Part shown: positions 1 through 64,000 of the stretch, piece after piece | Position numbering within the stretch: the first letter of the stretch is position 1 | Layout: the number at the start of each line of letters is the position of its first letter | DNA from: an uncultured Gemmatimonadota bacterium | GTDB lineage: Bacteria > JAAXHH01 | DNA: 64,000 bases | Direction: 5' to 3' | Assembly (NCBI GenBank): GCA_951812955.1 | Contig: OX638340.1 | Location: 3,680,001-3,744,000, forward strand | Notes under the pieces: generated by a model | The model's database searches: none | Told to the model about the DNA's origin: nothing | The model's input: only the letters and a program-made list of their open reading frames with translations | Made by a program: the position numbers and the translations under genes

Positions 1-3000
1 TAGTAGGGCAGATCCCCCAGCGAGGCCGTGCCGATCGCCATGGGCAGCAGGCCCAGCATGGTGGTCAGCGCCGTCATCAGGATCGGCCGCAGGCGGTCGC
101 GCCCGGCCTGGATGATCAGTTCCCGCCCCTTGAGTCGCCCCTCTTTCTCCAGGTGTTTGATGTGGTCGATGAACACGATGGCGTTGTTGACCACCACCCC
201 AATCAGGATGACCACGCCAATGAGGGCGAGCACCGACATGCTGGTGCCGGTGGCCCACAGCATCCAGTAGCAACCGAAGTAGGCGAAGGGAATGGACACC
301 AGGACGATGATCAGGGGATCGATGTAGGATTCGAACAGCGATCCCAGGAGCAGGAGTACCGCGACCAGGGCCAGCATGGCGGCCAGCATCATGGTCTGGC
401 TGTCTTCTTCCAGCTGCTCCCACCGTTCTCCAAGCCGCCAGGAGTATCCCCGGGGCAGGGACAGGTCCGCGAGACTGCCGCTTATGCTGGTACCCAGGGT
501 CTCAATGCCTTCGGCGGTAGTGTTCGCGCGGACCATGAGGATGGTCTGGCTGTCCCGGCGATAGATCGCTCGGAAGGCCGGACTCTGTGAAAAGCCGGCC
601 ATGGTGGCCAACGGCAGTTGCGTTCCGTCGTCCAGGTAGACCGCCTGGTCCCGCAGCTGGTGGACGGTTTGCCGGTCTTCTTCGTCCGACTGCATCCAGA
701 CCCGGATCTCCCGGTCCGCGGTTTTCAACCGCTTCATTTCTTGTCCCCGGATGCCCGACAGCGCCATGGTGGAGATACGCTGGGGCGTGAGTCCGAACTT
801 GCCCGCCAGATCGCGGTCCACGGTGACTCTCAGCTCGTCCTGCGTGTCGTCATTGTCCAGGTCGGTGGTAACCGTCGTGATTTCCGGCAGAAGGCTCAAC
901 CGCGCCTTCACGTCCTCGGCGACCTGCTCAAGCAGCCTGGGGTCTTCGCCGCTCAGGGCGATGCTCACCCTCGGGTCCTCCTCGCCTTCTTCGCCCCATC
1001 GCCACTTTACGACACGCCCCGGGGCCTCGGGAATCGTTTCGCGCAGGATCTTCGCGACCTCTTCCGAAGAACGGTAGTCGCCCGCCCCGCCCTGGGTGCC
1101 AAGTATCAGCAGGATGGCCGCGTATAGCGCCGTGGCCGCGGCAATGGCCTGGAAGGCGTAGGGCTTTCTCCTCACGGCTACGAGCAGGCAACCGCAAACC
1201 GCGAGCGATGCCCATACCCAGGAGCGTTTCGCATTGTGGAACAGCCCCTCCCAGACGGAATCGTCCCGTTCGTTTTTGAGATAGACGTTGAACCACACCT
1301 GGCCGGCCCGGAAGTCCGTGCGAATGGCCGAGATGTTCAGCGAATCGGCCGCGGCCAGCCACTCGTTTTCCCGTTCGGTCACAAAGCGGCCCGTTTCGGC
1401 CAGATCGAGAAACGGACCGGGTTCGATGAACATCCATACCTGTCGCTGGTCCGTGGGCGTGTTGTCCAGGCTGACCTTATTCATGGGTACGAGCACGGTC
1501 AGGATGACGAATCCGGCCAGAATGAGCGCCGTGTCGATCCGATGGTTCAGCACCCAGCCGATCAGCCTGCTGTATCGCCGTTCCAAGGCATCCAGCAGAC
1601 CGATGTCAGGCAGGGAGCCGTCTTTCAGCAAACGGGACGCCAGCAGGGGAATGAAGGTCAGCGACATGACCAGGGAGGAAAACAGGGAGATGGTAATGAC
1701 CAATCCCAGTTCCCTCATCTGCGTTTGCGCCCCTCCGCCCCCGATGAAGAGCAGGGGAAGGAAAACGATCGCCGTGGTGAGCGTAGCCGCGCTGACGGCC
1801 ACGGAGACCTCGCGGGCACCCTGGATAGCCGCCTTTACAGGTTCCACGCCCTGGCGTCTGAGCCGGAGGATGTTCTCCAGGACTACCACGGCATTGTCCA
1901 CCAGCATGCCTATGCCGAGCATAAGGCCCATCAGGGAAACGAGGTTGAGCGAAAGGATCTGGTAACTCGTATTTATGAAATACATGGCCGTGAACGTGAC
2001 CAGGATGGACGCAGGGATGGACGCGGCGATGATGAAGGTGGTCCGGTACTTTCTCAGAAAGAAAAACAGCACGCCTATGGCGAACAATCCCCCCCACATC
2101 CCAGCGTTACCGAGCGCATTGAGCGAACTCAGGATCCACGTGGACTGCTGGAAGAAGACGTGGTAGGTCAGGCCGGGCCAGCGTGGGTCCCGGGTCAGAT
2201 CGTCCAGCGTTTCCCGGATGGCGGCCGTCACCTCCACGGTGTTCGCATTGGACTCCTTGCGGATGACCATGCCCACGGCGTCCTGGCCGTCGAGGCGGTA
2301 TCGCTGCCGGCTTGTGGGTTTACGGTAGGCCACTTCCGCGACGTCGTCGAGACGAAGGCCCCGGTCGTTAACAGGGAACGACCGGATGTCTTCCACGGAC
2401 TGGAACGCACCCGTGAGCCGAACCAGGTAGCGGAAGCCGCCGTCCTCCACATATCCCCCCGGAGAGTCCATGTTGGCCTGTTCCATGGCACCCAGAAACT
2501 CTTCGGGATTCACCCTGTAGGCCTTCAGCCGGTCTTCATCCATGTCGATGATCACCTGCCGGGCCTGCGATCCCCAGGTGTCTATACCGGCAATGCCGTC
2601 CAGGCGTTCGAGGCGGGGCCGAAGCTGTTCGTCGACTACCTGGAACAACGCGTCCTGGTCGCCGTGCCAGGACATGGCGAGCCACATGATCGGGATATCG
2701 GTACTGGAGAACTTCCTTACCCAGATACGGTCTATTTCATCGGGCAGCCGGGGCCGTACCCGCTCCACGCGGTCGCGGACCTCCACATAGGCCAGCTTCA
2801 TGTCGGTGTCGTAATCGAAGCGCAGGTCGACACTCACCCCGTTGGTCCTCGCGTCAGACTCGACGCGAATCAGTCCCCGGAGGGTCTTCAGTTCTCCCTC
2901 CAGGGGCCGGGCGATCAGCTGAACGTTGTCCTCGGGAGTGGAATTGGGATAGGGGACCCAGACGTTCATCCACGTTCCTTCGATCGCCGGGATGAACTCC

Positions 3001-3125
3001 AGGGGAAGCAGTCTGAAGGAGACCGCACCGAACAGGATTGCGCTGACCAGCACCATGAAGACCGTCACCGGCCTGCGGAATGCGAAGGCGGTCCAGTTAG
3101 CGGGTGTAAGGAATCGAAACATCAT
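1..3125 (-). CDS. RND efflux transporter permease (HAE1/MdtC-like), 3' end truncated by window edge
   Basis: Reverse-strand translation from ATG at 3125..3123 gives MMFRFLTPANWTAFAFRRPVTVFMVLVSAILFGAVSFRLLPLEFIPAIEG, an RND N-terminus. Reverse translation of positions ~100..1 gives RDRLRPILMTALTTMLGLLPMAIGTASLGDLPY, the conserved RND TM11 motif. The frame is the same throughout and no in-frame ORF fragments are listed on this strand, which is consistent with one uninterrupted ORF running off the edge. Confidence 0.8.
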   Translation of the reverse strand, partial: MMFRFLTPANWTAFAFRRPVTVFMVLVSAILFGAVSFRLLPLEFIPAIEGTWMNVWVPYPNSTPEDNVQLIARPLEGELKTLRGLIRVESDARTNGVSVDLRFDYDTDMKLAYVEVRDRVERVRPRLPDEIDRIWVRKFSSTDIPIMWLAMSWHGDQDALFQVVDEQLRPRLERLDGIAGIDTWGSQARQVIIDMDEDRLKAYRVNPEEFLGAMEQANMDSPGGYVEDGGFRYLVRLTGAFQSVEDIRSFPVNDRGLRLDDVAEVAYRKPTSRQRYRLDGQDAVGMVIRKESNANTVEVTAAIRETLDDLTRDPRWPGLTYHVFFQQSTWILSSLNALGNAGMWGGLFAIGVLFFFLRKYRTTFIIAASIPASILVTFTAMYFINTSYQILSLNLVSLMGLMLGIGMLVDNAVVVLENILRLRRQGVEPVKAAIQGAREVSVAVSAATLTTAIVFLPLLFIGGGGAQTQMRELGLVITISLFSSLVMSLTFIPLLASRLLKDGSLPDIGLLDALERRYSRLIGWVLNHRIDTALILAGFVILTVLVPMNKVSLDNTPTDQRQVWMFIEPGPFLDLAETGRFVTERENEWLAAADSLNISAIRTDFRAGQVWFNVYLKNERDDSVWEGLFHNAKRSWVWASLAVCGCLLVAVRRKPYAFQAIAAATALYAAILLILGTQGGAGDYRSSEEVAKILRETIPEAPGRVVKWRWGEEGEEDPRVSIALSGEDPRLLEQVAEDVKARLSLLPEITTVTTDLDNDDTQDELRVTVDRDLAGKFGLTPQRISTMALSGIRGQEMKRLKTADREIRVWMQSDEEDRQTVHQLRDQAVYLDDGTQLPLATMAGFSQSPAFRAIYRRDSQTILMVRANTTAEGIETLGTSISGSLADLSLPRGYSWRLGERWEQLEEDSQTMMLAAMLALVAVLLLLGSLFESYIDPLIIVLVSIPFAYFGCYWMLWATGTSMSVLALIGVVILIGVVVNNAIVFIDHIKHLEKEGRLKGRELIIQAGRDRLRPILMTALTTMLGLLPMAIGTASLGDLPY

Positions 3126-3167
3126 CACCCCGGTGATTCGGATCTACAATAATTGGATACCAGTTCT

Positions 3168-6100
3168 TCACGCGTTCACATCAGGTTTTCGATCCAGCAG
3201 CGTATAAACGACAGGTATTACAATCAGGGTAAGCACAGTGGATGAAATCAGTCCCGCGATCACGGTGATGGCGAGCGGCGTACGGATTTCGGCGCCTTCG
3301 CCTATGCCCAGTGCGAGGGGCAGCAACCCCAGGACGGTCGTGGCGGTCGTCATCATAATAGGGCGAAGTCGTACTCTTCCTGCCGTAATGACGGCATTGA
3401 TCCGGTCTTCGCCTCTTCGCCGCAACCGATTGATGTAGTCCACCAGTACAATCGCGTTGTTCACCACGATGCCCGCGAGCATGATAATGCCGATCAGGAC
3501 CACGACGCTGATCGTGATGTCGAGCAGATAAAGGGCTACCAGCACGCCGGAAAGGGCGAGCAGAAAGGAGAACATGACGATGAAGGGATGTATCAGCGAC
3601 TCGAACTGGGAAGCCATGACCAGGTAAACCAGGAAAACGGCCATGGCAATGGCGAGCAGCATGCTGCGCGACGCAGTGTTCATCTCCCGGTATTGGCCGC
3701 CAAGGTCGATATTGAAGTCAGCGGGTAACGGGAGCCCGGCCAGCCTGTCCTGGATGCCCCGCGCCACGCTCCCCAGGTCGATTCCCGTCAGATTGGCCGT
3801 TACGAGCGCCACGCGCTGCTGGTCTATGCGCCGGATCTCGCTCGGTCCCTCGTCCAGATGCACCTGCGCCACGGCGCTGAGCGGCACGGCGCCGCGTTCA
3901 GCAGCTGGCTGCGAGGACCGGTCATTCGACGATTCGGGATCCTCCCCGAAGGCATTCTGGTCCGCCATGTCTTCCGTATTCGTGTTTCCGCGACTGCGGG
4001 CGTTGACGGCCAGAGCCTTTAACTGGGCGATCTCCGTTCGATCTTCCTCCCGTGCGCGGACGAGGATATCGATCTTTCGGTCTCCCGCGGAAAACCGGGT
4101 GGCGACGCTTCCGCGGACCTTGTTCCTGATCGCGTCGGCCGCCTGGCCGATATCCACGCCCAGGGCCGCCATGCGGTCGCGATCGAAGACGACCACGACT
4201 TCCGGATGCCCGGCCTCCATCAGGGATCGGGCGTCCCTGAGGCCTTCCAGGTCTTCGAGGGATTCGACGACTTGACCGCTGACGGAACGGAGATCCCTCA
4301 GGTTGTAGCCCCGGATTTCTACCTCCAGCGGCGTCTTGAAGCTAAACAGTGCGGGGCGGACAAACTCCATCCGGACCTCGGGTATGTCCGCCAGGCGGGA
4401 CCTGAGCCGCTCCATGACGTCGTCGCTTCCCTGCTGCCTCACCGACTCCTGCCGGAGCATCACGGCCACCCGGGCGATATTCTCCCGTTCTTCCTCGACG
4501 AGCGTGCCGCCCGATTCCACCGCGCCTACCACGACATAGACTTGCTCGATGGCCGGGTCGTCCCGGATCAGGGTTTCTATCCGTGTCGCAGTCGTGTCGG
4601 TGGTGGCCAGCGGCGTGCCCGATGGCAGGATGAGGTCGACGGCAAACTCACCCTGTTCCAGTTCAGGAATCAGCTCGGTCCCCAAACGCGGAACCAGTAC
4701 CGCCGAGGTTGCTACGATCCCCGCAACGAAGAGCATGGTGACAAACCGGTGTTCCAACGCGCGGGAGAGCACCATTACATAGATATCCTGGCATTTCGAG
4801 ATCGCGAGGTTGAACAGGTTCAGAACCGGGTGGACGATTTTGCCCAGCAGCCAGAATACGGCGCGAACCAGCAACCACACCGGGGTCAGGACCAGCGCCA
4901 GCACGTTGGGTACGACCGTAAAGAGAATCTTGAACAAGCTGCCGACCAGGAACCGGATCAGCCGGAAGAAGGGCAGTATGAAGCGAAAGGCGAACACGGC
5001 GATCCATCGCGGGACCCGCCCGGCGGCCGACAGCAGCCATCGGATCCGGCCTTCATGCCCGATCGTGTCGCGGCCCTGAACCACGCAACCTTTCAGCCAG
5101 CGCCATACCAGCACGAAGAAACGGCCGGCGAGATACACCGGGTAGAAAACGATCCAGTTTGCCCGGGAAGGTCCATCATCCTTGCGCGTTCTGAATCTGC
5201 GGGCGGTCTCCCCGAACCACGTGAGACCGGGAAAAGTTCCAATGAACCAGGCTCCTGTGTCCTTCCGCGCCTTCCGGGGGAACCAGCGCCAGGCGCGGCC
5301 CCGTTCCTCCGGCGCGGACCGCCGGTAGTCCCGGTACGCGGCCTGTATCCAGAGACCGGCTCCCGCCGCGCCGCCGGTACCGCCTTCCCGGGAGGCCATC
5401 ATGGGTATGAACGTCAGTGCCACGGCGAGCGAGGCCAGCAGGGCGAAGGTGACGGTCAGAGCCTGGTCTGTGAAGATCTGGCCGGCGACCCCTTCGATGA
5501 ACACGATGGGGAAAAACACGGCAATTGTCGTGAGGGTCGAAGCGGTCACAGCCATGCCTACTTCCGACGCCCCGCGGCGGGCCGATTCGACGATGGAGTC
5601 CCCCTCCTCCCGGCACCGGAATATGCTTTCTAGCACGACGATGGCGTTGTCGACGAGCATGCCGATGCCCAGGGCCAGTCCGCCGAGCGACATGATGTTG
5701 AGCGTGGTGTCGCTGAAGAACATCAGGATGAAAGTGATCAACACCGATACGGGAATGGCCACGCCCACGATGAGCGTGCTCTTCAGGTTGCGCAGGAACA
5801 GGAAGAGGACCAGGATCGCCAGCACGCCGCCCCACTGGGCGGTATTGATCACTTCGTCGATGGCGTTTTCGATGAAACGGGACTGATCGGATATGATGTA
5901 CAACGAGACGCCTTCCGGCAGCGTCGAAACGATGGTGCGTCTTTCGTCTGCAACAGGCGGTCCGGTGGTTTCCGTCCCATCCGTGGCTGCATTCTCATTT
6001 CCGCCGCCATCTGCGGGACCCGCTTCATCGGCATCCCCCTCCTCTCCACTTCTGGTCCCGATGTCGCCAAGGCGCTCCTTGATCGCGCGGGCGACCGTCA

Positions 6101-6965
6101 CCGTATTCGCGTCGGCCTCCTTGAACAGGGCGATTTCCACGCTCTCCTGCCCGTTGATCCGGGTAACGGTCTTCCTTTCCTTATAGTGGCGCCGCACCGT
6201 CGCAAGGTCGTTCAGCCGGACAGGTACCTCGCCCCGGCCGGAGATGATGATTCCGCCGATTTCTTCAACCGACTGGAATTCGTTGACCGCGCGAACGATC
6301 AATTCCTCGTCGCCTTCCCGGAGTCGTCCGCCGGCCTGGTTGATGTTTTCGGCGGCTAGCCGGCTGTTGATGTTTTCGAAGGTGAGTCCCAGCCGCGTCA
6401 ACTGCGCTTCGTTGATCTCCACCTGTATTTCCTCGATCAGGCCCCCCTTCATGCGCACCGAGGCCACCCCGGGGATCGTCTCCAGTTCCCTGCGGATTTC
6501 CCAGTCCGCCAGGTTACGGAGCATGATCAGGTCTTCGCCGGACAGGCCGAGGCGCATGATCGGGTCGAGTTCGGGGTTGTATCGGAGCAGCAGCGGCCTT
6601 TCGGCGTCCTCTGGCAGGAAAACCCGGTCCACCCGCTCTCGGACGTCCATGACCGCGAGGTTCATATCCGCATCCCAGTCGAATTCCAGCACCACGTCGG
6701 AGATGCCGGCGCGTGAAATGGAGCTGACTTCGACCAGTCCGTTGATGACGCCTACGGCTTCCTCGATACGCCGGGAAATGAGGTTCTCGATCTCTTCAGG
6801 TGCGGCGCCTTCGTACTCGGTCCGTACGGTCAGCGAAGGATAGGAAATGTCGGGCAGCAGATTTACCGCGAGGCGGCCGAAGGAGACGTAGCCGAAAATC
6901 AGCGCCGCCAGCACCAGCATGGTGACGGTGACCGGCCTGCGGATGGCGAAGTCGACGATGGTCAT
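3168..6965 (-). CDS. RND efflux transporter permease (AcrB/MdtB-like), 1265 aa with ~200-aa insertion
   Basis: N-terminus MTIVDFAIRRPVTVTMLVLAALIFGYVSFGRLAVNLLPDISYPSLTVRTEYEGAAPEEIE and C-terminal RLRPIMMTTATTVLGLLPLALG are canonical RND motifs. It is ~200 aa longer than AcrB because of a hydrophobic/basic insertion mid-protein plus an acidic Gly-rich loop (GEEGDADEAGPADGGGNENAATDGTETTG). Confidence 0.9.
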   Translation of the reverse strand: MTIVDFAIRRPVTVTMLVLAALIFGYVSFGRLAVNLLPDISYPSLTVRTEYEGAAPEEIENLISRRIEEAVGVINGLVEVSSISRAGISDVVLEFDWDADMNLAVMDVRERVDRVFLPEDAERPLLLRYNPELDPIMRLGLSGEDLIMLRNLADWEIRRELETIPGVASVRMKGGLIEEIQVEINEAQLTRLGLTFENINSRLAAENINQAGGRLREGDEELIVRAVNEFQSVEEIGGIIISGRGEVPVRLNDLATVRRHYKERKTVTRINGQESVEIALFKEADANTVTVARAIKERLGDIGTRSGEEGDADEAGPADGGGNENAATDGTETTGPPVADERRTIVSTLPEGVSLYIISDQSRFIENAIDEVINTAQWGGVLAILVLFLFLRNLKSTLIVGVAIPVSVLITFILMFFSDTTLNIMSLGGLALGIGMLVDNAIVVLESIFRCREEGDSIVESARRGASEVGMAVTASTLTTIAVFFPIVFIEGVAGQIFTDQALTVTFALLASLAVALTFIPMMASREGGTGGAAGAGLWIQAAYRDYRRSAPEERGRAWRWFPRKARKDTGAWFIGTFPGLTWFGETARRFRTRKDDGPSRANWIVFYPVYLAGRFFVLVWRWLKGCVVQGRDTIGHEGRIRWLLSAAGRVPRWIAVFAFRFILPFFRLIRFLVGSLFKILFTVVPNVLALVLTPVWLLVRAVFWLLGKIVHPVLNLFNLAISKCQDIYVMVLSRALEHRFVTMLFVAGIVATSAVLVPRLGTELIPELEQGEFAVDLILPSGTPLATTDTTATRIETLIRDDPAIEQVYVVVGAVESGGTLVEEERENIARVAVMLRQESVRQQGSDDVMERLRSRLADIPEVRMEFVRPALFSFKTPLEVEIRGYNLRDLRSVSGQVVESLEDLEGLRDARSLMEAGHPEVVVVFDRDRMAALGVDIGQAADAIRNKVRGSVATRFSAGDRKIDILVRAREEDRTEIAQLKALAVNARSRGNTNTEDMADQNAFGEDPESSNDRSSQPAAERGAVPLSAVAQVHLDEGPSEIRRIDQQRVALVTANLTGIDLGSVARGIQDRLAGLPLPADFNIDLGGQYREMNTASRSMLLAIAMAVFLVYLVMASQFESLIHPFIVMFSFLLALSGVLVALYLLDITISVVVLIGIIMLAGIVVNNAIVLVDYINRLRRRGEDRINAVITAGRVRLRPIMMTTATTVLGLLPLALGIGEGAEIRTPLAITVIAGLISSTVLTLIVIPVVYTLLDRKPDVNA

Positions 6966-6983
6966 GGAGGGTGTTTCCGAGAA

Positions 6984-8105
6984 TCAGGGCGTTACGATCT
7001 TGACCCGCGTGCTGTCCTTCATGCTTCGGTGCCCGGCGATGACGATCCGGTCACCGGGATTCAGCCCTTCTTCAATCTCTACGAAATCGGCGTCCTGCAA
7101 GCCCAGGCTGAGTTCGGCGCGGACCGCCAGGCTGTCGTCCACCACGGTAAAGACGTTGTTGTCGTCCAGCAAGGCGATCTTGGGAATCAGCAGGACGTCC
7201 ATGTGCTGGTCGGCGAGTATCTTGACGCGGACGAACATGCCGGGTTTCAAACGCCAGCCGGGGTCGTTAATCCGAATCGTTACCTTGAAGGTGCCGTTCT
7301 GCGGGTTGATGATGGGACTTACGCGGAAGATCTTCCCTCCGAATTCACCGTCGGGAAGGGTATCGGTTTCAAGCACGACGTCCTGGCCCGCGGACACGTG
7401 GGCCCACTCCATCTCAGGCAGGTACGTGTAAATCAGCAGGGTGTTCAGATCCACCAGGGTGAAGAGGGCGTCGCCCGTCCTGGCCATGTTGCCCACATTG
7501 AGATGCCGTTCGGTTATCGTGCCGCTGAAAGGAGCCTTGATAGTGGTTTTGTCGTACGACACCTTGGCGGACTCCCAGTCCGCCTGGGCCATGATGTACT
7601 CACGTTCCTTGCCTTCGTGGTCCACTTCGCTGATGAGCTCGCCTTCCAGCAGGGCGACAGACCGGTCGAACTCCTGCTTCCGAGCCTGTCTGATCGCCTC
7701 CGCCCGTGCCAGGGCGACTTCTTCCTCGGCATGTTCCAGGACGGCCAGCGTCTGGCCCTGCTTAACGTGGTCCCCCTCCTGAACCAGGATATTCTCGATC
7801 ATCGCGGTGGTTCGCGGGAATATGCGGGCGTCGCGGTCCGCTTCCACCGTGGCGGTCGTCAGGATGACGTCGGAAATGGTACCCAGGGAAGCGGAAATCA
7901 CGTTCACGGGGACGGGGGGCGGAGCGGTGGAATCCGCCTCGGCCTCGCCTTTCTTGCCTTCGTCCGGGCTATCACCCGTGCCGGAACTGGCGTCGCCGCA
8001 TCCGGAAGCGACGAAGGCCGCGAAGATCACAAGGAGGAACAGCCGGTGTAACTTCATTCCGCTAAGACTGGATCGCATCTGCCTCATTTTCGCTCCCTGT
8101 AACAA
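6984..8105 (-). CDS. Efflux RND periplasmic adaptor (membrane fusion protein, HlyD/AcrA family)
   Basis: Lipoprotein-like N-terminus (LLVIFAAFVASGCGD). Lipoyl/beta-barrel MFP signature (IFPRTTAMIENILVQEGDHVKQGQTLAVLE). Sits immediately upstream of two RND genes on the same strand. Confidence 0.85.
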   Translation of the reverse strand: MLQGAKMRQMRSSLSGMKLHRLFLLVIFAAFVASGCGDASSGTGDSPDEGKKGEAEADSTAPPPVPVNVISASLGTISDVILTTATVEADRDARIFPRTTAMIENILVQEGDHVKQGQTLAVLEHAEEEVALARAEAIRQARKQEFDRSVALLEGELISEVDHEGKEREYIMAQADWESAKVSYDKTTIKAPFSGTITERHLNVGNMARTGDALFTLVDLNTLLIYTYLPEMEWAHVSAGQDVVLETDTLPDGEFGGKIFRVSPIINPQNGTFKVTIRINDPGWRLKPGMFVRVKILADQHMDVLLIPKIALLDDNNVFTVVDDSLAVRAELSLGLQDADFVEIEEGLNPGDRIVIAGHRSMKDSTRVKIVTP

Positions 8106-8118
8106 CCTGAATCGACCT

Positions 8119-8176
8119 CTTGAATTATACGCGAGTCACGTATTGTATACATCATTTAATGACTTCAATTCAAAGG
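8119..8176. promoter_or_regulatory. Composite concentric palindrome in AT-rich region upstream of efflux operon (candidate operator)
   Basis: ttgaatt(8120-8126)...gtca(8135-8138)...tgtataca(8144-8151)...tgac(8160-8163)...aattcaa(8168-8174). All symmetry centres fall at ~8147-8149. This is a locally AT-rich island in a 65% GC genome, ~20-80 bp upstream of the MFP start. Confidence 0.35.
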
Positions 8177-8476
8177 AAGTTCCCGTTAAACTGTACGTAA
8201 GACTTCCGAATGTGGAGTTAAGTTACAGAAAGTTCGGACTTAAACTGTCTGCGCTCCGGATTACGCCGCATGTTGTTGGACGGACGGTGTCTTTTTCCGG
8301 TTTACGCTACGGCCAGCCGAGATTCGAAGTACAGGTCCATTACCCGGCGACCGCTGGCGACCTCGGCAGGAACAGCGATGGGGGCGTCGGAAACGTACTC
8401 GCTGGAGTATCAATTCCCGTGGGCAGGCAGGGAAAGAAAAACGCCATCGTCAAGCGCGGCTGAAACGGCACTACCC

Positions 8477-9316
8477 TCATCCGGCCGCCGCCAGCAACCG
8501 CTCCATGTTACCGCCCAGGACGAGGTCCATATCCGCCTTTGCAATGAATGAACAGTGCGTTCGGACGGCTTCCAGCGAATGCTGATAGGTGCTCGCCCGC
8601 GCGACCGGCGGGTAGTTGGACGCCCAGCACATGCGTTCCGGGCCGTAAGCCTCATAGAGCTTGCGTACGATCCACATGCAGTCCGAATAGGGATATTCCC
8701 ACGCGGTCTCCGAGGTGTATTGAAAGCCGGACAGCTTGATGTGGATATTGGGTACGTCAGCGGAGTTCAAAACCTCCTGGAGCAACGGACGCGGCGGAGG
8801 TTCTCCGACCTTCAAACTGGCCATGTGATGGCATAGGAAAGGTACCGTCGGAAACCGGCGCGCGAGCTTTCGCAGGGCGGGCATCCAGGCCGGACTTAGA
8901 GCCAGGGACGCGATCTGGTTGAGTTCGGCAGCTTGCTCGAAAAACGCGAGTCCTTCACTGGATTCGAACCAGTCAAAGTCGTCCCGGAGATAGTGGGTAA
9001 ATCCCTTCAACCGGTATTTTTCGACGGCCTCCGCAAGCCTTCCCGCACCCCCCGGTGTATGGTAGGTGTCGGTCCAGCCGCAGTCCACGTCGGCGAACTG
9101 GACGAACCGGTCCGGGTACCGGCGGACGCAATCCGCCCCGTAGTCGTTGTTCCCGGGATTGTGTTCGATCCGGGCGCAGACCAGCACCGCCTTGTCCACC
9201 CCCACCGTGTCCATTTCATAAAGCAGCATCTCCGCCCGGCCCCGGTTCTCCGGATCCGGGACTGCCGGTTCGTAGGGCCAGAAGTCCCATGCATGGGAAT
9301 GACAGTCGATGATCAT
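8477..9316 (-). CDS. Amidohydrolase-2 family metal-dependent hydrolase (TIM barrel)
   Basis: N-terminal IDCHSHAW motif and overall amidohydrolase_2 (PF04909-like) pattern, 279 aa. Confidence 0.7.
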   Translation of the reverse strand: MIIDCHSHAWDFWPYEPAVPDPENRGRAEMLLYEMDTVGVDKAVLVCARIEHNPGNNDYGADCVRRYPDRFVQFADVDCGWTDTYHTPGGAGRLAEAVEKYRLKGFTHYLRDDFDWFESSEGLAFFEQAAELNQIASLALSPAWMPALRKLARRFPTVPFLCHHMASLKVGEPPPRPLLQEVLNSADVPNIHIKLSGFQYTSETAWEYPYSDCMWIVRKLYEAYGPERMCWASNYPPVARASTYQHSLEAVRTHCSFIAKADMDLVLGGNMERLLAAAG

Positions 9317-9398
9317 GGTTGTATTCTCCTTTGTTCAGGTACGCGCCAAGGGTTTCTGTTGCTTCTGTTCGGGTTTCCGTGGCCGGGGATATCCGTAT

Positions 9399-10283
9399 TC
9401 AATTCCGATTGACTACCCAGAGTCCGGCCGCCAGCAGCGCCAGGCCGCCGGTGAGGTACGTGGTCACCTGGTCGCCGAGGATCAGCCAGCTCAGGAGGAC
9501 GCCGAAAAGGGGTGTCGTGAAGAAAAAAGCGCTGATCTGCGTGGCGCTGTGACGCTGCAGCAGCCGTATCCATACGAGAAAGCAGAAACCGGCCACGATG
9601 GCGCCCTGGTACAGCACCGCGGCTACGATGCCAAGGTCTATCGTGACCGGGAGGTGCCATTCGGTCGATATCCAGAGTATGGTGAATATTGGCAGCACGA
9701 CCACCTGTTGCCAGAAGATCACCGCCACGGGGGAGATGCGCCTGACCAGCACCTTGTTGATCATGATCTGGATGGCCAGGCTGACGGAGCTGAGCAGGAC
9801 AAGCACATCGCCCAGGGGTGTCGAAGGACCGCCCGCTTCATCATAAATGGTCAACACCATGCCGCCGCCGGCCAGGACCAGGCCGACAAGCTTCATCGGT
9901 GTCAGGCGATCGCCTGGAATGATGAAATGAGCGATCCCGGCGACGACGAACGGGTAGGTCTGCATAAACAGGACGGCGTGGCTTCCCGAGGTCTGTTCCG
10001 CGCCGATATTCAGGAACAGGATCTGCGCGGCCATGACGAGGGCGGGCACGGCGATGATCAGGCGGTCGCCCCGTGCCACGTAGAGCGAGACGCCGGCCAG
10101 CCGCGTCCACGTGTAGACGCACACCAGGGCTACGCCGAATCGCAAGACCGCCAGGAGGACCGGCGGGATGCCCTCCAGCCCCACTTTTACCGACACGACC
10201 AGGCCGCCCCAGAGCGTACACAGCATCAGTACGAGCAGCACGGGTCTCGTAGTCAGCGGCTGGTTTTCGTCGATATGGCTCAC
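9399..10283 (-). CDS. EamA/DMT family transporter
   Basis: 294 aa with ~10 TM segments and a duplicated EamA-type hydrophobic pattern. Confidence 0.7.
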   Translation of the reverse strand: MSHIDENQPLTTRPVLLVLMLCTLWGGLVVSVKVGLEGIPPVLLAVLRFGVALVCVYTWTRLAGVSLYVARGDRLIIAVPALVMAAQILFLNIGAEQTSGSHAVLFMQTYPFVVAGIAHFIIPGDRLTPMKLVGLVLAGGGMVLTIYDEAGGPSTPLGDVLVLLSSVSLAIQIMINKVLVRRISPVAVIFWQQVVVLPIFTILWISTEWHLPVTIDLGIVAAVLYQGAIVAGFCFLVWIRLLQRHSATQISAFFFTTPLFGVLLSWLILGDQVTTYLTGGLALLAAGLWVVNRN

Positions 10284-10368
10284 CCGGGCCGGCCTTTTGC
10301 GGGAGGTAGACAGCGAGAGGAAACGGCAGGGCGTGATTATACGGCCTCAGAATGCATGGAGGCAATGT

Positions 10369-11418
10369 TTAAGTTCGGGGCCGGGCATCCATGCGCTGGA
10401 AACGCAGGGCCACGTTGACCAGCGCGATCATGACCGGTACTTCAACGAGCGGGCCGATGACGGCCGCGAAGGCCACGCCTGATTCGATGCCGAAGACCGC
10501 CACGGCCACCGCGATGGCCAGTTCGAAGTTATTGCTTGCGGCGGTGAAAGAGAGCGTGGCGTTCTTCGAATAGTCCGCGCCGATCTTCCGTCCCATCCAG
10601 AAGGTGATCAGGAACATGAGCACGAAATAGACCAGGAGGGGCAGGGCGATGCGGATCACGTCCAGTGGGATGGCCACGATCGTGTCGCCCTTCAGGCTGA
10701 ACATGACCACGATGGTGAACAGCAACGCGGCCAGGGTAATGGGGCTGATGCGGGGTATGAAGGCCGTCTCGTACCACGGCCTCCCCTTGATCCGCAGCAG
10801 GATCAGGCGCGTCGCCATGCCGCCGAAGAACGGGATGCCCAGGTAGATCAAAACGCTTTCCGCGATCTGTACGATCGTAACCGGAACGACACTCCCCTCC
10901 AGTCCGAAATAGGGCGGCAGGACCGTAATGAAGACGTAGGCGTACACGCTGTAGAAGAACACCTGGAACAGGCTGTTCAAGGCTACGAGGCCGGCGGCGT
11001 ACTCCGTGTTTCCCTTCGCCAGTTCGTTCCACACGATGACCATGGCGATGCACCGGGCCAGGCCGATCAGGATCAGGCCGGTCATGTATTCGGGATGTCC
11101 GGGCAGGAAGAGCGCCGCGAGACCGAACATCAGTATGGGGCCCACGATCCAGTTCAGGAAAAGGGACGCGCCGAGGATCCGCACGTTTCGGAACACGTCC
11201 CCCAATTCCTCGTACTTCACCTTGGCCAGCGGTGGATACATCATCAGAATGAGCCCGATAGCGATAGGCAGGTTGGTCGTGCCCACCTGTCCCAGCTGGA
11301 TCAGGGCGGGAACCTCCGGCGTCCACACCCCGAGGCCGACGCCCAGGCCCATGGCCAGGAAGATCCACAGGGTCAGGTAACGATCGCGCAACGATAGTCG
11401 TTTCGTCGTGGATTCCAT
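10369..11418 (-). CDS. acr3: Arsenite efflux transporter, ACR3 family
   Basis: 349 aa, ~10 TM, with ACR3-family conserved blocks ([50 protein letters not shown]). Downstream of arsR-arsC. Confidence 0.85.
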
Positions 11419-11480
11419 TTTTACTCTCTGGTTGATTTCCTAAGAGGACCTATGCCTGTCTTGTGCGATGAACCGTATAC

Positions 11481-11614
11481 GCGTCATGATGAACGATATA
11501 GGCGTCATGATGAACGATATAGGCGTCATGATGAACGATATAGGCGTCATGATGAACGATATAGGCGTCATGATGAACGATATAGGCGTCATGATGAACG
11601 ATATAGGCGTCATG
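11481..11614. repeat. Perfect 21-bp tandem repeat x6 (gcgtcatgatgaacgatatag) plus degenerate flanking copies, between arsC and acr3
   Basis: Copies start at 11481, 11502, 11523, 11544, 11565 and 11586. A partial copy sits at 11607 and a degenerate copy at ~11460. The last copy overlaps the arsC stop codon (11610-11612). On the minus (mRNA) strand each unit reads ATGACGCCTATATCGTTCATC, which is M-T-P-I-S-F-I. Confidence 0.95.
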
Positions 11615-12263
11615 CGATCCCGACCCGCTTGAACAGCCAACCCATCTCCCGACTGATCTCCCGGCATCGTTCGTCGTATATGTCAGTCTCCCGGTCCGTT
11701 CCGTCGGAGGACCTCGGATCTTTGTAGGGAATGAGTATACGTTTGTCGGCGCCGTATACCGCGGGACAGTTGCGGTCCGCGTCCGAACAGGTCAGGACCG
11801 CGCAGAAACGGTCCGGGGGGTTCGCGGGATCCAGGAAAGTCTTGGAGAACGCGCGCACCGGGGAAAGTTCTGCCCCGGGATGGACGAGGTAGACCGGGTT
11901 TTCTCCTGTCGAGTTTCGTTCGATCCGAAAACCCGCCCGGACCAGCGCCGATACGGCCCTCGGATCGAAAGCGGAGACTTCGGTGCCGCCCGAGAAGGCG
12001 GATATCATCGGTACGCCGAGAAAGCGCGCCATGGTCTGTGCCCAGATCTGCGCAATCTGACTCCTGCGGGAATTGTGGGTACAGATAAAGGTGAGCCGGG
12101 CCGGTTCGCCGCTTCCGATCTTCGCCGAGGCGTATGCAGCAACGGATTCCAGCTCCTTCCTTCGTTCTGTAGAGATCAGGCTGGATTCCGCCATGCGGGC
12201 CTTGAGATAGCGATGGAGGGCCGGGTACAAGGTGGTACAGGTATCGTGAGGGGGCGGTCTCAT
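11610..12263 (-). CDS. arsC: Arsenate reductase, LMW-PTPase/thioredoxin-coupled ArsC type
   Basis: P-loop CTHNSRRSQ (CX5R) and a C-terminal fold matching LMW-PTP ArsC. Its 4-bp start overlap with the arsR stop suggests translational coupling. Confidence 0.8.
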   Translation of the reverse strand: MRPPPHDTCTTLYPALHRYLKARMAESSLISTERRKELESVAAYASAKIGSGEPARLTFICTHNSRRSQIAQIWAQTMARFLGVPMISAFSGGTEVSAFDPRAVSALVRAGFRIERNSTGENPVYLVHPGAELSPVRAFSKTFLDPANPPDRFCAVLTCSDADRNCPAVYGADKRILIPYKDPRSSDGTDRETDIYDERCREISREMGWLFKRVGIA

Positions 12264-12688
12264 CGCTCCTCCCGCGAAAGCATGGACCGGTCGAAAAAAG
12301 CCGGATCTTCCCGGTCGTCTGCCTGGAGTTGGGCCAAGGAGGGCTGAGGCACGCAGATTTTGCCTTCACCGGCCAGTCCGCGCAACCGGTCCAGGTCCGC
12401 CAGGATCCGTTCGTGTACCTGCCGGGCGGAGACCAGGTAAACCGTCACGTATTTCAGGGCGATGGAAGAGTCTCTGGCCAGCGCGTAGTAGATCCAGACT
12501 CCGTCGCGGCGGCCCGTGAGCAGACCGGACTGCTTGAGCACGGCCAGGTGCCGGGAGATTTTGCCCTGGGGCATATCCAGCACGGCCATGATTTCGCACA
12601 CGCACAGTTCCCGCTCGGTCAGCAGGAACAGGATGCGGAGGCGCGTGGCGTCCGAACAGGCTTTGAATACGGCAAGATCGTTGTCCAA
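12260..12688 (-). CDS. arsR: ArsR/SmtB family metalloregulator
   Basis: MDNDLAVFKACSDATRLRILFLL...ELCVCEI is a wHTH with the ELCVC metal-binding motif. It apparently uses a TTG start and has a C-terminal extension. Confidence 0.85.
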   Translation of the reverse strand: MDNDLAVFKACSDATRLRILFLLTERELCVCEIMAVLDMPQGKISRHLAVLKQSGLLTGRRDGVWIYYALARDSSIALKYVTVYLVSARQVHERILADLDRLRGLAGEGKICVPQPSLAQLQADDREDPAFFDRSMLSREER

Positions 12689-12852
12689 ATTCCTGTCTCC
12701 GATGCTGAAAGAAAGGATTATATCTTCATAAACGAATATACGAATATAGATCTATTTGTCAAGGGAAATGAAGCGATCGGTAATCGCCGGTATCGGTGGA
12801 CACCCGGCAACGCATGTTGTATATTAAGGAAGTCATTTGCGGGATCAACTCG

Positions 12853-14349
12853 ATGTACGCTACACCCTGGAGAATCATGCCGTCCCGTCCCCATGTCCTT
12901 CTCGTCTGTACCGATCACTGGCCGGGCAGGCTGTTCGGCCACGCGGGTCATCCGGTGGTCCAGACTCCGACCCTGGATACCCTCGCGCGCAGCGGTGTCC
13001 GGTATACCCGGGCCTACAGCGAATGTCCGGTGTGCATTCCCGCGCGAAGGACGCTCATGACCGGCACGACCACGGCCACACACGGCGACCGGGTGTTCAA
13101 GGTCGATGACCCCATGCCTCGGGTCCCGACCCTGGCACAGACCTTTCGGGACAACGGCTACCAGGCCTACGCGGTTGGCAAACTGCACGTGTACCCGCAG
13201 CGGGACCGGATCGGGTTCGACGACGTGGTCCTGGCGGAGGAAGGCCGTCCGAATATCGGCGCCCTGGACGATTACGAGGCCTTTCTCGGGGAAAGCGGAT
13301 ACGCCGGGGAGGGATTCACGCACGGCATGAGCAACAACGAGTACGGCCAACGTCCCTGGCACTTGCCCGAGGCCATGCACGTGACCAACTGGAACACGCG
13401 CCAGATGGCCCGTATGATACGCCGGCGCGATCCCACCCGGCCGGGGTTCTGGTACCTGTCCTACTGCCATCCCCATCCCCCGCTGACTCCGCTACAATGC
13501 TACCTGGACCTCTACCGCGACGAGCACCCAGGTGAGCCGTACTGCGGCGACTGGGCACGGGACCCCGACAGCCTGCCATATGCGCTGAAGGCGGTCCAGG
13601 GAAGATTCGGGGGCATGAGTGATGCCCAGGTCGCCTGGGCAAGACGGGCATTCTACGCCCTGTGCACCCATATAGACCACCAGCTGCGCGTGGTGATCGG
13701 CACGTTGCGGGAGGAAGGCCTGATAGACGACACGATCGTGCTCTTCACGGCCGACCACGGCGACATGCTGGGCGTCCACGGACTGTGGGCAAAGCGGCTT
13801 TACTACGAGCAATCCGCCAACGTGCCCATGATACTCGTGGCCCCGGCCGGCGACGACCGGGTCGGACACAACCGCGCGGACGGACGGCTCGTAGGCTGGC
13901 AGGACGTAATGCCCACGCTGCTGGACCTCGCGGGGCTCGATGTCCCGGATACGGTCGATGGCCTCTCCATGGCGGGCGAAGAGAAACGGGAATACCTGTA
14001 CGGAGAGTGCGGCGAAAACGCCCAGGCCACCCGCATGATGCATGACGGCCGGTACAAGCTGATCTATTACCCGGTGGGCAACCGTACACAGATGTTCGAC
14101 CTCGAGGAAGACCCGGACGAATGCCGCGATCTGTCCGAGTCGAACGACCACGCCCCAATCCTGCGCCGGCTTACGAAGCGGCTGGTGGATGAGATGGCCG
14201 ACCTGGATCCGGCGTGGTTCCGGGACGGACAACTGACCGGCCTGCCGGACCGCGAATACACGCTGCCGCCCAACCGGGGCCTGTCCGGCCAGCGGGGACT
14301 GCACTGGCCGCCGCCACCCATGGATCCGGGGTCGTCCTACGTCCCCTGA
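12853..14349 (+). CDS. Sulfatase (arylsulfatase family, formylglycine-dependent)
   Basis: CTDHWP...ECPVCIPARRTLMTG carries the C-x-P-x-R formylglycine motif. Remaining sulfatase blocks are present (LFTADHGDMLG). No obvious signal peptide. Start is uncertain (the ORF opens at 12796). Confidence 0.8.
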   Translation: MYATPWRIMPSRPHVLLVCTDHWPGRLFGHAGHPVVQTPTLDTLARSGVRYTRAYSECPVCIPARRTLMTGTTTATHGDRVFKVDDPMPRVPTLAQTFRDNGYQAYAVGKLHVYPQRDRIGFDDVVLAEEGRPNIGALDDYEAFLGESGYAGEGFTHGMSNNEYGQRPWHLPEAMHVTNWNTRQMARMIRRRDPTRPGFWYLSYCHPHPPLTPLQCYLDLYRDEHPGEPYCGDWARDPDSLPYALKAVQGRFGGMSDAQVAWARRAFYALCTHIDHQLRVVIGTLREEGLIDDTIVLFTADHGDMLGVHGLWAKRLYYEQSANVPMILVAPAGDDRVGHNRADGRLVGWQDVMPTLLDLAGLDVPDTVDGLSMAGEEKREYLYGECGENAQATRMMHDGRYKLIYYPVGNRTQMFDLEEDPDECRDLSESNDHAPILRRLTKRLVDEMADLDPAWFRDGQLTGLPDREYTLPPNRGLSGQRGLHWPPPPMDPGSSYVP

Positions 14350-14370
14350 AAGACCGACGGAGAACAGCTC

Positions 14371-15165
14371 ATGCGCGTTTTACGAATTCTTATGGCGTCG
14401 ATCGTCCTGTTATGCGGGACCCTGCCGGTTGCGGCATGGGGGCCGAACGGTCACCGCATCGTGGGCCAGATCGCCGAGAACCACCTGACGGACGCGGCCC
14501 GCAGGGGCATCACCGAACTCGTCGGCCGCGCCTCGCTGGCTCAGATCAGTACCTGGGCCGACGAGATCAAGTCCGATCCCGCCTGGCGCCACGCCTCGCC
14601 GTGGCACTACATCAACGTGCCGCCCGGCCAGACGCTTGAAGAGGTGCGCAGAAACCCGCGCGGCGACGTGGTCGAGGCCATCGAACGGTTCGAACGGATC
14701 TTGAGGGACCGCGATGCGGGCAGGAAAGAACGGGTGGACGCGTTGAGATTCCTGGTCCACCTGGTGGGCGACATCCACCAGCCGCTCCACGCCGGATATG
14801 GCAGCGACCGCGGCGGCAACGATATCCGGGTCCGATGGTTCGGCGAGAGCACCGACCTCCACACGGTCTGGGACGAACACCTCGTAGAGTACCAGCGTCT
14901 GAGCTTCACGGAATGGGTCCGATTCTTCGGGCATGCGCAGCCCGGTGAGATCAACGCATGGCGCCGGTCCACCGTAGTGGACTGGATGCGTGAGTCGAGG
15001 AGCATGCTACCGGCCGTGTACGATTACGGCGGATCCCGTTCCGCCAAAACGCCCTACCTGGGCTACGCCTACATCTTCAAACACAACGATGGCTTAAAAA
15101 TGAGGCTGCTGCAGGCCGGCATCCGGCTGAGCGGCCTGCTGAACGACATATTCGCCTCGCCCTGA
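14371..15165 (+). CDS. Secreted S1/P1 family zinc nuclease
   Basis: Signal peptide followed by the mature WGPNGHRIVG. Also HYINVP and HLVGDIHQPLH, which are zinc-ligand motifs of S1/P1 nucleases. Confidence 0.85.
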   Translation: MRVLRILMASIVLLCGTLPVAAWGPNGHRIVGQIAENHLTDAARRGITELVGRASLAQISTWADEIKSDPAWRHASPWHYINVPPGQTLEEVRRNPRGDVVEAIERFERILRDRDAGRKERVDALRFLVHLVGDIHQPLHAGYGSDRGGNDIRVRWFGESTDLHTVWDEHLVEYQRLSFTEWVRFFGHAQPGEINAWRRSTVVDWMRESRSMLPAVYDYGGSRSAKTPYLGYAYIFKHNDGLKMRLLQAGIRLSGLLNDIFASP

Positions 15166-15175
15166 TCCCCGCTCG

Positions 15176-16000
15176 TCATCCCCCGAACAGCATAATCGCG
15201 CCCGCTGCCAACACGAGCCCCGTGATGGTTATCTGCAGGGACCGCTCGGGGATCTTCCGGGACATCCGGACGCCCAGCGGAACACCCACCAGGGATCCTG
15301 CAGCCATGGTCACGGCGATGGCGAGGTCCAGCTGGCTGCTGCCGGCGTAAATGATCGAACTCGTGAGGGTCAGCGTCAGCGCGATGAAAATGGATGAGCC
15401 TACCGTGTCCACCGCGGTCAGGTGGAAAATGATGATCATGAGCGGTACGATGAGAATGCCGCTCCCAACCGAGGTGGACGCGATCAGTCCGCCGATGACG
15501 GCGCCGAGCACCGCCACGAGGAAAACCTTCGCGCCCGTGACCCGGTGGGGGATCCGCTGGTCGGACGCCGTGCGGGATCCCGGTCGCATGAACATGTGCC
15601 AGAGGATCAACAGGCCAGAAAGAATGACTACCGCCGCGATGAACTGGCGAAGATTCGTCTGTAATTCGAGCCAGGCCGGGTCGGACTGGTCCATGGCGCC
15701 GGCGTATCCCGTGATCCAGACGGCCACGGCTATGGTCGCCGGCACTGCGCCTACCAGGAAGTAGGCGGATGTGCGGAAACGGATGGTGCCCTGCCTGAAA
15801 TGGAAAAAGACGGCCGGAAGCTTACAGAGGCAGGAATAGAGGTGGGCCGTGCCCACGGCCACCGTGGAAGGCAGGCCGAATCCAAGGGTAAGAACGGGCA
15901 GAATGAGTACTCCGCCGCCGATGCCGGTCATGCCGATGCAGGCGCCGATCAGCGCGCCGGCCACGAGTTGCGCGACTGCTGTCAGGATATCCACGTCCAT
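15176..16000 (-). CDS. TSUP (TauE/SafE) family sulfite/anion exporter
   Basis: 274 aa with 8 TM segments and duplicated 4-TM halves with G-rich helices, typical of TauE/SafE. Confidence 0.7.
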   Translation of the reverse strand: MDVDILTAVAQLVAGALIGACIGMTGIGGGVLILPVLTLGFGLPSTVAVGTAHLYSCLCKLPAVFFHFRQGTIRFRTSAYFLVGAVPATIAVAVWITGYAGAMDQSDPAWLELQTNLRQFIAAVVILSGLLILWHMFMRPGSRTASDQRIPHRVTGAKVFLVAVLGAVIGGLIASTSVGSGILIVPLMIIIFHLTAVDTVGSSIFIALTLTLTSSIIYAGSSQLDLAIAVTMAAGSLVGVPLGVRMSRKIPERSLQITITGLVLAAGAIMLFGG

Positions 16001-16073
16001 AGAATGTGAGACGGCTCCCTATACCTGGACGAAAACCGGCTCCTGACCTCGTACGCGTCCGCCCATTTTTTTC

Positions 16074-16772
16074 TTGCCACACCCGTCAAAACGATGCAAA
16101 CATGAGCTTGCGATGATACCTACCAAACCATACGCGGCTACGGACCTGGGCATCTTCCGGTTTCTTGATGGCAAATTGCTGGTATACCTGGTCGAGTTGA
16201 AGATCGAACCCTTCGTGGGCCGATATTCACTGCCGGGAACGCTGGTGCTTGAGACCGAAGACCTGGAGGCGGCTGTCCGCCGCGCCTACCGCGAGGCAAC
16301 GGGGCGGGACAGCGCCTACTTCGAGCAGGTTTATACCTTCTCCGCCATCGATCGCGATCCCAAGAGGCGCACGATTTCGACAGCCTACATGGGGTTTCCC
16401 GTCAGCCCGGACGAGTACTTTGTACCCGTGGACAAGTATCGCAAGGGCGATTGGTTCTACGTCAACGATACCCCGTCGCTGGCGTACGATCACAATGAGA
16501 TTCTAAAGGTGTGCACGAACAGGATCGCGGCCAAGCTGAATTACACCAATATCGCACTGCTGCTGCTTCCCGGTGAATTCACCATGGCGGAACTTCAGCG
16601 CGTGTATGAACAGGGGCTTGGCGAAAGGCTGGAAACCCGGAGTTTCAGCGACAAGGTCCGGTCGCTGAAGATGATAGAAGCCACTGGTGGAGAGCGCGAG
16701 GAAGACAATGCCCCTCCGGCTCCCCTCTACCGCGCCGCGCACCGGGACCTGCGGGAAATCCCCTTCATCTGA
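16074..16772 (+). CDS. Nudix-domain protein with NrtR-like C-terminal winged-helix domain (putative Nudix-related transcriptional regulator)
   Basis: The N-terminal Nudix box is degenerate (GTLVLETEDLEAAVRRAYREATG). The C-terminus (NEILKVCTNRIAAKLNYTNIALLLLPGEFTMAELQRVYEQ) matches the NrtR DNA-binding domain pattern. Confidence 0.55.
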   Translation: MPHPSKRCKHELAMIPTKPYAATDLGIFRFLDGKLLVYLVELKIEPFVGRYSLPGTLVLETEDLEAAVRRAYREATGRDSAYFEQVYTFSAIDRDPKRRTISTAYMGFPVSPDEYFVPVDKYRKGDWFYVNDTPSLAYDHNEILKVCTNRIAAKLNYTNIALLLLPGEFTMAELQRVYEQGLGERLETRSFSDKVRSLKMIEATGGEREEDNAPPAPLYRAAHRDLREIPFI

Positions 16773-16808
16773 AACGCCGATCAACGCACACCGGGACAAT
16801 GCTTCCGG

Positions 16809-17729
16809 CTACATCATGCGCTTGATGATCCGGTCGGACTGACCCGGGGTGATCCCCAGTTCCCGCCCTGCCATGGAGCCGCCCTCGTCCAGTACAGGCT
16901 CCCGGTCCCCCAGCGTGGGCGTATCCGGCTTCTGAAAGAACAGGCCGGTGTAGATTTCGTCCCCCCAGATCAAGGCTTTTTCGCAGGCCGCCTTCCAGTC
17001 GCCTGGATCATGGCCTTCGTCCTCCAGCTTCTTGACACGCTGCTTGAAGAAGGGGTAGTCGTTGTCCTTGTTGAAGGTAACGCAGGGGCTGAATACGTCG
17101 ATCAGCGCAAAGCCCCTGTGCCGGACGGCCTGTTCGATCAGACCGGTCAGGTGGCGGGCGTCGCCGCTGAAGGCCCGTGCCACGAATGTCGCGCCGTTCA
17201 TGATGGCCGCCGTGATGGGATTGATCGGCGATTCCACGCTGCCGAAGGGTGTGCTCTTGGTCTTCATTTCGATACTGCTGGTTGGCGAGACCTGGCCGGT
17301 GGTCAAACCGTAGATCTGGTTGTCCATGACGATGTAGGTCAGGTCGACATTGCGCCGGGCCGTATGCGTGAAGTGGTTTCCGCCAATCCCATAACCGTCG
17401 CCGTCTCCGCCCGTGACGAACACGGTAAGCTCGTGGTTCGCCATCTGTGCTCCCGTGGCCACGGCCAGGGCACGGCCGTGCAGCGTATGCATTCCATACG
17501 AGTTGAAGAAACCCGGGAAATTGGAGGAACAGCCGATCCCGCTGATCGTGAGAATCTCGTGGGGCCGGAGTCCGAGGTTTACGCAGGCCCGCTGCAGACT
17601 GCTCAGCACGCCGAAATCGCCGCAACCGGGACACCAGTCCGGATCCACCTTGCCCTTGAAGTCCTTCGCCTTCAACGGTGTCGCCGGTTTTTCTTCCACT
17701 GCTTCGCGTGGTACAGTTTCCACTGACAT
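16809..17729 (-). CDS. korB: 2-oxoacid:ferredoxin oxidoreductase beta subunit (TPP-binding)
   Basis: CPGCGDFGVL...GIGCSS...VTGGDGDGYGIGGNHF is the TPP-binding beta-subunit signature. Confidence 0.9.
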   Translation of the reverse strand: MSVETVPREAVEEKPATPLKAKDFKGKVDPDWCPGCGDFGVLSSLQRACVNLGLRPHEILTISGIGCSSNFPGFFNSYGMHTLHGRALAVATGAQMANHELTVFVTGGDGDGYGIGGNHFTHTARRNVDLTYIVMDNQIYGLTTGQVSPTSSIEMKTKSTPFGSVESPINPITAAIMNGATFVARAFSGDARHLTGLIEQAVRHRGFALIDVFSPCVTFNKDNDYPFFKQRVKKLEDEGHDPGDWKAACEKALIWGDEIYTGLFFQKPDTPTLGDREPVLDEGGSMAGRELGITPGQSDRIIKRMM

Positions 17730-17741
17730 GTTGGGAACTCC

Positions 17742-19622
17742 TTAGACGATGACTTCCTGATAGGGCACGAATATGTCCGTCTGACCGGCCAGCAGTTCCT
17801 TGACGCCGTCCACGATATGATGGGGCATGAACGGTTCGCCGTCGTACTTCCGGATGTGTCCTTCGGCCGTCAACCCGGTCTCGCCGCGCAGATAGCGATG
17901 GAACTGGCCGGAATGGTTGTTTTCCACGATCACCGTGCGCTTCGCGCTGGCAAACACTTCCGCTATGGCCTCCGCATGAAGCGGGACGATCCACTTGACC
18001 GGCAGATGGTTTACGGCGATGCCGTCACGGTTGAGAATTTCCACCGCTTCCCTGATCACGCCGTGGGTCGAACCCCAGCCGATGAGCGTGATTTCGGCGT
18101 CGGCGGCATCGGCGCCTGAAAGCGTGGGCGGTTCAATGCGCCTCGCGACATCCTTGAACTTGCGGGCCCGCTTTTCCACCATCTTGCGTCGCTTGTGGGG
18201 ATTGGTGAACTCATCGCTGACCAGGACACCGTCTTCATCGTGCTCGTCCGTGGCCACAACGTGGGCATATCCCTCCACGCCCGGGAGCGCGCGGGGAGAA
18301 ATGCCGCTATCGGTGTTTTCGTACCGCAGGTAACCGTTGCTCGGTGCGCCGATGAGCCCGTGCCCGTTGGCCTCCTGCGATCCCGTTGGTATGTCGCTCA
18401 CGCCGTTCCTGGATTCGGTGATCAGTTCGCCCCGGTCAATTTCAGGCTGCATATCGATGGCCTCTGGGTCGACGCTGAAGGTGCCTTCGGAGATCAGCAG
18501 ATCCGAGATCACGATGCCCGGGCACTGGAAGTGGTCCACCAGGTTAAACAGTTCGGGCATCGTATTGAAGGCGTCAAGCGCATCGGTCGGCGCCACGATG
18601 AAGCGCTCGAAATCTCCCTGGCTCGCGCCCAGAATCTGCCAAAGGTCGCCCTGCTCCGTCTTGGTGGGCACGCCCGTGGACGGTCCGGCGCGCTGCACGT
18701 CGATGAAGACGACCGGTATTTCCAACATCGCCGCGCTGCCCACCGCCTCGGTCATCAGGGCGAATCCGCCGCCCGACGTCGCGCACATGGACCGGCAGCC
18801 CACGTGAGCCGCGCCGATCGCCATGTTGGCCACGCCGATCTCGTCTTCGACCTGACGTACCATGATACCCAGTTCCCGGGCGTTCTGCGCCATCCAGTGG
18901 AGGACGCCGGTGGATGGACTCATGGGATAGGCACAGTAGAACTTGACCCCGGCGGACGCGCCGCCCATGGCCAGCGCATCGTTGCCCGTCCATACCGCCA
19001 GCGGCTTTCCGCCGGAGGGAACGGCAAGATTGAAATGTTCGAAATGCTCTGCGGCGTAGTCGAATCCCGCGCGTGCCACGCCCACGTTCTCGTCGACGAC
19101 TTCCTGGCCCTTGCGCTGAAACTGCATGGTGATGATCTCTTCCAGGATCTGGAAGTCCATGCCGAGCAGGTTGAGGATCGTTCCGAGGGCGACGGTGTTC
19201 TGCACCAGCTTGTTCCGGTTGTTGTCGGTCAGTTCGCCGATGGGAAGCGGACACAGATGCACGCCGTCTCCCGGGCTGCCCGGCGTAATGGTGTCGCCAT
19301 TGTATATGACCCGCGTGCCGGGACCCATGAGCCCCAGGTGCCGGTCCATCGTATCCTGGTTCAGGCAGACCAGCAGGTCGAGTTTGTCGCCATGGTTATG
19401 AACCGGCCGATCACTGATCCTCATCGTGAGGAAAATATGACCGCCCCGGATGATCGACTGGTAGGCATTGTAGGCGTTGAGATGCAGTCCGCGTCGGATG
19501 AAAATCCGGGCGAGCACGTTGCCCGGCGTGGCGATTCCCTGGCCTGCCGCACCGCCTATGGCAATGGCAAAGTCGAATCTTTCTGAACTCATCGGTTGCT
19601 CCTGTCTGTACATCAAGGACAA
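17742..19622 (-). CDS. korA: 2-oxoacid:ferredoxin oxidoreductase alpha subunit (fused gamma-alpha)
   Basis: 626 aa with N-terminal gamma-like FAIAIGGAAGQGIATPG, then alpha-domain blocks (KFYCAYPMSPSTGVLHWMA). Immediately upstream of korB. Confidence 0.9.
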   Translation of the reverse strand: MSLMYRQEQPMSSERFDFAIAIGGAAGQGIATPGNVLARIFIRRGLHLNAYNAYQSIIRGGHIFLTMRISDRPVHNHGDKLDLLVCLNQDTMDRHLGLMGPGTRVIYNGDTITPGSPGDGVHLCPLPIGELTDNNRNKLVQNTVALGTILNLLGMDFQILEEIITMQFQRKGQEVVDENVGVARAGFDYAAEHFEHFNLAVPSGGKPLAVWTGNDALAMGGASAGVKFYCAYPMSPSTGVLHWMAQNARELGIMVRQVEDEIGVANMAIGAAHVGCRSMCATSGGGFALMTEAVGSAAMLEIPVVFIDVQRAGPSTGVPTKTEQGDLWQILGASQGDFERFIVAPTDALDAFNTMPELFNLVDHFQCPGIVISDLLISEGTFSVDPEAIDMQPEIDRGELITESRNGVSDIPTGSQEANGHGLIGAPSNGYLRYENTDSGISPRALPGVEGYAHVVATDEHDEDGVLVSDEFTNPHKRRKMVEKRARKFKDVARRIEPPTLSGADAADAEITLIGWGSTHGVIREAVEILNRDGIAVNHLPVKWIVPLHAEAIAEVFASAKRTVIVENNHSGQFHRYLRGETGLTAEGHIRKYDGEPFMPHHIVDGVKELLAGQTDIFVPYQEVIV

Positions 19623-19994
19623 GCTGATCTGCCGACGTACGCACGAGTTGTTATTTAGGTATCACGAACGAATAGCGGGAACCAACAAGATACACACTGC
19701 CCTGTGGAGTGTCAACCATTCCTTATGTTTCTTGGGTACAGGCTGCTCCATGGCCCATCGGGTGCCTGCAGCAGGCCATTTTTTGTCGGCGACAGGTAAC
19801 CAGAAAAAACCTAAGCCGCGCTCATGCCCAGGCGTTATTCTACCTTGACACCGGCAGGAATACACCGCTTTATTTTTGATCGAAATCCACCCGTTCATCC
19901 CGAACGGGACCCTGCGCAAATCGGAGTTCGGCCGCGCCCTGCGCATTGCCTCGAACACGAACAACGCGTAAAACAAGTATATCGGGATAGGAAA

Positions 19995-20768
19995 ATGAAC
20001 GGCGCCGAAATCGTACGTCGGTACGAAGAAGATGGTTACGTCGTCGTGCCCGGGGTCATCGACAGCGAGCTGACCGCCGAGGCGCAGGGACATATCGAGT
20101 GGATGGGAGAGAAACACCCCGATGTCCGCCCCGAACAGTACCATCACCACCTGATCGTGGACGATCCGTTCTGGATACGACTTTGCACCGACCCTCGGCT
20201 CATCGACGTCATCGAACCGTTCCTGGGTCCCGATATCGCGCTCTTCGCGGCGCACTACATCAGCAAGCCGCCCCGGGACGGGCAGCCCGTACTCTGGCAC
20301 CAGGACGGGAACTACTGGCCGCTGGAGCCCATGGAGGTCATCACGATCTGGCTGGCCGTGGACGATTCGAACCCGGAAAACGGATGCATGCGGGTCGTCC
20401 CCGGCAGCCACCGGGACCAGAACCTGTTCAAACACCGTGCTTCGGACGGGGAAAACGTGTTGCGTTCGGAACTCGATCTGAAGGTGGATGAATCCACTGC
20501 GGCGGACGTCGTCGTGCCGGCGGGCGGCGTTTCGCTGCACGATCCCTACCTGATTCACGGCTCTGAGGCCAACCGGTCCGACCGTCGGCGATGCGGGTTG
20601 ACCCTCCGGTATATCCCCACGACCACGCGTATAAAGCGCGAGAACTTCCCGGCCTACCTTTGCCGCGGCAGGGCGGTGGAGGGCATCAACCACTATCCCC
20701 CGCTTCCCCGCTTCCGTGCCGGCGAACACTATCCCTTTAACGGGTGTGACCGGCCGCCGTGGAACTGA
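19995..20768 (+). CDS. Phytanoyl-CoA dioxygenase (PhyH) family Fe(II)/2-oxoglutarate oxygenase
   Basis: MNGAEIVRRYEEDGYVVVPGVID...WHQDGNYWP...HGSEAN shows the PhyH family pattern with an HxD...H facial triad. Start was chosen at the internal Met (the ORF opens at 19824). Confidence 0.8.
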   Translation: MNGAEIVRRYEEDGYVVVPGVIDSELTAEAQGHIEWMGEKHPDVRPEQYHHHLIVDDPFWIRLCTDPRLIDVIEPFLGPDIALFAAHYISKPPRDGQPVLWHQDGNYWPLEPMEVITIWLAVDDSNPENGCMRVVPGSHRDQNLFKHRASDGENVLRSELDLKVDESTAADVVVPAGGVSLHDPYLIHGSEANRSDRRRCGLTLRYIPTTTRIKRENFPAYLCRGRAVEGINHYPPLPRFRAGEHYPFNGCDRPPWN

Positions 20769-20780
20769 CCGGACCTTCGC

Positions 20781-22139
20781 TCAGATTATCCCCATATCCT
20801 TCAATTCCTGCCTGACCGCGTACATGGCGCCTTCGGATGCCAGGACCCATAGACGGTCCCCTGGAGTCAGCCTGCGCATGATGTCGTGAAACACGTCGCT
20901 GACATCCGCTGCCGCGGCCATTTCTTCCGCGTCCATCTGCTCGTCCATCAAGGCCAGGTGCGCCCCGCCCGCGCCGGCCACGTGCACGGACCTCGACCGG
21001 TCCGCCATCCCATCCAGATCGTCGTCAGAGATCCACGGTCCGTTTCGTCCGTCACGTACGGCCTCGTCAAGCAGAAACAGGTAGTGGCCCCGCCGCCGGT
21101 CAAGCAGGCAGGTCCTGAGCGCTTCATGGAGCGAAGTCCTGTTCTTGATCGTCAAAAGGCGTGCTTCCCGCTCATGGATCACCACCCGCTCGTCCCGCCC
21201 TCCGATGGACGTTACGGACTCGAGACCCTTGCGTATCGACACGGGACTCAGGCCGAGCGTGATCGCGGCGGCCGCCGCGGCCGCCGCGTTGTACACGTTG
21301 TGGAGCCCGGTTAACCGAAAGCGCACGTCCAGGGGACCCCGAGGGGTGATGAGCCGGAAGTTCGATTCTTCCGATCCCAGGTCCACGTCGATCGCGTAGA
21401 CCGTGGGCAACGGCCTTTCCCAACCGCAGCCTTCGCACGCGTAGTCGCCCAGATGGGCGAGACAGGTGATTCGGTAGGTCAGGGGAACGCCGCAACGATG
21501 GCATGGCACCTCCGGAATGGACGAATCCGCCAATTGCAGGCGCTCATCCTCCACACCGAAGTAGGTCAGCCGGGGCGGCACGCCGCGCGTGAATCCGCCG
21601 CAGAGGACCGGATCGTCTGCGTTTACGAGGATGTTCTGTCCGGCGGTCATGGTGCCGAACCAGTTGCACCATTCCCCAGCCAGGGCAATAGCGTCGACCC
21701 CCTGGCTCAGTTCATCGTCGTACAGATTGTTCAGTACGAGCGTGCGGGGACCGCATACCCTGATCGCCCTGCCAAGTATGCCGGTTTCGAAACCGAATAC
21801 GCCGTAGTCCGCATGGATTTTGCCACGCCGGTCGGTCGCCCGGACCAGGGTTGAGACGACCTCGTCGACGGAAGGCGCGATGTCTTCAGGGTAAAGCGTG
21901 CGTGCGTCGGCCTGCCGGAGAATCGCGGCCAGGATCCTGCAGGTCGTGTGCTTGCCGTTTGTCCCGGTAACTCCGACGACGCCTTGCTGGAACTGACGCA
22001 CCAGTGATCGGGCCAGACGCGGCCAGGCAGCGGCGGTGAGGGTGCCCGGCGGGATGCGTCCGCGGGAGAAATCAAACAAATCGGCCGCCTTCGCGACGGA
22101 CTTGTCAATCGAAAGGGCGGCCGATTGGAGTATACGCAT
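20781..22139 (-). CDS. Mur ligase family protein, MurT-like (Mur ligase central domain with Cys4 zinc ribbon, then DUF1727-like C-terminus)
   Basis: GVTGTNGKHTT P-loop. Zinc-ribbon CHRCGVPLTY...CEGCG. The C-terminal domain resembles DUF1727 of MurT. No GatD-like amidotransferase is adjacent. Confidence 0.55.
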   Translation of the reverse strand: MRILQSAALSIDKSVAKAADLFDFSRGRIPPGTLTAAAWPRLARSLVRQFQQGVVGVTGTNGKHTTCRILAAILRQADARTLYPEDIAPSVDEVVSTLVRATDRRGKIHADYGVFGFETGILGRAIRVCGPRTLVLNNLYDDELSQGVDAIALAGEWCNWFGTMTAGQNILVNADDPVLCGGFTRGVPPRLTYFGVEDERLQLADSSIPEVPCHRCGVPLTYRITCLAHLGDYACEGCGWERPLPTVYAIDVDLGSEESNFRLITPRGPLDVRFRLTGLHNVYNAAAAAAAAITLGLSPVSIRKGLESVTSIGGRDERVVIHEREARLLTIKNRTSLHEALRTCLLDRRRGHYLFLLDEAVRDGRNGPWISDDDLDGMADRSRSVHVAGAGGAHLALMDEQMDAEEMAAAADVSDVFHDIMRRLTPGDRLWVLASEGAMYAVRQELKDMGII

Positions 22140-22174
22140 AGGAGGTTGATCAATGCCGGGGAATCAACCCTTGG

Positions 22175-22582
22175 TCATATCTTTACGCCGCGCCATTCGT
22201 CCCTGTCACCGGAAATATCGACAATGTTTCCGTCGGGATCGATGGCCTTGAAAGCGATCTCCGGCGGGGTATCGGAGGAGATGGCGTCGCGGCCCTTAAC
22301 GGTCTTCGGCGCTTCCGCTCCCCAGTTCCGGACCCTGTGCCAGGCGGCGTGGAGATCGTCAACCAGCACGCCGAAATGAATGTACTCCTCGCCTTCCTCT
22401 AGCGTCGGCCGCGACGGATCGTCATGGGGCAATAGCGTGATATTTGCGGTTCCGTCACTGAGATCGACCGCTTCGCCGTTTCCCCGCCGGCCGATGAAGT
22501 CAAAACCGATGACTTCCTCGTAGAAACGCCGCGAGACCGCCACGTCCCGGCACCGAAGTGCCAGGTGACGCAGAAAAGCCAT
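22175..22582 (-). CDS. VOC (glyoxalase/bleomycin-resistance/dioxygenase) family protein
   Basis: 135 aa with a betaalphabetabetabeta module pattern (FLRHLALRCRDVAVSRRFYEEVIGF...IHFGVLVDDL). Confidence 0.7.
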   Translation of the reverse strand: MAFLRHLALRCRDVAVSRRFYEEVIGFDFIGRRGNGEAVDLSDGTANITLLPHDDPSRPTLEEGEEYIHFGVLVDDLHAAWHRVRNWGAEAPKTVKGRDAISSDTPPEIAFKAIDPDGNIVDISGDRDEWRGVKI

Positions 22583-22638
22583 ATCGTGATCCTCCGGATG
22601 CTACCGCCTATTGCCCGTAAAGCGGGAAACCGCCTGGC

Positions 22639-24063
22639 TTAGAGCCGCTTCTCTTTGGCTATTTCCTCGATGGCGCCGATGAACTGGTCGGTCTGGGCAT
22701 CGGTCACCATGACGTGCATCGACGTCCGGTTGGCGTCCCAGTTGATCTCGTCGTGGGTGACGTTCCGGATGTAAATACGGTGGCGTTCCCACAGTGTGTT
22801 GTTCAGGTCTCGGGTACTCACGCCACTGACCTTGAACGATACCAGCGCGGCACTCATGCGCGGGTCCGGCGAACTGTAGACGTCGACACCGTCCATGTTG
22901 CGCAGGGCGTTGGCTACCCGTGTGGCCTGGTGGCGGTTCCGGCTTTCGATGGCCGCCGGACCGATCATGTTGTGGAAGTCCAACGCGGCGTCGATGGCGA
23001 CGCGCGCCGGGGCGTTCGAGGAACCCCGCAACTCGAACTTGGCAGCTCCCGCCAGGTATTCGTCGTAGTACACCTTGGCGAAGCCCGTGGGTTCCAGACC
23101 GTACATGGTGAGTCCGTTCACGGGGCCGGAATACAGGGTCGGCCACACACGGTCCACGATGTCCTCTTTCACGTAGAAGAAACCGGTGTACATGGAGGCC
23201 ATCATCCACTTGTGACACGGACCCGCGTACATGTCGCAACTCAGGTCGTGCATGTCGAGGTCGAGCATGCCCGGCGGTTGCGCCCCGTCTACCAGGGTCA
23301 GGATGCCCTTGGACCGGGCCATCTCACAGATTTCCTTCACGGGAAGGACCAGGCCGTCGCCGTAATTGACATGGCAGAAGCTGAGCAGCTTCGTCCGCGG
23401 CGTGATGGCGGCCTCGAAGGCCTTCAGCAGCATATCGGGATTGTCGGGCGGATGGAAATCCGGGGAGGACAGGTCGATCATCACGGTCTTCGTCCCCTGC
23501 CGTGCCGCCCGGAGATTGATAGGCTGAACTCCGCTGGAGTGATCGTGGTTGGTCGTCACGATCTCGTCGCCCGGTTCCATGTCGATACCGAATGTGCCGA
23601 AGTTCATGCCCTCGGTCGTATTGTTTGTGAAGGCGACCTCGTTCGACTTGCAGCCGATGTACTTCGCCATCTTATTGCGCATATTCGTCCGGAAGTCGCT
23701 GTTGTAGACGTAACTGGTGTAGCTCTTGTAGTTCGAGTTCGCGCCTTCCATCGCGGCGACCTGCGCCCTGTGCACCGGACCGGGGGACGGTCCGCGCGTA
23801 CCGGTGTTCATGTAGGACACGCCATCGCGGATGATGAACTGGTCGGCCACCCAGTTCCAGTACGCCACGTCATCGGGTTCCGGAAGATGGTCTTCGGGTA
23901 TAGGCGGCTTGGCCCCGGCTTTTCCGGCCATGGACAGCAATGCGGTTCCCGCGGCGAGCCCTCCAGCGATTCGACCGATGAAACCTCGCCGGGACAGTGC
24001 TTTCAGCTTTTCCGAATCTTCGTATTTCGGGTCGAAATTTAAACCGGTCTCTTCCGTAATCAT
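22639..24063 (-). CDS. Class V aminotransferase-fold PLP-dependent enzyme with Tat signal peptide
   Basis: Twin-arginine motif SRRGFIGRIAGGLAAGTALLSMAGKAGA. The class V fold pattern is present (TTEGMNF...LLSFCHVNYGDG...DMYAGPCHKWMMA). Start was chosen at MITEETGL; the ORF opens further upstream at 24231. Confidence 0.75.
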   Translation of the reverse strand: MITEETGLNFDPKYEDSEKLKALSRRGFIGRIAGGLAAGTALLSMAGKAGAKPPIPEDHLPEPDDVAYWNWVADQFIIRDGVSYMNTGTRGPSPGPVHRAQVAAMEGANSNYKSYTSYVYNSDFRTNMRNKMAKYIGCKSNEVAFTNNTTEGMNFGTFGIDMEPGDEIVTTNHDHSSGVQPINLRAARQGTKTVMIDLSSPDFHPPDNPDMLLKAFEAAITPRTKLLSFCHVNYGDGLVLPVKEICEMARSKGILTLVDGAQPPGMLDLDMHDLSCDMYAGPCHKWMMASMYTGFFYVKEDIVDRVWPTLYSGPVNGLTMYGLEPTGFAKVYYDEYLAGAAKFELRGSSNAPARVAIDAALDFHNMIGPAAIESRNRHQATRVANALRNMDGVDVYSSPDPRMSAALVSFKVSGVSTRDLNNTLWERHRIYIRNVTHDEINWDANRTSMHVMVTDAQTDQFIGAIEEIAKEKRL

Positions 24064-24299
24064 GGTGTATCTCCCAAGTGATGCCTCCGGCGCGCTCATG
24101 CAGTTAAACCGGTGTAGGCCACCGCGGCAGACCGTGCCAGGGGATCTGGAAATAAGGCTATTGTAGCGAGAATCTGTAAAGAGAGTATACAGGGCACCGA
24201 AGGGGGACTTCAAGTAAAAACTGCATTTCACGGGATTTGCGGCCGGATGGTTCCGATTTCTGGTTGCGGGGTGCCGGAAACTCCGCTTACTTGATAGGT

Positions 24300-24389
24300 G
24301 CCTGTTCGATCTTCAAAGGCAATTCCATCGGGGATAGCTGGATATAGTTGCCCGTTCGATTTTCGAGTGTAGTTCTATCGGGGAAAGCT
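24300..24389. repeat. Two imperfect ~40-bp direct repeats in divergent intergenic region
   Basis: cctgttcgatcttcaaaggcaattccatcggggatagctgg (24300-24340) versus cccgttcgattttcgagtgtagttctatcggggaaagctcg (24348-24388), ~75% identical with 48-bp spacing. They lie inside a ~430-bp intergenic region. Confidence 0.6.
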
Positions 24390-24492
24390 CGATTCGACCG
24401 CTCCGAGCCGGAAGGCAAGTGCATACAGTCCAGGGGCGACTACCAGTCACCGGCCGCCCATATCCGCCGCGAAGCCAGAAAGGGTATGCTAC

Positions 24493-25620
24493 GTGAAAAT
24501 CGAAGACATCGCCTCGTATTTCATCGGAGGCGGGTACGTCATCCGCATCCGGACCGACAGCGGCCTCACCGGGGTGGGCCAGACCGCCTGCTGGGGATAT
24601 CCGGAAGCCGTACACCAGATCGTTGAGCGGTTCAAAGACTACCTGGTGGGACAGGACCCCTTCCGCATCGAGCATCACTGGCAGTACCTCTACCGCATGT
24701 CGCCCTTCCGGGGAAGCGCCTTGTCCGGTGCGGTCAGCGCCGTCGATATCGCCCTGTGGGATATAAAGGGGAAGCACTTCGGCATACCGATCTGGGAGTT
24801 GCTCGGCGGGAATTGCAGGGATAGAGTCAGGCTTCATCTGCTGGGTGGCGGCGGCACCCCGGAGGCCATGTACGAATCCGCGCGCAACGCGGCGTCGGAG
24901 GGCTTCACGGCGCTCAAGTTCGATCCCCTGCCGGGCGGCTACCAGGACATGGCCCTGGACCGGATGATACGTACCGCCCGGGATCTCGTCGCGGCAGCCC
25001 GGGACGGCGGCGGCCCGGACATGGATCTCATCGTGGAGGTCCACCGCAAGTTGACCCCGTTGACCGCCATGCCACTGGCCAACGCCCTGACCGAATTCAA
25101 CCTCTATTTCATCGAGGATCCCATCCAGATCGACAGCATCATGGCCCAGGGCGAAATCGCGCGGCGGATCGGTATCCCCGTCGGGAACGGGGAACGCCTG
25201 AACACCATTTGGGAATTCCAGGAACTCCTGGCCCACGGCGGACCGCAATACGTGCGGCCGGACGTGGCCCTGGCGGGCGGCCTGACGCACTGCAAGAAGA
25301 TCGCCGCCATTGCCGAGGCCCATCACTGCGCCGTCGTCACCCACAATTTCCTGACGCCCCTCATCACCGCCGCTTCCGTTCACCTGGACACCTGCATACC
25401 GAACTTCGTGACGCAGGAGTACAGCATGGGGGACGAATCGGAGGCCAGCACGGTGTACCGGACCAACATCCGGCGGGAAGGCGGGTACATACCGATTCCC
25501 CGCGATCCGGGCCTGGGTGTCGAACTGGATGACGAATTGCTGGCCGGCGCGGCGTTTTCGCCAATGAATACCGCGAATACGTTGCTCAGGTCGGACGGTT
25601 CGGTGGCCAACTCGGTCTAA
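24493..25620 (+). CDS. Enolase-superfamily enzyme (mandelate racemase/muconate-lactonizing family; sugar-acid dehydratase-like)
   Basis: Capping domain followed by TIM barrel. AVDIALWDIKGKHFGIPIWELLGG and KFDP...EDP...GER metal-ligand blocks. Confidence 0.8.
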   Translation: MKIEDIASYFIGGGYVIRIRTDSGLTGVGQTACWGYPEAVHQIVERFKDYLVGQDPFRIEHHWQYLYRMSPFRGSALSGAVSAVDIALWDIKGKHFGIPIWELLGGNCRDRVRLHLLGGGGTPEAMYESARNAASEGFTALKFDPLPGGYQDMALDRMIRTARDLVAAARDGGGPDMDLIVEVHRKLTPLTAMPLANALTEFNLYFIEDPIQIDSIMAQGEIARRIGIPVGNGERLNTIWEFQELLAHGGPQYVRPDVALAGGLTHCKKIAAIAEAHHCAVVTHNFLTPLITAASVHLDTCIPNFVTQEYSMGDESEASTVYRTNIRREGGYIPIPRDPGLGVELDDELLAGAAFSPMNTANTLLRSDGSVANSV

Positions 25621-25662
25621 GACTTCACGCCCCGGCGCAGGGCCGGGAGGTAGAGAGCGTAC

Positions 25663-26451
25663 ATGCGTCGATTCAGTTTATTGCATCCGCTGTGGATGGC
25701 CTTTTACGACGGGGAGATCTACGAGGATGTGGCCCGGTTCTGGCGAAACCGCGTGTTTTTGTACCTTGTCCTGCTTCTGGCCCTGACCTGGATTCCTGTC
25801 ACGATACAGATCCAGAACCAGGTGGACGAATGGGTCAGCCGGGAGGCCCCGTTCTATATCGACCAGGTCCCGGACCTGAGCCTGTCCGGCGGCGAACTCT
25901 CCACCTCCTCCTCCGCGCCGACGCTGCTGCGGGACCGGGACGGGACGGTCATGGCCGTGATCGACCCCACCGGCCGGTACACCAGCCTGGACGACACCGA
26001 AGCGCCGGTGCTGGTGACGAAGACCCGGATCTTCGTCCGGGGAGAGGGCGACCAGGTCGAAGTCAGTACACTGCCGGACGGACCGCCGGAGACGCTGACC
26101 CGGGAGGACCTGTACGTGATCGCAGACTGGACCCGGTCCCTGGTCAACACGCTGCTCTTGCCCGTCCTGCTCGTGCTTTCCTTCGCGTACCGGTTGCTGC
26201 AGGCGATGCTTTTTGCCTACGTGGCATCATTTTTCACGGCGTCCACCGGAGGGAGCCTTCCGTACCGTACGCTCCTGAACCTGGCGGTCATCGCCATCAC
26301 GCCGGCCGTCGTGCTGGACACCGTGCACGTGCTCATGGAATCTCCGCTGCCGGACTGGTTCTGGTGGCCGGCGTGCGTGGTGTTGTCCCTCGGCTATCTG
26401 CGCTTCGGCATCCGGGTCACGCTGGAATCCGAACAGCGGTCCGCGGCCTGA
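25663..26451 (+). CDS. Membrane protein of unknown function (DUF1189-like)
   Basis: 262 aa with TM helices at the N- and C-termini and a central soluble domain. No catalytic motifs recognised. Confidence 0.5.
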   Translation: MRRFSLLHPLWMAFYDGEIYEDVARFWRNRVFLYLVLLLALTWIPVTIQIQNQVDEWVSREAPFYIDQVPDLSLSGGELSTSSSAPTLLRDRDGTVMAVIDPTGRYTSLDDTEAPVLVTKTRIFVRGEGDQVEVSTLPDGPPETLTREDLYVIADWTRSLVNTLLLPVLLVLSFAYRLLQAMLFAYVASFFTASTGGSLPYRTLLNLAVIAITPAVVLDTVHVLMESPLPDWFWWPACVVLSLGYLRFGIRVTLESEQRSAA

Positions 26452-26573
26452 ACGCCTTCGGTATGTCTGTCGCAAAGCAAAGGCTTCGAGCAAAACGGGT
26501 TTCAGGACATTGCATGATCATTGCTTCAAATATTGGTCGTCCTTTCTTTCACCCACAGATGTGAGGAAACGCC

Positions 26574-28238
26574 GTGAAACGCATATTGCTTTTGATCAAC
26601 CATCACAGGCCGCCGTTCAGCCAGTTCGCAGCCATGTTCGAACGGGTCGTGAACGGCGCTTCTCATTTCAAGCTGGAGGTAACCGACGACCGGGACGCGC
26701 TGTGCGACCTGTCGGATTACGACGCCGTGGCGCTGTACATTGCGGCCGGAGAACTGAGCCGGGAGCAGGAACAGGGGATCACCGGCTACGTGCGGAACGG
26801 GGGCGGGCTGCTGGCCGTGCACACCGCGAACGCGGGACTGGCGAAATACGCCGACTACATCGAGATGATCGGTACCGAATTCATCGGCCACGATCCACTG
26901 GGCGACTTCGACGTGGAAATCGATCCGTCCTTCGACGACATCCTGCCGCGTCTGAGCCGGAGTTTCCGCGTCGAAGACGAATGCTACAACATGGACATCA
27001 AGACGGAGGCGCCGCTCAAGTGGTTCCAGCACGGGATCTGGAAACTCGAACGCAAACCCCTGGGATACGTGCGGGACTACGGGAAGGGCAGGATATTCTA
27101 TACGGCCCTCGGCCACGACAACCGGGCCTTCGTCCACCCCGATTTTCAGGACCAGTTGATCAAGGGGCTGCGGTACGTGTGCGGGATGGCCGACGGATCG
27201 CCCGTCCGCATCGGACTGGTGGGATACGGGCCACTGTTCGGCATGGGGAAGCACCACAGCGATCAGATCGCCGCGACCCGCGGTTTCGAGCTGGGAGCGG
27301 TCTGCGACCGGGACCCCGCCCGGCTGGAAGCGGCGCGGGAGGAGCAGGGCGACCACGTGCCCATGTTCCAGGATGCTGCGGAAATGGCCGGGAGCGGGTT
27401 GGTAGATCTCGCCATCGTCATCGTCCCCCACGCCTATCACGCACCCGTCGCGAAGCCCCTGCTCGACGCCGGCCTGCACGTCATCACGGAGAAACCCTTC
27501 ACGGTCAAGGTTTCCGAGGCGGACGAACTGATCGCCCTGGCCAGGGAACGGGGCGTCATGATCTCCGTGTACCACAACCGGCACTGGGACCCGGATATCC
27601 TTTCCATGAAGGAGATCGTCGGCAGGGGCGATATCGGAGAGGTGTATTCCATAGAAAGCGCCCTGGTCGGATACGGCCTGCCGGGCCAGGCGTGGCGATC
27701 CGAAAAGTCGATTTCCGGCGGGGCGATGTACGACTGGGGCGCCCACAATTTCGAGAAAATCCTTCAGCTGGTGCCGCGGTACGATGGCCAGGGAAACCGG
27801 ATCAACAAGCGGGCTACTCTCTTCGGAAACTACATGAAACGGGTCTGGCACAGCGTCACCAACGAGGATTACTGCCGGGCGTACGTCCGTTTCGATTCGG
27901 GCCTGGAGGCCCAGTTCACGACCTCATCCATCCATGCGTCCCGCAAGCCCATGTGGACCGTCCAGGGGACCGGCGGATCGATCGTCATGGAGGGGGGCGA
28001 CGGCGCGGGCACGGTGACGATGGCCAGCGCGGACGGACGCCACCGGGCCGTGGAGGTCAAACCCTATGACCGTGGCCATAACTGGCAAGGCTACTACAAG
28101 AACGTGGCCGACCACCTGCTCTCCGGCCTTCCCCTGGAAATTACCGGGGAATGGGCAAAGGGACCCATTCAGTGTGTCGAGGGTTGTGAAACGGCTTCGA
28201 GAGAGAATAGACTGGTGGAAATCGAATTCGATTTCTAG
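26574..28238 (+). CDS. ThuA-domain / Gfo-Idh-MocA oxidoreductase fusion protein
   Basis: The N-terminal ~210 aa is ThuA-like (GGGLLAVHTA...FYTALGHD). The C-terminal ~340 aa is a GFO/IDH/MocA Rossmann domain plus C-domain (VRIGLVGYGPLFGMGKHH...EKP). Confidence 0.75.
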   Translation: MKRILLLINHHRPPFSQFAAMFERVVNGASHFKLEVTDDRDALCDLSDYDAVALYIAAGELSREQEQGITGYVRNGGGLLAVHTANAGLAKYADYIEMIGTEFIGHDPLGDFDVEIDPSFDDILPRLSRSFRVEDECYNMDIKTEAPLKWFQHGIWKLERKPLGYVRDYGKGRIFYTALGHDNRAFVHPDFQDQLIKGLRYVCGMADGSPVRIGLVGYGPLFGMGKHHSDQIAATRGFELGAVCDRDPARLEAAREEQGDHVPMFQDAAEMAGSGLVDLAIVIVPHAYHAPVAKPLLDAGLHVITEKPFTVKVSEADELIALARERGVMISVYHNRHWDPDILSMKEIVGRGDIGEVYSIESALVGYGLPGQAWRSEKSISGGAMYDWGAHNFEKILQLVPRYDGQGNRINKRATLFGNYMKRVWHSVTNEDYCRAYVRFDSGLEAQFTTSSIHASRKPMWTVQGTGGSIVMEGGDGAGTVTMASADGRHRAVEVKPYDRGHNWQGYYKNVADHLLSGLPLEITGEWAKGPIQCVEGCETASRENRLVEIEFDF

Positions 28239-28270
28239 TCGCAGTTAAACCCGGAAGAGACAACTCCGAT

Positions 28271-28510
28271 ATGACGAAAAAAGAGAAAATAGAAGCAGGA
28301 TTCACCATACTTGCCATCTTCGCGCTCTGGCCGGTGATCCTGGGTTGGGAAAACCCGATCTACCAGGTCATCCTCGTCGTGATCCTGGTCGTGTTCATCG
28401 CACTCGTCGCCCAGAAGTTCCGCCGCCTCCGGTCCATCTACAACGCGACCAAAGTGGAAGCGAAGAAGCGCAGGCCACCCGGTGGTAATGCGGATGAACC
28501 CTTCGACTGA
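28271..28510 (+). CDS. Small membrane protein (2 TM), hypothetical
   Basis: 79 aa with two hydrophobic helices then a basic tail. Convergent with the downstream operon. Confidence 0.4.
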   Translation: MTKKEKIEAGFTILAIFALWPVILGWENPIYQVILVVILVVFIALVAQKFRRLRSIYNATKVEAKKRRPPGGNADEPFD

Positions 28511-28539
28511 CGGAGCGATGTCCCGCGACGAGTGCGCTG

Positions 28540-29520
28540 TCAGGCGTATTTCCCAGGAAGTTCCGGTGCGGAGATTTCGTCCAGCAGGATACGGTCTTCC
28601 GGTTCGAGCGTCCATCCCACGGCACCGAGTGACTCCTCGACCTGTTCGGGAAAGTCCGGACCGATGATCGGCGCCGTCACCTCATCGTGGTCAAGGATCC
28701 AGGCCAGCGCCACCTGCGCCGGCGTCCTCCCGTACTTATCGCCCAAGGCAATCAGCGTCTGCACGATGCCGTCCAGCTTCTCCGTCATGGCCTCGTCAAA
28801 GGGATACGAACTGCGGCTCAGTCCCGGGCGGGGATTCCTCCCCCAGGGGCTGTTTTCGGGCGGCACGGCCCCGCGGCGGAACTGGCCGGTCAGCAGGCCT
28901 ATGGCAAGCGGGCTGTAACACATGAGACCGAGTCCGTGGTCCCTGGCCATGGGCATGAGTTCGAGTTCCGTCTCCCAGCGCGCCAGGAGGCTGTAGTTGT
29001 ACTGCAGGCAGACGAAAGGCTCGAGATTGAGCCGGTCGCTTGTCCAGAGGGCGTCCACCACCTTGTAGACCGGCCAGTTGCTGCAGCCGATGTACCTGAC
29101 CTTGCCCTGGCGAACGAGGTCGTTAAAGGTCGAGAGGGTTTCCTCGAGGGGCGTGACCGGGTCGAAACTGTGGGCCAGGTAGAGGTCGATGTGGTCGGTC
29201 TGCATCCTTTTGAGGCTGGCCTCCACACCCTGCATCAAGTTGACACGGGACAGACCGGTATAGTTGGGCCCATCGCCTTTCCTACCGAAGATCTTCGTAC
29301 ACACCACGACGTTTTCGCGCCGGCCCTTGAGCGCTTTCCCGATGATCTTCTCTGATCTCCCCTCGCCGTAGAAGGCAGAATCGATGAAGTTGCATCCCAG
29401 GTCGAGGGCCGTTTCGATCACGCGGATGCCGGCGTGTTCGTCGATCGCGCCCCGAAAGGCCGTGCCGAGGCAGATCGGCGACACCTGCAGGCCGGTTTTG
29501 CCCAGATAGCGGTATTCCAT
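28540..29520 (-). CDS. Aldo/keto reductase
   Basis: MEYRYLGKTGLQVSPICLGT...IDSAFYGEG...LYLAHSFD is the AKR family signature. Start was chosen at MEYRYLG. Confidence 0.85.
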   Translation of the reverse strand: MEYRYLGKTGLQVSPICLGTAFRGAIDEHAGIRVIETALDLGCNFIDSAFYGEGRSEKIIGKALKGRRENVVVCTKIFGRKGDGPNYTGLSRVNLMQGVEASLKRMQTDHIDLYLAHSFDPVTPLEETLSTFNDLVRQGKVRYIGCSNWPVYKVVDALWTSDRLNLEPFVCLQYNYSLLARWETELELMPMARDHGLGLMCYSPLAIGLLTGQFRRGAVPPENSPWGRNPRPGLSRSSYPFDEAMTEKLDGIVQTLIALGDKYGRTPAQVALAWILDHDEVTAPIIGPDFPEQVEESLGAVGWTLEPEDRILLDEISAPELPGKYA

Positions 29521-29557
29521 GATCCATCCTCTCAAAATCGGTTTAACAGACAGTCGC

Positions 29558-30403
29558 TCACGACCGGGATACATCCGCTTCGGCGAAGGCGTTCGCCAGG
29601 GTCCGGTAACATAGGGCGGCCGCTTCGAAGGGGTCGTAACCGGGATGTCTCTGCACCATGTGACTGACCTCCGCCGTGATGGATCCCGTGTACCCGGCTG
29701 CGTGCATGGCGCGCAGGTAGGTCACGAAATCGAAATCGCCCTCGCCGGGCACAAGAAACTCGAAATCCGGGACACGGCCGCGCTGGTCCTTGACGTGGGT
29801 ATGGACCGCGTAGGGGGCCATGAGCCGGACCGCCTCCTCGATGGACATACCCAGGACGTCGAAGTGGCTGATGTCGAAATTGAGCCCCAGGTAGGGGGAG
29901 CTCATCGTCTCCACGAGTTGGACGGACTTCTGCGCGGTGTCCAGGGCGGAGCCGACGTGGGCCTCCATCCCGATCACGACTTCACGTGCGGCGGCGTAAT
30001 CCAGCAGTTCCCGGACCCGTTCGAGGATGAAATCCAGCCTGGGTTCCCAGTCTTCAGGCGCGCCGCCCAACACGGTGTCCAGGACCGGCATGCCGCGGCC
30101 GTCGCTCCACTCGGCGCACAGGTCGACGGCCTGTTTCAGCACGCGCATGTTCTCGCGGTGCGCATCGGGATCCTCGTCGAGCAGCGAGCGGTGGGCGGCA
30201 ACGGCGGGCATGTCAAGGCCGTACTGTTGAAAGATCCGCTTGATCCGTCGCCGTTCATCGGAGTCCAGCCGGTCCGCGGCCGTCGTATAGTTTGGGAGCA
30301 CCGTCAATTCGACGGCGTCGAATCCCTGTTCGCTCAGGAACGACAGGGCCTGGTCCACGGGGACGCTGGGCATGCCCCAGGTGGTGTAGCCTATCTGCAT
30401 GGG
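29558..30403 (-). CDS. Sugar phosphate isomerase/epimerase (xylose-isomerase-like TIM barrel; IolE-like)
   Basis: AVELTV...MEAHVGSALDT...LNFDISHF...HVKD are metal-ligand blocks of the XI-like TIM barrel. Start was chosen at MQIGYTTWG. The upstream in-frame part of the ORF encodes TRRRIDPAG x2, which results from the 42-bp DNA duplication. Confidence 0.75.
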   Translation of the reverse strand, partial: PMQIGYTTWGMPSVPVDQALSFLSEQGFDAVELTVLPNYTTAADRLDSDERRRIKRIFQQYGLDMPAVAAHRSLLDEDPDAHRENMRVLKQAVDLCAEWSDGRGMPVLDTVLGGAPEDWEPRLDFILERVRELLDYAAAREVVIGMEAHVGSALDTAQKSVQLVETMSSPYLGLNFDISHFDVLGMSIEEAVRLMAPYAVHTHVKDQRGRVPDFEFLVPGEGDFDFVTYLRAMHAAGYTGSITAEVSHMVQRHPGYDPFEAAALCYRTLANAFAEADVSRS

Positions 30404-30448
30404 TCGGTACTTTCTGGCCGTGTTGTAGTCGATACGCGAATTCGCCAG

Positions 30449-30532
30449 CCCCGCCGGGTCGATTCTCCGCCTCGTCAACCCGGTAGTGCGCCCCGCCGGG
30501 TCGATTCTCCGCCTCGTCAACCCGGTAGTGCG
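30449..30532. repeat. Perfect 42-bp tandem duplication (ccccgccgggtcgattctccgcctcgtcaacccggtagtgcg x2)
   Basis: Copy A is 30449-30490 and copy B is 30491-30532. It lies in the intergenic space between the DapA-like gene stop (30557) and the isomerase start (~30403). Confidence 0.9.
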
Positions 30533-30556
30533 GTCCGCCCTGCCCGGCCGATTTAA

Positions 30557-31465
30557 CTATAGCATGTCGCGGCCGGTAAGAAACGCCTTGAGCTGCTCCA
30601 TCTCTTCGTCCGTAAGATCGGGCAGGGGGCTTCTCCGCCAGCGGCCGCAGATTCCCGCCAGTTCCAGGACGGCGTGCTGGGCTGCGTCCCCGCCGGCCGG
30701 AAAGGCGCTGTACAGGTAATCGAACAATGGCATGTCGTAGCGCGCGATGATGTCTACGGCCGAATCGAGGTCTTTTTTCTCAATGGCGGACGAGTAGGCG
30801 CGGGCTACTTCGGGCTTGAACTTGATGAAGGTGGACATGTACCCATCGCAGCCGTAGGGCAGCATGTCCATGTGGGTCTGCTTCTGGCCGCCCGCGAAGA
30901 TCACCCATTTTTCGTGGGCTCTAACACAGGCACCCCGCGCGAAATCCGGGCCGAAGTCTTCCTTGAATCCCACGACCCCGGGCACCTCGTCCAGGAGCCG
31001 TTCGACCGTTTCGAGCGCGCCCCGGACGCCCACGCTCACCAGCCCGGCGCTCAGGATGAACGCCGGAAGGGCCTGCGACACCGCGCCGTAATACGCCACG
31101 AGCCCATCCACCGTCATGCCGCGGTCGGGAGGCGCCACGATCAACGCGTCCGCTCCGCAGTCCCGGGCGTACTCCGCGAAGCCCGCGGTCTGTTTCGTGG
31201 ACCAGAACCCCGCGCTCGCGATGAACAGCGCCCGTCCGTTGACGACGCGGGCGGTAAACTCCGTCATCTCGGCGATCTCCGCCTCGGTCAGCAACGAATA
31301 GAGACTGTCCCCCGGGGTGAACAGTACGGTTCCCGCACCGGAATCGATGCAGAAATCCACGAACCGGCGTAACCCGGCGTAATCGATGCCGTCATGCTCG
31401 AGAAAAGGCGTGTTGATCGAGGCGACCGGGCCGGCCAGGTGGTGACGGAAACGGTCTGTATCCAT
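30557..31465 (-). CDS. Dihydrodipicolinate synthase/N-acetylneuraminate lyase family (DapA-like) enzyme
   Basis: Class I aldolase DapA-family fold pattern (GTVLFTPGDSLYSLL...). Start was chosen at MDTDRF, abutting the upstream GFO stop. Confidence 0.65.
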   Translation of the reverse strand: MDTDRFRHHLAGPVASINTPFLEHDGIDYAGLRRFVDFCIDSGAGTVLFTPGDSLYSLLTEAEIAEMTEFTARVVNGRALFIASAGFWSTKQTAGFAEYARDCGADALIVAPPDRGMTVDGLVAYYGAVSQALPAFILSAGLVSVGVRGALETVERLLDEVPGVVGFKEDFGPDFARGACVRAHEKWVIFAGGQKQTHMDMLPYGCDGYMSTFIKFKPEVARAYSSAIEKKDLDSAVDIIARYDMPLFDYLYSAFPAGGDAAQHAVLELAGICGRWRRSPLPDLTDEEMEQLKAFLTGRDML

Positions 31466-31466
31466 C

Positions 31467-32567
31467 CTATGTCCGCCCTTCAGCTGACCAGGAGTCGAAG
31501 GGGTTGCCGTTTTCAGCGAGGGGAAAAGCGACCCGCGCACCCGTGATGTGGGAAAGATGCGCGCCCATGGCCATCTCGATATGTCGGCGGGCCGTGCGCG
31601 CATGGCAAAGTTCGTATTCGGGTTCCCTGCCCTCGATGAGATCCATCATGGACCTCGCCATGCGGTGATGGGCGTTGATCCATTTCTGCCCGCCCGAAAC
31701 CTGTTCGTGGGCGAGCACTTCCCATCGATCGTCGTCGAAGGGCCGCGGGTTCGAGTGGGGATGGAAATAGATATCCGGACCATCCTGCGTGGGGCCGGGC
31801 AGGATGAGCGTCCCGGCGGTCCCGTGGATATCGATGCGATAGGGATTCTCGATACCGTCACCCGCGAAGGATTCGAACTCAGCGTTGAATCCGTCGAACT
31901 GGTAATGCGCCCATATGCCGTTTCCCGCGGAGGTGCCCATGCCGAACAGGCCTTCCTTCCGGTCGATCGGTCCGGCCGTCCGGCCGTCCTGCGTGATGAT
32001 CGCCTGGCACCACGACGGTTCGCCGAAAAGCTGCCACAGGAAATCGAAGAAATGGGGGTAGAGATCGATAAACCACTGGTCTCCCCCGTTTTCGCCGCCG
32101 AAACCATACATGCGCGCCCAGCGCGGCTCCCCGATCCCTCCGTCCCGGATCATCGGGATGGCCTGGCGCTGGATTTCAGGCCGTCCCCGCCAGGGGTGGG
32201 CCATGATCAGCAGGACGCCTGCCTTGTCGCAGGCCTCCACCATGGTATCTACTTCGGCCGGGGTCCGCGCCAGTGGCTTTTCCGCATACACGTGGACGCC
32301 CAGTTCGGCCGCGGCCAGTACCATGGCGAGGTGGTTGCTCATCTCGTGGGTGGCCAGGACGACGATGTCGAGCTTCTCGTTCTCCAGCATCTCCGTGTAC
32401 CGGGCGTACCCCTTCTTCGCGCCGGTCCGTTGCAAGGCGGCCAGCCTTCCCTCTTCGACCGGATCGGCGAGTGCGGAGATCTCGGCGCCTTCCACGCCCA
32501 CGAATGCCTGGTCCAGAGAATGTCCATAGTCTCCGCAGCCGGTGTGCCCGATTATACCGATTTTCAA
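31467..32567 (-). CDS. Gfo/Idh/MocA family oxidoreductase
   Basis: MKIGIIGHTGCGDYGHS...EKP Rossmann N-domain plus the GFO C-domain. Confidence 0.8.
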   Translation of the reverse strand: MKIGIIGHTGCGDYGHSLDQAFVGVEGAEISALADPVEEGRLAALQRTGAKKGYARYTEMLENEKLDIVVLATHEMSNHLAMVLAAAELGVHVYAEKPLARTPAEVDTMVEACDKAGVLLIMAHPWRGRPEIQRQAIPMIRDGGIGEPRWARMYGFGGENGGDQWFIDLYPHFFDFLWQLFGEPSWCQAIITQDGRTAGPIDRKEGLFGMGTSAGNGIWAHYQFDGFNAEFESFAGDGIENPYRIDIHGTAGTLILPGPTQDGPDIYFHPHSNPRPFDDDRWEVLAHEQVSGGQKWINAHHRMARSMMDLIEGREPEYELCHARTARRHIEMAMGAHLSHITGARVAFPLAENGNPFDSWSAEGRT

Positions 32568-32634
32568 CGCCGTGCTCCTGTTCTATTCGTCCCGATGTAT
32601 ACTTGGGGACCGCGATCATTGGTAGGGACCGCGA

Positions 32635-32964
32635 TCAGACAAAGACCATGCGCTCGGCCTGGATGATGAATACCTGCGCGCCGCCCACCATGGTCGTTAC
32701 CGCCTCGCCCAGACCGAGCGCGTCGAGATGGGTGCCGATCTGCGCGACATCGATGGCTTCCTCCCGGGCGTGGCAGTGGTTCTCGATGAGTTCGAGCACG
32801 GGAGGTACGCGTTCGTCGTCCACCCCGATCAACAGGGTGACGTTGCCCGCACGCAGGAATCCGCCCGTGCTGCCGATCTCGGTGAACCGGAAATCGTTGT
32901 CGATCAGCGCATCGGAAAGATGCCGGATATCTCTCTTGTTGACGATAGCGATGAGGAGTTTCAT
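32635..32964 (-). CDS. PII-like cyclic-di-AMP receptor DarA/PstA family (DUF970)
   Basis: [50 protein letters not shown]...VGGAQVFII aligns closely by eye to B. subtilis DarA ([50 protein letters not shown]...VGGATVFVM). Confidence 0.8.
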   Translation of the reverse strand: [109 protein letters not shown]

Positions 32965-32992
32965 GGCGCGCCTCCTGTTCCCTGTGTCTGTG

Positions 32993-34339
32993 TCACGACG
33001 TAACCGATTCGATCGCTTCTCCGGCTACGTTAATCATCCGTTCCATCTCTTCGGAGGTGACAACCAGCGGGGGAGCGAAATTCACACTGTCCCCCCGGCA
33101 ACGTGTATAGACACCGTTTTCGAGCATCTTCTTCACGATGCGTGCTCCAGTTTTCAACGCTGGATCGTAAGGCTTCCGGGACGCGGGGTCTTCCACCACC
33201 TCCACGGCCGCCATCAGGCCGATGCCGCGGATATCGCCCACGTGCGGCAGCGACCGCAGCGAGCCCAGACCGTCGATGAGTGTTTCGCCCATTTTCCGGC
33301 TTCGATCGATGAGGCCTTCACGCGCTATGAGATCGATGTTCGCCAGACCGACGGCGCAGCAGGTCGGGTGGCCCGAATAGGTGAAAGAATGGTTCCACTT
33401 CCGGTCCTCGGGCGCGTTTTCGATGCAATCGTGTATCTCGTCCGAGACGATGATGCCTCCGAGCGGCACGTACCCGCTGGTCACCCCCTTGGCGAAGGCA
33501 ATGATGTCCGGCTCGACGCCCCAGTGGGAAACACCGAACCAGTGGCCAATGCGGCCGAAGCCTGTGATTACCTCGTCGGCGATCAGGAGCACGTCGTATT
33601 TCGTGCAGATTTCCCGGATCCTGGGCCAGTAATCCTCCGGCGGCACGATGACCCCGGCGGCGCCCTGCACGGGTTCGCCGATGAAGGCGGCCACCGTGTC
33701 GGGACCTTCCCTCAGGATCGCCTCCTCGAGGGCACGCGCGCCCGCCTCGCCGCATCCCACACCGGGTTCCACCGGCCTGTAGTGGTACGGATAGGGCGCG
33801 TCGATATGTACAAACCCCGGAAGGCTGGTCGCGAAATCCGCCCAGTAGGCCTCCAGTCCGGTGGCGTTCATGGCGCCGATGGTCACGCCGTGATAGGCGT
33901 GTGTCCTGGATATGATCCTGGTTTTTTCCGGCCGGCCGGCACGTTGCCAGAAATAGCGGGCCGTCTTGATCGCGCTGTCGTTGGACACCGCCCCGCCGGA
34001 CGTGAAAAAAGTGTAGTTCAGTGATCCCGGCGCCAGTTCCTTCAGTCGGTTCGCGAGGCGGACGGCCGGGATGTTCGTCGCCCCCGCGTAGCAGGAGAAA
34101 AACCCCAGATCAGTCATCTGGTCCGCGGCCGCGGAGGCCAGCTCGCGGCGGCCGTGGCCGACGTTCACGTTCCAGAGGCTCGAGAGCCCGTCGATGTAGC
34201 GGTTGCCCTCGATATCGGTCAGCGTAGACCCCTCGGCGCGTACGCAGACCAGGGGCTCGTCATGATCGACGTGGTGCTGCAGCGGATGGATCAGGTACGC
34301 GTCGTCCCTCAGCAGTTGGTCGCGGTCGCCGTAGGTCAT
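32993..34339 (-). CDS. Class III aminotransferase (omega-transaminase family)
   Basis: 448 aa with FTSGGAVSNDSAIKTA, ADEVITGFGRIGHWFG and FAKGVTSGYVPLGG (PLP-lysine region) motifs. Confidence 0.85.
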   Translation of the reverse strand: MTYGDRDQLLRDDAYLIHPLQHHVDHDEPLVCVRAEGSTLTDIEGNRYIDGLSSLWNVNVGHGRRELASAAADQMTDLGFFSCYAGATNIPAVRLANRLKELAPGSLNYTFFTSGGAVSNDSAIKTARYFWQRAGRPEKTRIISRTHAYHGVTIGAMNATGLEAYWADFATSLPGFVHIDAPYPYHYRPVEPGVGCGEAGARALEEAILREGPDTVAAFIGEPVQGAAGVIVPPEDYWPRIREICTKYDVLLIADEVITGFGRIGHWFGVSHWGVEPDIIAFAKGVTSGYVPLGGIIVSDEIHDCIENAPEDRKWNHSFTYSGHPTCCAVGLANIDLIAREGLIDRSRKMGETLIDGLGSLRSLPHVGDIRGIGLMAAVEVVEDPASRKPYDPALKTGARIVKKMLENGVYTRCRGDSVNFAPPLVVTSEEMERMINVAGEAIESVTS

Positions 34340-34396
34340 CGTGTGGTACTTTCTGTCGTATGTGTGTCGGGAAGGCGGTTAATGGGTAATTGACAG

Positions 34397-34431
34397 GGTG
34401 CCGAACCCCGTTTATGGTATATTATACGGTG
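34397..34431 (+). promoter_or_regulatory. Candidate sigma70-type promoter (TTGACA-N17-TATGGT/TATATT) for deacetylase gene
   Basis: ttgacagggtgccgaaccccgtttatggtatatt lies ~25-60 bp upstream of the start at 34455. It is a divergent intergenic region. Confidence 0.3.
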
Positions 34432-34454
34432 AGCTCAATACACAATCAAGATGA

Positions 34455-35243
34455 ATGGAAGAGGCCTCCATGCCCGGCGAACAACTCCATCCCTGGCACG
34501 ATGGATACGAAGGCGCCGTGTCCCTGACCTTCGACGACGGAATGCGGTCCCAACTAGAAGGGGCCCTGCCGATTCTGGCCGAAAACGGTCTCAGCGCCAC
34601 GTTCTACGTCAACCCCCGGGGTCCCGACTGGCGCGGGCTTCTGGAGCCGTGGAAAGCCGTGGCCGAAGACGGTCACGAAGTGGGCAATCATACGGTCAGC
34701 CATCCCTGCTCCTGCGCGTTCAAGGAGACCCGCGCCGACTGTCTCGAGACAATGACCCTCGACGACATGGAGTGGGAGATCGGCGAAGGCAAGCGGCGGA
34801 TATCCGAAGTCATCCCGGAACAGGTGGACTTTACCTTCTGCTATCCGTGCTACCATGCCCACGTGGGGGAGGGGCCGGATCGCAGGAGTTACGTGCCCGT
34901 CGTCGCCCGCCACCATGTCGCCGGACGCGGCAAGGGGGACTACGCCAATCATCCCCTGACCGCCGATTTGCACCACCTCTATTCCTTCCCGGTGGAGCGC
35001 CGCGCCACGTCGGAAATGATTGGACTGGTCGAGGAGGCCGCGGGTCAGAACCGGTGGGCCGTACTGACGTTTCACGGCATCTCGGAAGGGCACCTTTCCG
35101 TGACGGAGTCCGATTTCACCGGATTGTGCAACTATCTCGGGGAACACCGCGATCGGATCTGGACCGCGCCGGTCGTCGCCGTGGCCCGGTCGATACACGC
35201 ATGGCGGTCGGCCCGTACCACACGCACGAACCACGGTCCGTAA
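34455..35243 (+). CDS. Polysaccharide deacetylase family (NodB homology) protein
   Basis: LTFDDG...H..SHP NodB motifs. 262 aa. Confidence 0.75.
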   Translation: MEEASMPGEQLHPWHDGYEGAVSLTFDDGMRSQLEGALPILAENGLSATFYVNPRGPDWRGLLEPWKAVAEDGHEVGNHTVSHPCSCAFKETRADCLETMTLDDMEWEIGEGKRRISEVIPEQVDFTFCYPCYHAHVGEGPDRRSYVPVVARHHVAGRGKGDYANHPLTADLHHLYSFPVERRATSEMIGLVEEAAGQNRWAVLTFHGISEGHLSVTESDFTGLCNYLGEHRDRIWTAPVVAVARSIHAWRSARTTRTNHGP

Positions 35244-35247
35244 CCAC

Positions 35248-36198
35248 ATGAAACCCCCTTCGGCCGATTCCCGTCCCATGCCGGTTCTCGTGGGTCCTAC
35301 AGGCGCTGGCAAGACCGCCGTGGGTATCGAACTGGCCCGGCGAAACGGCGCCGAGATCGTTTCGGCGGATTCCCGTCAGATCTACCGTTACATGGATATC
35401 GGTACGGCCAAGCCCACGGCGGAAGAACGGGCCAGGGTACGGCACCACCTGGTGGATATCGTGGATCCGGACGTCCGTTTCAGCGCAGGGGAGTATGGCC
35501 GCCGCGCCCGTGAAACGATCCATGAGCTTGCCGTCCGCGGCGTGCCGGTCCTCGTGGTCGGTGGCGCGGGACTGTACATAAAGGCGCTGATCGAAGGGTT
35601 CTTCGAAGCACCGGAGATCCCGCGTGAGTTCAGACGCCGTCTAGCGGAAGGATATCGGAAACGGTCCTCGGCAGCGCTGCATCAGCGGCTTAAGGAAATC
35701 GATCCTGCGTCCGCCGGGCGCATACATGAGAACGACCGGCAACGAATCGAAAGGGCGCTGGAAGTCCACGACGCGACAGGCGCGACCCTGACTTCCTGGT
35801 TCGCAGGGCAGGTTCAGCCGCGATTCCGCAAAACGCGTCTCATCGGGTTGCGGCGGGACCGCGCTGCCCTTTACGCGAGAATCGACGCCCGGGTAGAAAA
35901 AATGATCGAATCAGGCTTCGAAGCGGAGGTCCACGGCTTGATGGACCGGGGATATGGAGTTGGAACCCATGCCCTGGCGACGTACGGTTACGCGGAAATG
36001 CTGAGGTGCATCCTCGGCGAGCTGGATCCGGAAGATGCCGTTTCGACCATACAACAACGGTCGAGGCAGTACGCTAAACGCCAGCTGACCTGGTTCAGAC
36101 AAACCGAGGGTATCGATTGGATTACCGTGGACGACGGAGAAGATCCGGCCGACACCTGCGAGAAGATCATCCGGACGTTCCCGGATCTGCTACTTTAG
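35248..36198 (+). CDS. miaA: tRNA dimethylallyltransferase
   Basis: P-loop VGPTGAGKT, and SADSRQIYRYMDIGTAKP is the MiaA signature. Confidence 0.9.
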   Translation: MKPPSADSRPMPVLVGPTGAGKTAVGIELARRNGAEIVSADSRQIYRYMDIGTAKPTAEERARVRHHLVDIVDPDVRFSAGEYGRRARETIHELAVRGVPVLVVGGAGLYIKALIEGFFEAPEIPREFRRRLAEGYRKRSSAALHQRLKEIDPASAGRIHENDRQRIERALEVHDATGATLTSWFAGQVQPRFRKTRLIGLRRDRAALYARIDARVEKMIESGFEAEVHGLMDRGYGVGTHALATYGYAEMLRCILGELDPEDAVSTIQQRSRQYAKRQLTWFRQTEGIDWITVDDGEDPADTCEKIIRTFPDLLL

Positions 36199-38010
36199 GA
36201 ACAGCAGTTTCCGGGTCACTTCGGACCGCGTCCCGGCCTCTCCTGTCGTCATACGGCAGAAATAGACCCCGCTGGCTACCCTTCTTCCCTCGTCGTCTGT
36301 CCCATCCCAGGTCGTGATGAACGTGCCCTGCGAATGGACCCCGTCCACGAGCGTGCGGACCTTCCGGCCCCTCACATCGTACAGGGCAAGCCCGACGTCC
36401 CCCGACCGGTCGACTTCGTACCGGACGGTGGCGGGTCCGCCGCTCAGATAAAAGGGATTCGGAAACGTGGTGAGGGATGCGGCGATCGGACGGGAAGCGC
36501 CGGTAAGCCCGGGATCGAAGGTCGCAGAATAGGCGTATTCATATCCGGCGCCTGTGCGTTCGAGCGATGCCACCACGAGCATGACGGTCTCGTACCGCGT
36601 CCAGTCCGGCACCTCGATGGTGACGCTTCCCCTGGTCGCGGGAACCGTCATCACCGAGTCCGCCGCGCCGCTACCCTCCGCGCCGCTACCCGCCACCGAA
36701 ACCCCCCAGGCTCCGGTTATGCCCGTGAATTCGATACGCAGGCCGCCATGCAGGGAGGAATCGGGCACAAAGAGTATGTAGTTCGCGGCGAGGTGTTCCG
36801 GGTAATGACCAGCGGGGATCTGTGGTCCGTCGAACTGTAACCGGTCGGAAGCGCCCGGAAGTACAGGCTCGTGCAGGTCGCTCAGTTCGACCGGGGGATA
36901 GGAGGCGCCTTCCTCGTAGTAGCGTTCCGCGTCGGCCCGCATATCGGTGAAGACGTTCCATGTCGTGAATTCCTGGAAGGCGGATGCCAGGTCGCTGCCG
37001 ACGCTTCGCAGTCCCTCGTCGATGGCTTCCAACGCCCGGCTCGTCTCTGCCCGCTCCCAGATGATACGGATCAGGTCCCTGTCGAACCGCTGCTCCAGGA
37101 ACAGCGGCCAGAGCACACCCGCGTATTCGTGTTCCCCGTTCGAGGCATCCAGCGCAAGCCATGGTTCGGTCAGGAACCCGCTGAACGACGGCAGGTAGGT
37201 AAGGTAATCGTCGACCTCGTCATAGACCTGTTCTTCGATCCACACGGCGCTTTGTTCCAGCCAGAAAGCGGCTTCCCCTGCGTCGTAGCCGAACTGAACG
37301 GCGTGGAAATACTCGTGGGCGATCGTGATCCGCAGCAGATCGAGCGCCTTCTCCACCGACCTGCGGGATTCGACGAAATCGTTATCTACGACGATGTACG
37401 AAGGAAGCGCTGCCCCGGTCGTAATCGCTTCCGGGCGGGTATAACCACTGAACTGGCTTGGGAGATCGACAATATAGACGTCGTATAGCCCGTCTCCGCC
37501 ATCGTCCGAATCCATCTCCTCGTATAGATCGTGGTACTGATAGTCCGTCGGCGGTGGGCGGTAACCCAGTTCTTCCACGATTACGCGGCGGGACTCTTCC
37601 AGGAACATCCCGCACTGCCGGACATATTCGGGAACCGTGCCGGTGTCCGCGTCTTCCAGTTCAGGCCAGCCTGCGCCGGGCCGGTCTTCCGTCGTGGTGA
37701 CGTACCAGATTTTGAAATGTCCGCCGGGGCTGACATGGTATTCAGGCTCGACCGTGTAGGAATGGCCCAGGTCGCCCGTGCGATTCCCTTCGCCGGGCAC
37801 GGTGGGCCGGCCCACTGTAACCTGGTCCGGACGGTGGGGCCTGGCGGCAATCCCGTCCGGCTGAGAATGGGCGAATGGATGGGCGTGCAAAGTTCCGCAC
37901 CGCTGCGTAGGGGGAGCCTGGGCATAAACGGCGCAGTGGGTGACCGTTCCAGCGACAAAGGTCAGGAATAATCGCTTTAAGAACGGAAGGGATGGAAAAC
38001 TACAATCCAT
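36190..38010 (-). CDS. Secreted HExxH zinc metallopeptidase with T9SS C-terminal sorting domain
   Basis: HEYFHAVQF...E is a zincin motif. The C-terminus (TFPNPFYLSGGPATVRYEV...GLALYDVRGRKVRTLVDG...GVYFCRM) is typical of the type IX secretion CTD. A signal peptide is present at the chosen start MDCSF. Confidence 0.75.
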   Translation of the reverse strand: MDCSFPSLPFLKRLFLTFVAGTVTHCAVYAQAPPTQRCGTLHAHPFAHSQPDGIAARPHRPDQVTVGRPTVPGEGNRTGDLGHSYTVEPEYHVSPGGHFKIWYVTTTEDRPGAGWPELEDADTGTVPEYVRQCGMFLEESRRVIVEELGYRPPPTDYQYHDLYEEMDSDDGGDGLYDVYIVDLPSQFSGYTRPEAITTGAALPSYIVVDNDFVESRRSVEKALDLLRITIAHEYFHAVQFGYDAGEAAFWLEQSAVWIEEQVYDEVDDYLTYLPSFSGFLTEPWLALDASNGEHEYAGVLWPLFLEQRFDRDLIRIIWERAETSRALEAIDEGLRSVGSDLASAFQEFTTWNVFTDMRADAERYYEEGASYPPVELSDLHEPVLPGASDRLQFDGPQIPAGHYPEHLAANYILFVPDSSLHGGLRIEFTGITGAWGVSVAGSGAEGSGAADSVMTVPATRGSVTIEVPDWTRYETVMLVVASLERTGAGYEYAYSATFDPGLTGASRPIAASLTTFPNPFYLSGGPATVRYEVDRSGDVGLALYDVRGRKVRTLVDGVHSQGTFITTWDGTDDEGRRVASGVYFCRMTTGEAGTRSEVTRKLLFLK

Positions 38011-38123
38011 GTCGTTCGGCCGGGCTCCATGGACCACCAACCATCAGCCGTTCGGACTGATACACCGAATCGAATGCACTGAGCATAGCGATCATGCGTG
38101 GAGGAATCGTATCGTCCTGGTAA

Positions 38124-38930
38124 TCAGCTTCCTGTTGTCTCTTCGCGCTGGTGTTTAGGCGGAATGGGGAAGCGCTCCGCGTAGTGGGACAGATCCTTGC
38201 CCGAGATCAGGTCTTCCAGGATATCTTCGTTCTTGTCCCAATGCTGATCGTTCGGGTGGACGTCCAGCGCAATGCGCCCCTCAGTGTCGATCAAATAGGT
38301 GACGGGAATCCCGTAGCGTTGGTTGGTCTTGGCCCGAAACTGGCGTTCCCAGTAGCCGCGGAAGTCGAAAAGGGAGGTTGCGCTGTTCATATAATACGCG
38401 ATGACCTTTTCGTTCCGCGCTGCGATCCCGGCCATCTTGTCCGGATCGTTTTTCTCCGATTCGTCGGAAGGACGAACCAGTCTGGCCGCTTGTAGACCTT
38501 GCTTGAACAGATCCAGTCCGGGACCGAAGCCTTCCTCGAACTCACTGGGATCGAGGGGTTTCTCGTCCTTGTAGAATTTGTTTACGCCGACGAACAGAAA
38601 GTCGATTTGACCTTCGTACTTCTTCGCGATGTCCATCAGGGGTTCCGCATCCCTGATGCAGGGCGGGCACCACCAGGCCCAGAAGTTCACGAACAGGGGC
38701 CGGCCCCGGAAGTCCTCCAGGGTCACCTTCGTTCCATCCAGGGCGTACACTTCGAAGTTTGGCGCCATATGGCCGATCTCGGTGCCGATCGCGACGGCCT
38801 CGCTTTCGTTTCCGCCAATCGGTTCGCTTTCGTTTTCACCGGGTGTCCCGCTGCACGCGAATCCGAGTGTTCCGGCAAGCAGGCCCGGCATCAGTAGCGT
38901 CCGTACCGTTTCTTTCCACAAGCGCCGCAT
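38124..38930 (-). CDS. TlpA-family thiol:disulfide oxidoreductase lipoprotein (thioredoxin fold)
   Basis: Lipobox LGFACSG. WAWWCPPC redox motif. There is a long insertion relative to the minimal TlpA fold. Confidence 0.75.
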   Translation of the reverse strand: MRRLWKETVRTLLMPGLLAGTLGFACSGTPGENESEPIGGNESEAVAIGTEIGHMAPNFEVYALDGTKVTLEDFRGRPLFVNFWAWWCPPCIRDAEPLMDIAKKYEGQIDFLFVGVNKFYKDEKPLDPSEFEEGFGPGLDLFKQGLQAARLVRPSDESEKNDPDKMAGIAARNEKVIAYYMNSATSLFDFRGYWERQFRAKTNQRYGIPVTYLIDTEGRIALDVHPNDQHWDKNEDILEDLISGKDLSHYAERFPIPPKHQREETTGS

Positions 38931-39050
38931 ACGTTACCTCGCAATGGGGTTTTTAATCAGAAGGCGGTAAAGCCGGAATGTAGATGAATCACGGTTAACT
39001 TCGGTAAGTTTACCGGAATTGTCAACAACTATTTTGAAGGCTACGGTCGG

Positions 39051-39683
39051 TCACAGGCCGCCAAGTTCAGTTTCGAATGCGCCAACCGCCACGAGTATAT
39101 CCGGCTGGGACAGCACGGCCGAGATCGCCGCGACGCCGTGCGCGCCCGCTTCAAGGCACTGTTTCGTGCGCCCGGGGGTCACGCCGCCCAGGGCAAATAC
39201 GGGGATCGTCACCGCGCGGACCGATTCCGATAGCGCCTGCAGTCCCCGGGGCGGACCATAGGCTGCCTTGGACGACGTATCGTAAACCGGGCCGAAGGTG
39301 ATGAAGTCGGCCCCTTCCGCTTCCGCCGCCCGCGCTGCTTTCAAACTGTGCGTCGAGCGGCCGATCAGCGTACCCGCCGGCAGACGGTCGCGCGCCGTCC
39401 GCGCCAGGCGGACCGGCATACTCCGTTCAGGCAGGTGAATACCCTGTGCCCCGCAGGCCACGGCGACCTCCGGATTGCCATTGATGAACAGTGCGGGCCG
39501 AAGCGTGTCGAGTTCGCGCTGAACCCTCCGGATCAACGCAAGGAGTTCGGGGGTTTCGAGGTCCTTCTCCCTGATCTGGACCGCGCGGACGCCGGCGCGG
39601 CAGGCCTGGCGCAACGCCAGGGCAAGGGGCCGTCCGGCACACCGGGTTCGGTCGCTGATCAGATAGAACCTGAAGTCTACCAT
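39051..39683 (-). CDS. thiE: Thiamine-phosphate synthase
   Basis: ThiE family pattern (FRFYLISDR...VQIREKD...IGRSTHS...GADFITFGPV), last gene of the thi operon. Confidence 0.85.
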   Translation of the reverse strand: MVDFRFYLISDRTRCAGRPLALALRQACRAGVRAVQIREKDLETPELLALIRRVQRELDTLRPALFINGNPEVAVACGAQGIHLPERSMPVRLARTARDRLPAGTLIGRSTHSLKAARAAEAEGADFITFGPVYDTSSKAAYGPPRGLQALSESVRAVTIPVFALGGVTPGRTKQCLEAGAHGVAAISAVLSQPDILVAVGAFETELGGL

Positions 39684-39688
39684 GCAGC

Positions 39689-40477
39689 CTACTTCGAGGA
39701 CGAATGGATCACGCCGCTTAGTGGACTGGACGCGGACGCATAGGCCTTCATGGGTATCCTGCCCGCTTCGTAGGCAAGGCGTCCGGCTTCAACCGCCTTG
39801 CGCATGGCGACGGCCATTTTCACCGGATCCCGTGCACCGGCCACGCCGGTATTCATCAGTATGCCGTCGCAGCCCAGCTCCATGGCGACGGATGCGTCGG
39901 AAGCGGTGCCGACGCCTGCGTCGACGATAACGGGTACCTGGCTGTTCTCGACGATGATGGCGATGTTGTGCGGGTTGCGTATGCCCAGGCCGGATCCGAT
40001 CGGCGCGGCCAGGGGCATGACCGCGACACAGCCCGCTTCTTCGAGCTTCTTGCAGATGATGGGATCGTCAATCGTATAGGGCATGACGTTGAATCCCCGA
40101 TCCACCAGGATGCGGGCGGCTTCCAGGGTGGCTTCGTTATCCGGGAACAGGGTCTTTTCATCCCCGATGACTTCGAGCTTTACCGTATCCGCGCCCAGTG
40201 CCTCCCGCGCCAGTTCGCAGGTCAGTACGGCGTCCTCGGCCGTATAGCATCCGGCCGTGTTGGGCAGCAGCTCGTACCGGTCCCGGTCGATATAATCGAG
40301 CAGCGACTCTCCCGAGGGATCATTCAGGTCGATTCGGCGAATGGCCACCGTAACCATGTCCGTACCGCTGACTTCGAAAGAATCCCGCATCAGTTCGAAA
40401 TTCGCGTATTTCCCCGTCCCGAGAATCAATCGGGATTTCAACTCCAATTCGCCTATTTTAAGGGCGCCCATGTTCAT
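39689..40477 (-). CDS. thiG: Thiazole synthase
   Basis: [19 protein letters not shown]...[15 protein letters not shown]...[13 protein letters not shown] are ThiG hallmarks. Start was chosen at the internal MNMGALKI after the thiS stop. Confidence 0.9.
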
Positions 40478-40583
40478 CTGCTCCTTTGCCTGTACAGACC
40501 TGGCCCGCAAGTCGTATTCTGGTTTAGTGCTGCGTGCTGGATCTTCCGCAGCGGCGGTGCTGCGCACGGGATGGTTGCAGCCG

Positions 40584-40784
40584 TTAACCGCCCGCAACCG
40601 CTCGAATCACTTCGACCACGTCATCGTCGGATAGCATTGCCGTCCCGTGATCCTTCCTCGGGACGACCGCTCCGTTCAGGGCCACTGCGGTCCCTTCGGA
40701 AGGCACGCCAAGCTCTTTCAGCAGGTCGGCGATGCTCGTGTCGCGGGGCAGATCCCGGGTTGTCCCGTTAACTGTCATGTTCAT
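40584..40784 (-). CDS. thiS: Sulfur carrier protein ThiS
   Basis: 66 aa ending in the GG C-terminus (VIRAVAGG), between thiO and thiG. Confidence 0.8.
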
Positions 40785-41922
40785 CGTTCGTCTCTCCGGT
40801 TCGAGCGGCGTAGAACCGATCGGGCAGAAAGGGCCGCATGATAGGGGGAACCCGATCGTGCAGGATTGCCTCGGCGATCAGGTCTCCTGTGAGCGGTGCA
40901 AGCAATATGCCGTTACGGCCGTGCCCGGATGCCGCGTATAGGCCGGGCGTACCCATGGCGCCAAGCACGGGCCATCCGTCCCGCGCCACCGGCCGCAGTC
41001 CCGACCAGGTGGAATCCAGCGGCCAGGATTTCAGACCGGGCGCAAGTTCGAGCGCGCTACGGAACAACTGCATGACTCCACCCAAAGTGACTTCGTCTCG
41101 AAACCCGGCTTCCTCCACGGTAGCGCCGATGATCAGCCGTCCGTCCGAACGGGGAACCAGGTATGCGCCGCCGGTGTATATCGTGTGCTTGAATGGTGTC
41201 GCCGCGCCCGTCCGCAGTGCGAGTATCTGGCCGCGCACCGGCCTAATGGGGATTCGGTGTGCGGCCGGGATGCCTTCCAGGTAGCGGGCCCGGCAGCCCA
41301 TGGCGTTTACTACCGTTGGCGTGTTCCACAGGCCGTCCGTTGTATCGACCCCGGCGACGCGATTTCCGTCCAGTACGATTTTCCGTGCGGTGACGCCTTC
41401 ACGGATTACGCCGCCGTTTAGACGAACGGATTGCGCCAGGGCCGCAACGACGTCCCTGTTTTCTACCTGGTGATCGTCCGGGTAGCGTAGCGCCATGCGG
41501 ATGCGGTTGGAAAGATCCGGCTCGAGTCGCCTCGCCTCCCGGACGGTCAGTTTCTCAACGGATACGCCATTCCGCAGGTGCCGTTCATACCGGGTCTCGA
41601 GCCGTGCCTGTTCACCGCCGCTCAACGCCGGATAGATCATCCCCGTGGCGTTGTAGTCTATCGGGCGGCCGGTCTCTTCCCGGAGGGATTCGACGAAACC
41701 GGCATAGCGCTCCAGTCCGGCCCTGCAAAGGATGAAATAAGGATCGGGCTCATCGAATTCGCAGTGCGGCGCCAGCATGCCCGCGGCGGCCCACGACGCG
41801 CCACGGCCGGTTCGGTGCTGCTCGAGTACCGTGACAGCGCTTCCGGATTGACACAGCTGTCTCGCTATGGCCAGACCGATGATCCCGCCGCCGATGACCA
41901 CTATGTCCGATCGTTGCGCCAC
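40768..41922 (-). CDS. thiO: Glycine oxidase (FAD-dependent)
   Basis: DIVVIGGGIIGLAIA dinucleotide-binding motif and DAO-family length. First gene of the thiOSGE operon. Confidence 0.85.
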   Translation of the reverse strand: MAQRSDIVVIGGGIIGLAIARQLCQSGSAVTVLEQHRTGRGASWAAAGMLAPHCEFDEPDPYFILCRAGLERYAGFVESLREETGRPIDYNATGMIYPALSGGEQARLETRYERHLRNGVSVEKLTVREARRLEPDLSNRIRMALRYPDDHQVENRDVVAALAQSVRLNGGVIREGVTARKIVLDGNRVAGVDTTDGLWNTPTVVNAMGCRARYLEGIPAAHRIPIRPVRGQILALRTGAATPFKHTIYTGGAYLVPRSDGRLIIGATVEEAGFRDEVTLGGVMQLFRSALELAPGLKSWPLDSTWSGLRPVARDGWPVLGAMGTPGLYAASGHGRNGILLAPLTGDLIAEAILHDRVPPIMRPFLPDRFYAARTGETNDEHDS

Positions 41923-41944
41923 GGAACCTCGCCACTACGTCACC

Positions 41945-42062
41945 GGAAAACAAAAAGCCGTTTCGATCGGAAACGGCTTTGTCCGGCCGTTTCCCTACGC
42001 TGGTATAACCCAGGTCAGGTTCAAAGGGTCGTGATTCTCAGGCCCGCGAGGAGCCGCCCCTA
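41945..42062 (-). promoter_or_regulatory. TPP (THI-box) riboswitch with intrinsic terminator expression platform
   Basis: The minus-strand RNA reads GGGGCGGCUCCUCGCGGGCCUGAGAAUCACGACCCUUUGAACCUGACCUGGGUUAUACCAGCGUAGGGAAACGG. It carries the invariant CUGAGA, ACCCUUUGAACCUGA and CCAGCGUAGGGAA boxes. It is followed by the hairpin AAAGCCGUUUCCGAUCGAAACGGCUUUUUGUUUU, ~20 nt before the thiO start. Confidence 0.9.
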
Positions 42063-42148
42063 ACGGTAATATGGCAGTTTAAGAAAAGCGGATAGAGGTG
42101 TCAACGAATTCTTCCCGGTATGGATGCCCGGTGAGGTGGCCCGGCGGA

Positions 42149-44338
42149 TCAGACCATGCCGAAATACCGCCGAAACAGCCACTCGCCCGTGAGCAGGCAG
42201 ACCAGTACAGCCAACACGGCGGGATGGTTCCAGAACGAGACGGTGCGCGTCTCCCGAACGGTGACCTCGTCCATGCTGATGTCGTCGGCCAGGCGATCGA
42301 TTTCCGATGGGAGGTAGAATCCCCCGTCCGTCATATCGGCCAATTGGACGAGGAGTTTCCGGTTCATGCGCGTTCTCTCAAACTCGGCGCCGGCCTCGCC
42401 CACGACGAATCCACCGGCGTCCGTCCCGAGCGGGATGCCATTCAGCGCGGCGGTAGCTTCAAACGAATATGCGCCCGCGGGCAAAAACTGAAGGCGTCCC
42501 GCGTATCGACCGAGGCCCTGTCCAGTCGAAGAGAGGTCTAACCGGAACGCGCCTGCTTCGTCCTGCTCGGACCGAACCGTCACCGACAGATCGGCACGTT
42601 CGACCGGCCGGTACTGCTCGTCGTATACCTGACCGTCGAATCGAATCGATTCTCCGTCCACGTACTGCAGTTTATCCGATGCGACACGAATCCTGCGACT
42701 GCTCTCCCGCACGGTGACCCATCTGACGGCATTGTTCCAGAACCTCTCGTACGCCGCGTTGGTTCCGCCGCTACCCCACATCATAAGGTCCCATCGCCAC
42801 AGGCCATGGGCGGCCACGCCGAGCACGCTGCCCTGGCCGTAGCGATGCACGGCGATGACCGGTGCAAGCTCATTTCCGGTTCGCCATGTAGGATGTCTGG
42901 CGAGTACAGTCGCGCCAGGTTTTGCGCGCCCGACCTGGTTCATGCCGGGCAGGGGAGGCAATTCCATCCAGCGCCGTTCCGATTCGGCCGGGTCATCATC
43001 CAGGCGGGTGATCGGATGCGTGCCGCCGTCAGCCGTCAGTACCGGAACAAAAGACGCTTCCGTCATCCCTCTTGCCGCCGCGGCGATCCCGAATGGCATC
43101 AGATTACCGAGGGGCGTTCCGGCGTAACCGCCCATTTCAAAGCTGTTTGGGCCGCCGAACGCAATCAATCCGCCGCCCCTCTCCTCGACAAAGGACACAA
43201 GGTAAGGCGCCCATGGCCGGATGCGGTCATAGTCCACGCTGCCCAGCATTACGAGGTCATAGGAAAACCAATCCATACGTGAAGCGGGCATGGGTTCGGG
43301 ATAGGTCCGGCCGTCGGGCCGGAACAGGATACTCGTTACTTCCAGGTTGGCGTCTTTTTCCAGCGTTCGTCGCAGGAAACCCATGTCGGCGCGCGGGGCT
43401 CCCTCGATATACAGAACGCGTAAACCGGACTTCAACGCCTTGACCGTGAAGTCGCGTCGGTTGTTTCGTGCGGTGATCTCGCCCTCGAGTTCGGGAACTT
43501 CCACCTCGTACCGATGGATGCCCTCGGTCTCGGGAACGATATGGAAAACAACCGTCCGTTCCACTTCCTGACCATCCAGGGCGATTTCCTCACTCCGCAG
43601 GATACGGCCCTCTTCCCGCAAGGTGACGGGTACGCGCATACTGCCGTATCCACGTCCGCGCACGACGACTTCGACCGGGACGTTGCTTCCGGTGTATACC
43701 ACTTCATTGAACGTCAAATGGGAGATGCTGATATCCCGGACGCCTAACGTGTCGCCGATTCCCACCGTAAACAGGGGCAGATCGAGTGCCTCTGCGACCC
43801 GGAGCGGATCGCGTCCGACGGTGAAATTGCCATCGGTAACCAGGATGGCGGCGCCGAAACTGCCGGCGCCGAAACCGCCTTCAAGAGAGGACAGGGCGCC
43901 GCCGATGTCGGTGCCGGCGCCGTCGGTAGACAGGGAATCAATATCGCCCTCGGGCAAGGGCGACAGGTCCTCGGCAAACCGGTAACGATGGACGCGGTGA
44001 CGGGCTTCCAGGGTCTTCAACGCATCACCGGAAAGTACCGAGGAAAGCACTTCGTTTCGCGCTCCCAGGCGGTCCGTCAGTCCCATGCTCGCCGAGGTGT
44101 CGACGAGCACTGCCAGTCCGGGAGATTCGGTCCGTTCCACCAGCATGCGCGAAACGGGTTCGCTGAGAATCGCCAGAAGCACGGCGGCGGCCGCGATCCG
44201 TAGACCGACAAGCCCCCAGGCCGCGGCGGGCGACAAAAGGGTGAAGAGCCGCCGGGAAAGCCCGTAAATAAGGATACAGGCAAGGATGAAAGCGATGAGG
44301 ATCCAGGTGAGGGAATCCGCTTGGAAATCCAGGGGCAT
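42149..44338 (-). CDS. Membrane protein with N-terminal double-TM domain, VWA domain and C-terminal TM anchor (BatA-like)
   Basis: Two N-terminal TM helices. VWA-type MIDAS region (LVDTSASMG...ILVTDG). A GATase1-like/DUF4159-like middle region. A C-terminal TM helix. Confidence 0.6.
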   Translation of the reverse strand: MPLDFQADSLTWILIAFILACILIYGLSRRLFTLLSPAAAWGLVGLRIAAAAVLLAILSEPVSRMLVERTESPGLAVLVDTSASMGLTDRLGARNEVLSSVLSGDALKTLEARHRVHRYRFAEDLSPLPEGDIDSLSTDGAGTDIGGALSSLEGGFGAGSFGAAILVTDGNFTVGRDPLRVAEALDLPLFTVGIGDTLGVRDISISHLTFNEVVYTGSNVPVEVVVRGRGYGSMRVPVTLREEGRILRSEEIALDGQEVERTVVFHIVPETEGIHRYEVEVPELEGEITARNNRRDFTVKALKSGLRVLYIEGAPRADMGFLRRTLEKDANLEVTSILFRPDGRTYPEPMPASRMDWFSYDLVMLGSVDYDRIRPWAPYLVSFVEERGGGLIAFGGPNSFEMGGYAGTPLGNLMPFGIAAAARGMTEASFVPVLTADGGTHPITRLDDDPAESERRWMELPPLPGMNQVGRAKPGATVLARHPTWRTGNELAPVIAVHRYGQGSVLGVAAHGLWRWDLMMWGSGGTNAAYERFWNNAVRWVTVRESSRRIRVASDKLQYVDGESIRFDGQVYDEQYRPVERADLSVTVRSEQDEAGAFRLDLSSTGQGLGRYAGRLQFLPAGAYSFEATAALNGIPLGTDAGGFVVGEAGAEFERTRMNRKLLVQLADMTDGGFYLPSEIDRLADDISMDEVTVRETRTVSFWNHPAVLAVLVCLLTGEWLFRRYFGMV

Positions 44339-44498
44339 TCAGGGGTTCCGGTTCCGGTCCGGCGTTTGCTATGAAACGGGTAGAATCAGTCGACATCCCC
44401 TTCTTATAGTTTTCTTGTCCACAATTCAAGCATTTAAAACGATAGCATCCACACAGTGGTACCGTGCGCATACGAATGGCAACGCCACCCAAGCGATA

Positions 44499-45878
44499 TT
44501 AGCGGCCAGGTTGCATGTCCTTTCCCAGGGCGCCGTCCAGCGTGGCCTGGGCGATCAGGTAATCGTACTGCGCTCCGGCCAGATCGGATTTCGCCCGCGC
44601 CAGGGCTTCCTGCGCCGTAAAGACATCCAGCAGCGTGCCGGAACCCACCCGGTATCGTTCCTCCGCCAGCCGGAGACTCTCCTCCGCCGCCACGATGTTG
44701 TCGTTGCTGAGCGTGATGACTTCCCGGGCCGTATCCAGGTTGAGCAACGCGCGTCTGATCGTCAGCGACGTGGCCCTGCGGGTTTGTCGCAGCGTCTCCT
44801 CCGCGATCAGCTGCTGCGCCTGCGCCTGCGAAATCTCGGCATAGGTCTGCGTGCCATTCAGGATCGGCATGGTGAGATTCAAATTGAAGGAAAGCCGCCA
44901 GTTCTTGTCATAGGTGCCGTAGACATCCTGGAAGCGAACGCCCGATCGGCTGTAACCTATGTTGCCGGATACCGTTGGCCAGAGTCCACTCCGGGCCAGT
45001 TTGGTCCCGAGCAACGCGGTACGGATGCCGCCCTCATCCCGCTGGATGGCGGGATTGGTCAGGTCGGCCAGCCGAAGCGCGTCCTGTAAGCCCATGGGCG
45101 CCGTCGTGTCGAGCGACCCGCCTTCCAGCGGATCTGCGATCCGGAACACCTCGTTGGAACCGATGCCCATGACATTGGCCAGTTCGGCACGGGCCTGCAT
45201 AACCGCATTCTCCTGGTTATGCAGGTTTATGCGCACGCCGCCAAGTTGGGCCCTGGTCTGCAGTACGTCCACGCGGGCCACGGAACCGATCTCGTACATA
45301 CTCTGGGTCCGTCGCAACTGTTCCTCGTTCAGGCGAACCTGTTCTTCCGTCACTTCTTTGAGACGCAAGGCGCGTAGCAGGTTGTAGTACCGGGTCTTCA
45401 CGTCCACGGTAACCTGGTTTTCGGTATTTACCTGGTCCAGTTTCCCGTTGTCTACCAGTTGCCTGTCACGCCGGATCGTGTTCCAGTTCCTGCCGCCATT
45501 GTACAGGTCCATGCGCAGGAAGACGTTGTTGCTATAGTTCGTCCGGGTGCTGCCCTCCGCTACCTGGAGCTGGACGCCTTCGACAATGATCGGAGTATCG
45601 CCGGAAGTCGTCCGATTCGCGTTTACTAAGTTGGCGTTCAGCTGGGGCATGACACCCGAATAGGAACCGAGGACGGCGGCCTGCCGGACTTCCACCTGTT
45701 TCCGGGCGATCTCGATCTGGGGGTTGTTCTCCAGCGCGATCTGAATGCATCTGTCCAGCGTGTAAAAAGCGCCCTGGTCGGGATCGATTCCGGCGTTCTG
45801 CCCGTGCGCTTTCTCCGCGGGGGACAACAGGCCAGTTACGATCAGGACGGCCCAGCAGATCGTATTCCGCATCATCAT
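44499..45878 (-). CDS. TolC-family outer membrane efflux protein
   Basis: Signal peptide, then two tandem repeats of the alpha-helical/beta-barrel TolC pattern (LTLDRCIQIALENNPQIEIAR...; ...LTLSNDNIVAAEESLRLAEERYRVGSGTLLDV). Confidence 0.85.
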   Translation of the reverse strand: MMMRNTICWAVLIVTGLLSPAEKAHGQNAGIDPDQGAFYTLDRCIQIALENNPQIEIARKQVEVRQAAVLGSYSGVMPQLNANLVNANRTTSGDTPIIVEGVQLQVAEGSTRTNYSNNVFLRMDLYNGGRNWNTIRRDRQLVDNGKLDQVNTENQVTVDVKTRYYNLLRALRLKEVTEEQVRLNEEQLRRTQSMYEIGSVARVDVLQTRAQLGGVRINLHNQENAVMQARAELANVMGIGSNEVFRIADPLEGGSLDTTAPMGLQDALRLADLTNPAIQRDEGGIRTALLGTKLARSGLWPTVSGNIGYSRSGVRFQDVYGTYDKNWRLSFNLNLTMPILNGTQTYAEISQAQAQQLIAEETLRQTRRATSLTIRRALLNLDTAREVITLSNDNIVAAEESLRLAEERYRVGSGTLLDVFTAQEALARAKSDLAGAQYDYLIAQATLDGALGKDMQPGR

Positions 45879-46040
45879 TGTATATCTCCTTGTTTCAATG
45901 GTAACGAAGGACCCTTTCAAGAATTAGACGGATAACCAGCCGAATTCCCGCGCAACAGATTGATTTATCTGTTAGACCCCGGACAGAATGGAAGGTTTCC
46001 GATTAACTGAGAAAGCGGGGAGAGAGAGGACGTCCGTCCG

Positions 46041-47180
46041 TCACCTGCGGCGTCGCCAGAGTATCAACAGGCCGACCGCGAGGACTCCCGCGCCCGCGCC
46101 GATCCACGAAGTATAACCCGTGGGAGAGGGAGATGCGGAGACCGCCGGCTTGATCGTGCAGAGCGAGGTGAGCAGTTCGACGGATTCGCTCACGGCCACG
46201 TCGCCGATCACCGTGAAGAGCTTTCCATCGTAATGCCTGCGCAGAATGGAATAGGGGCCGCGGTCCCACACGCGCACGTCGCCGAGCAGTTCGGGCGTAC
46301 CCTTGGGAGACATGTGAGACGCTTCGGAAGATGCGATCCGCTGGAAGAGCGAGATTCGCGAGAGGCCGTCGCTGTACATGAAATGCACGAGCGGCCGGCC
46401 GTGGTGCTGAATGACGCGGCGCTGCTGGAGGGCGAATCCCGGCGGAACGTAAACCGGGGCGTTCAATCTGAAATCCGCTTCCTGCTGCACTTCGCTGATG
46501 GATCCACAGGCAATGACCTGATTGATTTCGACGGACTTGCCCGTCCATTCCTCCGTAGCGAAGAGGTCCGGCGGGATAGACGGATCTTTTTCGAATTCCG
46601 TCAGGAAGAGTTCCTCGACGAGTACACCGGCCTCGTTGCGTTCTTCAGTCCGCATCACCAGGCCCGTTTCCTCGTCGATCCACGCCTTCATGGTCATTCT
46701 GCCGGGATGGCGGGGCTTGAAAGCCAGGACGGCCACCGGACGGTCGAGAAGCCGGTCGGCGCCGGTAATTTCGAGTTCGTAGTTGGTTTGAAGCAGATCG
46801 AGACTGCTGAACTCCAGGTTCATATCGAGCAGGTTGGAGTTCGACTGTCGGCGGTGCGAATAGAAGAGCGAGTCTCCCGAGGCCTTCCGCCGGTATATGT
46901 CGTCGTCCACGCGGATGATGACCTCACGGATGCGACCATCCGAATCGGGGATGTCGATGCGGTCCCGGTCAGGACGCTGATGGGTTATTCTCTGGACATA
47001 GCGGGTGGTGTCCCCCGCCGCGTTGAACCGCTGCTTCGTCATCGTGGCACGGTAGCTCACGCGGGCCGGAGCTTCCATGATCTTCTGGTAGGTTACATCC
47101 GGATCGACTGCGCGGACGGGAGAAGGGCTCGAAAGGCAGGCCGCGGCAACGAAACAGAGGAATACAGGTCGAAACATCAT
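46041..47180 (-). CDS. Periplasmic protein with C-terminal TM anchor, possible MucB/RseB-like (LolA-fold) partner of the anti-sigma factor
   Basis: Signal peptide, 379 aa. Ends in a hydrophobic helix followed by RRRR (SWIGAGAGVLAVGLLILWRRRR). The start lies 10 bp after the anti-sigma stop. The fold assignment is tentative. Confidence 0.4.
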   Translation of the reverse strand: MMFRPVFLCFVAAACLSSPSPVRAVDPDVTYQKIMEAPARVSYRATMTKQRFNAAGDTTRYVQRITHQRPDRDRIDIPDSDGRIREVIIRVDDDIYRRKASGDSLFYSHRRQSNSNLLDMNLEFSSLDLLQTNYELEITGADRLLDRPVAVLAFKPRHPGRMTMKAWIDEETGLVMRTEERNEAGVLVEELFLTEFEKDPSIPPDLFATEEWTGKSVEINQVIACGSISEVQQEADFRLNAPVYVPPGFALQQRRVIQHHGRPLVHFMYSDGLSRISLFQRIASSEASHMSPKGTPELLGDVRVWDRGPYSILRRHYDGKLFTVIGDVAVSESVELLTSLCTIKPAVSASPSPTGYTSWIGAGAGVLAVGLLILWRRRR

Positions 47181-47190
47181 GGCGTATCGC

Positions 47191-47682
47191 CTATTCCTTG
47201 TAGTTGACCATGACGGAACCCAGGGTACCGCTGGTAAAAACGCTTTGATCCTCGATCAGGGCGTGTTCCTGCAGGATGAAGAACATATCGTCGTTCGAGA
47301 TCGTCTGCTGGACGGCCGGCGTATCGACCGGCCTGATCGACTGCCAGATCAGCCCGCCGGCCACCAGTAAAAGCGTGGCAGCGACTGCGATGTATTGACG
47401 GGGCTGCTTGGTGCGCGACGCATCCCTTTTTTTCATGCCCGGAACCATATGGGCGTGTGTCGTGCGTTCCAGAATCGCAGTCTGGACTTCCGCTGCCACC
47501 ACCGCCGTGGGCTTCTCCAGGCGGCAGCAGCGCAACATGCCGCGGACGGACTGCAATCCGCGCAATTCCCGCGCGCAACCGGGGCAGGACTCGATGTGCC
47601 GCGCGATTTCGGCGACTTCCTCGTTGCCGCACATGCGCTCCAGGTAGAACGTGAGCCGTTTCTTTATCTGGTTGCAGTTCAT
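47191..47682 (-). CDS. Anti-sigma factor, zf-HC2 type (RseA/ChrR-like), single TM
   Basis: The N-terminal H-x3-C-x2-C motif (HIESCPGC) is the zf-HC2 anti-sigma domain. There is one TM helix (YIAVAATLLLVAGGLIW). It starts 9 bp after the sigma stop. Confidence 0.8.
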   Translation of the reverse strand: MNCNQIKKRLTFYLERMCGNEEVAEIARHIESCPGCARELRGLQSVRGMLRCCRLEKPTAVVAAEVQTAILERTTHAHMVPGMKKRDASRTKQPRQYIAVAATLLLVAGGLIWQSIRPVDTPAVQQTISNDDMFFILQEHALIEDQSVFTSGTLGSVMVNYKE

Positions 47683-47691
47683 GGCTTGGTC

Positions 47692-48363
47692 CTATAGATC
47701 CAGGTATCCGGCGAGTCGCTTGGAAAGCACGCGCTTCAACTTGAGCCGTCCGTGATGCAGCCGGGACATCACCGTCCCTTCGGGACACTGAAGTATCTCC
47801 GCGATCTGCCGGTGGGAGAGACCTTCCAGGTCGAACAGCACGACAACGGTCCGGTGCCGCTCCGACAGGGTATCCAGCGCGGCCATAATGGACCGCTTCA
47901 ACTCAGCGTTCTCCAGCACCTCGTGCGGAGTTTTCTCTGAGGACGGCAGATTGGAAACTAGAAACTGCTTTCCGGTGCCGCCGTTCCGCCCGCCGTAATC
48001 CGAAAAGGAGTACATGCGGCGTCGGGCCTCCCGCTTGCGGTAGTTGATACACTTGTTGATCAAAATGCGGTATAGCCAGGTCGAAAACCTATACTGCGTG
48101 TTGAACCGTTCCAGCGTTCTAAACACTTCGAGAAAGGCGTCCTGAACGAGGTCGCGCGCGTCATCGTGGCTCGCGAGCATCTGGTACGCCACGGAATAGG
48201 CCTTCTCGCTGTATCGCCTCGTCATTTCGTCGAAGGCGGAGCCATCGCCTGATTTGGCCCGTTCCATCAACCTTCGTTCTTCTTCGCGCCGGTCTTCGCT
48301 CGCGCCCTGGACGGCCGGTCTTTTCCGTTCCGCTACCGAATGGATTTTGCTGACGGTGTTCAC
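47692..48363 (-). CDS. ECF-type RNA polymerase sigma-70 factor
   Basis: Region 2 (AYQMLASHDDARDLVQDAFLEVF...FSTWLYRILINKCINYRK) and region 4 (LSHRQIAEILQCPEGTVMSRLHHGRLKLKRVL). Confidence 0.9.
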   Translation of the reverse strand: MNTVSKIHSVAERKRPAVQGASEDRREEERRLMERAKSGDGSAFDEMTRRYSEKAYSVAYQMLASHDDARDLVQDAFLEVFRTLERFNTQYRFSTWLYRILINKCINYRKREARRRMYSFSDYGGRNGGTGKQFLVSNLPSSEKTPHEVLENAELKRSIMAALDTLSERHRTVVVLFDLEGLSHRQIAEILQCPEGTVMSRLHHGRLKLKRVLSKRLAGYLDL

Positions 48364-48491
48364 CCAGTTACACCCCTGGTCCTATCCCATGCGTCTCTGT
48401 GACTGAATCCGTATACATCCTCAATCAGTTTATCTTCACAAAATGGCCGGATTCACGGCTGTTAAATCGTTTTGGATACACGTTACGGATA

Positions 48492-49469
48492 CTATGCAAG
48501 GCTGATTTCATTGGATTTCCGATACATCTCGAGTGCCTTGTCGAGCTGTCTGCTCTTGTCGTAGATCATGCCGAGATACCGGTACGCCTGTTCATTGCGC
48601 GGTTCATGACGGAGCAGGGTTTCGAAGTGCTCGATCGCTTCCGCATGCTTATCCACGTGACAGTATGCCTTGCCCAGTTGGAGATATACCTCCGCCTTCG
48701 ACCGGTCCACGTCCAACGCGCGGGAGAGTATCTTGATCGCTTCGTCGTAGATTCCGATAGTGATGTAAAGTACGCCGAGCTGATAGCAGGCCCGGTAAGA
48801 ATAAGGATCGTATTCCAGGGCGCTATGGAGGTCGGTCCTGGCATCCTCGAATTGTCCCATTTCCGCGTACAGCGCCGCACGGTCGACCAGCGTATCTATA
48901 TGTCCCGAATCGATCGCCAGGGCGCGATTGTAATGCTCACGCGCGGTTTCCTGGGCGCCGAGGCGGCAGTACATCCTGCCCAGACTGCCCATCGCGGCGG
49001 TGTGACCGGGATGCTGTTCGAGAATACGTCTGTACTGCTGGATCGCCAGTTCGGTTTTACCCTTATTCGCGAGGATCTCCGCCCGGTTCATCATCGCGGA
49101 GAGATCGTCGGTTCTGTTTTTTGGCGTTTCTTCGGCGTGTTGTTTCACCGTACCGGCAGATTCCGGCCTGGCAGGCTCTTCGGAAAGGGGCGACTGGCTC
49201 GCCACGGTGTCTTTCAAGGCATCGAAAGGAACGAAATGGGGAATGTTGCGGTCGTTCAGGCGCAATCCCACGTTGGAATTCAGATCTCGCGCCATGCGTG
49301 CTTTCCTGACTTTTACACTGAAGGCGCCGAACCGGTGGAGGTTCACTCGTTCGTCCCGGGAAATCGCCTCGTTTACTTCCGACAGGAACGCGTTGAGCAC
49401 TGCAGACACCCTGCGCCTGGAGACCTGGGTCCTGGATGCCACTTCGTTTACTAGCGATTCTCTGTTCAT
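48492..49469 (-). CDS. HU/IHF-type DNA-binding domain fused to C-terminal TPR repeats
   Basis: The N-terminal ~90 aa (MNRESLVNEVASRTQVSRRRVSAVLNAFLSEVNEAISRDERVNLHRFGAFSVKVRKARMARDLNSNVGLRLNDRNIPHFVPF) has the HU fold pattern. After a linker come at least five TPR motifs (AIQQYRRILEQHPGHTAAMGSLGRMY...). Confidence 0.7.
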   Translation of the reverse strand: MNRESLVNEVASRTQVSRRRVSAVLNAFLSEVNEAISRDERVNLHRFGAFSVKVRKARMARDLNSNVGLRLNDRNIPHFVPFDALKDTVASQSPLSEEPARPESAGTVKQHAEETPKNRTDDLSAMMNRAEILANKGKTELAIQQYRRILEQHPGHTAAMGSLGRMYCRLGAQETAREHYNRALAIDSGHIDTLVDRAALYAEMGQFEDARTDLHSALEYDPYSYRACYQLGVLYITIGIYDEAIKILSRALDVDRSKAEVYLQLGKAYCHVDKHAEAIEHFETLLRHEPRNEQAYRYLGMIYDKSRQLDKALEMYRKSNEISLA

Positions 49470-49706
49470 GGTGCTCCGGCTATGCTGAGGCGAAGCCGCA
49501 ATCGCCGTCGGGGAGCCCGTCCCGGCATGGCGACGACCGCCGTATATCGTGTTCTGCCAGTGACGTTTCAGGAAGGTCAAACGCTCGCACGCCTGGCCGC
49601 GTCATCTGGCTGTTAAGTATTATGGTCGTGATACCGAAAATCGGCCGTATCCTGCCGCATGTCAAGCAGGAATGAATGGACCGTGCGCTTATTGATCCTG
49701 CCCGGG

Positions 49707-49728
49707 CAACAAAAAGCGCACTGGCGCT
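49707..49728 (-). terminator. Candidate intrinsic terminator overlapping stop of PmoA-like gene
   Basis: The minus-strand RNA is AGCGCCAGUGCGCUUUUUGUUG: a 5-bp GC stem with a 4-nt loop, followed by a U-rich tract. Confidence 0.35.
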
Positions 49729-50650
49729 ACGTCCGGTCACGCCTGTCCGATTCTATCACGTAGGACCTGTACAGTTCATCGATCTCCCCTTCTCCGGGCA
49801 CGTTGTCCAGCACCAGGAATCCGTAACGGAGATGAAGGCTTTCCGTTGGTCGGAGCGTAAAGTCTTCCTCCATAAGCGGCCCTGTGCCCAGCAGGTTGCG
49901 GCGGGTAAACCAGTGCACCGGGTGGCGTAGGTTTCGCGGATGGTCCATGAGCACCACCATGCCACCCTGGGCGCCCGCGGCGCCGACCCACCTGTCCCGT
50001 GTTCTCATGATGGTTTCGTGTCCGCTGCGGCCGCTGCCGCTCGTATGGAACGCGTCCGCGAACGGAGGTCCCATTCGCAGGACCAAACCGCTGTAACGGG
50101 CGGCCCGCGAAGCTCCCATGGTGATTTCCTCCCCGATCGGAGTGATCACCGATTCGATGAGCCACAGACAGCCGCCGGCCCTGGCGGTCTCCAGGAACTC
50201 GAACCGCCGCGACTCCGTGATCAGCGGGCGGTCGTTGCGGTCCAGCCAGGTGAGATTTTCGCCTACCGCGACCCCGGATGCTCCATTTGCAGCCGGTGTG
50301 AATCCATCGTGGCGCTGAACGCCGTGGCTGTCCGGAACAGGAACGTATTCACCTTGTTCCGGCAGGTACCAGGAACCTCCCCAGAAATTGGTGTCGTTGA
50401 CGTGCACCCAGCCGAAATACAACCCCGTGTGCCAGGTGTGGTCGTCGGGACGGTATTCGCTGACCAGGCCGCCGGAAGGGGTGTAAACCGGATGAAAACA
50501 TGGCTTGGGCGATTCGTCCCGCGGCAACCGGTCGGTCGCGACGTTGTACCGGCACAGCAACCGGCGGTCCGCATAGACCTCGAATCCGTCCGCTTCGTTG
50601 ACTTCGAGCCGAAGATGGCTTAGGTTTCTTTTGAATGCGTCTGATCTCAT
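49727..50650 (-). CDS. PmoA-like family protein (DUF6807)
   Basis: KPCFHPVYTPSGGLV...DDHTWHTGLYFGW..VNDTNFW matches the DUF6807/PmoA family conserved N-terminal block. 307 aa. Confidence 0.6.
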   Translation of the reverse strand: MRSDAFKRNLSHLRLEVNEADGFEVYADRRLLCRYNVATDRLPRDESPKPCFHPVYTPSGGLVSEYRPDDHTWHTGLYFGWVHVNDTNFWGGSWYLPEQGEYVPVPDSHGVQRHDGFTPAANGASGVAVGENLTWLDRNDRPLITESRRFEFLETARAGGCLWLIESVITPIGEEITMGASRAARYSGLVLRMGPPFADAFHTSGSGRSGHETIMRTRDRWVGAAGAQGGMVVLMDHPRNLRHPVHWFTRRNLLGTGPLMEEDFTLRPTESLHLRYGFLVLDNVPGEGEIDELYRSYVIESDRRDRT

Positions 50651-50712
50651 AACTGGTGCCTTTACATGGATTATTCGATGCGACGAACCCCGTGCAATCC
50701 CGATCGGTTACT

Positions 50713-52944
50713 ATGAAGCTCAGCGCGGTACTGTTTTCCCTGCTGTTGATTCACGCCCCGGCGCAGGCCGCCACGATAAGCGGATTCGTCACGGATCGTA
50801 CCAGCGGTGAATTCCTGCTCTCCGCGAACGTATTCCTGAGCGGAACGTCGTTGGGCGCCTTGAGCAATGAGAGCGGCTATTATGCAATTACCGGGATACC
50901 CGCGGGATCCTACGTCCTCATCGTGTCATACCTCGGATACGAGACGCACCGGGACTCGCTTAGTCTCGGCGCCGAAGCGTATCTTCGGCTGGACGTGACC
51001 CTCGCGCCGACCGTGCTGATCGGCGAGGAAACCGTAGTCGAGGCGGATCGAAACAGAGACGAGCGCCTGGCTCAACCCGGTTTCGTCGCCCTCCAGGCCG
51101 CGGTACTGCAGGAGCTGCCCGCCATAGGGGAAACCGACTTGTTGCGCAGCCTGCAGCTCCTTCCGGGCATCCAGGCATCGTCGGATATAAGCAGCGGCCT
51201 GTACATCCGGGGCGGCGGTCCCGATCAGACCCAGATACTTCTCGATCAGATCCCCCTCTACAATCCCTCGCACGCATTCGGATTCTTTTCCATTTTCAAT
51301 CCGGAAGCCATCAAGGACATGCGCCTGCACAAGAGCGCTTATCCCGCCAGTTACGGCGGCAACCTCGGTGCGGTGCTCGACGTGACGAACCGCGACGGCA
51401 ACCGCAACGACCTTCGCGGATCGGGCGGAATCAGCCTCATCTCGATGCGCACCATGATCGAAGGCCCCCTTGCACGCGGCTCTTTCATGGTTTCCGGAAG
51501 GCGAACGTACCTGGAACCGATCCTGGCCTATATCCGGCGGCGCGTAGAGGATATCCCAGGATACTATTTCTATGATGTGAATGCGAAAATCAACCAGAAT
51601 CTGTCCTACTCGGACAATCTGGTGCTGAGCGGATACTTCGGCCGGGACGACCTGAACCTCGAAACCAGCGACGACAACCACTTCAACGTCCGCTGGGGCA
51701 ATTCCGCGATAACGGGCAAATGGACGCACCTGTTCTCGCCTACGCTATTCGGCAATTTCATTGTTTCGGGAAGCGACTACGCGAGCCGGCTTTCGGCGAA
51801 TTTCGACGGAACGGAAGTGCTCTTCAGGAACAGCATTCGGGACATCAGCGTCAAGGGCGACCTGGACTATGTCGCCGACGACCAACACGCGCTGAAGGGC
51901 GGTTTCCGCGCTACGGGATACCGGTTCAGATTCAAGCGGAGCTTCAACCAGGATGATCAGCTCGACCTCAGGCTGAGGCCCTACGTAGTCTCGGTATATG
52001 CCCAGGACCAGTGGCAGGCGCTGCCTTCGACCTCGATTCGCCTGGGACTGCGCGGGAACTATTACAGCGAACGCGGCAAGATCGACCTGGAGCCTCGTGT
52101 TTCGCTCAGTCACCGGCTGCCCGGCGGGTTGCGGCTGAAGGCGGGCGGCGGACGGTACCACCAGTACCTGCAACTGATCACCACGGAGGGCTTCAGCGGC
52201 GGCGATTTCTGGGTGCCGCTCGACAGCAGTGTGGAACCCGGTCAGGCGTGGCATTTCGTCATCGGCGCAAGTTGGGACCCGGCGCCGAACTACCGGCTAT
52301 CGCTCGAATCCTACTATCAGCGTTTGGGCAACCTGGTCGTCGTGGACAACACGCGGGCGGCAGGCGCCGATGAAACCCGGTCTGAGGACGTGTTCATCAC
52401 CGGTGGCAGGGGGTACGCCACGGGTGTGGAGCTGTTTGTGGAGCGCATGTCGGGCAGATTGACAGGATGGATCGGCTACACGCTCGGGTGGACGCGCCGC
52501 CAGTTCCCGGAACTGAACCAGGGTGACTGGTTTCCTCCGAAGTACGACCGTCGCCACGATCTCGTGGTTTCGGCCAATTACAGGGCCGGCCGCTGGACAT
52601 TTGGATGCAATGTGATTTTCGCAACCGGGCAGGCCTTCACGCCCGCCTCTGCCCGTTACGAATTGAGGGAATCGGCGCGAACCGGCATACGGGAGGACTA
52701 TTTCCTGCCCACCGGGCGCAATACCGCGCGGTTGCTGCCATACCACCGGGTGGACCTGAGCGTCAAGCAGGATTTTCGCCTGTTCGGCCGAGATCTCCAG
52801 TGGTATCTGCAGGTATTCAACGCCTACAATCATCGCAACGAATGGTTTATTCAGTACAATACGGAAGATGACGGGATCACCACCGCGGATGTGGTGAAGA
52901 TGCTGCCCATCGTACCGACGCTCGGCCTGAACTACGAATTCTGA
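50713..52944 (+). CDS. TonB-dependent receptor with N-terminal carboxypeptidase-regulatory-like domain
   Basis: Signal peptide. CarbopepD_reg pattern (ATISGFVTDRTSGEFL...GYYAITGIPAGSYVL). Plug motif ETDLLRSLQLLPGIQ. 22-strand barrel length. Ends in the C-terminal YEF. Confidence 0.9.
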   Translation: MKLSAVLFSLLLIHAPAQAATISGFVTDRTSGEFLLSANVFLSGTSLGALSNESGYYAITGIPAGSYVLIVSYLGYETHRDSLSLGAEAYLRLDVTLAPTVLIGEETVVEADRNRDERLAQPGFVALQAAVLQELPAIGETDLLRSLQLLPGIQASSDISSGLYIRGGGPDQTQILLDQIPLYNPSHAFGFFSIFNPEAIKDMRLHKSAYPASYGGNLGAVLDVTNRDGNRNDLRGSGGISLISMRTMIEGPLARGSFMVSGRRTYLEPILAYIRRRVEDIPGYYFYDVNAKINQNLSYSDNLVLSGYFGRDDLNLETSDDNHFNVRWGNSAITGKWTHLFSPTLFGNFIVSGSDYASRLSANFDGTEVLFRNSIRDISVKGDLDYVADDQHALKGGFRATGYRFRFKRSFNQDDQLDLRLRPYVVSVYAQDQWQALPSTSIRLGLRGNYYSERGKIDLEPRVSLSHRLPGGLRLKAGGGRYHQYLQLITTEGFSGGDFWVPLDSSVEPGQAWHFVIGASWDPAPNYRLSLESYYQRLGNLVVVDNTRAAGADETRSEDVFITGGRGYATGVELFVERMSGRLTGWIGYTLGWTRRQFPELNQGDWFPPKYDRRHDLVVSANYRAGRWTFGCNVIFATGQAFTPASARYELRESARTGIREDYFLPTGRNTARLLPYHRVDLSVKQDFRLFGRDLQWYLQVFNAYNHRNEWFIQYNTEDDGITTADVVKMLPIVPTLGLNYEF

Positions 52945-52946
52945 CC

Positions 52947-53840
52947 ATGCAGACCAAAACCAGGAAACCTCCATACATCCCGGGCGTGCTGGCGGTCGCC
53001 CTGCTTGCCGGTCTCTCCGTCCTTTCGAGTTGTAACGGGGAGCGGGACCCGGCGACGCTCTTCGGTCCGGACGAACGTGTAACCGTTGTCGTAGACGCCG
53101 TGCTGTACGTCGATCGTATCCTGCCGGAGATCATCGTCACCCGGACGCGCGCCGCGAATATCGCTTTTACCGAAGAAGCCGCTGCGGTGAACGATGCCGA
53201 GGTCACCATCATACAGGGACTTGCGGAATACAGGTACGAGCGCGTCGGCCACCTGGGCCGGTATCTTCCGCCGCCGGGATCGCCCAAGGTACGGCCCGGC
53301 ACTGAATACCGTCTTCACGTCCGCGCACTCGGCAAGGAAATCCGGGGCGTCACTAAAACTCCGGGACGCCTGTCCTTCGATGAAGTCGTCATCGTCGACG
53401 AGACTTCCATGGAAGTGCTAGACCGGCTCGAGCCCCGAACCACCCCCCGGAACCAGGTGGTGTACCGGGAGGGACTCATGGAGGTGAGGTTCGATCCCCT
53501 CGACGTGGAGGCATACCAGGTCGTCGTACTGGACAGGGAGGCCGATGACGAGGTCAGCTCGCCGCCGCTCGAAGCGCGGGACGGCCGCCTGGCGCTGCCC
53601 TGGTTCGCCATCGGCTCTTCCGGAGAACACGAAGTCGAAGTGTACGCGCTGGACCGGAACCTGTTCGATTTCCTTCGAAGCGTAGAGGCGTCCGGTCAGA
53701 ACGCCTTCGGGTTCGGCAGCCTCGCGGGCGATACCTTCGAACGCCCGGTTTTCAATCTCGACGGCGGAATCGGCGTTTTCGGCTCGGCTTCCGTGGGACG
53801 CTTCGGTTTCGTCGTCTTGCAGGAAGATCGAAGCGGTTAA
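52947..53840 (+). CDS. DUF4249-family lipoprotein (TonB-receptor-associated)
   Basis: Lipobox LSVLSSC. ~300 aa. Immediately downstream of the TonB-dependent receptor (a 3-bp gap), as is typical of DUF4249 partners. Confidence 0.6.
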   Translation: MQTKTRKPPYIPGVLAVALLAGLSVLSSCNGERDPATLFGPDERVTVVVDAVLYVDRILPEIIVTRTRAANIAFTEEAAAVNDAEVTIIQGLAEYRYERVGHLGRYLPPPGSPKVRPGTEYRLHVRALGKEIRGVTKTPGRLSFDEVVIVDETSMEVLDRLEPRTTPRNQVVYREGLMEVRFDPLDVEAYQVVVLDREADDEVSSPPLEARDGRLALPWFAIGSSGEHEVEVYALDRNLFDFLRSVEASGQNAFGFGSLAGDTFERPVFNLDGGIGVFGSASVGRFGFVVLQEDRSG

Positions 53841-53957
53841 ACTCACGGTCGGATAAACTTGCCGAACCGTTGTTTTGACAACGAACCCGTATGCGTCTAT
53901 CTTCTGGACGCGCAAGTCGACCCAGCACGACCGAATAACCGCAAACCGCGTGGCTAC

Positions 53958-56807
53958 ATGTCCCTTCGCTCTTCCCATTCCTCTCAACCGTACGGCTACC
54001 CGCCCCTTGCACGTTCCTTCTATGCGATCCAACCTGAAACGCAGACCGGGGCGCATACCGGCCCGTTCACCGTCGTGCCCGTTCTGCGGGGCGAGGTCCT
54101 GGAAGCGTGCGCCGGACTCGGCCTGGAAGAGATTCGGGACATGGCCCGCGACCGGGCGGACGGCGCCTATCTCGTGGTCTGCGATCCGAGCACCGAACTC
54201 GCGGAACGGCTCTGGCAGATCGCGGCCGGTCTCGACTCGTTCGTATTGGATGTAAGGCTTCTCGCACGGATTCTGCTACCCGGGCTGAAAGACTACGAGC
54301 CGGCCACGGTGGCGGCATGCTTCGACGCGGCCCAGCCGCGCGGACAGGACGCTGCAGACGCTGGCCGCATGACGGCCTGGAACTGCCTGAAGCTTAGCGG
54401 TCTGCTATCGGACATGGACGCGGATACGTTGGAGACCCTGGTACGCCTGTCGGAGGGCGGGGGAACCGGTTTGGAACGGGTGCTCGCCGAGACCCGAAGC
54501 GCCAGGGCGACGACGGAGCGCACCGAACCGGACGCCGGGGATATCCGGCGTAACCTGCCTTTCGATCCCGGCACGCATTCCATCGGGGAGGGTTCATGCG
54601 ACCCCGGCGAGGAATCCGAAGCGCCCGACCCGCTTGACGTGGACGAGTTGGCCGGCCTGTTCGAAGAGGGCGGTCATTTTGAAAGCCGCATGGAAGGTTT
54701 CGAGCAGCGGCCGCAGCAGGTATCCATGGTCCGCGGGATCGCCAGGGCATTCAACGACGGCGAGGTATTCGTGGTAGAAGCGGGCACGGGCACCGGGAAA
54801 TCGCTCTCCTATCTGACGCCGGCCCTGCTGTGGGCCGTGCGGAATGGCCTGCGCGTAATCGTATCCACCAACACCAGGAATCTGCAGGAGCAACTTTTTT
54901 ACAAGGATCTGCCCTTCCTGCTGGACAACCTGGGGGTGCCCTTCAGCGCCACGCTGCTCAAGGGCCGGTCGAACTATCTGTGTCTGGACCGCTGGCGGCA
55001 GGTGATCCGGCGTCCGGAGGATCATCTCACACCGGAAGAACGGGAGGCCGCGATTCCCCTGGTGGTGTGGGCACGTGGGACGAATACGGGTGACGTCGCC
55101 GAACACGCGGGATTCAACACGGGAGCGAACCGCGGGCTTTGGGAGAAAATCAACGGGGAAGGGAGCGCCTGTCCCCGGTGCGCGGTCAAGGATGCGTGTT
55201 TCGTCAATCGGGCCAGGGCGGCCGCCCTCACCTCCCACGTCGTCATCGTCAATCATGCGCTGCTGTTCTCCGACCTGGAGGCCGACCACGCCGTGCTGTC
55301 CCGCTACACCCATCTCGTTGTCGACGAAGCCCACAATCTCGAACGGGCGGCCGTGCAACACCTGACCCTGGAAATCGGAGGCTGGCGCCTGCGCAACTCG
55401 CTGCGCAGGATATACTCCGCCGATCTCGGCGGAACCGGCGTGCTGGCCGGATTGGAGAGGCTGGCCACCCGGGCCGCCGAGAACCAGGAATGGAAGAGCC
55501 CGCTCGCTGCGGGCGTCCACCTGACCATCGACCGCCTGGCGGAGATGAACAGGAGGATCGAGACATTCTTCCGAGTGGCCGGCGAGGAAGCGCTGGACCG
55601 GTCCGAGGAGGAGGCGGACCGGACCCCCGGCCGATTGCCCGGGAGGACAAAGCTAAGGTACCGGGCCGATGACGGCTATACCCGGGTGCTGAGGTCGTCG
55701 TCGCGGGACCTCATCGCGTGTTGCGCGAGTCTGAATGAAGCCCTCGGACTCCTGCAGGGAACGCTTCAATCCGTTCCCGATTCCTGGTTGGAAGACCGTG
55801 AAGAGAGAATGGATGCGATACAGGCCGCCGCGGATTTCTGTCTGGAAATCGAAGAGCGTGTTTCCATACTCACCGAAGCCGAAGATGAAGCGCGGGTTTA
55901 CTGGGTGGAAGCCACGCGAGGTCAACCCCTGTCCTGCGTCCTTACGGGCGCGCCGCTCAGGGTGGCGGAACGGTTGCACGACGGTCTCTTCGACCGGATG
56001 CGGACCGTCGTGCTCACCTCGGCGACGCTGGCGGTGGGAGACCGGTTCGACTACCAGGTCGAAAGACTGGGACTCGACCGGGTTCCGGATGGGCGGTTGC
56101 GGGTCCAGGGTATCGGTTCGCCCTTCGACTACGAGGACCAGGTGATGATCGGCGTGCCCTCGGTTTTTCCATCTCCCAGATCCGGGGCTTTTCAGGCAGC
56201 GATCAGCAGGCTCATCCTGGATCTGGTCGTTTCCACGAGGCGCAGCACACTGGTCCTTTTCACCTCTTACAGCCAGTTGAACCGCACCTTCCAGGACATC
56301 GAATCGCCCCTCGCGGAACACGGCGTGGTTGTGATGGCGCAAGGGACGTCCGGGCCGCGGACCGTGCTGCTGGATCGTTTCAGAAGGACCGCCGCCGCCG
56401 TATTGCTGGGCACCGACAGCTTCTGGGAAGGGGTCGACGTGCCAGGCAAGTCGCTCGAGGTGGTCGTGATGGTAAAATTGCCTTTCGCCGTGCCGAGCGA
56501 ACCGCTGGTACAGGCCCAGATGGAGAGACTGGAAGAAGCCGGCCGCAACAGCTTTCTGGAGTACCAGGTGCCGGAGGCCGTCATCAAATTCAGGCAGGGC
56601 TTCGGCCGGCTCATCCGGTCGACGAGAGACTACGGCGTCGTAACGATTCTGGACCAGCGTGTGATCAGCACGACTTATGGACACCAGTTTCTCCATGCCC
56701 TTCCCGCGAGGTCGGAGGTTTTTCCCGACGCCGACGCCCTCGTGGAACGCGTGGCTTACTGGTTCAAGGCCCGTGAGAAACGGAAGACCGGCGGGATCCG
56801 GCCATAA
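53958..56807 (+). CDS. DinG-family ATP-dependent helicase (Rad3-related, Fe-S) with ~250-aa N-terminal extension
   Basis: Walker A AGTGTGKS. A four-Cys Fe-S cluster region (YLCLDRW...CPRCAVKDACFVNR). DEAH box VVDEAHNL. C-terminal helicase motifs. The N-terminal domain lacks the DEDD exonuclease motifs. Confidence 0.8.
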   Translation: MSLRSSHSSQPYGYPPLARSFYAIQPETQTGAHTGPFTVVPVLRGEVLEACAGLGLEEIRDMARDRADGAYLVVCDPSTELAERLWQIAAGLDSFVLDVRLLARILLPGLKDYEPATVAACFDAAQPRGQDAADAGRMTAWNCLKLSGLLSDMDADTLETLVRLSEGGGTGLERVLAETRSARATTERTEPDAGDIRRNLPFDPGTHSIGEGSCDPGEESEAPDPLDVDELAGLFEEGGHFESRMEGFEQRPQQVSMVRGIARAFNDGEVFVVEAGTGTGKSLSYLTPALLWAVRNGLRVIVSTNTRNLQEQLFYKDLPFLLDNLGVPFSATLLKGRSNYLCLDRWRQVIRRPEDHLTPEEREAAIPLVVWARGTNTGDVAEHAGFNTGANRGLWEKINGEGSACPRCAVKDACFVNRARAAALTSHVVIVNHALLFSDLEADHAVLSRYTHLVVDEAHNLERAAVQHLTLEIGGWRLRNSLRRIYSADLGGTGVLAGLERLATRAAENQEWKSPLAAGVHLTIDRLAEMNRRIETFFRVAGEEALDRSEEEADRTPGRLPGRTKLRYRADDGYTRVLRSSSRDLIACCASLNEALGLLQGTLQSVPDSWLEDREERMDAIQAAADFCLEIEERVSILTEAEDEARVYWVEATRGQPLSCVLTGAPLRVAERLHDGLFDRMRTVVLTSATLAVGDRFDYQVERLGLDRVPDGRLRVQGIGSPFDYEDQVMIGVPSVFPSPRSGAFQAAISRLILDLVVSTRRSTLVLFTSYSQLNRTFQDIESPLAEHGVVVMAQGTSGPRTVLLDRFRRTAAAVLLGTDSFWEGVDVPGKSLEVVVMVKLPFAVPSEPLVQAQMERLEEAGRNSFLEYQVPEAVIKFRQGFGRLIRSTRDYGVVTILDQRVISTTYGHQFLHALPARSEVFPDADALVERVAYWFKAREKRKTGGIRP

Positions 56808-56867
56808 CCGGATCATCGACCGGTGATTCGAGGAAGGCGAAATTTGAATCAGAGGAATGCAGGTCCC

Positions 56868-57734
56868 ATGTCCGTGCTCGGTGCCATTGGCGTGTATGGC
56901 AGGATGATCAAGCTTTCACACAGCGTCTTCGCGCTGCCCTTTGCGCTGGCCGGCGCCGCGCTCGCCGCCAGGAGTCATGGGGTCGAATGGCAACAGCTGG
57001 CGTGGATCGTCGTCGCCATGGTGGCTGCACGGAGCGCGGCCATGGGGTTCAACCGGCTCGCCGACCGCGGGATGGACGCCAGGAATCCCCGCACGAGCAA
57101 CAGGGCGCTGCCGAAGGGATGGATTTCACCTCGCACCGTTGCCGTCATCGTGGGGGTATGCGGCGCGCTTTTCGTCTTTTCGGCCTACCAGCTCAATCCG
57201 CTGTGTCTGAAACTGTCGCCGCTTGCCCTGCTGGTGATTCTGTCCTACTCTTATTTCAAGCGGTTCACCTGGGCAACCCACCTGGTCCTGGGTCTCGCGC
57301 TCGGTATTGCGCCCGTCGGCGCGTGGATCGCCGTGACCGGCACTTTTGACACTGCGCCGCTCTGGCTTTCGGCGGCCGTGTTGACCTGGGTGGCGGGCTT
57401 CGATATAATATACGCTTGCCAGGACTATGATTTCGACGTGTCGCACGGCGTGCACTCGATTCCCCGTCGTATCGGAATCCGTCCGGCACTTCTGGCGGCC
57501 CGCCTGCTTCACGGGGCCACTGCCCTGGCCTTGCTGGCAGTCCACCAGGTTTTCGAGCTGCACGCGCTATATCTGATCGGCACCGCCCTGGCCATAGGGA
57601 TTCTGGTATATGAACACACGCTCGTCAAGTCGGACGATCTTTCGAAAATAGATGTCGCTTTTTTCAATACGAACGGTCTCGTCAGCGTCGTCTATCTCGC
57701 TTTCCTGCTGGGCGATATCCTGTGGCCGATATGA
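56868..57734 (+). CDS. UbiA-family aromatic prenyltransferase (quinone biosynthesis; UbiA/MqnP-like)
   Basis: ~9 TM, with NRLADRGMDARNPRT and YACQDYDFD Asp-rich motifs of the UbiA superfamily. Clustered with ubiE and ubiX homologues. Confidence 0.8.
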   Translation: MSVLGAIGVYGRMIKLSHSVFALPFALAGAALAARSHGVEWQQLAWIVVAMVAARSAAMGFNRLADRGMDARNPRTSNRALPKGWISPRTVAVIVGVCGALFVFSAYQLNPLCLKLSPLALLVILSYSYFKRFTWATHLVLGLALGIAPVGAWIAVTGTFDTAPLWLSAAVLTWVAGFDIIYACQDYDFDVSHGVHSIPRRIGIRPALLAARLLHGATALALLAVHQVFELHALYLIGTALAIGILVYEHTLVKSDDLSKIDVAFFNTNGLVSVVYLAFLLGDILWPI

Positions 57735-58444
57735 GTACCGATGACGAAAAATCCCGGCGCATCCGCAGCATGTTCGATCGCATCGGGCGCAGGTACGACC
57801 TGCTCAATCACCTGCTGAGCGGATACAGCGACATCCTGTGGCGCAGGTCCGCCGTTCGCGCGCTGGACGCTTCCGCGGGGGACCTGCTGCTCGACGTGGG
57901 CATCGGTACGGGTGACCTGGCGCTCGAAGCGCTGAAGGGCAAGCGGCAACCGCGGTTGATCATCGGGGTGGACACAGCACTGCAGATGATGGGGATCGGC
58001 CGGAAGAAGACGGTAGATTCCGCGAGGCAGACCATCAGATTCGTCGGTGGCCGCGCCGAATCACTTCCCCTGCGGTCCGGCGTCTTCGACGGCGCAATGG
58101 TGGCTTTCGGCGTACGGAATTTTACCGACTGCGCCGCGGGTCTGAGGTGCATGTGGCGCGTGTTGAAGCCCGGGGGCAGGCTGGTGGTGCTGGAGCTGTC
58201 CGTACCCCGGAATCCGGTGATTCGCCCCCTGTACCACCTCTACGCCAGGTACGTAATGCCGTGGGTCGGCGGTCTAATCTCGGGAGACGCGGAGGCCTAC
58301 CGGTACCTTCAGGTTTCAGTGGAAGCGTTCCCGGAGCGTGAGCGTTTCCGAACGCTCATGGAAGGGGCGGGATTCGTAGACACGGGCTGGCGTGATCTGT
58401 CACTCGGCGCAGCTACAGTTTACTGGGGGGAGAAGCGCATATGA
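57722..58444 (+). CDS. ubiE: Ubiquinone/menaquinone biosynthesis C-methyltransferase
   Basis: MFDRIGRRYDLLNHLLS...LDVGIGTGD is the UbiE/MenG signature and SAM motif I. Confidence 0.85.
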   Translation: MADMSTDDEKSRRIRSMFDRIGRRYDLLNHLLSGYSDILWRRSAVRALDASAGDLLLDVGIGTGDLALEALKGKRQPRLIIGVDTALQMMGIGRKKTVDSARQTIRFVGGRAESLPLRSGVFDGAMVAFGVRNFTDCAAGLRCMWRVLKPGGRLVVLELSVPRNPVIRPLYHLYARYVMPWVGGLISGDAEAYRYLQVSVEAFPERERFRTLMEGAGFVDTGWRDLSLGAATVYWGEKRI

Positions 58445-59064
58445 AACATGTCATCGTCGCCGTTACGGGTGCAAGCGGCGGACTGTACGCCCTTCGGCTT
58501 CTGCGCGCGTTGCTGGCCGGCGGACATCGGGTCAGCGTCATAATGTCCGGTTTCGGCCGGTACGTGCTCCGAGAAGAGACCGGCCTGGGAGCGGGTGACG
58601 AACTGCAGGACAGGCTGGCGGGGCTCTATGGCGACGCGGTGATGAAAGGCGACCTCACGGAATACAAAATCGGCGACCTGGCGGCTTCGATCGCAAGCGG
58701 GTCCGTACACACCGATGGGATGGTCGTCATACCCTGCTCGATGAAAACGCTGTCCGCCATCACCCATGGCGCTTCTTCGTCACTGATCGAAAGGGCCGCG
58801 GATGTCACGCTGAAAGAGAACCGTCCCCTCGTGCTGGTGCCCAGGGAAACGCCGCTGAACATTATCCACCTTCGCAACCTGCTCGCCGCCGCGGAGGCGG
58901 GGGCCCGTATCGTGCCGGCCATGCCGGCGTTCTACCAGAAGCCTTCCACCTTCGATGACCTGGCCGATTTCATCGCGGGAAGGGTGCTGAACCTGCTTGG
59001 CATGGACCAGCAACTCTTTTCGCCCTGGGACGCACCGTCGGGCGGCAAGGAGCCCGCGGGATGA
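58441..59064 (+). CDS. ubiX: Flavin prenyltransferase UbiX family
   Basis: MKHVIVAVTGASGGLYALRLLRALL...IPCSMKTLSAI is the UbiX/Pad1 family pattern. Confidence 0.85.
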   Translation: MKHVIVAVTGASGGLYALRLLRALLAGGHRVSVIMSGFGRYVLREETGLGAGDELQDRLAGLYGDAVMKGDLTEYKIGDLAASIASGSVHTDGMVVIPCSMKTLSAITHGASSSLIERAADVTLKENRPLVLVPRETPLNIIHLRNLLAAAEAGARIVPAMPAFYQKPSTFDDLADFIAGRVLNLLGMDQQLFSPWDAPSGGKEPAG

Positions 59065-59720
59065 AAGACCAGGACATCCACCGGATGATCTCCATACTGG
59101 AAGACGAGACCTCCACGTGGACCGAAACCGCATTGACGCTGGTGGCCGAGCAGACCCGGCACGATCCATTCCGCATTCTGATCGGCACCGTGCTCAGTCT
59201 CAGGACGAAGGACGAGACGACCGCGGCGGCCTGTGAGCGCCTGTTCGCGCTGGCCGCGGATCCGGCCGCCATGCTGGTCCTTTCCGAAGACGACGTGGAC
59301 GGGGCCATTTATCCCGTGGGGTTTCATGCCACGAAAGCAAGCAACATCCTGCGGATCTGCCGGATCCTCGTGGATGCGTACCGCGGCGTCGTGCCGGACG
59401 ATATCGACACCCTGGTCAAGCTGCCCGGCGTGGGCAGGAAGACCGCCAATCTCGTGGTCACTATCGGTTTCGGCAAGCCGGGCATCTGCGTCGATACGCA
59501 TGTGCACCGCATCTCCAACCGCTGGGGATACATTTCCACCCGAAATCCGGACCAGTCGGAATTCGCGTTAAGAGAGAAGTTGCCATCGGAATACTGGATT
59601 AGGTATAATGATCTGCTCGTCATGTATGGCCAGAACTTGTGCAAACCCGTTTCGCCCTTCTGCAGCCGTTGCCGCCTGTCCCGGTTCTGCGACCGGGTCG
59701 GCGTGGGAAAACACAGATGA
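59061..59720 (+). CDS. nth: Endonuclease III (HhH-GPD, [4Fe-4S])
   Basis: HhH motif LPGVGRKTANLV, catalytic Asp, and the C-terminal C-x6-C-x2-C-x5-C cluster (CKPVSPFCSRCRLSRFC). Confidence 0.85.
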   Translation: MKDQDIHRMISILEDETSTWTETALTLVAEQTRHDPFRILIGTVLSLRTKDETTAAACERLFALAADPAAMLVLSEDDVDGAIYPVGFHATKASNILRICRILVDAYRGVVPDDIDTLVKLPGVGRKTANLVVTIGFGKPGICVDTHVHRISNRWGYISTRNPDQSEFALREKLPSEYWIRYNDLLVMYGQNLCKPVSPFCSRCRLSRFCDRVGVGKHR

Positions 59721-59762
59721 CGGCGGAATCCGGGCACCCGGTTCCATGGAGGTATTGAATCA

Positions 59763-60731
59763 ATGGATGGTTTACTGAATACGCCGCGGGGACTCGGCCG
59801 CGCGCCTCATATCATCGCGGCGTTGTCCGTACCGGTTAGCGAAGCGGGCGATATCGACTTCGACGTCTTCGCCCAGGACCTCGAGCGGACGGCGCAATAC
59901 GGCATCGAACCCGCGGTGCTCATGGATACCTACCAGATCAACCATTGCACGCGGGATCAACAGGTCAAGGGGCTTGAGATCACCCGGGAAGTCATGAACG
60001 GTAGAGCGTTTACGGCAGGTGTATATGTCGAGGACGAGATCAGGGGTGACGGAATCGAGGACATCATCCGCGCGTACCGGGAGAAAATCGAGCAGCTTGA
60101 ACAACAATACGGCGCATGCCCGATCGTTTTTCAAACCGAGCGATTGAAGCACGCCGACGCCTCCACCGTCATACGCGTTTACGAGGGTCTCGCCGAAAAC
60201 TCGCGAGGCGGCCTGAAGGCATTCGAACTCAGCCCGGTGTTCGCGCCGAACGGCTGGATGTTTCCGGATGACGCGCTGATCGAAATCCTGGCCGGTGACA
60301 AATGGGCTGGCGCGAAGCATTCCTCCCTCGATCCGTCCAAGGAGTGGGCGCTGCTCCGGAAGATCCATCGAATCGGAAAGAAACTGTACACGGGGAACGA
60401 CTACGATTTCGCGTCCATGATATACTATGGGAGCGACGCGCTACTGGGTATCGCGACTTTCATGCCCGACAAGTTCAGGGAACTTTCGGATGCCTTGCAG
60501 GACGGCGACCTTGCGCGGTACCTCGACCTGGGGAGCAGGATGGAATTCCTGGGACGGGTCGCGTTCCAGCCGCCCGTGCCGGCCTACAAGCACAGCGCGG
60601 CCATGGTGAAGAAGATGCGCGGTTGGTATCCCACGGATGATGTGCTGCCCGGTAATCCCCTGCGGCGGGACGAGGCGCACCGGGAAGGGTTGCGGAAAGC
60701 CCTGGAAATCCTGGAAATTCCCTGCGCCTGA
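59763..60731 (+). CDS. Hypothetical protein, possibly DapA-like TIM-barrel fold (DUF993-like)
   Basis: 322 aa, balanced composition, no recognisable catalytic motif. The assignment is weak. Confidence 0.4.
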   Translation: MDGLLNTPRGLGRAPHIIAALSVPVSEAGDIDFDVFAQDLERTAQYGIEPAVLMDTYQINHCTRDQQVKGLEITREVMNGRAFTAGVYVEDEIRGDGIEDIIRAYREKIEQLEQQYGACPIVFQTERLKHADASTVIRVYEGLAENSRGGLKAFELSPVFAPNGWMFPDDALIEILAGDKWAGAKHSSLDPSKEWALLRKIHRIGKKLYTGNDYDFASMIYYGSDALLGIATFMPDKFRELSDALQDGDLARYLDLGSRMEFLGRVAFQPPVPAYKHSAAMVKKMRGWYPTDDVLPGNPLRRDEAHREGLRKALEILEIPCA

Positions 60732-60738
60732 ACGATTG

Positions 60739-62016
60739 CTACCGGCGAGTGTACCGCGCCAGGAGACTCGATATCTCCCGGGTCAGTTCGCTCGTCTTGT
60801 CGTCGCCGCACGAAAGCGTGCTTTCCAGCGCGTCCGCCAGGCCGGCGATCTCATCGCAAAAGGCCTTGTGTTCCTGGGCATGTCTTGCCAGGGCCGCGCG
60901 CAGATCAGCGAGGATTTCCACCGTCTTCGCACCGGGATCGACGGGATCCATCGTGGATGACGCTTGTTCTTCGTCTTCCCCTGCTTCCGCGTCATCCTCG
61001 GTTGCTCGTGCTGCCGTGTCTTCCATATCTTCCCCTGCTTCCGCGTCATCCTCGGTTGCTCGTGCAGATGCGTCTACCTCGTCTACCTGCGCCACTGCGT
61101 CATGCTCGTCTACCCCAGCCACCACGTCTTCCTCCGAAGCCCCGGTCTCATCACCCTCCGGGAATGCTTGCCCCTCGTCGGCGTATCCTATTGCGGATTC
61201 CGGGGCGGACACGGATTCCTGTCCTGGCTCGTCCGTCAAATCGGTCCGGTCGCCGGGTGTACCCTGACCTGCCGGTTCGGCGACGCCGCTGAACGAATAC
61301 GTATCAACGGCCTCCCGTGCATATAAGTCTCCGTCGACTTCCTCTGGCGCTTCATCCGCAATATCACCGTTGGTCACTACTCCGGCGGCCTCCACGGTCT
61401 CTGCAGTTTCCGCCTCGTCCCGCACTTCCTCGGCTTCGATTTCCTCTGGCGCTTCATCCGCAATATCACCGTTGGTCACTACTCCGGCGGCCTCCACGGT
61501 CTCTGCAGTTTCCGCCTCGTCCCGCACTTCCTCGGCTTCGATTTCCTCTGGCGCTTCATCCGCAATATCACCGTTGGTCACTACTCCGGCGGCCTCCACG
61601 GTCTCTGCAGTTTCCGCCTCGTCCCGCGTTACGCTGGCTTCGACTTCCCCAGGCGTTTCATCCGCGATATCAGTTCGTGTTTCCACTTCGGCGGCGTCCG
61701 CGGTCTCTGCAGTTTCCGCCTCGTCCCGGCCGTATACGGTTGCCGTCTCGTCGACAGACTCGGTTAAAGGCTCGGTATGGTCCGGCGCCCGGCCGTATTG
61801 CCGGCGCGGCGTACCGTTGGAATCCGGACGCTCCGGCGCCGGTTCGCCGGTCCGGGAATGCATAAACAGATCGATGGACTCCCTGGACACGAAGTATCTG
61901 CCGTCCTCCAGGTAGTACTCCAGCTTTCCTTCTACGCACATTCGCGTCACCTGGTCGGGCAACTGCTTCATCAAGTCCGCAGTTTCCAGCAAGGTCATCC
62001 ACTGCGTTTCCGCCAT
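60739..62016 (-). CDS. Excisionase-type HTH domain protein with long acidic tandem-repeat region
   Basis: The N-terminus (WMTLLETADLMKQLPDQVTRMCVEGKLEYYLEDGRYFVSRESIDLFM) fits the HTH_17/excisionase pattern. Then ~300 aa that are >35% D/E, containing 34-aa x3(+1) repeats EAETAETVEAAGVVTNGDIADEAPEEIEAEEVRD and 18-aa x2 repeats ARATEDDAEAGED. There is a helical C-terminal ~60 aa. Confidence 0.65.
   Translation of the reverse strand: MAETQWMTLLETADLMKQLPDQVTRMCVEGKLEYYLEDGRYFVSRESIDLFMHSRTGEPAPERPDSNGTPRRQYGRAPDHTEPLTESVDETATVYGRDEAETAETADAAEVETRTDIADETPGEVEASVTRDEAETAETVEAAGVVTNGDIADEAPEEIEAEEVRDEAETAETVEAAGVVTNGDIADEAPEEIEAEEVRDEAETAETVEAAGVVTNGDIADEAPEEVDGDLYAREAVDTYSFSGVAEPAGQGTPGDRTDLTDEPGQESVSAPESAIGYADEGQAFPEGDETGASEEDVVAGVDEHDAVAQVDEVDASARATEDDAEAGEDMEDTAARATEDDAEAGEDEEQASSTMDPVDPGAKTVEILADLRAALARHAQEHKAFCDEIAGLADALESTLSCGDDKTSELTREISSLLARYTRR
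60968..61066. repeat. 54-bp tandem repeat x2 within acidic protein gene
   Basis: The core cttcccctgcttccgcgtcatcctcggttgctcgtgc occurs at ~60975 and ~61029. Confidence 0.8.
61339..61741. repeat. 102-bp tandem repeat, 3 near-perfect copies plus 1 degenerate copy, within acidic protein gene
   Basis: The unit ttcctctggcgcttcatccgcaatatcaccgttggtcactactccggcggcctccacggtctctgcagtttccgcctcgtcccgcacttcctcggcttcgat starts at 61339, 61441 and 61543. A degenerate copy occupies ~61645-61741. Confidence 0.9.
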
Positions 62017-62096
62017 CTTCTCCTCCTGCGCTTATGATCTACTGCCTGTACGCTGGTGTTCCAGCCGCCTTCCGAGTACAGACCATCCGCTCCGGT

Positions 62097-62378
62097 CTAG
62101 AAAACCTCTCCGGCTACCTGCCTGCCGTCGATTCGCAACTGCAATCTAATGCTCAACAACGCTTTTGCAAATACTTCCACGCGGTAGTCGTCGGTCCCGA
62201 TCCGGAGATTCGTGCTCAAAATGCGCGTTTTTCGAAGCGATACGCGTCGGATGCTCCGGTCCCTGCAGACTCCGTCGATGTAAAGCCGGGCGTCCTGGGT
62301 CCAGGTGCTGAATACCCTGATTTCGTGGCCTTTGAATTCCGCCCTGCACTCGACGCCGTCCGGGTCAGACATGTACAT
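62097..62378 (-). CDS. Small hypothetical protein (93 aa), translationally coupled to DUF2851 gene
   Basis: The stop of the upstream gene and this start form TGAATG. Composition is balanced, with an internal two-fold sequence echo (RLYIDGVCRD / RIDGRQVAGE). Confidence 0.45.
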   Translation of the reverse strand: MYMSDPDGVECRAEFKGHEIRVFSTWTQDARLYIDGVCRDRSIRRVSLRKTRILSTNLRIGTDDYRVEVFAKALLSIRLQLRIDGRQVAGEVF

Positions 62379-63818
62379 TCATCTCCTGATGAAGTGCGCC
62401 GAACCGTTCATTACGCATTGGCCGCAGGCCTTGTTCCGGCAAGTTTCGCGGTCTATCTGCAGCAGGCCCTGCTGAAGGATGGCCCGGTCGATGGAGGCCT
62501 TCTTCTCGGGCGTATCGCTGAACAGCAGGTTCGACATCGATTGGATCACGCTGTTGCTGGCCTGTCTGCCGTATCCGGTGTACATTTCCCTGACAAGCTG
62601 CATCCGGTCCGATTGGCTGTCCCGGTCGGCGATGGCGTAGATGAACGGAAGGATCACGTCGATCATCATGCCGCGCTGGCGGTCGCGGCCGATCAGGGCG
62701 GTACGGGCCGTTCGTGATGTTTCCCCGAACACGGTATGCTTCAGCCAGTAGTCGCCGGGCTGGGGCCTGGTCATTTCCTCGAATTGCCGCGTGATCTGCC
62801 GCAGCAATGCGACAGGCCCCCGTCTGGCGCCGATGTCCATCGGGCCGGCGATCAGCGTGTCCAGACCATCCCGAAGGCCCGCCGCAATAAAGTAACTCAT
62901 GGCAGCGAGCCGGACCGTGGGGAAGTTAAAAGGTCTCAGCCTAAAAAACAACCAGTCATGTTCCTGCATGGGGCGGGTGGGAATGGACCGGCTGAAGGCT
63001 TCCCATCGCGTTTCGATTTCCCTGACGTAAGGATCGTCCGGAATTTCCCCGCAGTATGAAAGACGCTGCGAGGGCAGCAGTCCGGCCGCGCCGAACAGTA
63101 CAGCCTGCAAATCGACGATTCGATGGCCGCCACCCGTGCCGACCAGGGCGCGAATCGTCGTCAGAGGCAGACGGCGGGCAAGTGCCTGGAAGGAATCGGT
63201 GTTTTTACCGTATCCCGCGGCCCGCATGGCGAATTCATATAGCGCCTGTTCCGCCGAGACCCGATCCATCCTGCTTGAAATGGCTGCCGCCTTCTGCCGA
63301 AACCTGTCGGATCCTTTCCGATCAAGCAATGCGTGTACGCGCTCGACCGACAACTGTTTCATCAGGCGCTGGCAGGGATAGCCGCCGGGAGTCGGTATCT
63401 CCAGCCTCCGCCGGTACTGTTTGCGTATGCGGTCCAGGCCATGCCGAAAGTGCTCGGATAAAACCAGCGTGGGGATGTACTGCCCGTTCTGTTTCCGGAC
63501 GACCGGCAGTTTTTCGTCGTGCCACATGACTACGTGCAGTACCACGTCATTGTAATGAGGGTCGCGGGTATGGCCATGTCGTTGCCAGTCGGCGGGTCTT
63601 ACATGGATTTCCACGTCACCGCGAAGCCGTTTGCCGGGTCCGAAGGACAGGACCGCCCTGAGGAAATCGGGCCCGCTGTCCTGGTTCAGTGTACCGGGAT
63701 GATACAGCCTGAGTGACCTACCGTCGGTAAGCCGGAGCCTTCCGGCCTTTGGCAATCCTTCCTGCCATAGATGCCAGATGAGCGCTTCCGCTATGTCCGA
63801 ATCGGCGATTTGAAGCAT
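62379..63818 (-). CDS. DUF2851 family protein
   Basis: 479 aa. The N-terminal block LWQEGLPKAGRLRLTDGRSLRLYHPGTLNQDSGPDFLRAVLSFG matches the DUF2851 conserved N-terminus. The fourth Cys, in the C-terminal cluster CRNKACGQC, is my guess at an added feature. Confidence 0.6.
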   Translation of the reverse strand: MLQIADSDIAEALIWHLWQEGLPKAGRLRLTDGRSLRLYHPGTLNQDSGPDFLRAVLSFGPGKRLRGDVEIHVRPADWQRHGHTRDPHYNDVVLHVVMWHDEKLPVVRKQNGQYIPTLVLSEHFRHGLDRIRKQYRRRLEIPTPGGYPCQRLMKQLSVERVHALLDRKGSDRFRQKAAAISSRMDRVSAEQALYEFAMRAAGYGKNTDSFQALARRLPLTTIRALVGTGGGHRIVDLQAVLFGAAGLLPSQRLSYCGEIPDDPYVREIETRWEAFSRSIPTRPMQEHDWLFFRLRPFNFPTVRLAAMSYFIAAGLRDGLDTLIAGPMDIGARRGPVALLRQITRQFEEMTRPQPGDYWLKHTVFGETSRTARTALIGRDRQRGMMIDVILPFIYAIADRDSQSDRMQLVREMYTGYGRQASNSVIQSMSNLLFSDTPEKKASIDRAILQQGLLQIDRETCRNKACGQCVMNGSAHFIRR

Positions 63819-64000
63819 ATTGGTTAATTGACTGTTCGGTCAGACAGGGTCTATGTTCTTATGGTCGGAAGAAGGTCGTCGATCTCGAATGAGCGGGACG
63901 ATACGCGTCCGTCTTGATGTCGTTTGCCGTCGATCAAATGACGCTGGTTTTTTTTTGTGATTGGATTATAATCCGTAGTAAACCGGGAGGTATGCACGTT

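Follow-up and report, generated by a model that had tools for sequence, protein, structure and literature searches.

A copy-number-variable 21-bp tandem array in the arsC–acr3 spacer of an uncultivated, sponge-associated Gemmatimonadota bacterium

The ars operon and its tandem array

We identified arsR, an arsC-like gene and acr3 in this order on the minus strand of the window (the whole stretch of DNA that was analysed, 64 kb), with a tandem repeat array in the spacer between the latter two genes (Table 1). The original prediction had named all three genes; for arsR and acr3 these names stand, as both products score above the cutoffs of the respective family models. The "arsC" label holds only in part. 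The cysteine triad of the encoded protein (C61/C159/C166) aligns to C10/C82/C89 of Bacillus subtilis ArsC (PDB 1JL3), but the protein reaches only 40 bits against the arsC_pI258_fam equivalog (thioredoxin-coupled ArsC), for which the cutoff is 174.3. It scores 21.6 bits against LMWPc, below the cutoff of 23.2, and its homologues carry the NCBI name "protein-tyrosine-phosphatase". The gene product is thus tentatively regarded as a putative arsenate reductase. The promoter-like site of the operon overlaps a conserved inverted repeat that is likely the ArsR operator. The stop codon of arsR overlaps the start codon of arsC by 4 nt as ATGA, which is the same type of overlap as that between arsC and the array.

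Table 1. Features of the ars locus in the window
Feature	Position	Strand	Remarks
Promoter-like site TTGACA-16-TATATT, ars operon	12735..12762	-	11/12 consensus matches; region conserved in eight relatives
arsR, ArsR/SmtB metalloregulator, 142 aa	12260..12688	-	NF033788, 91.3 bits (cutoff 55)
arsC-like gene, LMW-phosphatase-fold protein, 217 aa	11610..12263	-	N-terminal extension of ~55 aa
Predicted ORF through the array, 57 codons	11440..11613	-	MTPISFI x6, then MTRIRFIAQDRHRSS; stop TAG
A units, six identical 21-bp copies of ATGACGCCTATATCGTTCATC	11488..11613	-	first ATG overlaps arsC stop (ATGA, 11613-11610)
B-type terminal degenerate unit ATGACGCGTATACGGTTCATC	11467..11487	-	older type, common to all relatives
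Degenerate pseudo-unit GCACAAGACAGGCATAGGTCCTCT	11443..11466	-	follows the array in all close relatives; direct reading
Conserved block GAAATCAACCAGAGAGTAAAA ahead of acr3 start	11419..11439	-	kept in the alleles of relatives
acr3, ACR3-family arsenite efflux transporter, 349 aa	10369..11418	-	TIGR00832 equivalog, 450.4 bits (cutoff 282.8)

Tandem Repeats Finder reported 7.0 copies with a period of 21 at positions 11467-11614 (97% matches, score 275). A pattern search located the six exact A units on the minus strand and, adjoining them, the B unit with three mismatches to ATGACGCCTATATCGTTCATC, and the six identical units expected between arsC and acr3 were thereby confirmed. The internal copies are identical, while the terminal copies are degenerate. 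None of 100 shuffles matched the ATGACGCCTATATCGTTCATC pattern, and the pattern search recovered no further copy in the 64-kb window outside the array. The TGA stop codon of arsC (11612-11610) overlaps the ATG of the first unit (11613-11611). The frame opened by this ATG begins 4 nt inside arsC and ends at a stop codon (11442-11440) that is in frame with acr3 and 21 nt ahead of its ATG. With a G+C content of 43%, the unit is richer in A+T than its surroundings, and the RNA of the array, rich in C (29%) and poor in G (14%), has only weak structure.

The array had been described as filling the entire arsC–acr3 spacer, which is correct for about 147 of the 191 nt in the window; the remainder consists of the degenerate pseudo-unit, whose likeness to the unit is a reading by eye, and the conserved 21-nt block, presumably the ribosome-binding region of acr3. 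The operon is also not "interrupted", because the array is intercistronic spacer and disrupts no gene.

The 21-mer proved to be specific to this locus. Among 185,579 species genomes, the exact sequence was present at this locus only, in one Gemmatimonadetes MAG, and a metagenome scan returned this locus and three single chance matches. A profile search with the unit against 129 kb of related loci gave 29 matches, all at the arsC–acr3 junction, on which the idea of a dispersed repeat was rejected, and the loose unit motif (three mismatches allowed) yielded two extra matches versus 0.9 expected. The proposed search for the 21-mer elsewhere therefore speaks against dispersal in the window, the related loci, and the genome and metagenome collections. 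A plasmid origin was rejected as a plasmid search was without match, and the flanking genes arsC and acr3 lie in a conserved chromosomal neighbourhood.

Copy number and unit conservation among relatives

The comparison set consisted of 12 orthologous alleles from sponge-associated Gemmatimonadota that have the same arsC/acr3 junction. Gene order is conserved among these relatives, with nucleotide identities of 79–95% for arsC and 88–99% for acr3. The alleles contain one, two, three or seven units. In the closest clade of the window, the perfect 21-bp unit is present in one, two or six copies ahead of one older unit: L001/L005 and L015 have one A and one B unit (two units), L017 and L018, which derive from two independent samples, have two A and one B unit (three units), and the six-copy allele is found in the window only. 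The alleles of the window, L017/L018 and L015 differ solely by their six, two and one identical A units, respectively. The other alleles comprise two 23-bp units (L008/L016), three units (L009, L014), two units (L010) or a single unit (L006/L007, L011/L012, L013).

At least one unit of ~23 bp with the consensus ATGACGCC-N5-GGTTCATCGC lies directly 3' of arsC in every relative examined, and the arsC end, (GC)ATGA, is copied at the start of each unit. The period in sister lineages is 23 bp, not 21 bp; the 21-bp variant of the window's clade corresponds to this unit minus two junction bases. The arms ATGACGCC and GGTTCATCGC vary less than the central 5 nt. Together with the presence of at least one unit in all lineages, this could indicate sequence-specific constraint and not neutrality, although the contrast between arms and centre is weak evidence because the units are non-independent and overall divergence is low (acr3 88–99% identical).

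As copy number differs in close relatives, the array is a genuine VNTR, with head-to-tail 21-bp units, strain-variable copy number and differences by whole units. Two parts of the original prediction are borne out by the orthologous junctions, namely that copy number is hyper-variable between strains and that the array expanded recently by slippage.

Proposed origin and tolerance of the array

We consider the array to be probably a locus-specific, slippage-driven minisatellite that is tolerated in the transcribed arsC–acr3 spacer, and see no sign of a dedicated regulatory device. The first unit would go back to a tandem duplication of ~20 nt at the 3' end of arsC, stop codon included, and further copies would be gained and lost through slipped-strand mispairing at replication, so that the six perfect copies would represent a recent expansion. 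No promoter-like or terminator-like sites are present within the array, and it is therefore expected to be co-transcribed with arsR, arsC and acr3; an internal promoter or terminator is likewise dismissed as its function. Since every allele retains a start codon with a 4-nt overlap to the arsC stop, ribosomes that have completed arsC could restart through the spacer, and in the window they would stop 21 nt ahead of the acr3 AUG. Such restart, as proposed for mycobacterial MIRUs, may be the reason why a spacer of 191 nt (versus 63–111 nt) is tolerated in the operon. An effect of the array on the mRNA or on arsC–acr3 coupling is possible. Copy number probably has little influence on arsenite efflux, as acr3 retains a conserved, presumed ribosome-binding block of its own.

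Alternative explanations

The stop–start chain of mini-ORFs might itself be selected and carry ribosomes from arsC to acr3, with copy number tuning the arsC:acr3 ratio or shielding the spacer from Rho, in which case arsenite efflux would be under the control of a contingency locus. All 12 alleles have an ATG or GTG that overlaps with the stop of arsC, and every array is tiled by open frames; in the 23-bp lineages, the units are mini-ORFs of 8 codons, each with a TGA that overlaps the ATG of the next one. The same ATGA overlap joins arsR and arsC, and the C-rich, weakly structured array RNA could plausibly serve for Rho entry when it is not translated. The Shine-Dalgarno-like block ahead of acr3 is weaker in the array clade (CCAGAGAGTAAAA) than in the single-unit lineages L011 and L013 (CCGGAGAGGAAAC). 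However, tiling is an automatic by-product of duplicating an ATGA-containing unit at a 23- or 21-bp period and is thus no independent evidence of translation. Both the peptide and the stop position vary among alleles, and the last stop lies 21–42 nt ahead of the acr3 AUG, farther than in classical coupling, or, in L009, the frame reads into acr3. Furthermore, L007 carries the weak block yet has a single unit. We therefore regard selection of the chain as unlikely. Slightly less probable still is a selected, copy-number-tunable "ribosome relay" in which expansion and contraction would set acr3 output and maybe, by excluding Rho, operon polarity; if true, it would provide sponge-symbiont populations with a heritable, reversible dial for arsenite efflux.

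Alternatively, ArsR or a different regulator that binds DNA as a dimer could recognise the repeats, as the unit has the form of an imperfect palindrome (ATGAcGCC...GGtTCAT) and sites 21 bp apart would lie on one face of the helix. The arms pair in 89.5% of cells within the unit compared to 27–44% with partners slid, a biased control, as the structure had itself been taken from the consensus, and the arms are better conserved than the centre. The unit of the window has TATA-TCGTTCAT in common with the arsR operator region, but the best local alignment between the two has a score of 17, which 6% of shuffles equal, and units of other lineages lack the TATAT core, so that mimicry of the ArsR operator was rejected. 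The operator inverted repeat conserved in eight relatives is a different one and unlike the array unit, the spacing shifts between 21 and 23 bp, and no promoter to be regulated is found in or after the array. The suggestion of a protein-binding array that tunes acr3 expression accordingly finds no backing in the non-significant operator likeness, the lineage-limited TATAT core and the array free of promoter-like sites, and we consider binding sites very unlikely.

A REP/BIME-type RNA element, in which unit hairpins stabilise the arsC message or act as a processing site, is highly improbable. A 7-bp stem with one bulge is possible per unit, and REP elements typically lie within operons, just 3' of a stop codon (PMC3184786). 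The folding energies of nine spacer alleles are nevertheless no different from those of shuffles (minimum free energy z of -1.8 to +1.6; window z = 0.07), compensatory changes are absent (11 of 15 departures from the commonest pair break pairing), the array had no Rfam match at the gathering score or at E = 1, and the unit is not dispersed. An RNA element was rejected on folding, covariation and Rfam results, and the REP/BIME-type reading is largely refuted.

We give just as little credence to the copy number of the window being an assembly artefact, with a true allele of one or two perfect units as in relatives. The six-copy allele occurs in the window only and perfect tandem arrays of 126 bp are difficult for short-read assemblers, but assemblers usually collapse such arrays instead of expanding them, and copy number varies across independent assemblies anyway. 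An artefact is made unlikely by the recurrence of alleles with one and two perfect units in independent assemblies, and by a protein identical to the ArsC of the window (217/217) on a contig of 3,813,436 bp, which suggests a long-read assembly. In all, alleles with one, two and seven units are located on contigs of 2.5–3.9 Mb or are represented by this 3.81-Mb contig through the identical protein.

It is barely credible that the array encodes a genuine repeat peptide, (MTPISFI)n, such as a multi-core precursor or a small membrane peptide, despite its 57-codon open frame and an ATG overlapping the arsC stop. The in-frame M-T-P-I-S-F-I heptads of the original prediction are read six times in the window, but the 23-bp period of sister lineages breaks the frame between units, every 8 codons, so that the heptad is not conserved; these alleles largely refute the reading. 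Changes between units are not concentrated at third codon positions, with unit positions 3, 15 and 21 being invariant. The array can be read without a stop in four of the six frames, spacers of relatives are without any gene call, and no protein family scored above threshold (best SUR7, E = 0.006, 16.6 bits versus a cutoff of 29.6). We infer that the array peptide itself would be non-functional.

Two further candidates were dismissed. Read-through of the arsC TGA, for example by selenocysteine, was ruled out on sequence alone, because each unit in the window brings a further TGA into the frame of arsC, and what follows in that frame varies among the alleles of relatives. In L001, L005 and L009, an ORF from the pseudo-unit (ATGACAGGC...) runs to a TAA 2 nt ahead of the acr3 start codon, but this potential coupling ORF is not conserved, its ATG being absent in the window, L015, L017, L008 and L016.

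Significance and comparison with known systems

Read as a tolerated minisatellite, the array offers a short, PCR-sized and highly polymorphic strain marker, by which co-existing strains of an uncultivated Gemmatimonadota sponge symbiont could be told apart. It would also be a clean natural example outside mycobacteria of an in-operon tandem repeat that is tolerated because each unit bears a stop–start overlap. If copy number altered acr3 expression, the locus would represent a simple repeat-mediated tuning of a metal-resistance pump, which no finding requires.

The operon shares gene content, gene order and an inverted-repeat operator at the ArsR promoter with characterised ars operons (arsR-arsC-acr3 / arsRBC), but differs from them by its long (217 aa), divergent and LMW-phosphatase-like arsC product; a full-text literature search retrieved no description of a tandem array in an arsC–acr3 spacer. 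Iterons are direct repeats that adjoin an origin or the gene of a replication initiator, whereas this array is flanked by arsC and acr3 and had no plasmid match. REP/BIME elements are likewise short imperfect palindromes 3' of stop codons between co-transcribed genes and are sometimes clustered, but REPs occur in hundreds of dispersed copies with stable, G+C-rich hairpins, in contrast to a single-locus unit of 43% G+C without folding signal.

The array is more like MIRUs, such as those of the senX3-regX3 spacer, which are tandem, gene-oriented intercistronic units of strain-variable copy number with an ORF start that overlaps the upstream stop (PMC3184786; PMC12548453), and which, together with short ORFs, have been proposed to "deliver" ribosomes at a spacing of -4 nt (PMC12548453; PMC3184786). 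It shares with them the position in an intercistronic spacer, the gene orientation and the overlap with the arsC stop in all alleles. The end of the MIRU ORF, however, overlaps the downstream start, whereas the last stop of the array lies 21–42 nt before acr3 (L009 excepted), and MIRUs are 40–100 bp long, apparently mobile and present at ~40–50 loci per genome, as opposed to units of 21–23 bp at this locus only. With bacterial VNTR or minisatellite loci (units of ~10–100 bp, slippage), the array has in common its head-to-tail units of 21–23 bp, its one to seven copies and its conserved flanks; it differs from them in its location inside the arsenic-resistance operon of an uncultivated sponge symbiont and in a unit that carries a copy of the upstream stop with an overlapping start.

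The arsC–acr3 junction in the window

We identified a tandem array of 21-bp units between the co-oriented arsC-like and acr3 genes of an ars operon in which arsR shares this orientation and overlaps the arsC-like gene by 4 nt. Tandem Repeats Finder reported a period of 21 bp (7.0 copies, 97% matches, score 275), and pattern search of the window resolved six exact ATGACGCCTATATCGTTCATC units and a seventh with three mismatches, confirming the six identical, ATG-led MTPISFI heptads of the original prediction. The stop codon TGA of the arsC-like gene shares bases with the first unit's ATG (GCATGA), which opens a frame of 57 codons, MTPISFI six times and then MTRIRFIAQDRHRSS, whose stop lies 21 nt ahead of the acr3 ATG and in its frame. 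The array has a G+C content of 43% against a background of 55–69%, and its mRNA strand is C-rich and G-poor (29% C versus 14% G). Judged by sequence, the 'arsC' identity of the LMW-phosphatase-like protein is tentative; it scores 40 bits against a curated arsC cutoff of 174, and its Cys triad aligns nonetheless. Its N-terminal extension of ~55 aa is retained in all homologues (213–250 aa).

Features of the window
Feature	Position	Strand
EamA-family gene	9399–10283	
Promoter-like site TTGCCT-18-TATAAT	10336–10365	minus
acr3, ACR3 arsenite efflux transporter	10369–11418	minus
Array (Tandem Repeats Finder)	11467–11614	
Three-mismatch unit	11467–11487	
Six exact units	11488–11613	
arsC-like gene, 217 aa	11610–12263	minus
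arsR, ArsR/SmtB regulator	12260–12688	minus
Inverted and direct repeats	12700–12770	
Promoter-like site TTGACA-16-TATATT	12762–12735	minus
Promoter-like site, sulfatase gene	12797–12825	plus
42-bp tandem repeat	30448–30539	
348-aa ORF	30557–31603	minus
384-aa ORF	40768–41922	minus
TPP riboswitch (RF00059)	41975–42071	minus
425-aa ORF	60739–62016	minus
54-bp repeat	60987–61108	
102-bp repeat	61334–61728	

Copy number in related genomes

A degenerate-unit scan of metagenome contigs recovered a two-unit allele on the 82-kb contig MKWU01000410 (L005) and otherwise three isolated chance matches; MKWU00000000 is cited in Mediterranean sponge metagenome papers, including an Aplysina aerophoba study by Illumina and PacBio. 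Further loci were collected from homologues of the arsC-like protein, their cluster members and then the encoding contigs. All loci share one neighbourhood of S1/P1 nuclease and sulfatase genes followed divergently by arsR, the arsC-like gene, acr3, an EamA transporter and an amidohydrolase. Nucleotide identity of the relatives to the window is 79–95% for the arsC-like gene, which diverges more quickly than arsR and acr3 (88–99% each). Unit counts differ between these junctions and every allele ends in a degenerate pseudo-unit and a conserved block ahead of the acr3 start; the locus is thus a true variable-number tandem repeat, bearing out an earlier suggestion of strain-variable copy number. 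The window holds the longest allele among those compared, and six copies were seen once. An identical copy of its ArsC protein (217/217) is on record from a contig of 3,813,436 bp, so the window probably comes from a long-read assembly and a copy-number artefact is unlikely.

Alleles in the window and at orthologous loci (L-numbers) of related sponge-associated Gemmatimonadota; A, perfect 21-bp unit; B, older closing unit; B', three-mismatch copy
Locus	Units	Period (bp)	Spacer (nt)
Window	6 A + B'	21	191
L017, L018 (two different samples)	2 A + B	21	107
L015 (2.47-Mb contig), L001/L005	A + B	21	86
L008, L016	2	23	88–89
L009	3	23	111
L014	3, third without 2 nt and its ATGA	23	109
L010 (3.9-Mb contig)	2	23	87
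L006/L007 (3.9-Mb contig)	1		63
L011/L012	1		66
L013 (3.97-Mb contig)	1		65

Unit anatomy and reading frames

The ancestral unit has 23 bp, ATGACGCC-N5-GGTTCATCGC, and the 21-bp unit of the window's clade is the variant without the junction GC that expanded. Every unit opens with a copy of arsC's final bases, (GC)ATGA, and its end CGGTTCATCGCATGA, read by eye, resembles the arsC end CGGGTCGGGATCGCATGA; with both unit ends like the end of arsC, the unit may plausibly have arisen as a tandem duplicate of the arsC 3' end. At a period of 23 bp the heptad frame is lost, and each unit makes up a mini-ORF of 8 codons (MTPxWFIA), its TGA overlapping the ATG of the unit that follows. An ATG or GTG lies on the arsC stop in 12 of 12 alleles, and the arrays are tiled by open frames whose peptides vary between alleles and whose last stop falls 21–42 nt before acr3, except in the three-unit allele L009. 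There (1074–1186), CAG replaces the TAG that closes the spacer ORF in other alleles, so that the TTG-initiated frame of the third unit enters acr3 in frame and, if used, would add ~23 residues to the transporter. Variation over 17 distinct units peaks at positions 10–13 (about 0.9–1.4 bits), with little in the arms; positions 3, 15 and 21 are invariant, and no third-codon-position pattern was found, which argues against a conserved peptide. The MTPISFI heptad is not kept in the 23-bp lineages. Constraint on the arms is only weakly suggested, since the genomes are closely related and their units do not count as independent.

Origin and possible function

The array is best explained as a minisatellite driven by slippage, which started from a duplicated arsC end. 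The array would be transcribed as part of the ars operon and tolerated because acr3 would retain its own initiation region; given the −4 stop–start overlap in each unit, ribosomes ending arsC may restart and translate the spacer; translation, coupling and any role of Rho are inferred. A selected 'rheostat', in which copy number alters acr3 expression, is improbable. The protein-binding array originally proposed fared poorly: the unit's best match to the region of the likely ArsR operator (TATA-TCGTTCAT versus TATATTCGTTTAT) is equalled by 6% of shuffles and rests on a TATAT core missing from units of other lineages. No transcription signals were found inside the array. An RNA structure element was rejected on folding energies, pairing changes and Rfam: spacer folding energy does not differ from shuffles (z = 0.07 in the window, −1.8 to +1.6 over nine alleles), the within-unit hairpin (paired in 89.5% of cells) shows no compensatory changes, with pairing lost in 11 of the 15 cases that depart from the most frequent pair, and Rfam gave nothing for the array even at E = 1. 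A dispersed repeat was rejected because the unit occurs nowhere else in the window (pattern search; 0 matches in 100 shuffles) and the exact 21-mer, which the original prediction had proposed seeking elsewhere, has a single location among 185,579 species-representative genomes, the arsC–acr3 junction of Gemmatimonadetes MAG APA_bin_41 (L001), with only two units.

Other features of the window

The promoter-like site of arsR, a candidate operon promoter, overlaps an 8-bp × 2.6 direct repeat (ATATACGA) and an inverted repeat that is strongly conserved and likely the ArsR operator (in relatives, about TATATyCTTATATTCGwTTATwAGGATATA). The sulfatase gene has a divergent promoter-like site. Another lies directly after the acr3 stop, ahead of the EamA-family gene, which may thus be transcribed apart from the ars genes; its synteny is kept in all relatives. 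A second tandem repeat (42 bp × 2.2, 96% matches) lies in a same-strand intercistronic spacer, beginning 18 nt past the stop of the 348-aa ORF; its unit CGCACTACCGGGTTGACGAGGCGGAGAATCGACCCGGCGGGG includes the inverted repeat CCGGGT...ACCCGG. The very acidic 425-aa ORF contains a 102-bp × 3.9 coding repeat (92% matches) encoding 34-aa repeats EAEEVRDEAETAETVEAAGVVTNGDIADEAPEEI, and a 54-bp × 2.3 repeat. The TPP riboswitch (69.9 bits, gathering score 54.3) lies just upstream of the 384-aa ORF.

Comparison with known systems

Variable tandem repeats are well known in bacterial intergenic DNA; searching the full text of the literature brought up no such array between arsC and acr3. Its practical use lies in marking strains of an uncultivated sponge symbiont, and conceptually it is of modest value unless an effect on expression is demonstrated. 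The same stop–start logic appears, in a review of translational coupling, for MIRUs and short ORFs that 'deliver' ribosomes, with coupling weaker at positive spacing (PMC12548453). In an earlier review, MIRUs are given as 40–100 bp units at 40–50 loci, with ORFs overlapping adjacent genes (PMC3184786). The array unit shares their layout but is not a member of the MIRU family: it has fewer base pairs, occurs at a single locus in the sequences searched and stops short of the downstream start codon.

Follow-up and report, generated by a model that had tools for sequence, protein, structure and literature searches.

Two questions arise at this locus: what a MurT-like ligase does where its glutaminase partner is missing, and whether the two genes packed against it share its function. 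MurT/GatD is regarded as an obligate two-protein enzyme and an antibiotic target. The locus lies in a window of 64,000 nucleotides, meaning the whole stretch of DNA analysed, and belongs to a lineage of uncultured bacteria whose MAG records carry the names Gemmatimonadetes or Ca. Latescibacterota. Judged from the record names, the bacterium itself would be a Gram-negative-type member of the FCB group, and its hosts would be sponges and corals.

Gene content of the locus

The original prediction of three minus-strand genes with gaps of 56 bp (PLP-VOC) and 35 bp (VOC-ligase) was borne out by the ORF calls in the window, and the domain matches agree with the identities proposed for them. These are a class V PLP enzyme (22639-24063, 474 aa, taken from an ORF at 22639-24231), a VOC protein (22175-22582, an ORF of 135 aa) and a MurT-derived ligase (20781-22139, an ORF of 452 aa). 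The start of the PLP gene was placed at the ATG at 24063, since the resulting length and N-terminus match all homologues and a conserved GGAGAT ribosome-binding site precedes it.

The PLP enzyme matches Aminotran_5 (PF00266, Pfam) with 144 bits. The lysine looked for in its active site is present: K285, the PLP Schiff-base residue, is invariant in 116 homologues, as are D259 (the Asp for the pyridine nitrogen) and R433. The SufS-type catalytic Cys is missing, the aligned position being D438 in the query and D, E, P or K across the same 116 homologues. Based on this and on a SufS model score of 140 against a cut-off of 475 (NCBIfam), identity as a SufS/IscS cysteine desulfurase was rejected. 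Membership of the PvdN equivalog (NF051467, 125.5 bits against 650) was rejected as well, and all NCBIfam matches of the protein (SufS, PvdN and others) fall far under their cut-offs. The predicted Tat signal peptide spans residues 1-51 (23911-24063, minus strand) and includes the motif SRRGFIG at residues 24-30. A hydrophobic stretch comes next and then AGA and K, between which the sequence places a putative cleavage site. The Tat signal was confirmed at the family level: [ST]RRxF[LIFM] occurs in 113 of 120 homologues, R25 and R26 are both present in 114 of the 116 aligned sequences, and export is predicted. An N-region of the form NFDPxxED (NFDPRFED) is conserved in the family. The rarity assumed for periplasmic PLP enzymes was overstated, as the family is widespread, carries the RR motif almost throughout, and has precedents in PvdN and PtaA, two characterised Tat-exported periplasmic PLP enzymes (PMC6206403). 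Orthologues with 57-60% identity at other loci have no VOC or Mur-ligase neighbour, and one family member is named Pseudomonadales. The enzyme is independent of the other two, a Tat-exported representative of a periplasmic family that is found widely.

Upstream of the PLP gene, a leader of ~430 bp had been proposed. Its length is correct (24064-24492), but the segment is not a leader or a long 5' UTR; it is the divergent intergenic region to a plus-strand MR_MLE dehydratase gene at 24493. A sigma-70-like promoter sequence, TTGAAG-18-TATACT, lies there on the minus strand at 24213-24184, ~120 nt upstream of the PLP ATG. It was found by a consensus scan, whose promoter count alone is not above chance, and it is conserved throughout the aligned relatives, the locus with a 62%-identical ligase among them. 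The length of the region varies among relatives from ~260 to ~730 bp. Some 100 bp of it, at 24294-24393, consist of a tandem duplication (50 bp x2), which reaches its greatest length in the window and in its two closest relatives. An Rfam search of the region gave no match.

The VOC protein contains a single Glyoxalase domain (PF00903, 42 bits against a cut-off of 20.6). No functional subfamily was assigned, since the matches to glyox_I (28.7 against 120) and to the Fos models (17-22 against 180-275) are weak (NCBIfam). The best PDB match reaches 3e-5. A signal peptide is absent from both the VOC protein and the ligase, and the VOC protein is cytoplasmic. With a dN/dS of 0.07, its gene is among the best conserved of the region, the orthologues in gatD-containing sister loci being 74-77% identical. 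The 35-nt spacer that separates it from the ligase gene (22140-22174) holds a hairpin (22143-22170, minus strand) formed by GGGUUGAUU, a 10-nt loop and GAUCAACCU, with an MFE of -9.1 kcal/mol and a single occurrence of its motif in the window. The 3' arm stops 4 nt short of the ligase ATG, which is preceded by CCUCCU and no Shine-Dalgarno sequence. In 23 distinct sequences, including members with a ligase only 62% identical, the spacer is nearly invariant; all cells are paired, three one-sided changes preserve pairing, and no double compensatory change occurs among the aligned sequences. The VOC and ligase genes are probably co-transcribed, with the translation start of the ligase embedded in the conserved hairpin.

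The ligase has the architecture of MurT, with a Mur-ligase central domain, an inserted Cys4 zinc ribbon and a divergent MurT_C, and without a UDP-binding N-terminal domain. In Pfam, Mur_ligase_M reaches 39.5 bits and MurT_C 21.3 bits, under its cut-off of 25, and the protein also stays under the curated MurT thresholds of NCBIfam (NF045635, 114.5 against 800; NF052464, 94.4 against 800). Its best PDB sequence matches are MurT (6fqb, 1e-28; 9sq9, 7e-27). When the AF2 model (pLDDT 84, pTM 0.87) was run with Foldseek, every one of the top 13 PDB matches was a MurT chain (E 3e-27 to 7e-23), and FolC, CapB and cyanophycin synthetase did not appear near the top. The proposed MurT-like nature holds, as MurT heads the sequence and the fold matches. 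The C-terminal 133 aa alone gave no PDB match at E<=10, and in the loop that corresponds to MurT 135-143 the sequence is rewritten and the model has low confidence.

Loss of gatD and origin of the compact array

Using tblastn with three GatD proteins of the nearest relatives, gatD was not found in the window (best E about 1). It was likewise not found near the ligase in 21 related loci, covering 10 kb on each side in 18 and shorter flanks in three, and the Mb-scale contigs of the GatD-less clade contain none of the 120 best GatD relatives. The absence of a GatD partner, noted in the original prediction, thus extends to the flanks of the related loci. Elsewhere, 55 of 58 other MurT loci carry gatD just downstream, and at one canonical MurT locus (L095) there is no gatD within 6 kb, with D349, the MurT residue of the catalytic triad (see below), still kept. 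The alternative raised beforehand, that gatD might sit beside murT in related genomes, proved true of orthologues with 45-52% identity and false of the GatD-less lineage, which has also lost the triad Asp.

Two sister loci retain a longer arrangement. In L118, the order is PLP (82% identical), four genes, VOC (74%), TPR, MurT (52%), GatD, PhyH on the opposite strand (81%), NrtR (67%) and TauE (70%), with the PLP gene 6 kb from VOC and the four intervening genes unrelated. In L040, VOC (77%) is followed by a 442-bp spacer, MurT, GatD and the opposed PhyH (78%), and the spacer contains a 46-aa TPR remnant (E 3e-15). Given that the sister region is syntenic but longer, and that one locus keeps this remnant, the compact trio arose by deletion. 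In both loci, gatD occupies the position that in the window is the junction between the ligase stop and the convergent PhyH stop, 12 bp long in the window ORFs (20769-20780). The junction measures 18-125 bp in relatives, with short direct repeats in several. The ligase is an orthologue of the gatD-linked murT, holding the same place between VOC and a convergent PhyH gene as in L118, L040 and L009, and in an NJ tree the GatD-less clade is sister to the GatD-linked divergent MurTs.

The ligase has diverged more than the genes around it, being 52% identical to the sister orthologue against 67-82% for neighbour genes. The query is 46% identical to the GatD-linked P0030, whereas P0025 and P0030 are 63% identical to each other. 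Its dN/dS, 0.17 overall and 0.14-0.19 in every domain, is the highest among the soluble proteins of the region, and the ligase is under purifying selection that is uniform across domains.

Together with the residue survey described below, these comparisons show a history of deletion of gatD and of the intervening genes, fast divergence of the ligase, loss of the triad Asp and conservation of the core under purifying selection. The ancestral order was VOC-(TPR)-murT-gatD, beside a convergent PhyH gene. The GatD-less lineage lost gatD by deletion, along with the genes that had separated PLP, VOC and murT, and three unrelated neighbours remained, packed as an operon-like array. No longer serving GatD, the ligase then diverged much faster than its neighbours. 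The Asp and residues around it, which do not vary where gatD persists, were lost, while the nucleotide-binding core was retained, as were the hinge Arg and the zinc ribbon, and the ligase has since remained under purifying selection.

Residues of the ligase and its possible function

Residues were surveyed in 42 sequences of the GatD-less clade, which differ by up to 38%, and are given in S. aureus MurT numbering unless stated. The P-loop of the ligase reads GTNGKHTT. G58, K59, N132, D136, N270, N273, G303, R304, E306, K321 and N322 are invariant in all 42 sequences, as are the zinc ribbon cysteines C213/C216/C235/C238 (query numbering). In S. aureus, D349 of MurT completes the Cys-His-Asp catalytic triad of GatD, and D349N abolishes or severely reduces the activity of the complex (PMC6113224). 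D occupies this position in all GatD-linked divergent sequences (8/8), in 76/76 metagenomic MurT and in 144/149 library representatives; in the GatD-less sequences it is N in 31, D in five, T in three, and G, Y and K in one each, the query having N366. The surrounding motif DG.D[TV]SWIWD reads DGRNGPWISD in the query, P323R and S351P are fixed in 42/42 sequences, and the W354 position is variable. Other changes affect positions essential in MurT: T60 is replaced by H in 39/42 sequences (H64 in the query), and the query has G116 for E108/E110, E118-T119 for D112-E113 and P89 for N85. As the MurT mutants T60A, E108A, N85A and D112S/E113S are inactive (PMC6113224, PMC6085368), catalysis by the ligase is not assured. 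However, E110G (7/8) and the loss of N85 are also found in the GatD-linked divergent relatives, which keep gatD, and are presumably compatible with activity.

The explanation that we favour, and consider rather more probable than its competitors combined, is that of a MurT ligase orphaned by deletion of gatD, whose most likely function is that of a stand-alone amide ligase, probably one using ammonia. Such an enzyme would activate a carboxylate as an acyl phosphate, the ancestral target being the alpha-carboxylate of D-iso-Glu in lipid II, and would then react directly with ammonia in free form or with another small amine, no glutaminase being involved. The catalytic part of this explanation, an ATP-dependent amide ligase still at work without GatD, is put forward tentatively, with slightly less conviction than doubt. 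We know of no stand-alone MurT that has been shown to be active. At pH 8.5, the synthetase site of S. aureus MurT can use free NH3 with no need for the catalytic Cys of GatD, but GatD protein is still required with ammonia as donor (PMC3266927), so that activity is not known for MurT by itself.

The main rival, which we regard as unlikely but deserving of weight, is that the ligase is a non-catalytic remnant, a pseudoenzyme whose retention serves structure, binding or regulation. T60H, E108/E110G, E113T, N85P and D349N at positions whose mutation kills MurT would fit such a protein, although two of these changes, E110G and the loss of N85, are the ones shared with the gatD-keeping relatives. 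The rewritten 135-143 loop with its low model confidence, the C-terminal region lacking a PDB match and the fastest evolution among the soluble proteins of the region would fit as well; against them stand the uniformity of purifying selection over all ligase domains and a full nucleotide-binding set that is invariant across the 42 sequences despite their divergence. Comparably unlikely in our estimate is a neofunctionalised, GatD-independent amide ligase. It would link a carboxylate, perhaps no longer that of lipid II, with ammonia or with some other amine, and may cooperate with the VOC protein, to whose gene it is tied by the invariant 35-nt hairpin spacer. The whole divergent FCB-group clade, its GatD-linked members included, is without the acceptor-contacting Asn85 and the Mg-binding Glu.

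Much less probable than either is the dedicated, undescribed pathway of the original prediction, in which the PLP enzyme, the VOC protein and the ligase would together modify a carboxylate of the envelope or of a small molecule. All members of the GatD-less clade with flanking sequence have the three genes side by side on one strand (in the short contig L010, VOC-ligase at least), but the 12-20 kb around it are colinear within this one lineage, so that the adjacency adds no information, and it came from loss of unrelated intervening genes, as the sister locus shows. The exceptional conservation of the VOC-ligase spacer and the proximity of a VOC gene to murT also in the nearest GatD-linked lineage speak for a link, whereas the PLP-VOC spacer ranges from 56 to 385 bp in relatives, the PLP orthologues elsewhere stand alone, and the PLP enzyme is Tat-exported while the other two proteins are cytoplasmic. 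Co-occurrence of the trio was not found beyond the one syntenic lineage, the GatD-linked MurT relatives having no adjacent PLP gene, and the gene-neighbourhood conservation proposed as a check thus ends with that lineage. Finally, ordinary amidation of lipid II through MurT/GatD with gatD encoded elsewhere in the genome is the least credible reading, for although MurT is the best match of the ligase by sequence and fold and the canonical locus L095 also lacks a nearby gatD with D349 kept, the triad-Asp position is unconstrained, changes affect the flanking S351, W354 and P323, the 120 best matches include no close GatD on the Mb-scale contigs of the clade, and gatD is missing exactly at its orthologous position.

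Significance and relation to known systems

A MurT kept under purifying selection long after deletion of gatD amounts to a natural experiment, in a lineage that carries the natural counterpart of the inactivating D349N with the surrounding residues remodelled. The orphan bears on what MurT is capable of alone, and on which of its residues serve the partner and which the ligation chemistry. It also bears on the ways in which two-subunit amidotransferases decay or adapt as the genomes of host-associated bacteria shrink. Moreover, it gives a caution for reading operons from sequence, since what looks here like a tidy array of three genes is the scar of deletions and not a pathway.

Among known systems, PvdN and PtaA, from pyoverdine tailoring, have in common with the PLP enzyme the class V fold, Tat export with PLP bound and the lack of the desulfurase Cys, and the PDB match to PvdN extends over the signal region. 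They differ in that no pyoverdine cluster surrounds the PLP enzyme, which belongs to a separate widespread orthologous group of ~470 aa with the conserved NFDPRFED N-region. For the ligase, pMurC (PDB 6vr7; NF053645) matches the central domain with 109.7 bits, near the 114.5 of MurT, and ranks 14 in Foldseek; this match spans residues 51-322 only, and pMurC is archaeal, has an extra N-terminal domain and shows no synteny or orthology. Compared with the MurT of MurT/GatD structures from S. aureus, S. pneumoniae, S. pyogenes and M. tuberculosis (6gs2, 6h5e, 7q8e, 6fqb and 9sq9), the ligase keeps the P-loop Lys, the adenine-pocket Asn residues, the hinge Gly-Arg and the Lys-Asn of the KNP loop, whereas the RDQxDRxGE loop is rewritten. 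The nearest relatives, at 43-52% identity, are the divergent MurT/GatD pairs (P0025-P0032 with P0092-P0109) from metagenomic bacteria of Zixibacteria and Latescibacteria type. They share with the ligase the loss of N85 and of E110 (7/8), the 'NLY.D' loop variant, YFGVEDERL and CGWERP, and the closest of them (L118, L040 and L009) have the same VOC and/or PhyH neighbours. Unlike the ligase, they have gatD immediately downstream and keep D349, S351, W354, P323 and T/S/C at position 60. Amidotransferases are known in ammonia- and glutamine-dependent forms, as with NH3-dependent NadE and the glutamine-dependent NAD synthetase. NH3-dependent NadE, a synthetase without a glutaminase subunit or domain that uses ammonia directly, offers the functional model for an orphan MurT.

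Ligase type, missing gatD and sister loci

The ligase encoded at 20781-22139 on the minus strand (ORF of 452 aa) scores highest among the NCBIfam models with MurT (114.5 bits, cut-off 800) and archaeal pMurC (109.7 bits, central domain only), and far lower with classical Mur ligases, FolC, CfbE and cyanophycin synthetase. Its Pfam match to MurT_C reaches 21.3 bits, under the cut-off of 25, and its top PDB sequence matches are the MurT of S. pneumoniae (1e-28) and of S. pyogenes (7e-27). An AlphaFold2 model based on an alignment of 23 relatives (pLDDT 84, pTM 0.87) was compared with the PDB using Foldseek; each of the best 13 matches is a MurT chain from a MurT/GatD complex, with pMurC, MurF, MurE and MurC next, and thus the structure-based classification suggested in the original prediction is MurT-type. 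FolC, CapB, cyanophycin synthetase and CfbE were rejected as identities, given that their matches reach the P-loop level only. In a neighbor-joining tree, the orthologues without gatD (GatD-less clade) are the sister of a GatD-linked divergent clade (P0025-P0032), and both stand apart from canonical MurT. No published account of an orphan MurT, or of one that stands alone, turned up in the literature searched.

That the ligase has no GatD partner, as originally predicted, was borne out in the window and in the flanks of its relatives. The GatD proteins of the three nearest GatD-containing relatives gave no tblastn match in the window. A scan of relatives, with one genome per species, retrieved 21 loci with a ligase at 75-98% identity, belonging to MAGs labelled at deposition as Gemmatimonadetes or Ca. 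Latescibacterota (several are complete chromosomes of 3.7-3.9 Mb), for which the isolate names (APA_, IRC1_, Plut_), read by themselves, suggest sponge and coral metagenomes. All 20 loci with upstream sequence are colinear with the window across the 12-20 kb examined, GatD was found in the flanks of 0/21 (10 kb each side in 18), and none of the best 120 relatives of the nearest GatD lies on the Mb-scale contigs of the GatD-less clade. A metagenome scan for transitional forms, using the clade alignment, provided 80 loci, of which 76 are canonical MurT, used to establish how often gatD is adjacent and which residues are invariant; the remaining four include the transitional locus L040. A missing GatD beside a MurT is unusual: gatD lies downstream on the same strand in 55 of the 58 other MurT loci whose downstream sequence is long enough, either adjacent to murT or after one methyltransferase gene. 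Many canonical loci have a gene of ~720 bp separating murT from gatD; it was checked as a possible VOC gene and is this methyltransferase. In one metagenomic locus (L095, Ga0126312_10003774), a canonical MurT with intact D349, P323 and W354 (S. aureus numbering) has no gatD within 2 kb upstream and 6 kb downstream, and its gatD may be unlinked.

A GatD-linked relative at 52% identity shares the neighbourhood of the window. On its 214-kb contig (L118) the genes encode, in order, the PLP enzyme (82% identical to that of the window), a BlaI-like repressor, a 734-aa TPR/thioredoxin protein, a histidine kinase, GGACT (opposite strand), VOC (74%), a 392-aa TPR protein, MurT (52%), GatD and a convergent PhyH (81%), with POR, NrtR (67%) and TauE (70%) further on. 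The order in L040 is VOC (77%), a 442-bp spacer, MurT, GatD and a convergent PhyH (78%), and the spacer still codes a 46-aa remnant of the TPR protein (E 3e-15). In the window it is PLP enzyme, 56 bp, VOC, 35 bp, ligase, 12 bp and convergent PhyH. Judged by synteny, this comparison shows the compact array to be what was left after the intervening genes and gatD were lost by deletion, and the ligase to be the orthologue of a gatD-linked murT. It also brings out the additional divergence of the ligase, which is 52% identical to its counterpart in L118, versus 67-82% for its neighbours, and 46% identical to the outgroup P0030, versus 63% for P0025.

Several other features of these loci were noted. 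Short direct repeats (CGGCGTCAGTTCCAGGGCGGC-like units, for example) lie just downstream of the ligase stop (locus ~11357-11480) in L016, L018, L020-L025 and L028, at the junction where gatD is absent, and may have been left behind by the deletion. A TPR-repeat protein gene lies directly upstream of murT-gatD in two GatD-linked lineages (392 aa in L118, region 6841-10747; in the Zixibacteria locus, L003/L004, a spermine-synthase-TPR fusion of 1021 aa, separated by a gap of 4 bp), so that a TPR-MurT-GatD association may exist. The trio is flanked by a ThuA-GFO/IDH/MocA fusion protein (26574-28238) and a PhyH-family dioxygenase (19824-20768); L118 contains repeated PhyH paralogues, two copies having DUF481 between them.

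Gene arrangement and non-coding regions

The predicted close series of three minus-strand genes was confirmed, with gaps of 56 bp (PLP-VOC) and 35 bp (VOC-ligase). The class V PLP enzyme (474 aa; Aminotran_5, 144 bits) starts at an ATG at 24063, set by the length and N-terminus of its homologues and by a conserved GGAGAT ribosome-binding site. It is followed by the VOC protein at 22175-22582 (ORF of 135 aa; Glyoxalase, 42 bits) and by the ligase (Mur_ligase_M, 39.5 bits). The ~430-bp stretch described as a leader does exist, but is the divergent intergenic region up to a plus-strand MR_MLE dehydratase gene at 24493. It is ~430 bp long in the window and also in L012 and L029, the window's two closest relatives, and ~260-730 bp among relatives, and it contains a 50-bp x2 tandem duplication (24294-24393, 78% match). 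The promoter and terminator scan returned no more matches than the shuffled expectation, and terminator candidates inside genes were dismissed. Among the promoter candidates, only the putative TTGAAG-18-TATACT site (24213-24184), ~120 nt upstream of the PLP ATG, gains support, through its conservation in all aligned relatives. A conserved block, CAAGTAAGCGG..CCCCGCAACCAGAAATC, lies upstream of it. In 19500-25000, no Rfam match was obtained at E<=1, and thus no known riboswitch or leader is found there. The 5' UTR of the PLP gene (24058-24185, minus strand) has a partly conserved long-range stem, in which CCUGGCACGG pairs with CCGUGCCGG, weakly supported by a consensus of -6.7 kcal/mol with little covariation.

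The PLP-VOC spacer varies from 56 to 385 bp among relatives. By contrast, the 35-nt VOC-ligase spacer (22140-22174) hardly varies across 23 distinct sequences, among them members at 62% identity, while synonymous sites nearby are ~50% saturated. It can form a 9-bp hairpin (22143-22170, minus strand; -9.1 kcal/mol), a motif occurring once in the window, whose 3' arm stops 4 nt upstream of the ligase ATG. No Shine-Dalgarno sequence precedes this ATG, the hairpin occupying the usual position of the ribosome-binding site. All cells of the alignment are paired, and three one-sided changes preserve pairing; since double changes are absent, an RNA structure is plausible but not proven. A candidate antisense ORF beginning across from the start of the ligase gene (AGGAGG, 7-nt spacer, ATG) was rejected as unconserved, because its ATG sits in the variable loop.

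Elsewhere in the window, a perfect-looking 21-bp x7 tandem repeat (11467-11614, 97% match) sits between an Acr3/SBF-type transporter gene (10369-11418) and putative arsC/arsR-like genes (11610-12688), the latter assigned by reading the sequence and by synteny with locus L001, with no Pfam match for 11610-12263. A 362-aa protein with an HU-type DNA-binding domain fused to a long TPR array (48492-49580, minus strand) is encoded next to genes for an ECF sigma factor, a zf-HC2 anti-sigma factor and a MucB/RseB-like protein (46041-48363). A 425-aa ORF (60739-62016) without Pfam family and with atypical codon-position GC, the coding status of which is uncertain, contains 54-bp x2.3 and 102-bp x3.9 tandem repeats (60987-61108; 61334-61728).

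Residue conservation and selection

As the C-terminal 133 aa of the ligase alone gave no PDB match at E<=10, the S. aureus MurT numbering was transferred via a canonical MurT and verified on the 7q8e alignment (DNAAD = 342-346; D349 is the Asp of DTSW). In S. aureus, D349 completes a triad with Cys94 and His189 of GatD, and the D349N variant is inactive or severely impaired (PMC6113224). Among 42 GatD-less sequences this position is unconstrained (N31/D5/T3/G/Y/K; N366 in the query) and that of W354 is variable, while P replaces S351 and R replaces P323 without exception (both 42/42), and H stands for T60 in 39/42 and T for E113 in 38/42. The eight GatD-linked relatives (43-52% identity) conserve D349, S351, P323 and W354, have T, S or C at position 60 and partly keep E113; D349, P323 and W354 are each present in 76/76 canonical metagenomic MurT. 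Within the best 149 representatives from a library of 1.84 billion proteins, only three fragments of the GatD-less clade and one poorly aligned protein are without D349. Nucleotide-holding residues (G58, K59, N132, D136, N270, N273, G303, R304, E306, K321, N322) and the four ribbon cysteines are invariant in the 42. Judged from these alignments, the constraint on the GatD-triad Asp has been lost, with fixed changes around it, and the ATP site has been retained. N85 is lost in both divergent clades and E110 in all their members but one; being common to both, these losses are older than that of gatD.

The GatD-linked divergent proteins (from L003-L009, L040 and L118) are without Asn85, the RDQxDRxGE loop and, in 7/8, Glu110, residues essential or invariant in characterised MurT, and retain GatD and D349; their acceptor may be something other than lipid II. 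A protein of intermediate sequence, P0332, carries canonical motifs.

Pairwise dN/dS over 22-23 orthologues is 0.17 for the ligase, even over its domains (0.14-0.19), 0.07 for VOC, 0.09 for the PLP enzyme, 0.06-0.10 for neighbours and 0.17 for a DUF1189 membrane protein; the PhyH value was disregarded as an artefact of partial or paralogous matches. The ligase is under purifying selection and is no pseudogene. Since the GatD-less clade includes members 62% identical to the query with unchanged gene order, the ligase has long been retained without gatD.

Proposed function and alternatives

The ligase would still activate a carboxylate with ATP and may directly accept ammonia or some other small amine. 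The precedent comes from S. aureus, where the synthetase site accepts NH3 at pH 8.5 without depending on the cysteine of GatD, in a reaction that still required the GatD protein (PMC3266927). The strongest alternative is a non-catalytic remnant, since T60, E110, E113 and N85 have all been substituted. An ordinary MurT/GatD pair with gatD elsewhere in the genome is a weak explanation, given that the flanks scanned in relatives (up to 10 kb) have no GatD, the triad Asp is unconstrained and sister synteny points to deletion. Also weak is the originally suggested dedicated pathway of the PLP enzyme, VOC protein and ligase, as the tight array was left by deletions (L118, L040) and orthologues of the PLP enzyme elsewhere have unrelated neighbour genes.

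The VOC protein is a generic single-domain member of its superfamily, matching no subfamily model well enough for assignment. The PLP enzyme belongs to a large orthologous group of ~470 aa and is 55-60% identical to members with source names including Binatia, Pseudomonadales and Gammaproteobacteria. Its Tat signal was upheld, the [ST]RRxF motif being present in 113/120 members after a conserved NFDPRFED N-region. K285, D259 and R433 are invariant in the family, and Cys is never found at the position of the SufS catalytic Cys; the motif and the missing Cys mark it as a predicted exported PLP enzyme and not a desulfurase. Tat-exported PLP enzymes are known in PvdN and PtaA (PMC6206403); the enzyme of the window scores far under the cut-off of the PvdN model.

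Follow-up and report, generated by a model that had tools for sequence, protein, structure and literature searches.

The antiterminator/terminator model of TPP riboswitches has been set out in a review (PMC3020362). The same model was validated experimentally for the TPP riboswitch of the N. meningitidis thiC gene, in a study that called this transcriptional type of TPP switch 'a rare example' among Gram-negatives (PMC7237195). The thiM and thiC switches of E. coli act on translation initiation, and that of thiC also acts through Rho-dependent termination (PMC7237195). Switches of the B. subtilis type, such as those in the tenA and thiC leaders, use an RF00059 aptamer with OFF logic, build an anti-terminator and a terminator on the 3' strand of the P1 helix, and also govern genes of the thiazole branch. 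In B. subtilis these genes form the cluster tenI-thiO-thiS-thiG-thiF-thiD. Clusters of the thiOSGF/tenI kind have been described previously (PMC11223231).

We analyzed a stretch of 64,000 nucleotides (64 kb; hereafter the window) whose minus strand carries thiO, thiS, and thiG followed by a fourth, thiE/tenI-like gene. The leader of this operon is very probably a TPP-sensing transcriptional OFF switch. It shares with the B. subtilis type the RF00059 aptamer, the OFF logic, the use of the P1 3' strand for anti-terminator and terminator, and control of thiazole-branch genes. It differs in that its P3a arm comprises only 3 nt, the operon is without thiF and thiD, and the host is an uncultured Latescibacterota-type bacterium with diderm markers. 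The N. meningitidis thiC switch likewise turns transcription OFF in response to TPP, independently of Rho and in a Gram-negative bacterium, as established by experiment there and predicted here; it governs thiC of the pyrimidine branch in another phylum, whereas the present one precedes thiO-thiS-thiG. With E. coli thiM and thiC, the leader has the RF00059 aptamer and the ligand in common, but an intrinsic terminator lies here between the aptamer and the Shine-Dalgarno (SD) sequence. The diderm markers encoded in the window are an RND pump (AcrB with HlyD and OEP), a TonB-dependent receptor, and RseB. The host is probably diderm, and the leader would therefore be another Gram-negative transcriptional TPP switch.

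Since this is a textbook TPP switch, and a genuine one, whose aptamer was found by a standard annotation scan, the system is an ordinary one: it belongs to a kind already known and is no new kind. The value of the analysis lies mainly in annotation, namely of where the leader, the promoter, and the attenuator lie in a thiamine-thiazole operon from an uncultured genome of Latescibacterota type associated with sponges or corals, together with the prediction that this thiazole operon is shut off by TPP. No long-standing question is opened by it.

The TPP aptamer upstream of thiO

The whole window was scanned against all 4227 Rfam families at their gathering thresholds. The only match above threshold was RF00059 (TPP), which extends over 42071..41975 on the minus strand and covers the model in full length (positions 1-105 of 105). 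Its score of 69.9 bits (E 1e-11) clearly exceeds the gathering score of 54.3; a score under threshold had been named in the initial annotation as grounds for refuting it. When the leader alone was searched permissively (E ≤ 10), RF00059 was recovered with an E value of 3.8e-14, and no competing family was found; besides TPP, the list contained only a chance-level Thr-leader (E 3.2). On the result of this permissive scan, we rejected the idea of a further RNA element embedded in the leader, for instance an HMP-PP aptamer within the terminator.

The region reads UAUUACCGUUAGGGGCGGCUCCUCGCGGGCCUGAGAAUCACGACCCUUUGAACCUGACCUGGGUUAUACCAGCGUAGGGAAACGGCCGGACAAAGCCGUUUCCGAUCGAAACGGCUUUUUGUUUUCC on the minus strand. 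The structural core of the aptamer runs from P1 to P1 (42066..41987), and all five helices, P1 to P5, are formed with standard pairs. P1 consists of CCGUU (42066-42062) paired with AACGG (41991-41987). The remaining helices are P2 (AGGG/CCCU), P3 (GGCUC/GGGCC), P4 (CCUG/UAGG), and P5 (CUGG/CCAG), each of which was verified as canonical. The reduction of the variable P3a arm to 3 nt is tolerated by the RF00059 model. The initial annotation had placed the element at 41945-42062, an extent that stands except at its upstream end, where 42062 clips 4 nt of the 5' arm of P1 (42066-42062) and falls short of the covariance match, which reaches 42071.

The annotation had also reported the invariant THI-box elements on the minus-strand transcript. 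All of them were located in the sequence and in the RF00059 alignment: CUGAGA at 42041-42036, ACCUGA at 42020-42015, and GCGUAGGGAA at about 42000-41991. The junctions CUGAGA, ACCUGA, and GCGUAGGGA match the upper-case consensus of the model and are invariant in 20 aligned leaders. From structural knowledge of ligand contacts, we take CUGAGA to be the pyrimidine sensor, and ACCUGA together with GCGUAGGGA to be the pyrophosphate sensor. The aptamer lies on the same strand as thiO-thiS-thiG and immediately 5' of it, a position that is kept in 23 related loci. By every sequence-level criterion tested, it is a standard member of the RF00059 family.

Predicted promoter, terminator, and anti-terminator

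A pattern scan revealed a sigma-70-like promoter at 42076..42104 on the minus strand, with TTGACA as the -35 element (42104-42099), a 17-nt spacer, and TAAACT as the -10 element (42081-42076), matching the consensus at 10 of 12 positions. The promoter ends 5 nt ahead of the RF00059 match, and the predicted transcription start lies a few nucleotides 5' of P1. On the other side of the aptamer, an intrinsic terminator was detected at 41947..41980 (-), consisting of the hairpin AAAGCCGUUUC-CGAUC-GAAACGGCUUU and a U tract. Its stem pairs AAAGCCGUUUC (41980-41970) with GAAACGGCUUU (41964-41954) over 11 base pairs, five of them G-C, around the loop CGAUC. The U tract, UUGUUUU, occupies 41953-41947, and its last U is 24 nt ahead of the thiO GTG. 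The strong hairpin and U tract that had been annotated some 20 nt before thiO are thus present between the aptamer and the start codon, and the designation of a terminator-type expression platform holds. The SD sequence GAGG (41930-41927) and the thiO start codon GTG (41922-41920) follow, together spanning 41920..41930 (-).

The predicted folds also contain an alternative hairpin at 41969..41994 (-), the anti-terminator, absent from the initial annotation, in which GGAAACGGC (41994-41986) pairs with GCCGUUUCC (41977-41969) over 9 bp with an 8-nt loop. GGAAACGGC contains the 3' strand of P1 and is the exact complement of GCCGUUUCC, which also serves as the 5' arm of the terminator. Anti-terminator and terminator are mutually exclusive because both use the GCCGUUUC strand, and the anti-terminator likewise excludes P1. 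As isolated hairpins, the two were computed to be isoenergetic, at -14.3 kcal/mol each. In the predicted MFE fold of a nascent transcript of 100-112 nt, the anti-terminator is present, and before the 3' arm of the terminator is made, all 8 nt of the 5' arm are computed to be paired upstream (P = 1.0). In the full leader without ligand, the equilibrium calculation gave -38.4 kcal/mol for the OFF state (P1 plus terminator) and -32.2 kcal/mol for the ON state, with a terminator pair probability of 0.99. Since equilibrium favors the terminator even without ligand, the ON state would have to be kinetically trapped during transcription. Kinetic trapping of this kind is accepted for transcriptional riboswitches.

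A mechanism can be proposed on this basis. Transcription would start at the sigma-70-like promoter, a few nucleotides before P1. With little TPP present, the weak 5-bp P1 would stay unlocked, its 3' strand within GGAAACGGC would pair with the next-transcribed GCCGUUUCC as the anti-terminator, and RNA polymerase would read into thiO. When TPP binds to the nascent aptamer, P1 would be held closed, leaving GCCGUUUC unpaired up to the point at which GAAACGGC, its second partner, is transcribed; the GCCGUUUC/GAAACGGC terminator and its U tract would then form, and transcription would stop about 24 nt before the start codon. What the sequence itself shows is the family to which the aptamer belongs, a conserved promoter, terminator, and anti-terminator complementarity, and the identities of the genes; ligand binding, kinetic competition, and actual TPP-dependent termination at this locus we infer.

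The chance occurrence of such an arrangement was estimated by shuffling the 61-nt platform 20,000 times with its dinucleotides preserved. A terminator of at least 8 bp with a U tract arose in 498 shuffles (2.5%), and an 8-nt complement to the P1 3' strand in 613 (3.1%); the two overlapped in only 2 (0.01%). Comparably strong terminator-like sites number only 7 in the 64 kb on both strands. A looser terminator pattern taken alone was not enriched (3 found in the 8-kb region, against 6.1 expected in its shuffles), and the argument therefore rests on the combination of terminator and complement and on its position.

These numbers also bear on the idea that the hairpin and U tract are uncoupled from the aptamer and serve either to end transcription of the upstream 729-aa gene constitutively or as a general insulator. 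The hairpin does lie in the 226-nt gap that follows a gene on the same strand, and two sister leaders described below (L023 and L103) retain the same terminator with neither aptamer nor anti-terminator. However, a conserved promoter stands between the stop codon of the upstream gene (42149) and the hairpin, the 5' arm is the exact complement of the P1 3' strand in 24 of 24 TPP leaders, and the combination of hairpin and complement is as rare in shuffled sequence as stated above (2 of 20,000). We consider an uncoupled terminator very unlikely.

Conservation of the leader among relatives

A genome scan with ThiO yielded 19 loci at 78-97% identity, all from uncultured MAGs labeled Latescibacterota or 'Gemmatimonadetes'; the bin names of several suggest sponge or coral sources. 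The lineage of the host was inferred from these loci, the ThiO and ThiE-like proteins of the window having no identical sequence on record. RF00059 was detected in 19 of the 19 at the same offset, with 68-72 bits. In all relatives whose sequence extends far enough, the gene order is the same: the 729-aa protein, the leader, thiO, thiS, thiG, the thiE-like gene, a TlpA-like protein, and an MXAN_6640 protease.

The leaders of these relatives and of the window were aligned (20 sequences). In both the -35 and the -10 element, 5 of 6 positions are invariant, compared with 3 of 17 in the promoter spacer. Little or no change was seen in the aptamer stems, the P1 strands, or the two arms of the terminator, whose 8-bp core is either unchanged or altered only from U-A to U.G. 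The loops vary: the P3 loop differs among the relatives, and no position is invariant in the loop of the anti-terminator (0 of 8) or of the terminator (0 of 5). When pairs were counted over the 20 leaders, 98.8% of the cells were paired in the OFF structure, which includes P1-P5, and 96.6% in the ON structure. Covariation in this set did not exceed that of shuffle controls, the only changes being U-A to U.G and gains of peripheral pairs. Covariation is uninformative either way here because the P1, anti-terminator, and terminator core stems do not vary. The pattern of invariant stems and variable loops is consistent with the structure, as a fit to it and not a proof. The frozen core is plausibly explained by a three-way pairing constraint that links the two P1 strands and the two terminator arms.

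A metagenome scan and a protein search with wider reach added four leaders: L024 and L025 (57% ThiO identity), L104 (51%, from a Latescibacteria MAG), and L105 (47%). All four have kept the aptamer (69-76 bits) as well as the GAAACGG / CCGUUUC / GA(A/G)ACGG core and the U tract, and their promoters and spacers have diverged. The AACGG/CCGUU switch core and the aptamer are thus found 5' of thiO in 23 related loci of Latescibacterota type. Among the TPP leaders, 24 of 24 can form the 8-bp core of the anti-terminator (computed at -11.3 to -16.7 kcal/mol), and every one of the 24 has the terminator (-12.6 to -16.8 kcal/mol). Of 20 more distant thiO loci that were scanned (ThiO identity from about 36% to 66%), 14 have an upstream TPP aptamer. 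In the 12 of them at about 40% ThiO identity (L026-L054 range), which belong to other lineages, the aptamer directly adjoins the start of thiO or runs into it and no terminator is present, which corresponds to a translational-type platform. Of mild comparative interest is that the terminator design with its AACGG/CCGUU core is fixed across the lineage, in 24 leaders down to 47% ThiO identity, and that the thiO leaders of other phyla found in these searches have aptamers next to the start codon.

These 12 leaders favor a reading in which the present aptamer, too, acts mainly or additionally on translation by hiding the ribosome-binding site of thiO, as in E. coli thiM, with the hairpin in a minor role. 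Gram-negative TPP riboswitches are, moreover, almost exclusively translational (PMC7237195), and the MFE fold of the whole 156-nt leader pairs CCUCGC in the P3 loop with GCGAGG at the SD. That pairing would destroy P3, however, and in relatives the P3 loop (CGCGU, UUGGU) and the SD region (GCGGAG, GCGGGG) change independently of each other; on these two grounds, sequestration of the SD by the P3 loop was rejected. In addition, the SD (41930-41927) is 57 nt past the 3' strand of P1 (41987) and lies 3' of the complete terminator, and the U tract and terminator arms are kept down to 47% ThiO identity although a purely translational switch needs neither. Action through translation is accordingly an unlikely account of this leader, for which transcriptional attenuation is the preferred reading.

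A single species-level sister lineage has the operon and the terminator without a recognizable aptamer. L023 is a metagenome contig (MDTE01008031.1) with a ThiO 66% identical to that of the window, and L103 is its 99% twin from an independent JGI sample. In both, the operon thiO-thiS-thiG-thiE-like is intact. The leader (1310-1500) is homologous to and colinear with the one studied here and has the same TTGACA-17-TAAACT promoter, GCCGUUUC/GAAACGGC terminator, and SD/start context. RF00059 gave no match in it even at E ≤ 10: CUGAGA is deleted, GCGUAGGGAAACGG is changed to GGCUAGACGAAGGG, and the strand that would form the anti-terminator has disappeared. In the computed fold of the nascent transcript, the 5' arm of the terminator is free. 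Besides the terminator, the computed fold of the region (-45.3 kcal/mol, z -2.4) consists of two well-formed hairpins unlike those of the aptamer, and a candidate switching helix, GCCCC/GGGGC, overlaps with the terminator base. In the collections searched, no relatives of L023-type leaders were found between 99% and 70% ThiO identity. These leaders could represent a variant derived from a TPP riboswitch that senses something else or uses another switching helix, as opposed to a decayed relic, although we regard such a variant as rather doubtful.

L023 and L103 illustrate that the aptamer can be lost or remodeled while the operon stays intact, and the element in the window could by analogy be an evolutionary relic that has lost TPP binding. 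Its RF00059 score is nevertheless well over the gathering score, all ligand-contact junctions are intact, and almost no aptamer position changes among 20 species-level genomes whose flanking spacers differ. A relic is very improbable on this evidence.

Genes of the operon and of the surrounding window

The initial annotation had named the controlled genes thiO-thiS-thiG-thiE. The first three names stand on profile scores; the fourth does not reach its cut-off. The thiO gene (40768..41922, -) encodes a glycine oxidase of 384 aa that matches TIGR02352 with 330.1 bits (cut-off 250.8) and PF01266 with 255 bits. The family match starts at residue 7, and one relative, L002, has ATG at the position of the GTG start codon. 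The thiS gene (40584..40784, -) encodes a sulfur carrier protein of 66 aa (TIGR01683, 66.8 bits, cut-off 37.45; PF02597) and shares its first 17 nt with the end of thiO. In L010, L014, and L016-L018, ThiO ends 5-12 codons early (372-379 aa compared with 384-385); since the acidic C-terminal tail that overlaps the thiS start is absent in some relatives, it is dispensable or variable. The thiG gene (39689..40477, -) encodes thiazole synthase (PF05690, 371 bits, residues 48-292 of the ORF). The mechanical ORF begins at 40597, and the start is likely the ATG at about 40477, 3' of AAGGAG; thiG orthologues start at the same Met. The operon is tightly packed except for some 106 nt of untranslated spacer that separate thiS from thiG (window positions 40478-40583, -); in L001-L019, this spacer measures between about 50 and about 220 nt. 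None of thiC, thiD, thiF, and thiL was found within the 64-kb window.

The fourth gene (39051..39683, -) begins 5 nt after thiG and encodes a protein of 210 aa. It passes only the broad Pfam TMP-TENI family, PF02581, with 166 bits, and stays under both the ThiE equivalog cut-off (TIGR00693, 136.0 bits against 145.1) and the TenI cut-off (NF005819, 119.2 bits against 251). Its best solved relatives are, in order, P. furiosus ThiE, B. subtilis TenI, and B. subtilis ThiE. The protein and 18 clade orthologues were compared residue by residue with fragments of these relatives. At the sites of VNDD/VDDR and GQED/GPED in the ThiEs, the window protein and the 18 orthologues carry VN[GS]N and HLPE[RSG]x, so that two Asp positions of ThiE are TenI-like in the clade (MNGR and LPSGS in TenI). 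We take the Asp residues of VNDD and GQED in B. subtilis ThiE to be the Mg2+ ligands D93 and D112, and the His of FGHVFET in TenI to be the catalytic base H122. A full-text literature search found no paper giving Asp93, Asp112, or His122. The clade retains the ThiE-type Q-x-R-E-K motif, and in its FGPVYDT, Pro takes the place of the TenI His (FGHVFET), as it does in LGPIYPT of B. subtilis ThiE. The label 'thiE' is provisional because the protein is below the ThiE cut-off and has TenI-like residues at the two Asp positions. Within the ThiE/TenI family, it may represent a third functional type, in an operon whose transcriptional TPP switch may be fixed in a diderm phylum.

Directly 3' of the operon, a TlpA/ResA-like thioredoxin-fold protein is encoded at 38124-38930 (-), starting 120 nt after the fourth gene. 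Its co-transcription with the operon is possible, since no minus-strand terminator was found in the gap. The next gene, at 36190-38040 (-), encodes an HExxH metalloprotease of the MXAN_6640 family whose C-terminal tail is of FlgD-Ig / T9SS type.

On the 5' side of the leader, the 729-aa protein encoded at 42149-44338 (-) has no Pfam or NCBIfam match, and precomputed results for its homologues contain nothing beyond faint or weak matches to VWA and GATase1_like. The gene is found beside the thiO leader down to 47% ThiO identity. Farther upstream, a 362-aa protein (48492-49580, -) combines an N-terminal HU-type domain (PF00216, residues 38-126) with C-terminal TPR repeats; its gene adjoins those of an ECF sigma factor (47692-48363) and an RseB-like protein (46041-47180). 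Four long ORFs of 355-638 aa are also Pfam-less: the one at 32273-34024 (+) has no match at E ≤ 1e-3, and those at 1236-3152 (+), 19662-20729 (-), and 60739-62016 (-) have none at E ≤ 1e-5. Finally, a two-subunit TPP-dependent 2-oxoacid:ferredoxin oxidoreductase is encoded at 16809-19622 (-), 22 kb away from the operon, and consumes the cofactor whose synthesis the riboswitch is predicted to control.

Follow-up and report, generated by a model that had tools for sequence, protein, structure and literature searches.

A conserved fusion of an HU/IHF-fold domain to six tetratricopeptide repeats, encoded beside a predicted envelope-stress sigma operon in Latescibacterota

A single open reading frame on the minus strand of the window (the whole 64-kb stretch of DNA analysed), at 48492-49469, encodes a 325-residue protein in three parts: an HU/IHF-fold domain, a linker and an array of tetratricopeptide repeats (TPRs). 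This gene, HU-TPR hereafter, is a real, conserved gene of the uncultured phylum Latescibacterota, and its constant place just upstream of a predicted envelope-stress sigma operon suggests that its product is a DNA-bound adaptor working with the stress system. HU and IHF are textbook small, stand-alone nucleoid proteins, and fusions to a dedicated protein-docking array are, to our knowledge, rare. As far as we have searched, the fusion is undescribed; it adds a new domain architecture to a known superfamily. Full-text literature searches found no paper on it, TPRs occur nowhere in the main survey of HU-superfamily architectures (PMC5499826), and source annotations name the family only 'tetratricopeptide repeat protein', 'hypothetical protein' or, at JGI, 'TPR repeat protein/nucleoid DNA-binding protein', which agrees with the first-pass annotation that the function is uncharacterised. 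The elements of the gene are the following.

49637..49665, minus strand: promoter-like element of the HU-TPR gene, TTGACA, 17-nt spacer, GATTTT (consensus and conservation)
49478..49636, minus strand: 5' leader, variable and dispensable (missing in four related loci)
49474..49477, minus strand: Shine-Dalgarno GGAG, 4 nt 5' of the ATG ((C/T)GGAGCA(T/A)C-ATG conserved across the main clade)
49197..49469, minus strand: HU/IHF-fold DNA-binding domain, residues 1-91 (Pfam and alignment to solved HUs)
49116..49196, minus strand: disordered acidic/Pro-rich linker, residues 92-118 (AF2, alignments)
48495..49115, minus strand: six tetratricopeptide repeats, residues 119-325, in register at 123, 157, 191, 225, 259 and 293 (Pfam, AF2, Foldseek)
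48492..48494, minus strand: stop codon TAG (sequence)

ORF calling gives as the longest frame 48492..49580 on the minus strand, which begins with TTG and would encode 362 aa; the ATG at 49469 lies within it and yields the 325 aa. This ATG rather than the upstream TTG is the real start, because GGAG stands 4 nt upstream (49474-49477), because nearly all homologues begin with MNRE or MTK at the same residue, and because in four related loci the promoter lies only 39-40 nt upstream, leaving no space for a 37-aa extension. The promoter block, ATTCTTGCTTGACA...GATT(T/A)T, is kept in 23/23 aligned main-clade loci, 182-273 nt from the ATG in most and 39-40 nt from it in L010, L017, L020 and L024, and probably represents a sigma-70-type promoter of HU-TPR's own. 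A simple promoter scan of the window did not list it, since its second hexamer lacks a T at position 1. Its perfect -35 box suggests constitutive and possibly high predicted expression, which would fit a general nucleoid protein. A regulatory RNA in the long 5' leader is ruled out: an Rfam search of 48300-49800 returned no match, the RNA fold of 49470-49650, a stretch that overlaps the final 14 nt of the promoter-like element (49637-49650), has a z-score of -0.06 against shuffles, and the leader is deleted in the four related loci.

The one-ORF architecture occurs in 32 close protein clusters (53-99% identity), 3 distant and 9 more distant ones (clusters at 90% identity, more than 40 in all), and in 20 GTDB species representatives, several of which are single-contig assemblies of 3.5-3.9 Mb. 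Complete chromosomes with the gene include OY762445.1, OZ241920.1 and OY843748.1. All carriers are Latescibacterota MAGs, some of them labelled Gemmatimonadetes, and among the homologues found the fusion is confined to this phylum. The carrier organisms are uncultured. Two verrucomicrobial loci, L037 and L039, whose TPR matches seemed to extend over the HU part, were rejected as independent fusions, being kinase-TPR or TPR-only proteins with no HU domain. No stand-alone version of the TPR part was found among the homologues, and a few short entries with the HU part alone are pieces cut off at contig ends (P0103 carries the label 'partial', and P0104 and P0109 seem to be incomplete).

The first-pass annotation had described the N-terminus as HU-like, and it does score as HU/IHF: Pfam PF00216 (Bac_DNA_binding) covers residues 1-89 with positions 1-89 of its 90 (E 7.9e-20; 71.3 bits against a cut-off of 22.4), and residues 1-90 align without gaps to the HU structures PDB 1P51 (Anabaena HU), 1B8Z and 5EKA. 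All NCBIfam HU/IHF equivalogs score below their cut-offs (IHF-beta 51.2 against 115, the top score within the superfamily; HU-alpha 39.9 against 162; HU-beta 38.5 against 157; IHF-alpha 38.4 against 111). PF18291 (HU-HIG) also matches, with 37.6 bits (cut-off 26.2), more weakly than PF00216. HU-HIG proteins join the HU domain to a C-terminal wHTH, Ig or glycine-rich module; the C-terminal part here is TPR and matches neither wHTH nor Ig. The protein has no TM segment and no SPOR, LysM, wHTH or Ig domain.

Like classical HU/IHF proteins (PF00216; Anabaena HU 1P51, E. coli IHF-beta), HU-TPR has a full-length domain with an alpha-helical body and beta-arms, and it keeps their core residues F47, G48 and F50 and arm residues R55, R58 and R61. 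It differs in carrying, over 325 aa, a linker and six TPRs, classical HU/IHF proteins being stand-alone and about 90-100 aa long, and in having Leu for Pro63, Ala for G60 and Phe for G82. The arm pattern had been read as partly retained from a peptide, RMARDLNSNVGLRLNDRNIPHFVPF, that begins at residue 58, and so it is: gapless alignment to 1P51 turns R-x-G-R-N-P-x-T-G into R-x-A-R-D-L-x-S-N. Invariant in 33 family sequences are the core residues F47, G48 and F50 together with R55, R58, A60, R61, L63, N66, P77, F79, P81, F82 and K86; the arm arginines R55, R58 and R61 and K86 are established DNA-contact residues of HU/IHF. Of the further core positions, L6, L25 and V42 are likewise invariant in these 33 sequences and L29 is at least 90% conserved, so that the helical core is consistent with a dimer, if not proof of one. 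The HU part has a pI of 11.3 (9.5-11 in distant members), the TPR part one of about 6, and between clades the HU domain is the best conserved segment (44-48% identity), ahead of the TPRs (35%) and the linker (7-15%).

The replacement of the intercalating proline (Pro63 in Anabaena HU numbering) by an invariant Leu63 might be taken as a mark of lost DNA binding. However, this reading is ruled out by the nearest HU relatives outside the family, in which Ile, Leu, Phe and Met are frequent at this position: among the domains of the best 150 of 2,503 matches there are 90 Pro, 38 Ile, 14 Leu, 6 Phe and 3 Met. These relatives come from an exhaustive phmmer search; a word-indexed search with the HU domain alone gave one fragment. 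The change to Leu is thus a frequent variant rather than evidence of decay, and Ile or Leu at this site is a feature that HU-TPR shares with many Bacteroidetes-type HUs.

The linker is predicted to be disordered (AF2 pLDDT below 50 for residues 93-118). Main-clade members share 46% identity in it, a figure that falls to 7-15% in comparison with the distant clade, and its length varies by more than 30 aa. The earlier estimate of roughly 30% P/E/S/T/A over some 40 aa was too low, the actual content being around 60% (63% of residues 92-118, 57% of residues 88-127). The TPR array itself had been recognised, and the 'at least five' repeats turn out to be six. Pfam TPR_1 and TPR_2 each match six stretches over about residues 123-325 (109 and 107 bits), and AF2 places 12 helices between residues 116 and 324 (pLDDT above 94). 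An HMM search thus returns both Bac_DNA_binding and TPR families for this one protein. The best Foldseek matches of the TPR part are consensus TPR (E 2e-12), OGT TPR, MamA and PilF. The top-scoring TPR equivalogs of NCBIfam fall below their cut-offs (MamA 90.6 against 200; PrsT 88.1 against 312; PilW 73.3 against 154), and Pfam BTAD (PF03704) matches residues 118-185 with 39.7 bits, under stronger generic TPR matches. Pfam found no sigma-70 domain, and the protein has no signal peptide. In TPR motifs, the ligand-facing positions 2, 5, 9, 12 and 13 usually vary. Their conservation in HU-TPR is 0.74 in TPR5 and 0.68 in TPR6 against 0.38-0.47 in TPR1-4, and concave-face positions (E260, K267, H271, D304, K305) are conserved in TPR5 and TPR6 only. 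A conserved partner site in the groove of TPR5-6 is therefore plausible from these patterns.

Downstream of HU-TPR on the same strand lies a conserved block of genes.

48411..48438, minus strand: two-block motif TGAAGA-N16-GTATAC between HU-TPR and the sigma gene (conservation; one site in the window against 0.00 expected)
47692..48363, minus strand: ECF sigma factor, 223 aa, conserved downstream neighbour of HU-TPR (Pfam Sigma70_r2, r4_2, Sigma70_ECF)
47191..47682, minus strand: zf-HC2 anti-sigma factor, 163 aa (PF13490 on residues 3-37; position kept in all family loci)
46041..47180, minus strand: MucB/RseB-like periplasmic regulator, 379 aa (PF03888 and PF17188; position conserved)
44499..45920, minus strand: TolC-family outer-membrane channel (OEP), 473 aa (PF02321, 222 bits; position conserved)
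42149..44338, minus strand: 729-aa protein, final gene of the conserved syntenic block (no match to a family of Pfam or NCBIfam)

The order sigma factor, zf-HC2 protein, and MucB_RseB N- and C-terminal domains is that of the RpoE/AlgU-RseA/MucA-RseB/MucB type. The sigma factor reaches 119 bits with TIGR02937 (cut-off 42.9) and is 85-98% identical within the main clade and 73% to the distant clade. We therefore regard the operon as a predicted envelope-stress module of the RpoE/RseA/RseB type, and not as an orthologue, because the cut-offs of the RpoE, SigW and RseB equivalogs are not reached. The channel likewise scores below its equivalog cut-off (TIGR01844, 185.6 bits against 225). The gene of 729-730 aa follows the OEP gene in L001, L083 and L084, and in L002 and L005 it comes after an intervening minus-strand Fe-ADH gene; its L084 copy has a weak BatA-like C-terminus.

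HU-TPR followed by the ECF sigma, anti-sigma and MucB/RseB genes was found in 20/20 loci of the GTDB species and in every locus with enough flank, and the OEP gene comes next wherever the retrieved stretch reaches it. The same order recurs in the loci of a distant clade whose upstream genes are entirely different, the HU-TPR proteins of the two clades being only 36% identical. When metagenomes were searched from the side of the sigma factor, orthologues were at least 67% identical, with a drop thereafter to at most 39%; HU-TPR was present in 6/6 orthologue loci with enough upstream DNA, and no HU domain occurred near about 70 other ECF loci. Each family locus, in the distant clade too, contains a single TGAAG-N16-18-GTATA, always just upstream of the sigma gene, and TGAAGA-N16-GTATAC is thus a candidate ECF-type, autoregulated promoter of the sigma operon. 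The 64-kb window holds no further copies that would mark a regulon. Since the motif was not found upstream of HU-TPR, HU-TPR is not obviously a member of the sigma regulon. In the locus alignment, no IHF-consensus site was seen by eye between the HU-TPR stop and the sigma promoter.

We favour, tentatively, a role for HU-TPR as an architectural co-factor of the ECF module, in which an HU-type dimer would sit on DNA and bind a partner through its TPR5-6 groove. We hold this role to be the most likely one because the gene always stands directly upstream of one ECF sigma/anti-sigma/RseB-like/TolC-like block, even if its chances are somewhat below even. The protein would be cytoplasmic and restricted to its Latescibacterota lineage. 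Its N-terminal domain probably forms a homodimer of the HU/IHF type whose two beta-ribbon arms grip and bend DNA, Leu taking the place of the intercalating Pro, and each subunit would carry a six-TPR solenoid on a flexible linker of about 27 aa, with the conserved groove of TPR5-6 probably docking a protein. Its DNA sites may lie in or close to promoters that depend on the ECF factor, among them the promoter-like motif a short way past the HU-TPR stop codon. Bound there, the protein would retain the sigma factor, the anti-sigma factor's cytoplasmic portion or RNA polymerase, with a possible effect on transcription. That a DNA-binding module and a protein-interaction scaffold together tether a partner had been proposed before, and it is still the best reading, with DNA binding and the partner inferred. 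What is new is that the gene is strictly linked to a single ECF sigma operon, that it is confined to one phylum and that the Pro-to-Leu change is a frequent variant. It is a less likely proposition that HU-TPR is a dedicated DNA-bound adaptor of this ECF system, whose TPR5-6 groove holds specifically the sigma factor or the cytoplasmic domain of the anti-sigma factor at the DNA. Several observations count against the co-factor role. HU-TPR and the sigma operon have separate conserved promoter motifs, the perfect -35 box of HU-TPR would suit a general nucleoid protein, and in the distant clade the partner could instead be a PorV/PorQ-family outer-membrane protein or a protein X, both encoded with HU-TPR in one transcript. 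The HU-TPR family and the sigma orthogroup both exist in one lineage only, which confounds linkage with phylogeny, so that their perfect co-occurrence could be inherited gene order.

Several known systems share elements of this design. In RNPP regulators (PlcR/NprR/Rap-type) and the SARP/BTAD activators, a DNA-binding domain at the N-terminus precedes a TPR-like array with a peptide or protein ligand. HU-TPR follows the same overall logic, its DNA-binding module being an HU fold rather than an HTH or an OmpR-type winged helix; it is no SARP, the N-terminus being HU and not Trans_reg_C, and unlike RNPP-type systems it has no peptide-signalling genes nearby. The action proposed for HU-TPR would be comparable to that of CarD of Myxococcus xanthus, which (with CarG) is needed for several ECF sigmas (PMC4374960). 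Both combine a low-specificity architectural DNA-binding module with a protein-interaction module and are tied to ECF factors. However, this is a comparison of how they may work and not of homology, since CarD consists of a CarD_CdnL_TRCF domain and an HMGA-type AT-hook tail whereas HU-TPR consists of HU and TPRs, and the requirement in ECF-dependent transcription, demonstrated for CarD, is an inference for HU-TPR. ECF42 sigmas offer another likeness, an array of about 200 aa of TPRs that is tied to an ECF sigma, is essential for activity and is thought to act via protein-protein contacts (PMC8999054). In ECF42, however, the TPRs are inside the sigma polypeptide and there is no anti-sigma factor, whereas in the HU-TPR locus the sigma factor is a plain protein of 223 aa (r2 and r4 only) with its own zf-HC2 anti-sigma factor, and the TPRs are on a separate DNA-binding protein. 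Among extended HU architectures, HU-HIG proteins have wHTH, Ig or Gly-rich tails and bacterial HU-CCDC81 proteins have TM and SPOR/LysM segments (PMC5499826). As in HU-TPR, a larger protein begins with the HU domain, and these families too are most diverse in Bacteroidetes-related (FCB) bacteria; the authors propose that they tether DNA to something else. The fused module of HU-TPR, a cytoplasmic TPR solenoid, sets it apart from them.

A possible, if doubtful, alternative, and the main rival to the co-factor role, is that HU-TPR is simply the general nucleoid-associated HU of its lineage, the TPRs serving self-association, DNA bridging or contacts with general chromosome factors and the synteny being inherited and functionally meaningless. 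Indeed, the HU domain is full length and basic and keeps its DNA-contact residues, the gene has a near-consensus promoter of the housekeeping type, TTGACA-N17-GATT(T/A)T, separate from that of the sigma operon, no second HU gene lies within the 64-kb window, the synteny is seen in one phylum only, and lineage-specific extensions are known from other HUs (PMC5499826). However, the block has stayed together while all upstream genes were replaced between clades that are 36% identical. Moreover, a genome's main HU tends to be one of its best-conserved proteins, whereas HU-TPR (63-95% identity among loci) evolves faster than the adjoining sigma factor (85-98%).

It is improbable that the HU fold has become a dimerisation or protein/RNA-binding module that does not bind DNA, as proposed for Ig-fused HU-HIG, which would make HU-TPR a dimeric TPR scaffold for envelope biogenesis. 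Its clients might be sought in the distant clade, where HU-TPR is packed with gaps of 0-23 nt between the gene of a PorV/PorQ-family outer-membrane protein and that of a protein X and faces a Wzx/Wzy/Wzz polysaccharide cluster. There, HU-TPR is co-transcribed with the genes of the outer-membrane protein and protein X. Protein X has no Pfam, NCBIfam or PDB sequence match, and the window contains no homologue of it or of the PorV-like protein. Along with this gene arrangement, the loss of the intercalating Pro63, the HU-HIG match of 37.6 bits and the precedent of an HU clasp occluded by a fused domain (PMC5499826) would fit such a scaffold. However, R55, R58, R61 and K86 are invariant in a domain of pI 11.3, and a hydrophobic residue 63 is common among the best 150 of 2,503 HU relatives. 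A fixed packing of the TPRs over the clasp is difficult to reconcile with the long, predictedly disordered linker, and the AF2 model (pTM 0.60) gives no sign of TPRs packed on the HU arms. Finally, a protein without a signal peptide cannot directly contact a mature outer-membrane protein.

It is very improbable that HU-TPR is a 'eukaryote-like' TPR protein through which sponge symbionts interact with their host. The closest relatives do come from MAGs with isolate names that, as we read them, suggest sponge or coral hosts. TPR proteins have been counted as eukaryote-like in sponge-associated Latescibacterota (PMC12993501). However, the protein begins with a DNA-binding domain and not a signal peptide, conservation of its TPR part goes hand in hand with that of a bacterial regulatory operon, and a groundwater MAG as well as further metagenome contigs from the environment also contain the family and its synteny. 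That the ORF is an artefactual fusion of two genes by a frameshift or missed stop, for which nothing speaks save a poorly conserved linker where such an artefact would hide, has practically no chance of being right and is already refuted by the same unbroken ORF in more than 40 clusters and 20 species from independent short-read and long-read assemblies, no stand-alone TPR version having been found and the short HU-only entries being contig-end fragments.

HU-TPR thus is a fusion fixed across the Latescibacterota genomes that carry it and locked beside a predicted envelope-stress sigma operon. For surveys of sponge symbionts this holds a warning, since the gene is counted there as a 'eukaryote-like' TPR protein while the evidence points to an ancient cytoplasmic DNA-binding regulator. 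If the TPRs recruit the sigma factor, the anti-sigma factor or RNA polymerase, an architectural DNA-binding protein would be a built-in co-factor of ECF signalling. Were HU-TPR indeed such an adaptor, ECF-dependent transcription in Latescibacterota would need a co-factor of the HU fold, or there would be a physical link between the sigma locus and the envelope-stress sensor, and either would be a new way to couple a nucleoid protein with sigma-factor signalling.

The gene at 48492-49469 (minus strand), HU-TPR, lies within a longer frame of the ORF listing (48492..49580, TTG start, 362 aa), and its 325-aa product begins at an in-frame ATG at 49469. Judged from the sequence, this ATG and not the upstream TTG is the translation start, because a Shine-Dalgarno-like GGAG lies 4 nt 5' of it, because its Met is the N-terminus in almost all homologues, and because in four related loci (L010, L017, L020 and L024), in which the leader is cleanly deleted, the conserved promoter-like element stands 39-40 nt 5' of the ATG, leaving no space for a 37-residue extension. 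The first-pass annotation had proposed an HU-like domain, a linker of about 30% P/E/S/T/A and at least five TPRs. Pfam confirms both kinds of domain, with a full-length HU match (PF00216) and six repeats, and the linker is far richer than proposed, at 63% P/E/S/T/A.

Domains of HU-TPR
Residues 1-89: HU/IHF domain (Pfam Bac_DNA_binding), model positions 1-89 of 90, E 7.9e-20, 71.3 bits versus a threshold of 22.4
Residues ~123-325: six TPR units (Pfam)

No NCBIfam equivalog scores above its cut-off (IHF-beta, 51 versus 115; MamA, 91 versus 200). In an AlphaFold2 model built from a 33-sequence family alignment (mean pLDDT 81.7), the HU helices are confident, the HU arm (residues 48-70) is low-confidence, as expected for a monomer model, residues 93-118 are disordered, and 12 helices in residues 116-324 with pLDDT > 94 form the six TPRs. 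Since the pTM is 0.60, the two folded parts of the model, HU (pI 11.3) and TPR (pI 6.2), appear to be independent of each other. Foldseek against the PDB retrieved generic TPR solenoids only (consensus TPR, OGT, MamA, PilF) and no solved protein combining HU and TPR.

Alignment of the HU domain with Anabaena HU (1P51) and other solved HUs needs no gaps, and across 33 family members the F47-G48-F50 core is invariant, as are R55, R58, A60, R61, L63, N66, P77, F79, P81, F82 and K86. The R-x-G-x-N-P arm had been described as partly retained, and it is so in its arginines (R55, R58 and R61), whereas Gly60 has become Ala and the intercalating Pro63 has become Leu, such that the canonical R-x-G-R-N-P-x-T-G reads R-x-A-R-D-L-x-(S/T)-N in the family. 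By comparison with the nearest HU relatives, the wedge of the arm stays hydrophobic and the Pro-to-Leu change is not decay, because hydrophobic alternatives are common among them: when 1.84 billion representatives were searched exhaustively with phmmer, position 63 in the domains of the best 150 relatives, family excluded, is P (90), I (38), L (14), F (6) or M (3), and many of the non-proline cases are Bacteroidetes-type 'ARNISKN' arms.

TPR motif positions 2, 5, 9, 12 and 13 are as a rule ligand-facing and the most variable. With the six repeats in register (starts 123, 157, 191, 225, 259 and 293) and scored over 23 diverse family members, the mean top-residue frequency at these positions is 0.74 in TPR5 and 0.68 in TPR6, versus 0.38-0.47 in TPR1-4; among the TPR residues, H271, E283, K305 and N320 are invariant and E260, K267 and D304 are conserved at 78-95% in these members. 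Conservation of ligand positions confined to TPR5 and TPR6 fits the docking of a conserved partner at the C-terminal end.

The full-length query returned 32 clusters at 53-99% identity, every one 321-364 aa long, and 3 further clusters at 34-36% identity (360 aa), all 35 carrying PF00216 and TPRs. A profile of the distant members added 9 clusters of 345-377 aa before the E-value jumps abruptly from 1e-114 to 1e-40, where TPR-only proteins start. Among GTDB species representatives, full-length HU-TPR occurs in 20 species, all MAGs labelled Candidatus Latescibacterota, 'Gemmatimonadetes' or just 'bacterium', several of them single contigs of 3.5-3.9 Mb; the remaining matches are TPR-only proteins, including two that apparently reached into the HU part and proved on checking to have no HU domain. 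Among the matches listed by the exhaustive HU-domain search, a long protein with TPRs behind an N-terminal HU is seen solely in family members (P0001, P0036, P0106 and P0107); the next nearest relatives are ordinary HUs of 90-105 aa (33-40% identity) and tandem-HU proteins. Odd architectures seen among the nearest HU relatives (proteins P0186, P0209, P0120 and P0108) comprise tandem HU preceded by a NAGPA (phosphodiester glycosidase) domain, tandem HU with a PP-binding (carrier protein) domain after it, and tandem HU with a hydrophobic C-terminal segment, judged by eye. The description of HU-TPR as uncharacterised also stands: database names are generic ('tetratricopeptide repeat protein', 'hypothetical protein', JGI 'TPR repeat protein/nucleoid DNA-binding protein'), full-text searches of open-access literature found no paper on the fusion and no experimental study of the protein, and a survey of HU-superfamily architectures does not mention TPR (PMC5499826).

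Genes flanking HU-TPR
42149-44338, minus: 729-aa protein, no Pfam/NCBIfam match, after the OEP gene
44499-45920, minus: TolC-family outer-membrane protein (OEP)
46041-47180, minus: MucB/RseB-family protein
47191-47682, minus: zf-HC2 anti-sigma, downstream of sigma
47692-48363, minus: ECF sigma factor, directly downstream of HU-TPR
49727-50650, minus: DUF6807 gene, upstream of HU-TPR, ending in a terminator-like hairpin
50656-52944, plus: TonB-dependent-receptor-like gene (CarboxypepD_reg + Plug), divergent
52947-53840, plus: DUF4249 gene
53859-56807, plus: DinG-type helicase, 982 aa, helicase domains recognisable only from ~residue 280

The DUF6807, TonB-dependent-receptor-like, DUF4249 and DinG-type genes make up the upstream neighbourhood in the main clade. 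The sigma factor belongs to the ECF superfamily, is most like the SigW/RpoE groups and falls below every equivalog cut-off. Synteny of HU-TPR with the ECF block is strict, the gene order being the same in 20/20 species loci and in close metagenomic loci. When metagenome contigs were scanned starting from the window sigma, orthologues were found at >= 67% identity, followed by a drop to <= 39% with no ECF sigma in between; HU-TPR was present at all six orthologue loci having enough upstream DNA, and the scan found no HU domain near ~70 other ECF loci. The 729-730-aa protein is conserved in length and directly follows OEP in loci L001, L083 and L084, an Fe-ADH gene intervenes in L002 and L005, and the L084 copy shows a faint BatA-like/VWA C-terminal signal only.

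Every main-clade locus (the close relatives, including the window copy) carries a promoter-like element, ATTCTTGCTTGACA-N17-GATT(T/A)T, at 49637-49665 in the window, with a perfect -35 hexamer and a plausible -10. The leader between it and the ATG is 180-270 nt in most loci (49478-49636, minus, in the window), has no Rfam match and is not unusual in folding energy. Between the HU-TPR stop and the sigma gene lies TGAAGA-N16-GTATAC (48411-48438, minus), found once in the window versus 0 expected; each family locus has a single copy of the motif in its general two-block form, TGAAG-N16-18-GTATA(C), in all cases just 5' of sigma, and it is conserved between clades with ~62-70% sigma identity. SigW-type ECF promoters read TGAAAC-N16-CGTA, and the motif resembles such promoters in layout; probably the sigma operon is autoregulated from it. 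The sigma start codons called in L081 and L083 fall inside the motif, and those N-termini are probably mis-called. Since the two promoters are distinct and conserved, HU-TPR is a separate transcription unit, probably housekeeping-driven, directly 5' of an ECF-driven operon.

In the distant clade, whole-protein identity falls to 36% and HU-domain identity to 44-48%; its members include MAGs labelled Latescibacterota or Gemmatimonadota, of which one derives from groundwater, and metagenome contigs that bear no label. Its upstream genes are wholly different from those of the main clade, whereas the sigma block is kept: a PorV/PorQ OMP gene, HU-TPR and a gene X, spaced 0-23 nt apart (26 nt before X in L004), precede ECF sigma, anti-sigma, MucB/RseB, OEP and the 729-aa gene, and the block faces a divergent Wzz/Wzy/Wzx/glycosyltransferase cluster. 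The two-block motif here follows gene X. It is possible that HU-TPR is simply the lineage's general nucleoid protein and that its synteny with sigma is merely inherited, and the confinement of both HU-TPR and the sigma orthogroup to one phylum would agree with this main rival. However, the block has outlived total replacement of the upstream neighbourhood, and HU-TPR evolves faster than its neighbours, with 36% identity between clades versus ~62-70% for the adjoining, unusually conserved sigma (~73% over the aligned part in one distant member; 85-98% within the main clade).

Distant-clade genes adjoining HU-TPR
L004:4935-5966, L081:697-1839, L084:6556-7587: PorV/PorQ-family OMP gene before HU-TPR (NF033709, 89.7 bits versus a cut-off of 90)
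L004:7110-8429, L081:2944-4170, L083:9134-10171, L084:8648-10126, L085:9074-10723: protein X, 345-549 aa

X starts 0-3 nt past the HU-TPR stop in 4/5 loci (26 nt in L004), has conserved segments at its N-terminus (~230 aa) and C-terminus (~70 aa) with a Pro/Glu-rich spacer between them, and matches nothing in Pfam, NCBIfam or PDB sequences. In this clade the OMP gene and that of the cytoplasmic HU-TPR appear to share a transcript, and a non-DNA-binding scaffold tied to this PorV-like OMP or to X could be envisaged; this is unlikely. The window contains no homologue of either. Isolate names suggest that many HU-TPR MAGs come from sponges or corals, and a sponge 'eukaryote-like protein' role (compare PMC12993501) is likewise unlikely. 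An assembly artefact joining two genes is refuted, because the one-ORF architecture is shared by 32, 3 and 9 clusters and by 20 GTDB species.

The architecture and its conservation, the retention of residues that contact DNA, the strict synteny and the two separate promoters are demonstrated. A more appealing scenario builds on them: a dimer of HU type would occupy DNA, each subunit bearing a tethered TPR solenoid that may hold a partner. From gene order, the adjoining ECF sigma/anti-sigma module is the likely partner or target. Functional precedents exist, though neither is homologous, in Myxococcus CarD, which combines an architectural DNA-binding tail with a protein-binding domain and is required for the action of ECF sigmas (PMC4374960), and in ECF42 sigmas, which depend on a TPR extension (PMC8999054). 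The HU and TPR fusion is confirmed, and its earlier interpretation as a DNA-binding module with a protein-interaction scaffold is supported and sharpened. HU-TPR adds a new domain architecture to the HU/IHF superfamily; among its Latescibacterota carriers it is conserved, and it offers a link to ECF sigma signalling that can be tested.
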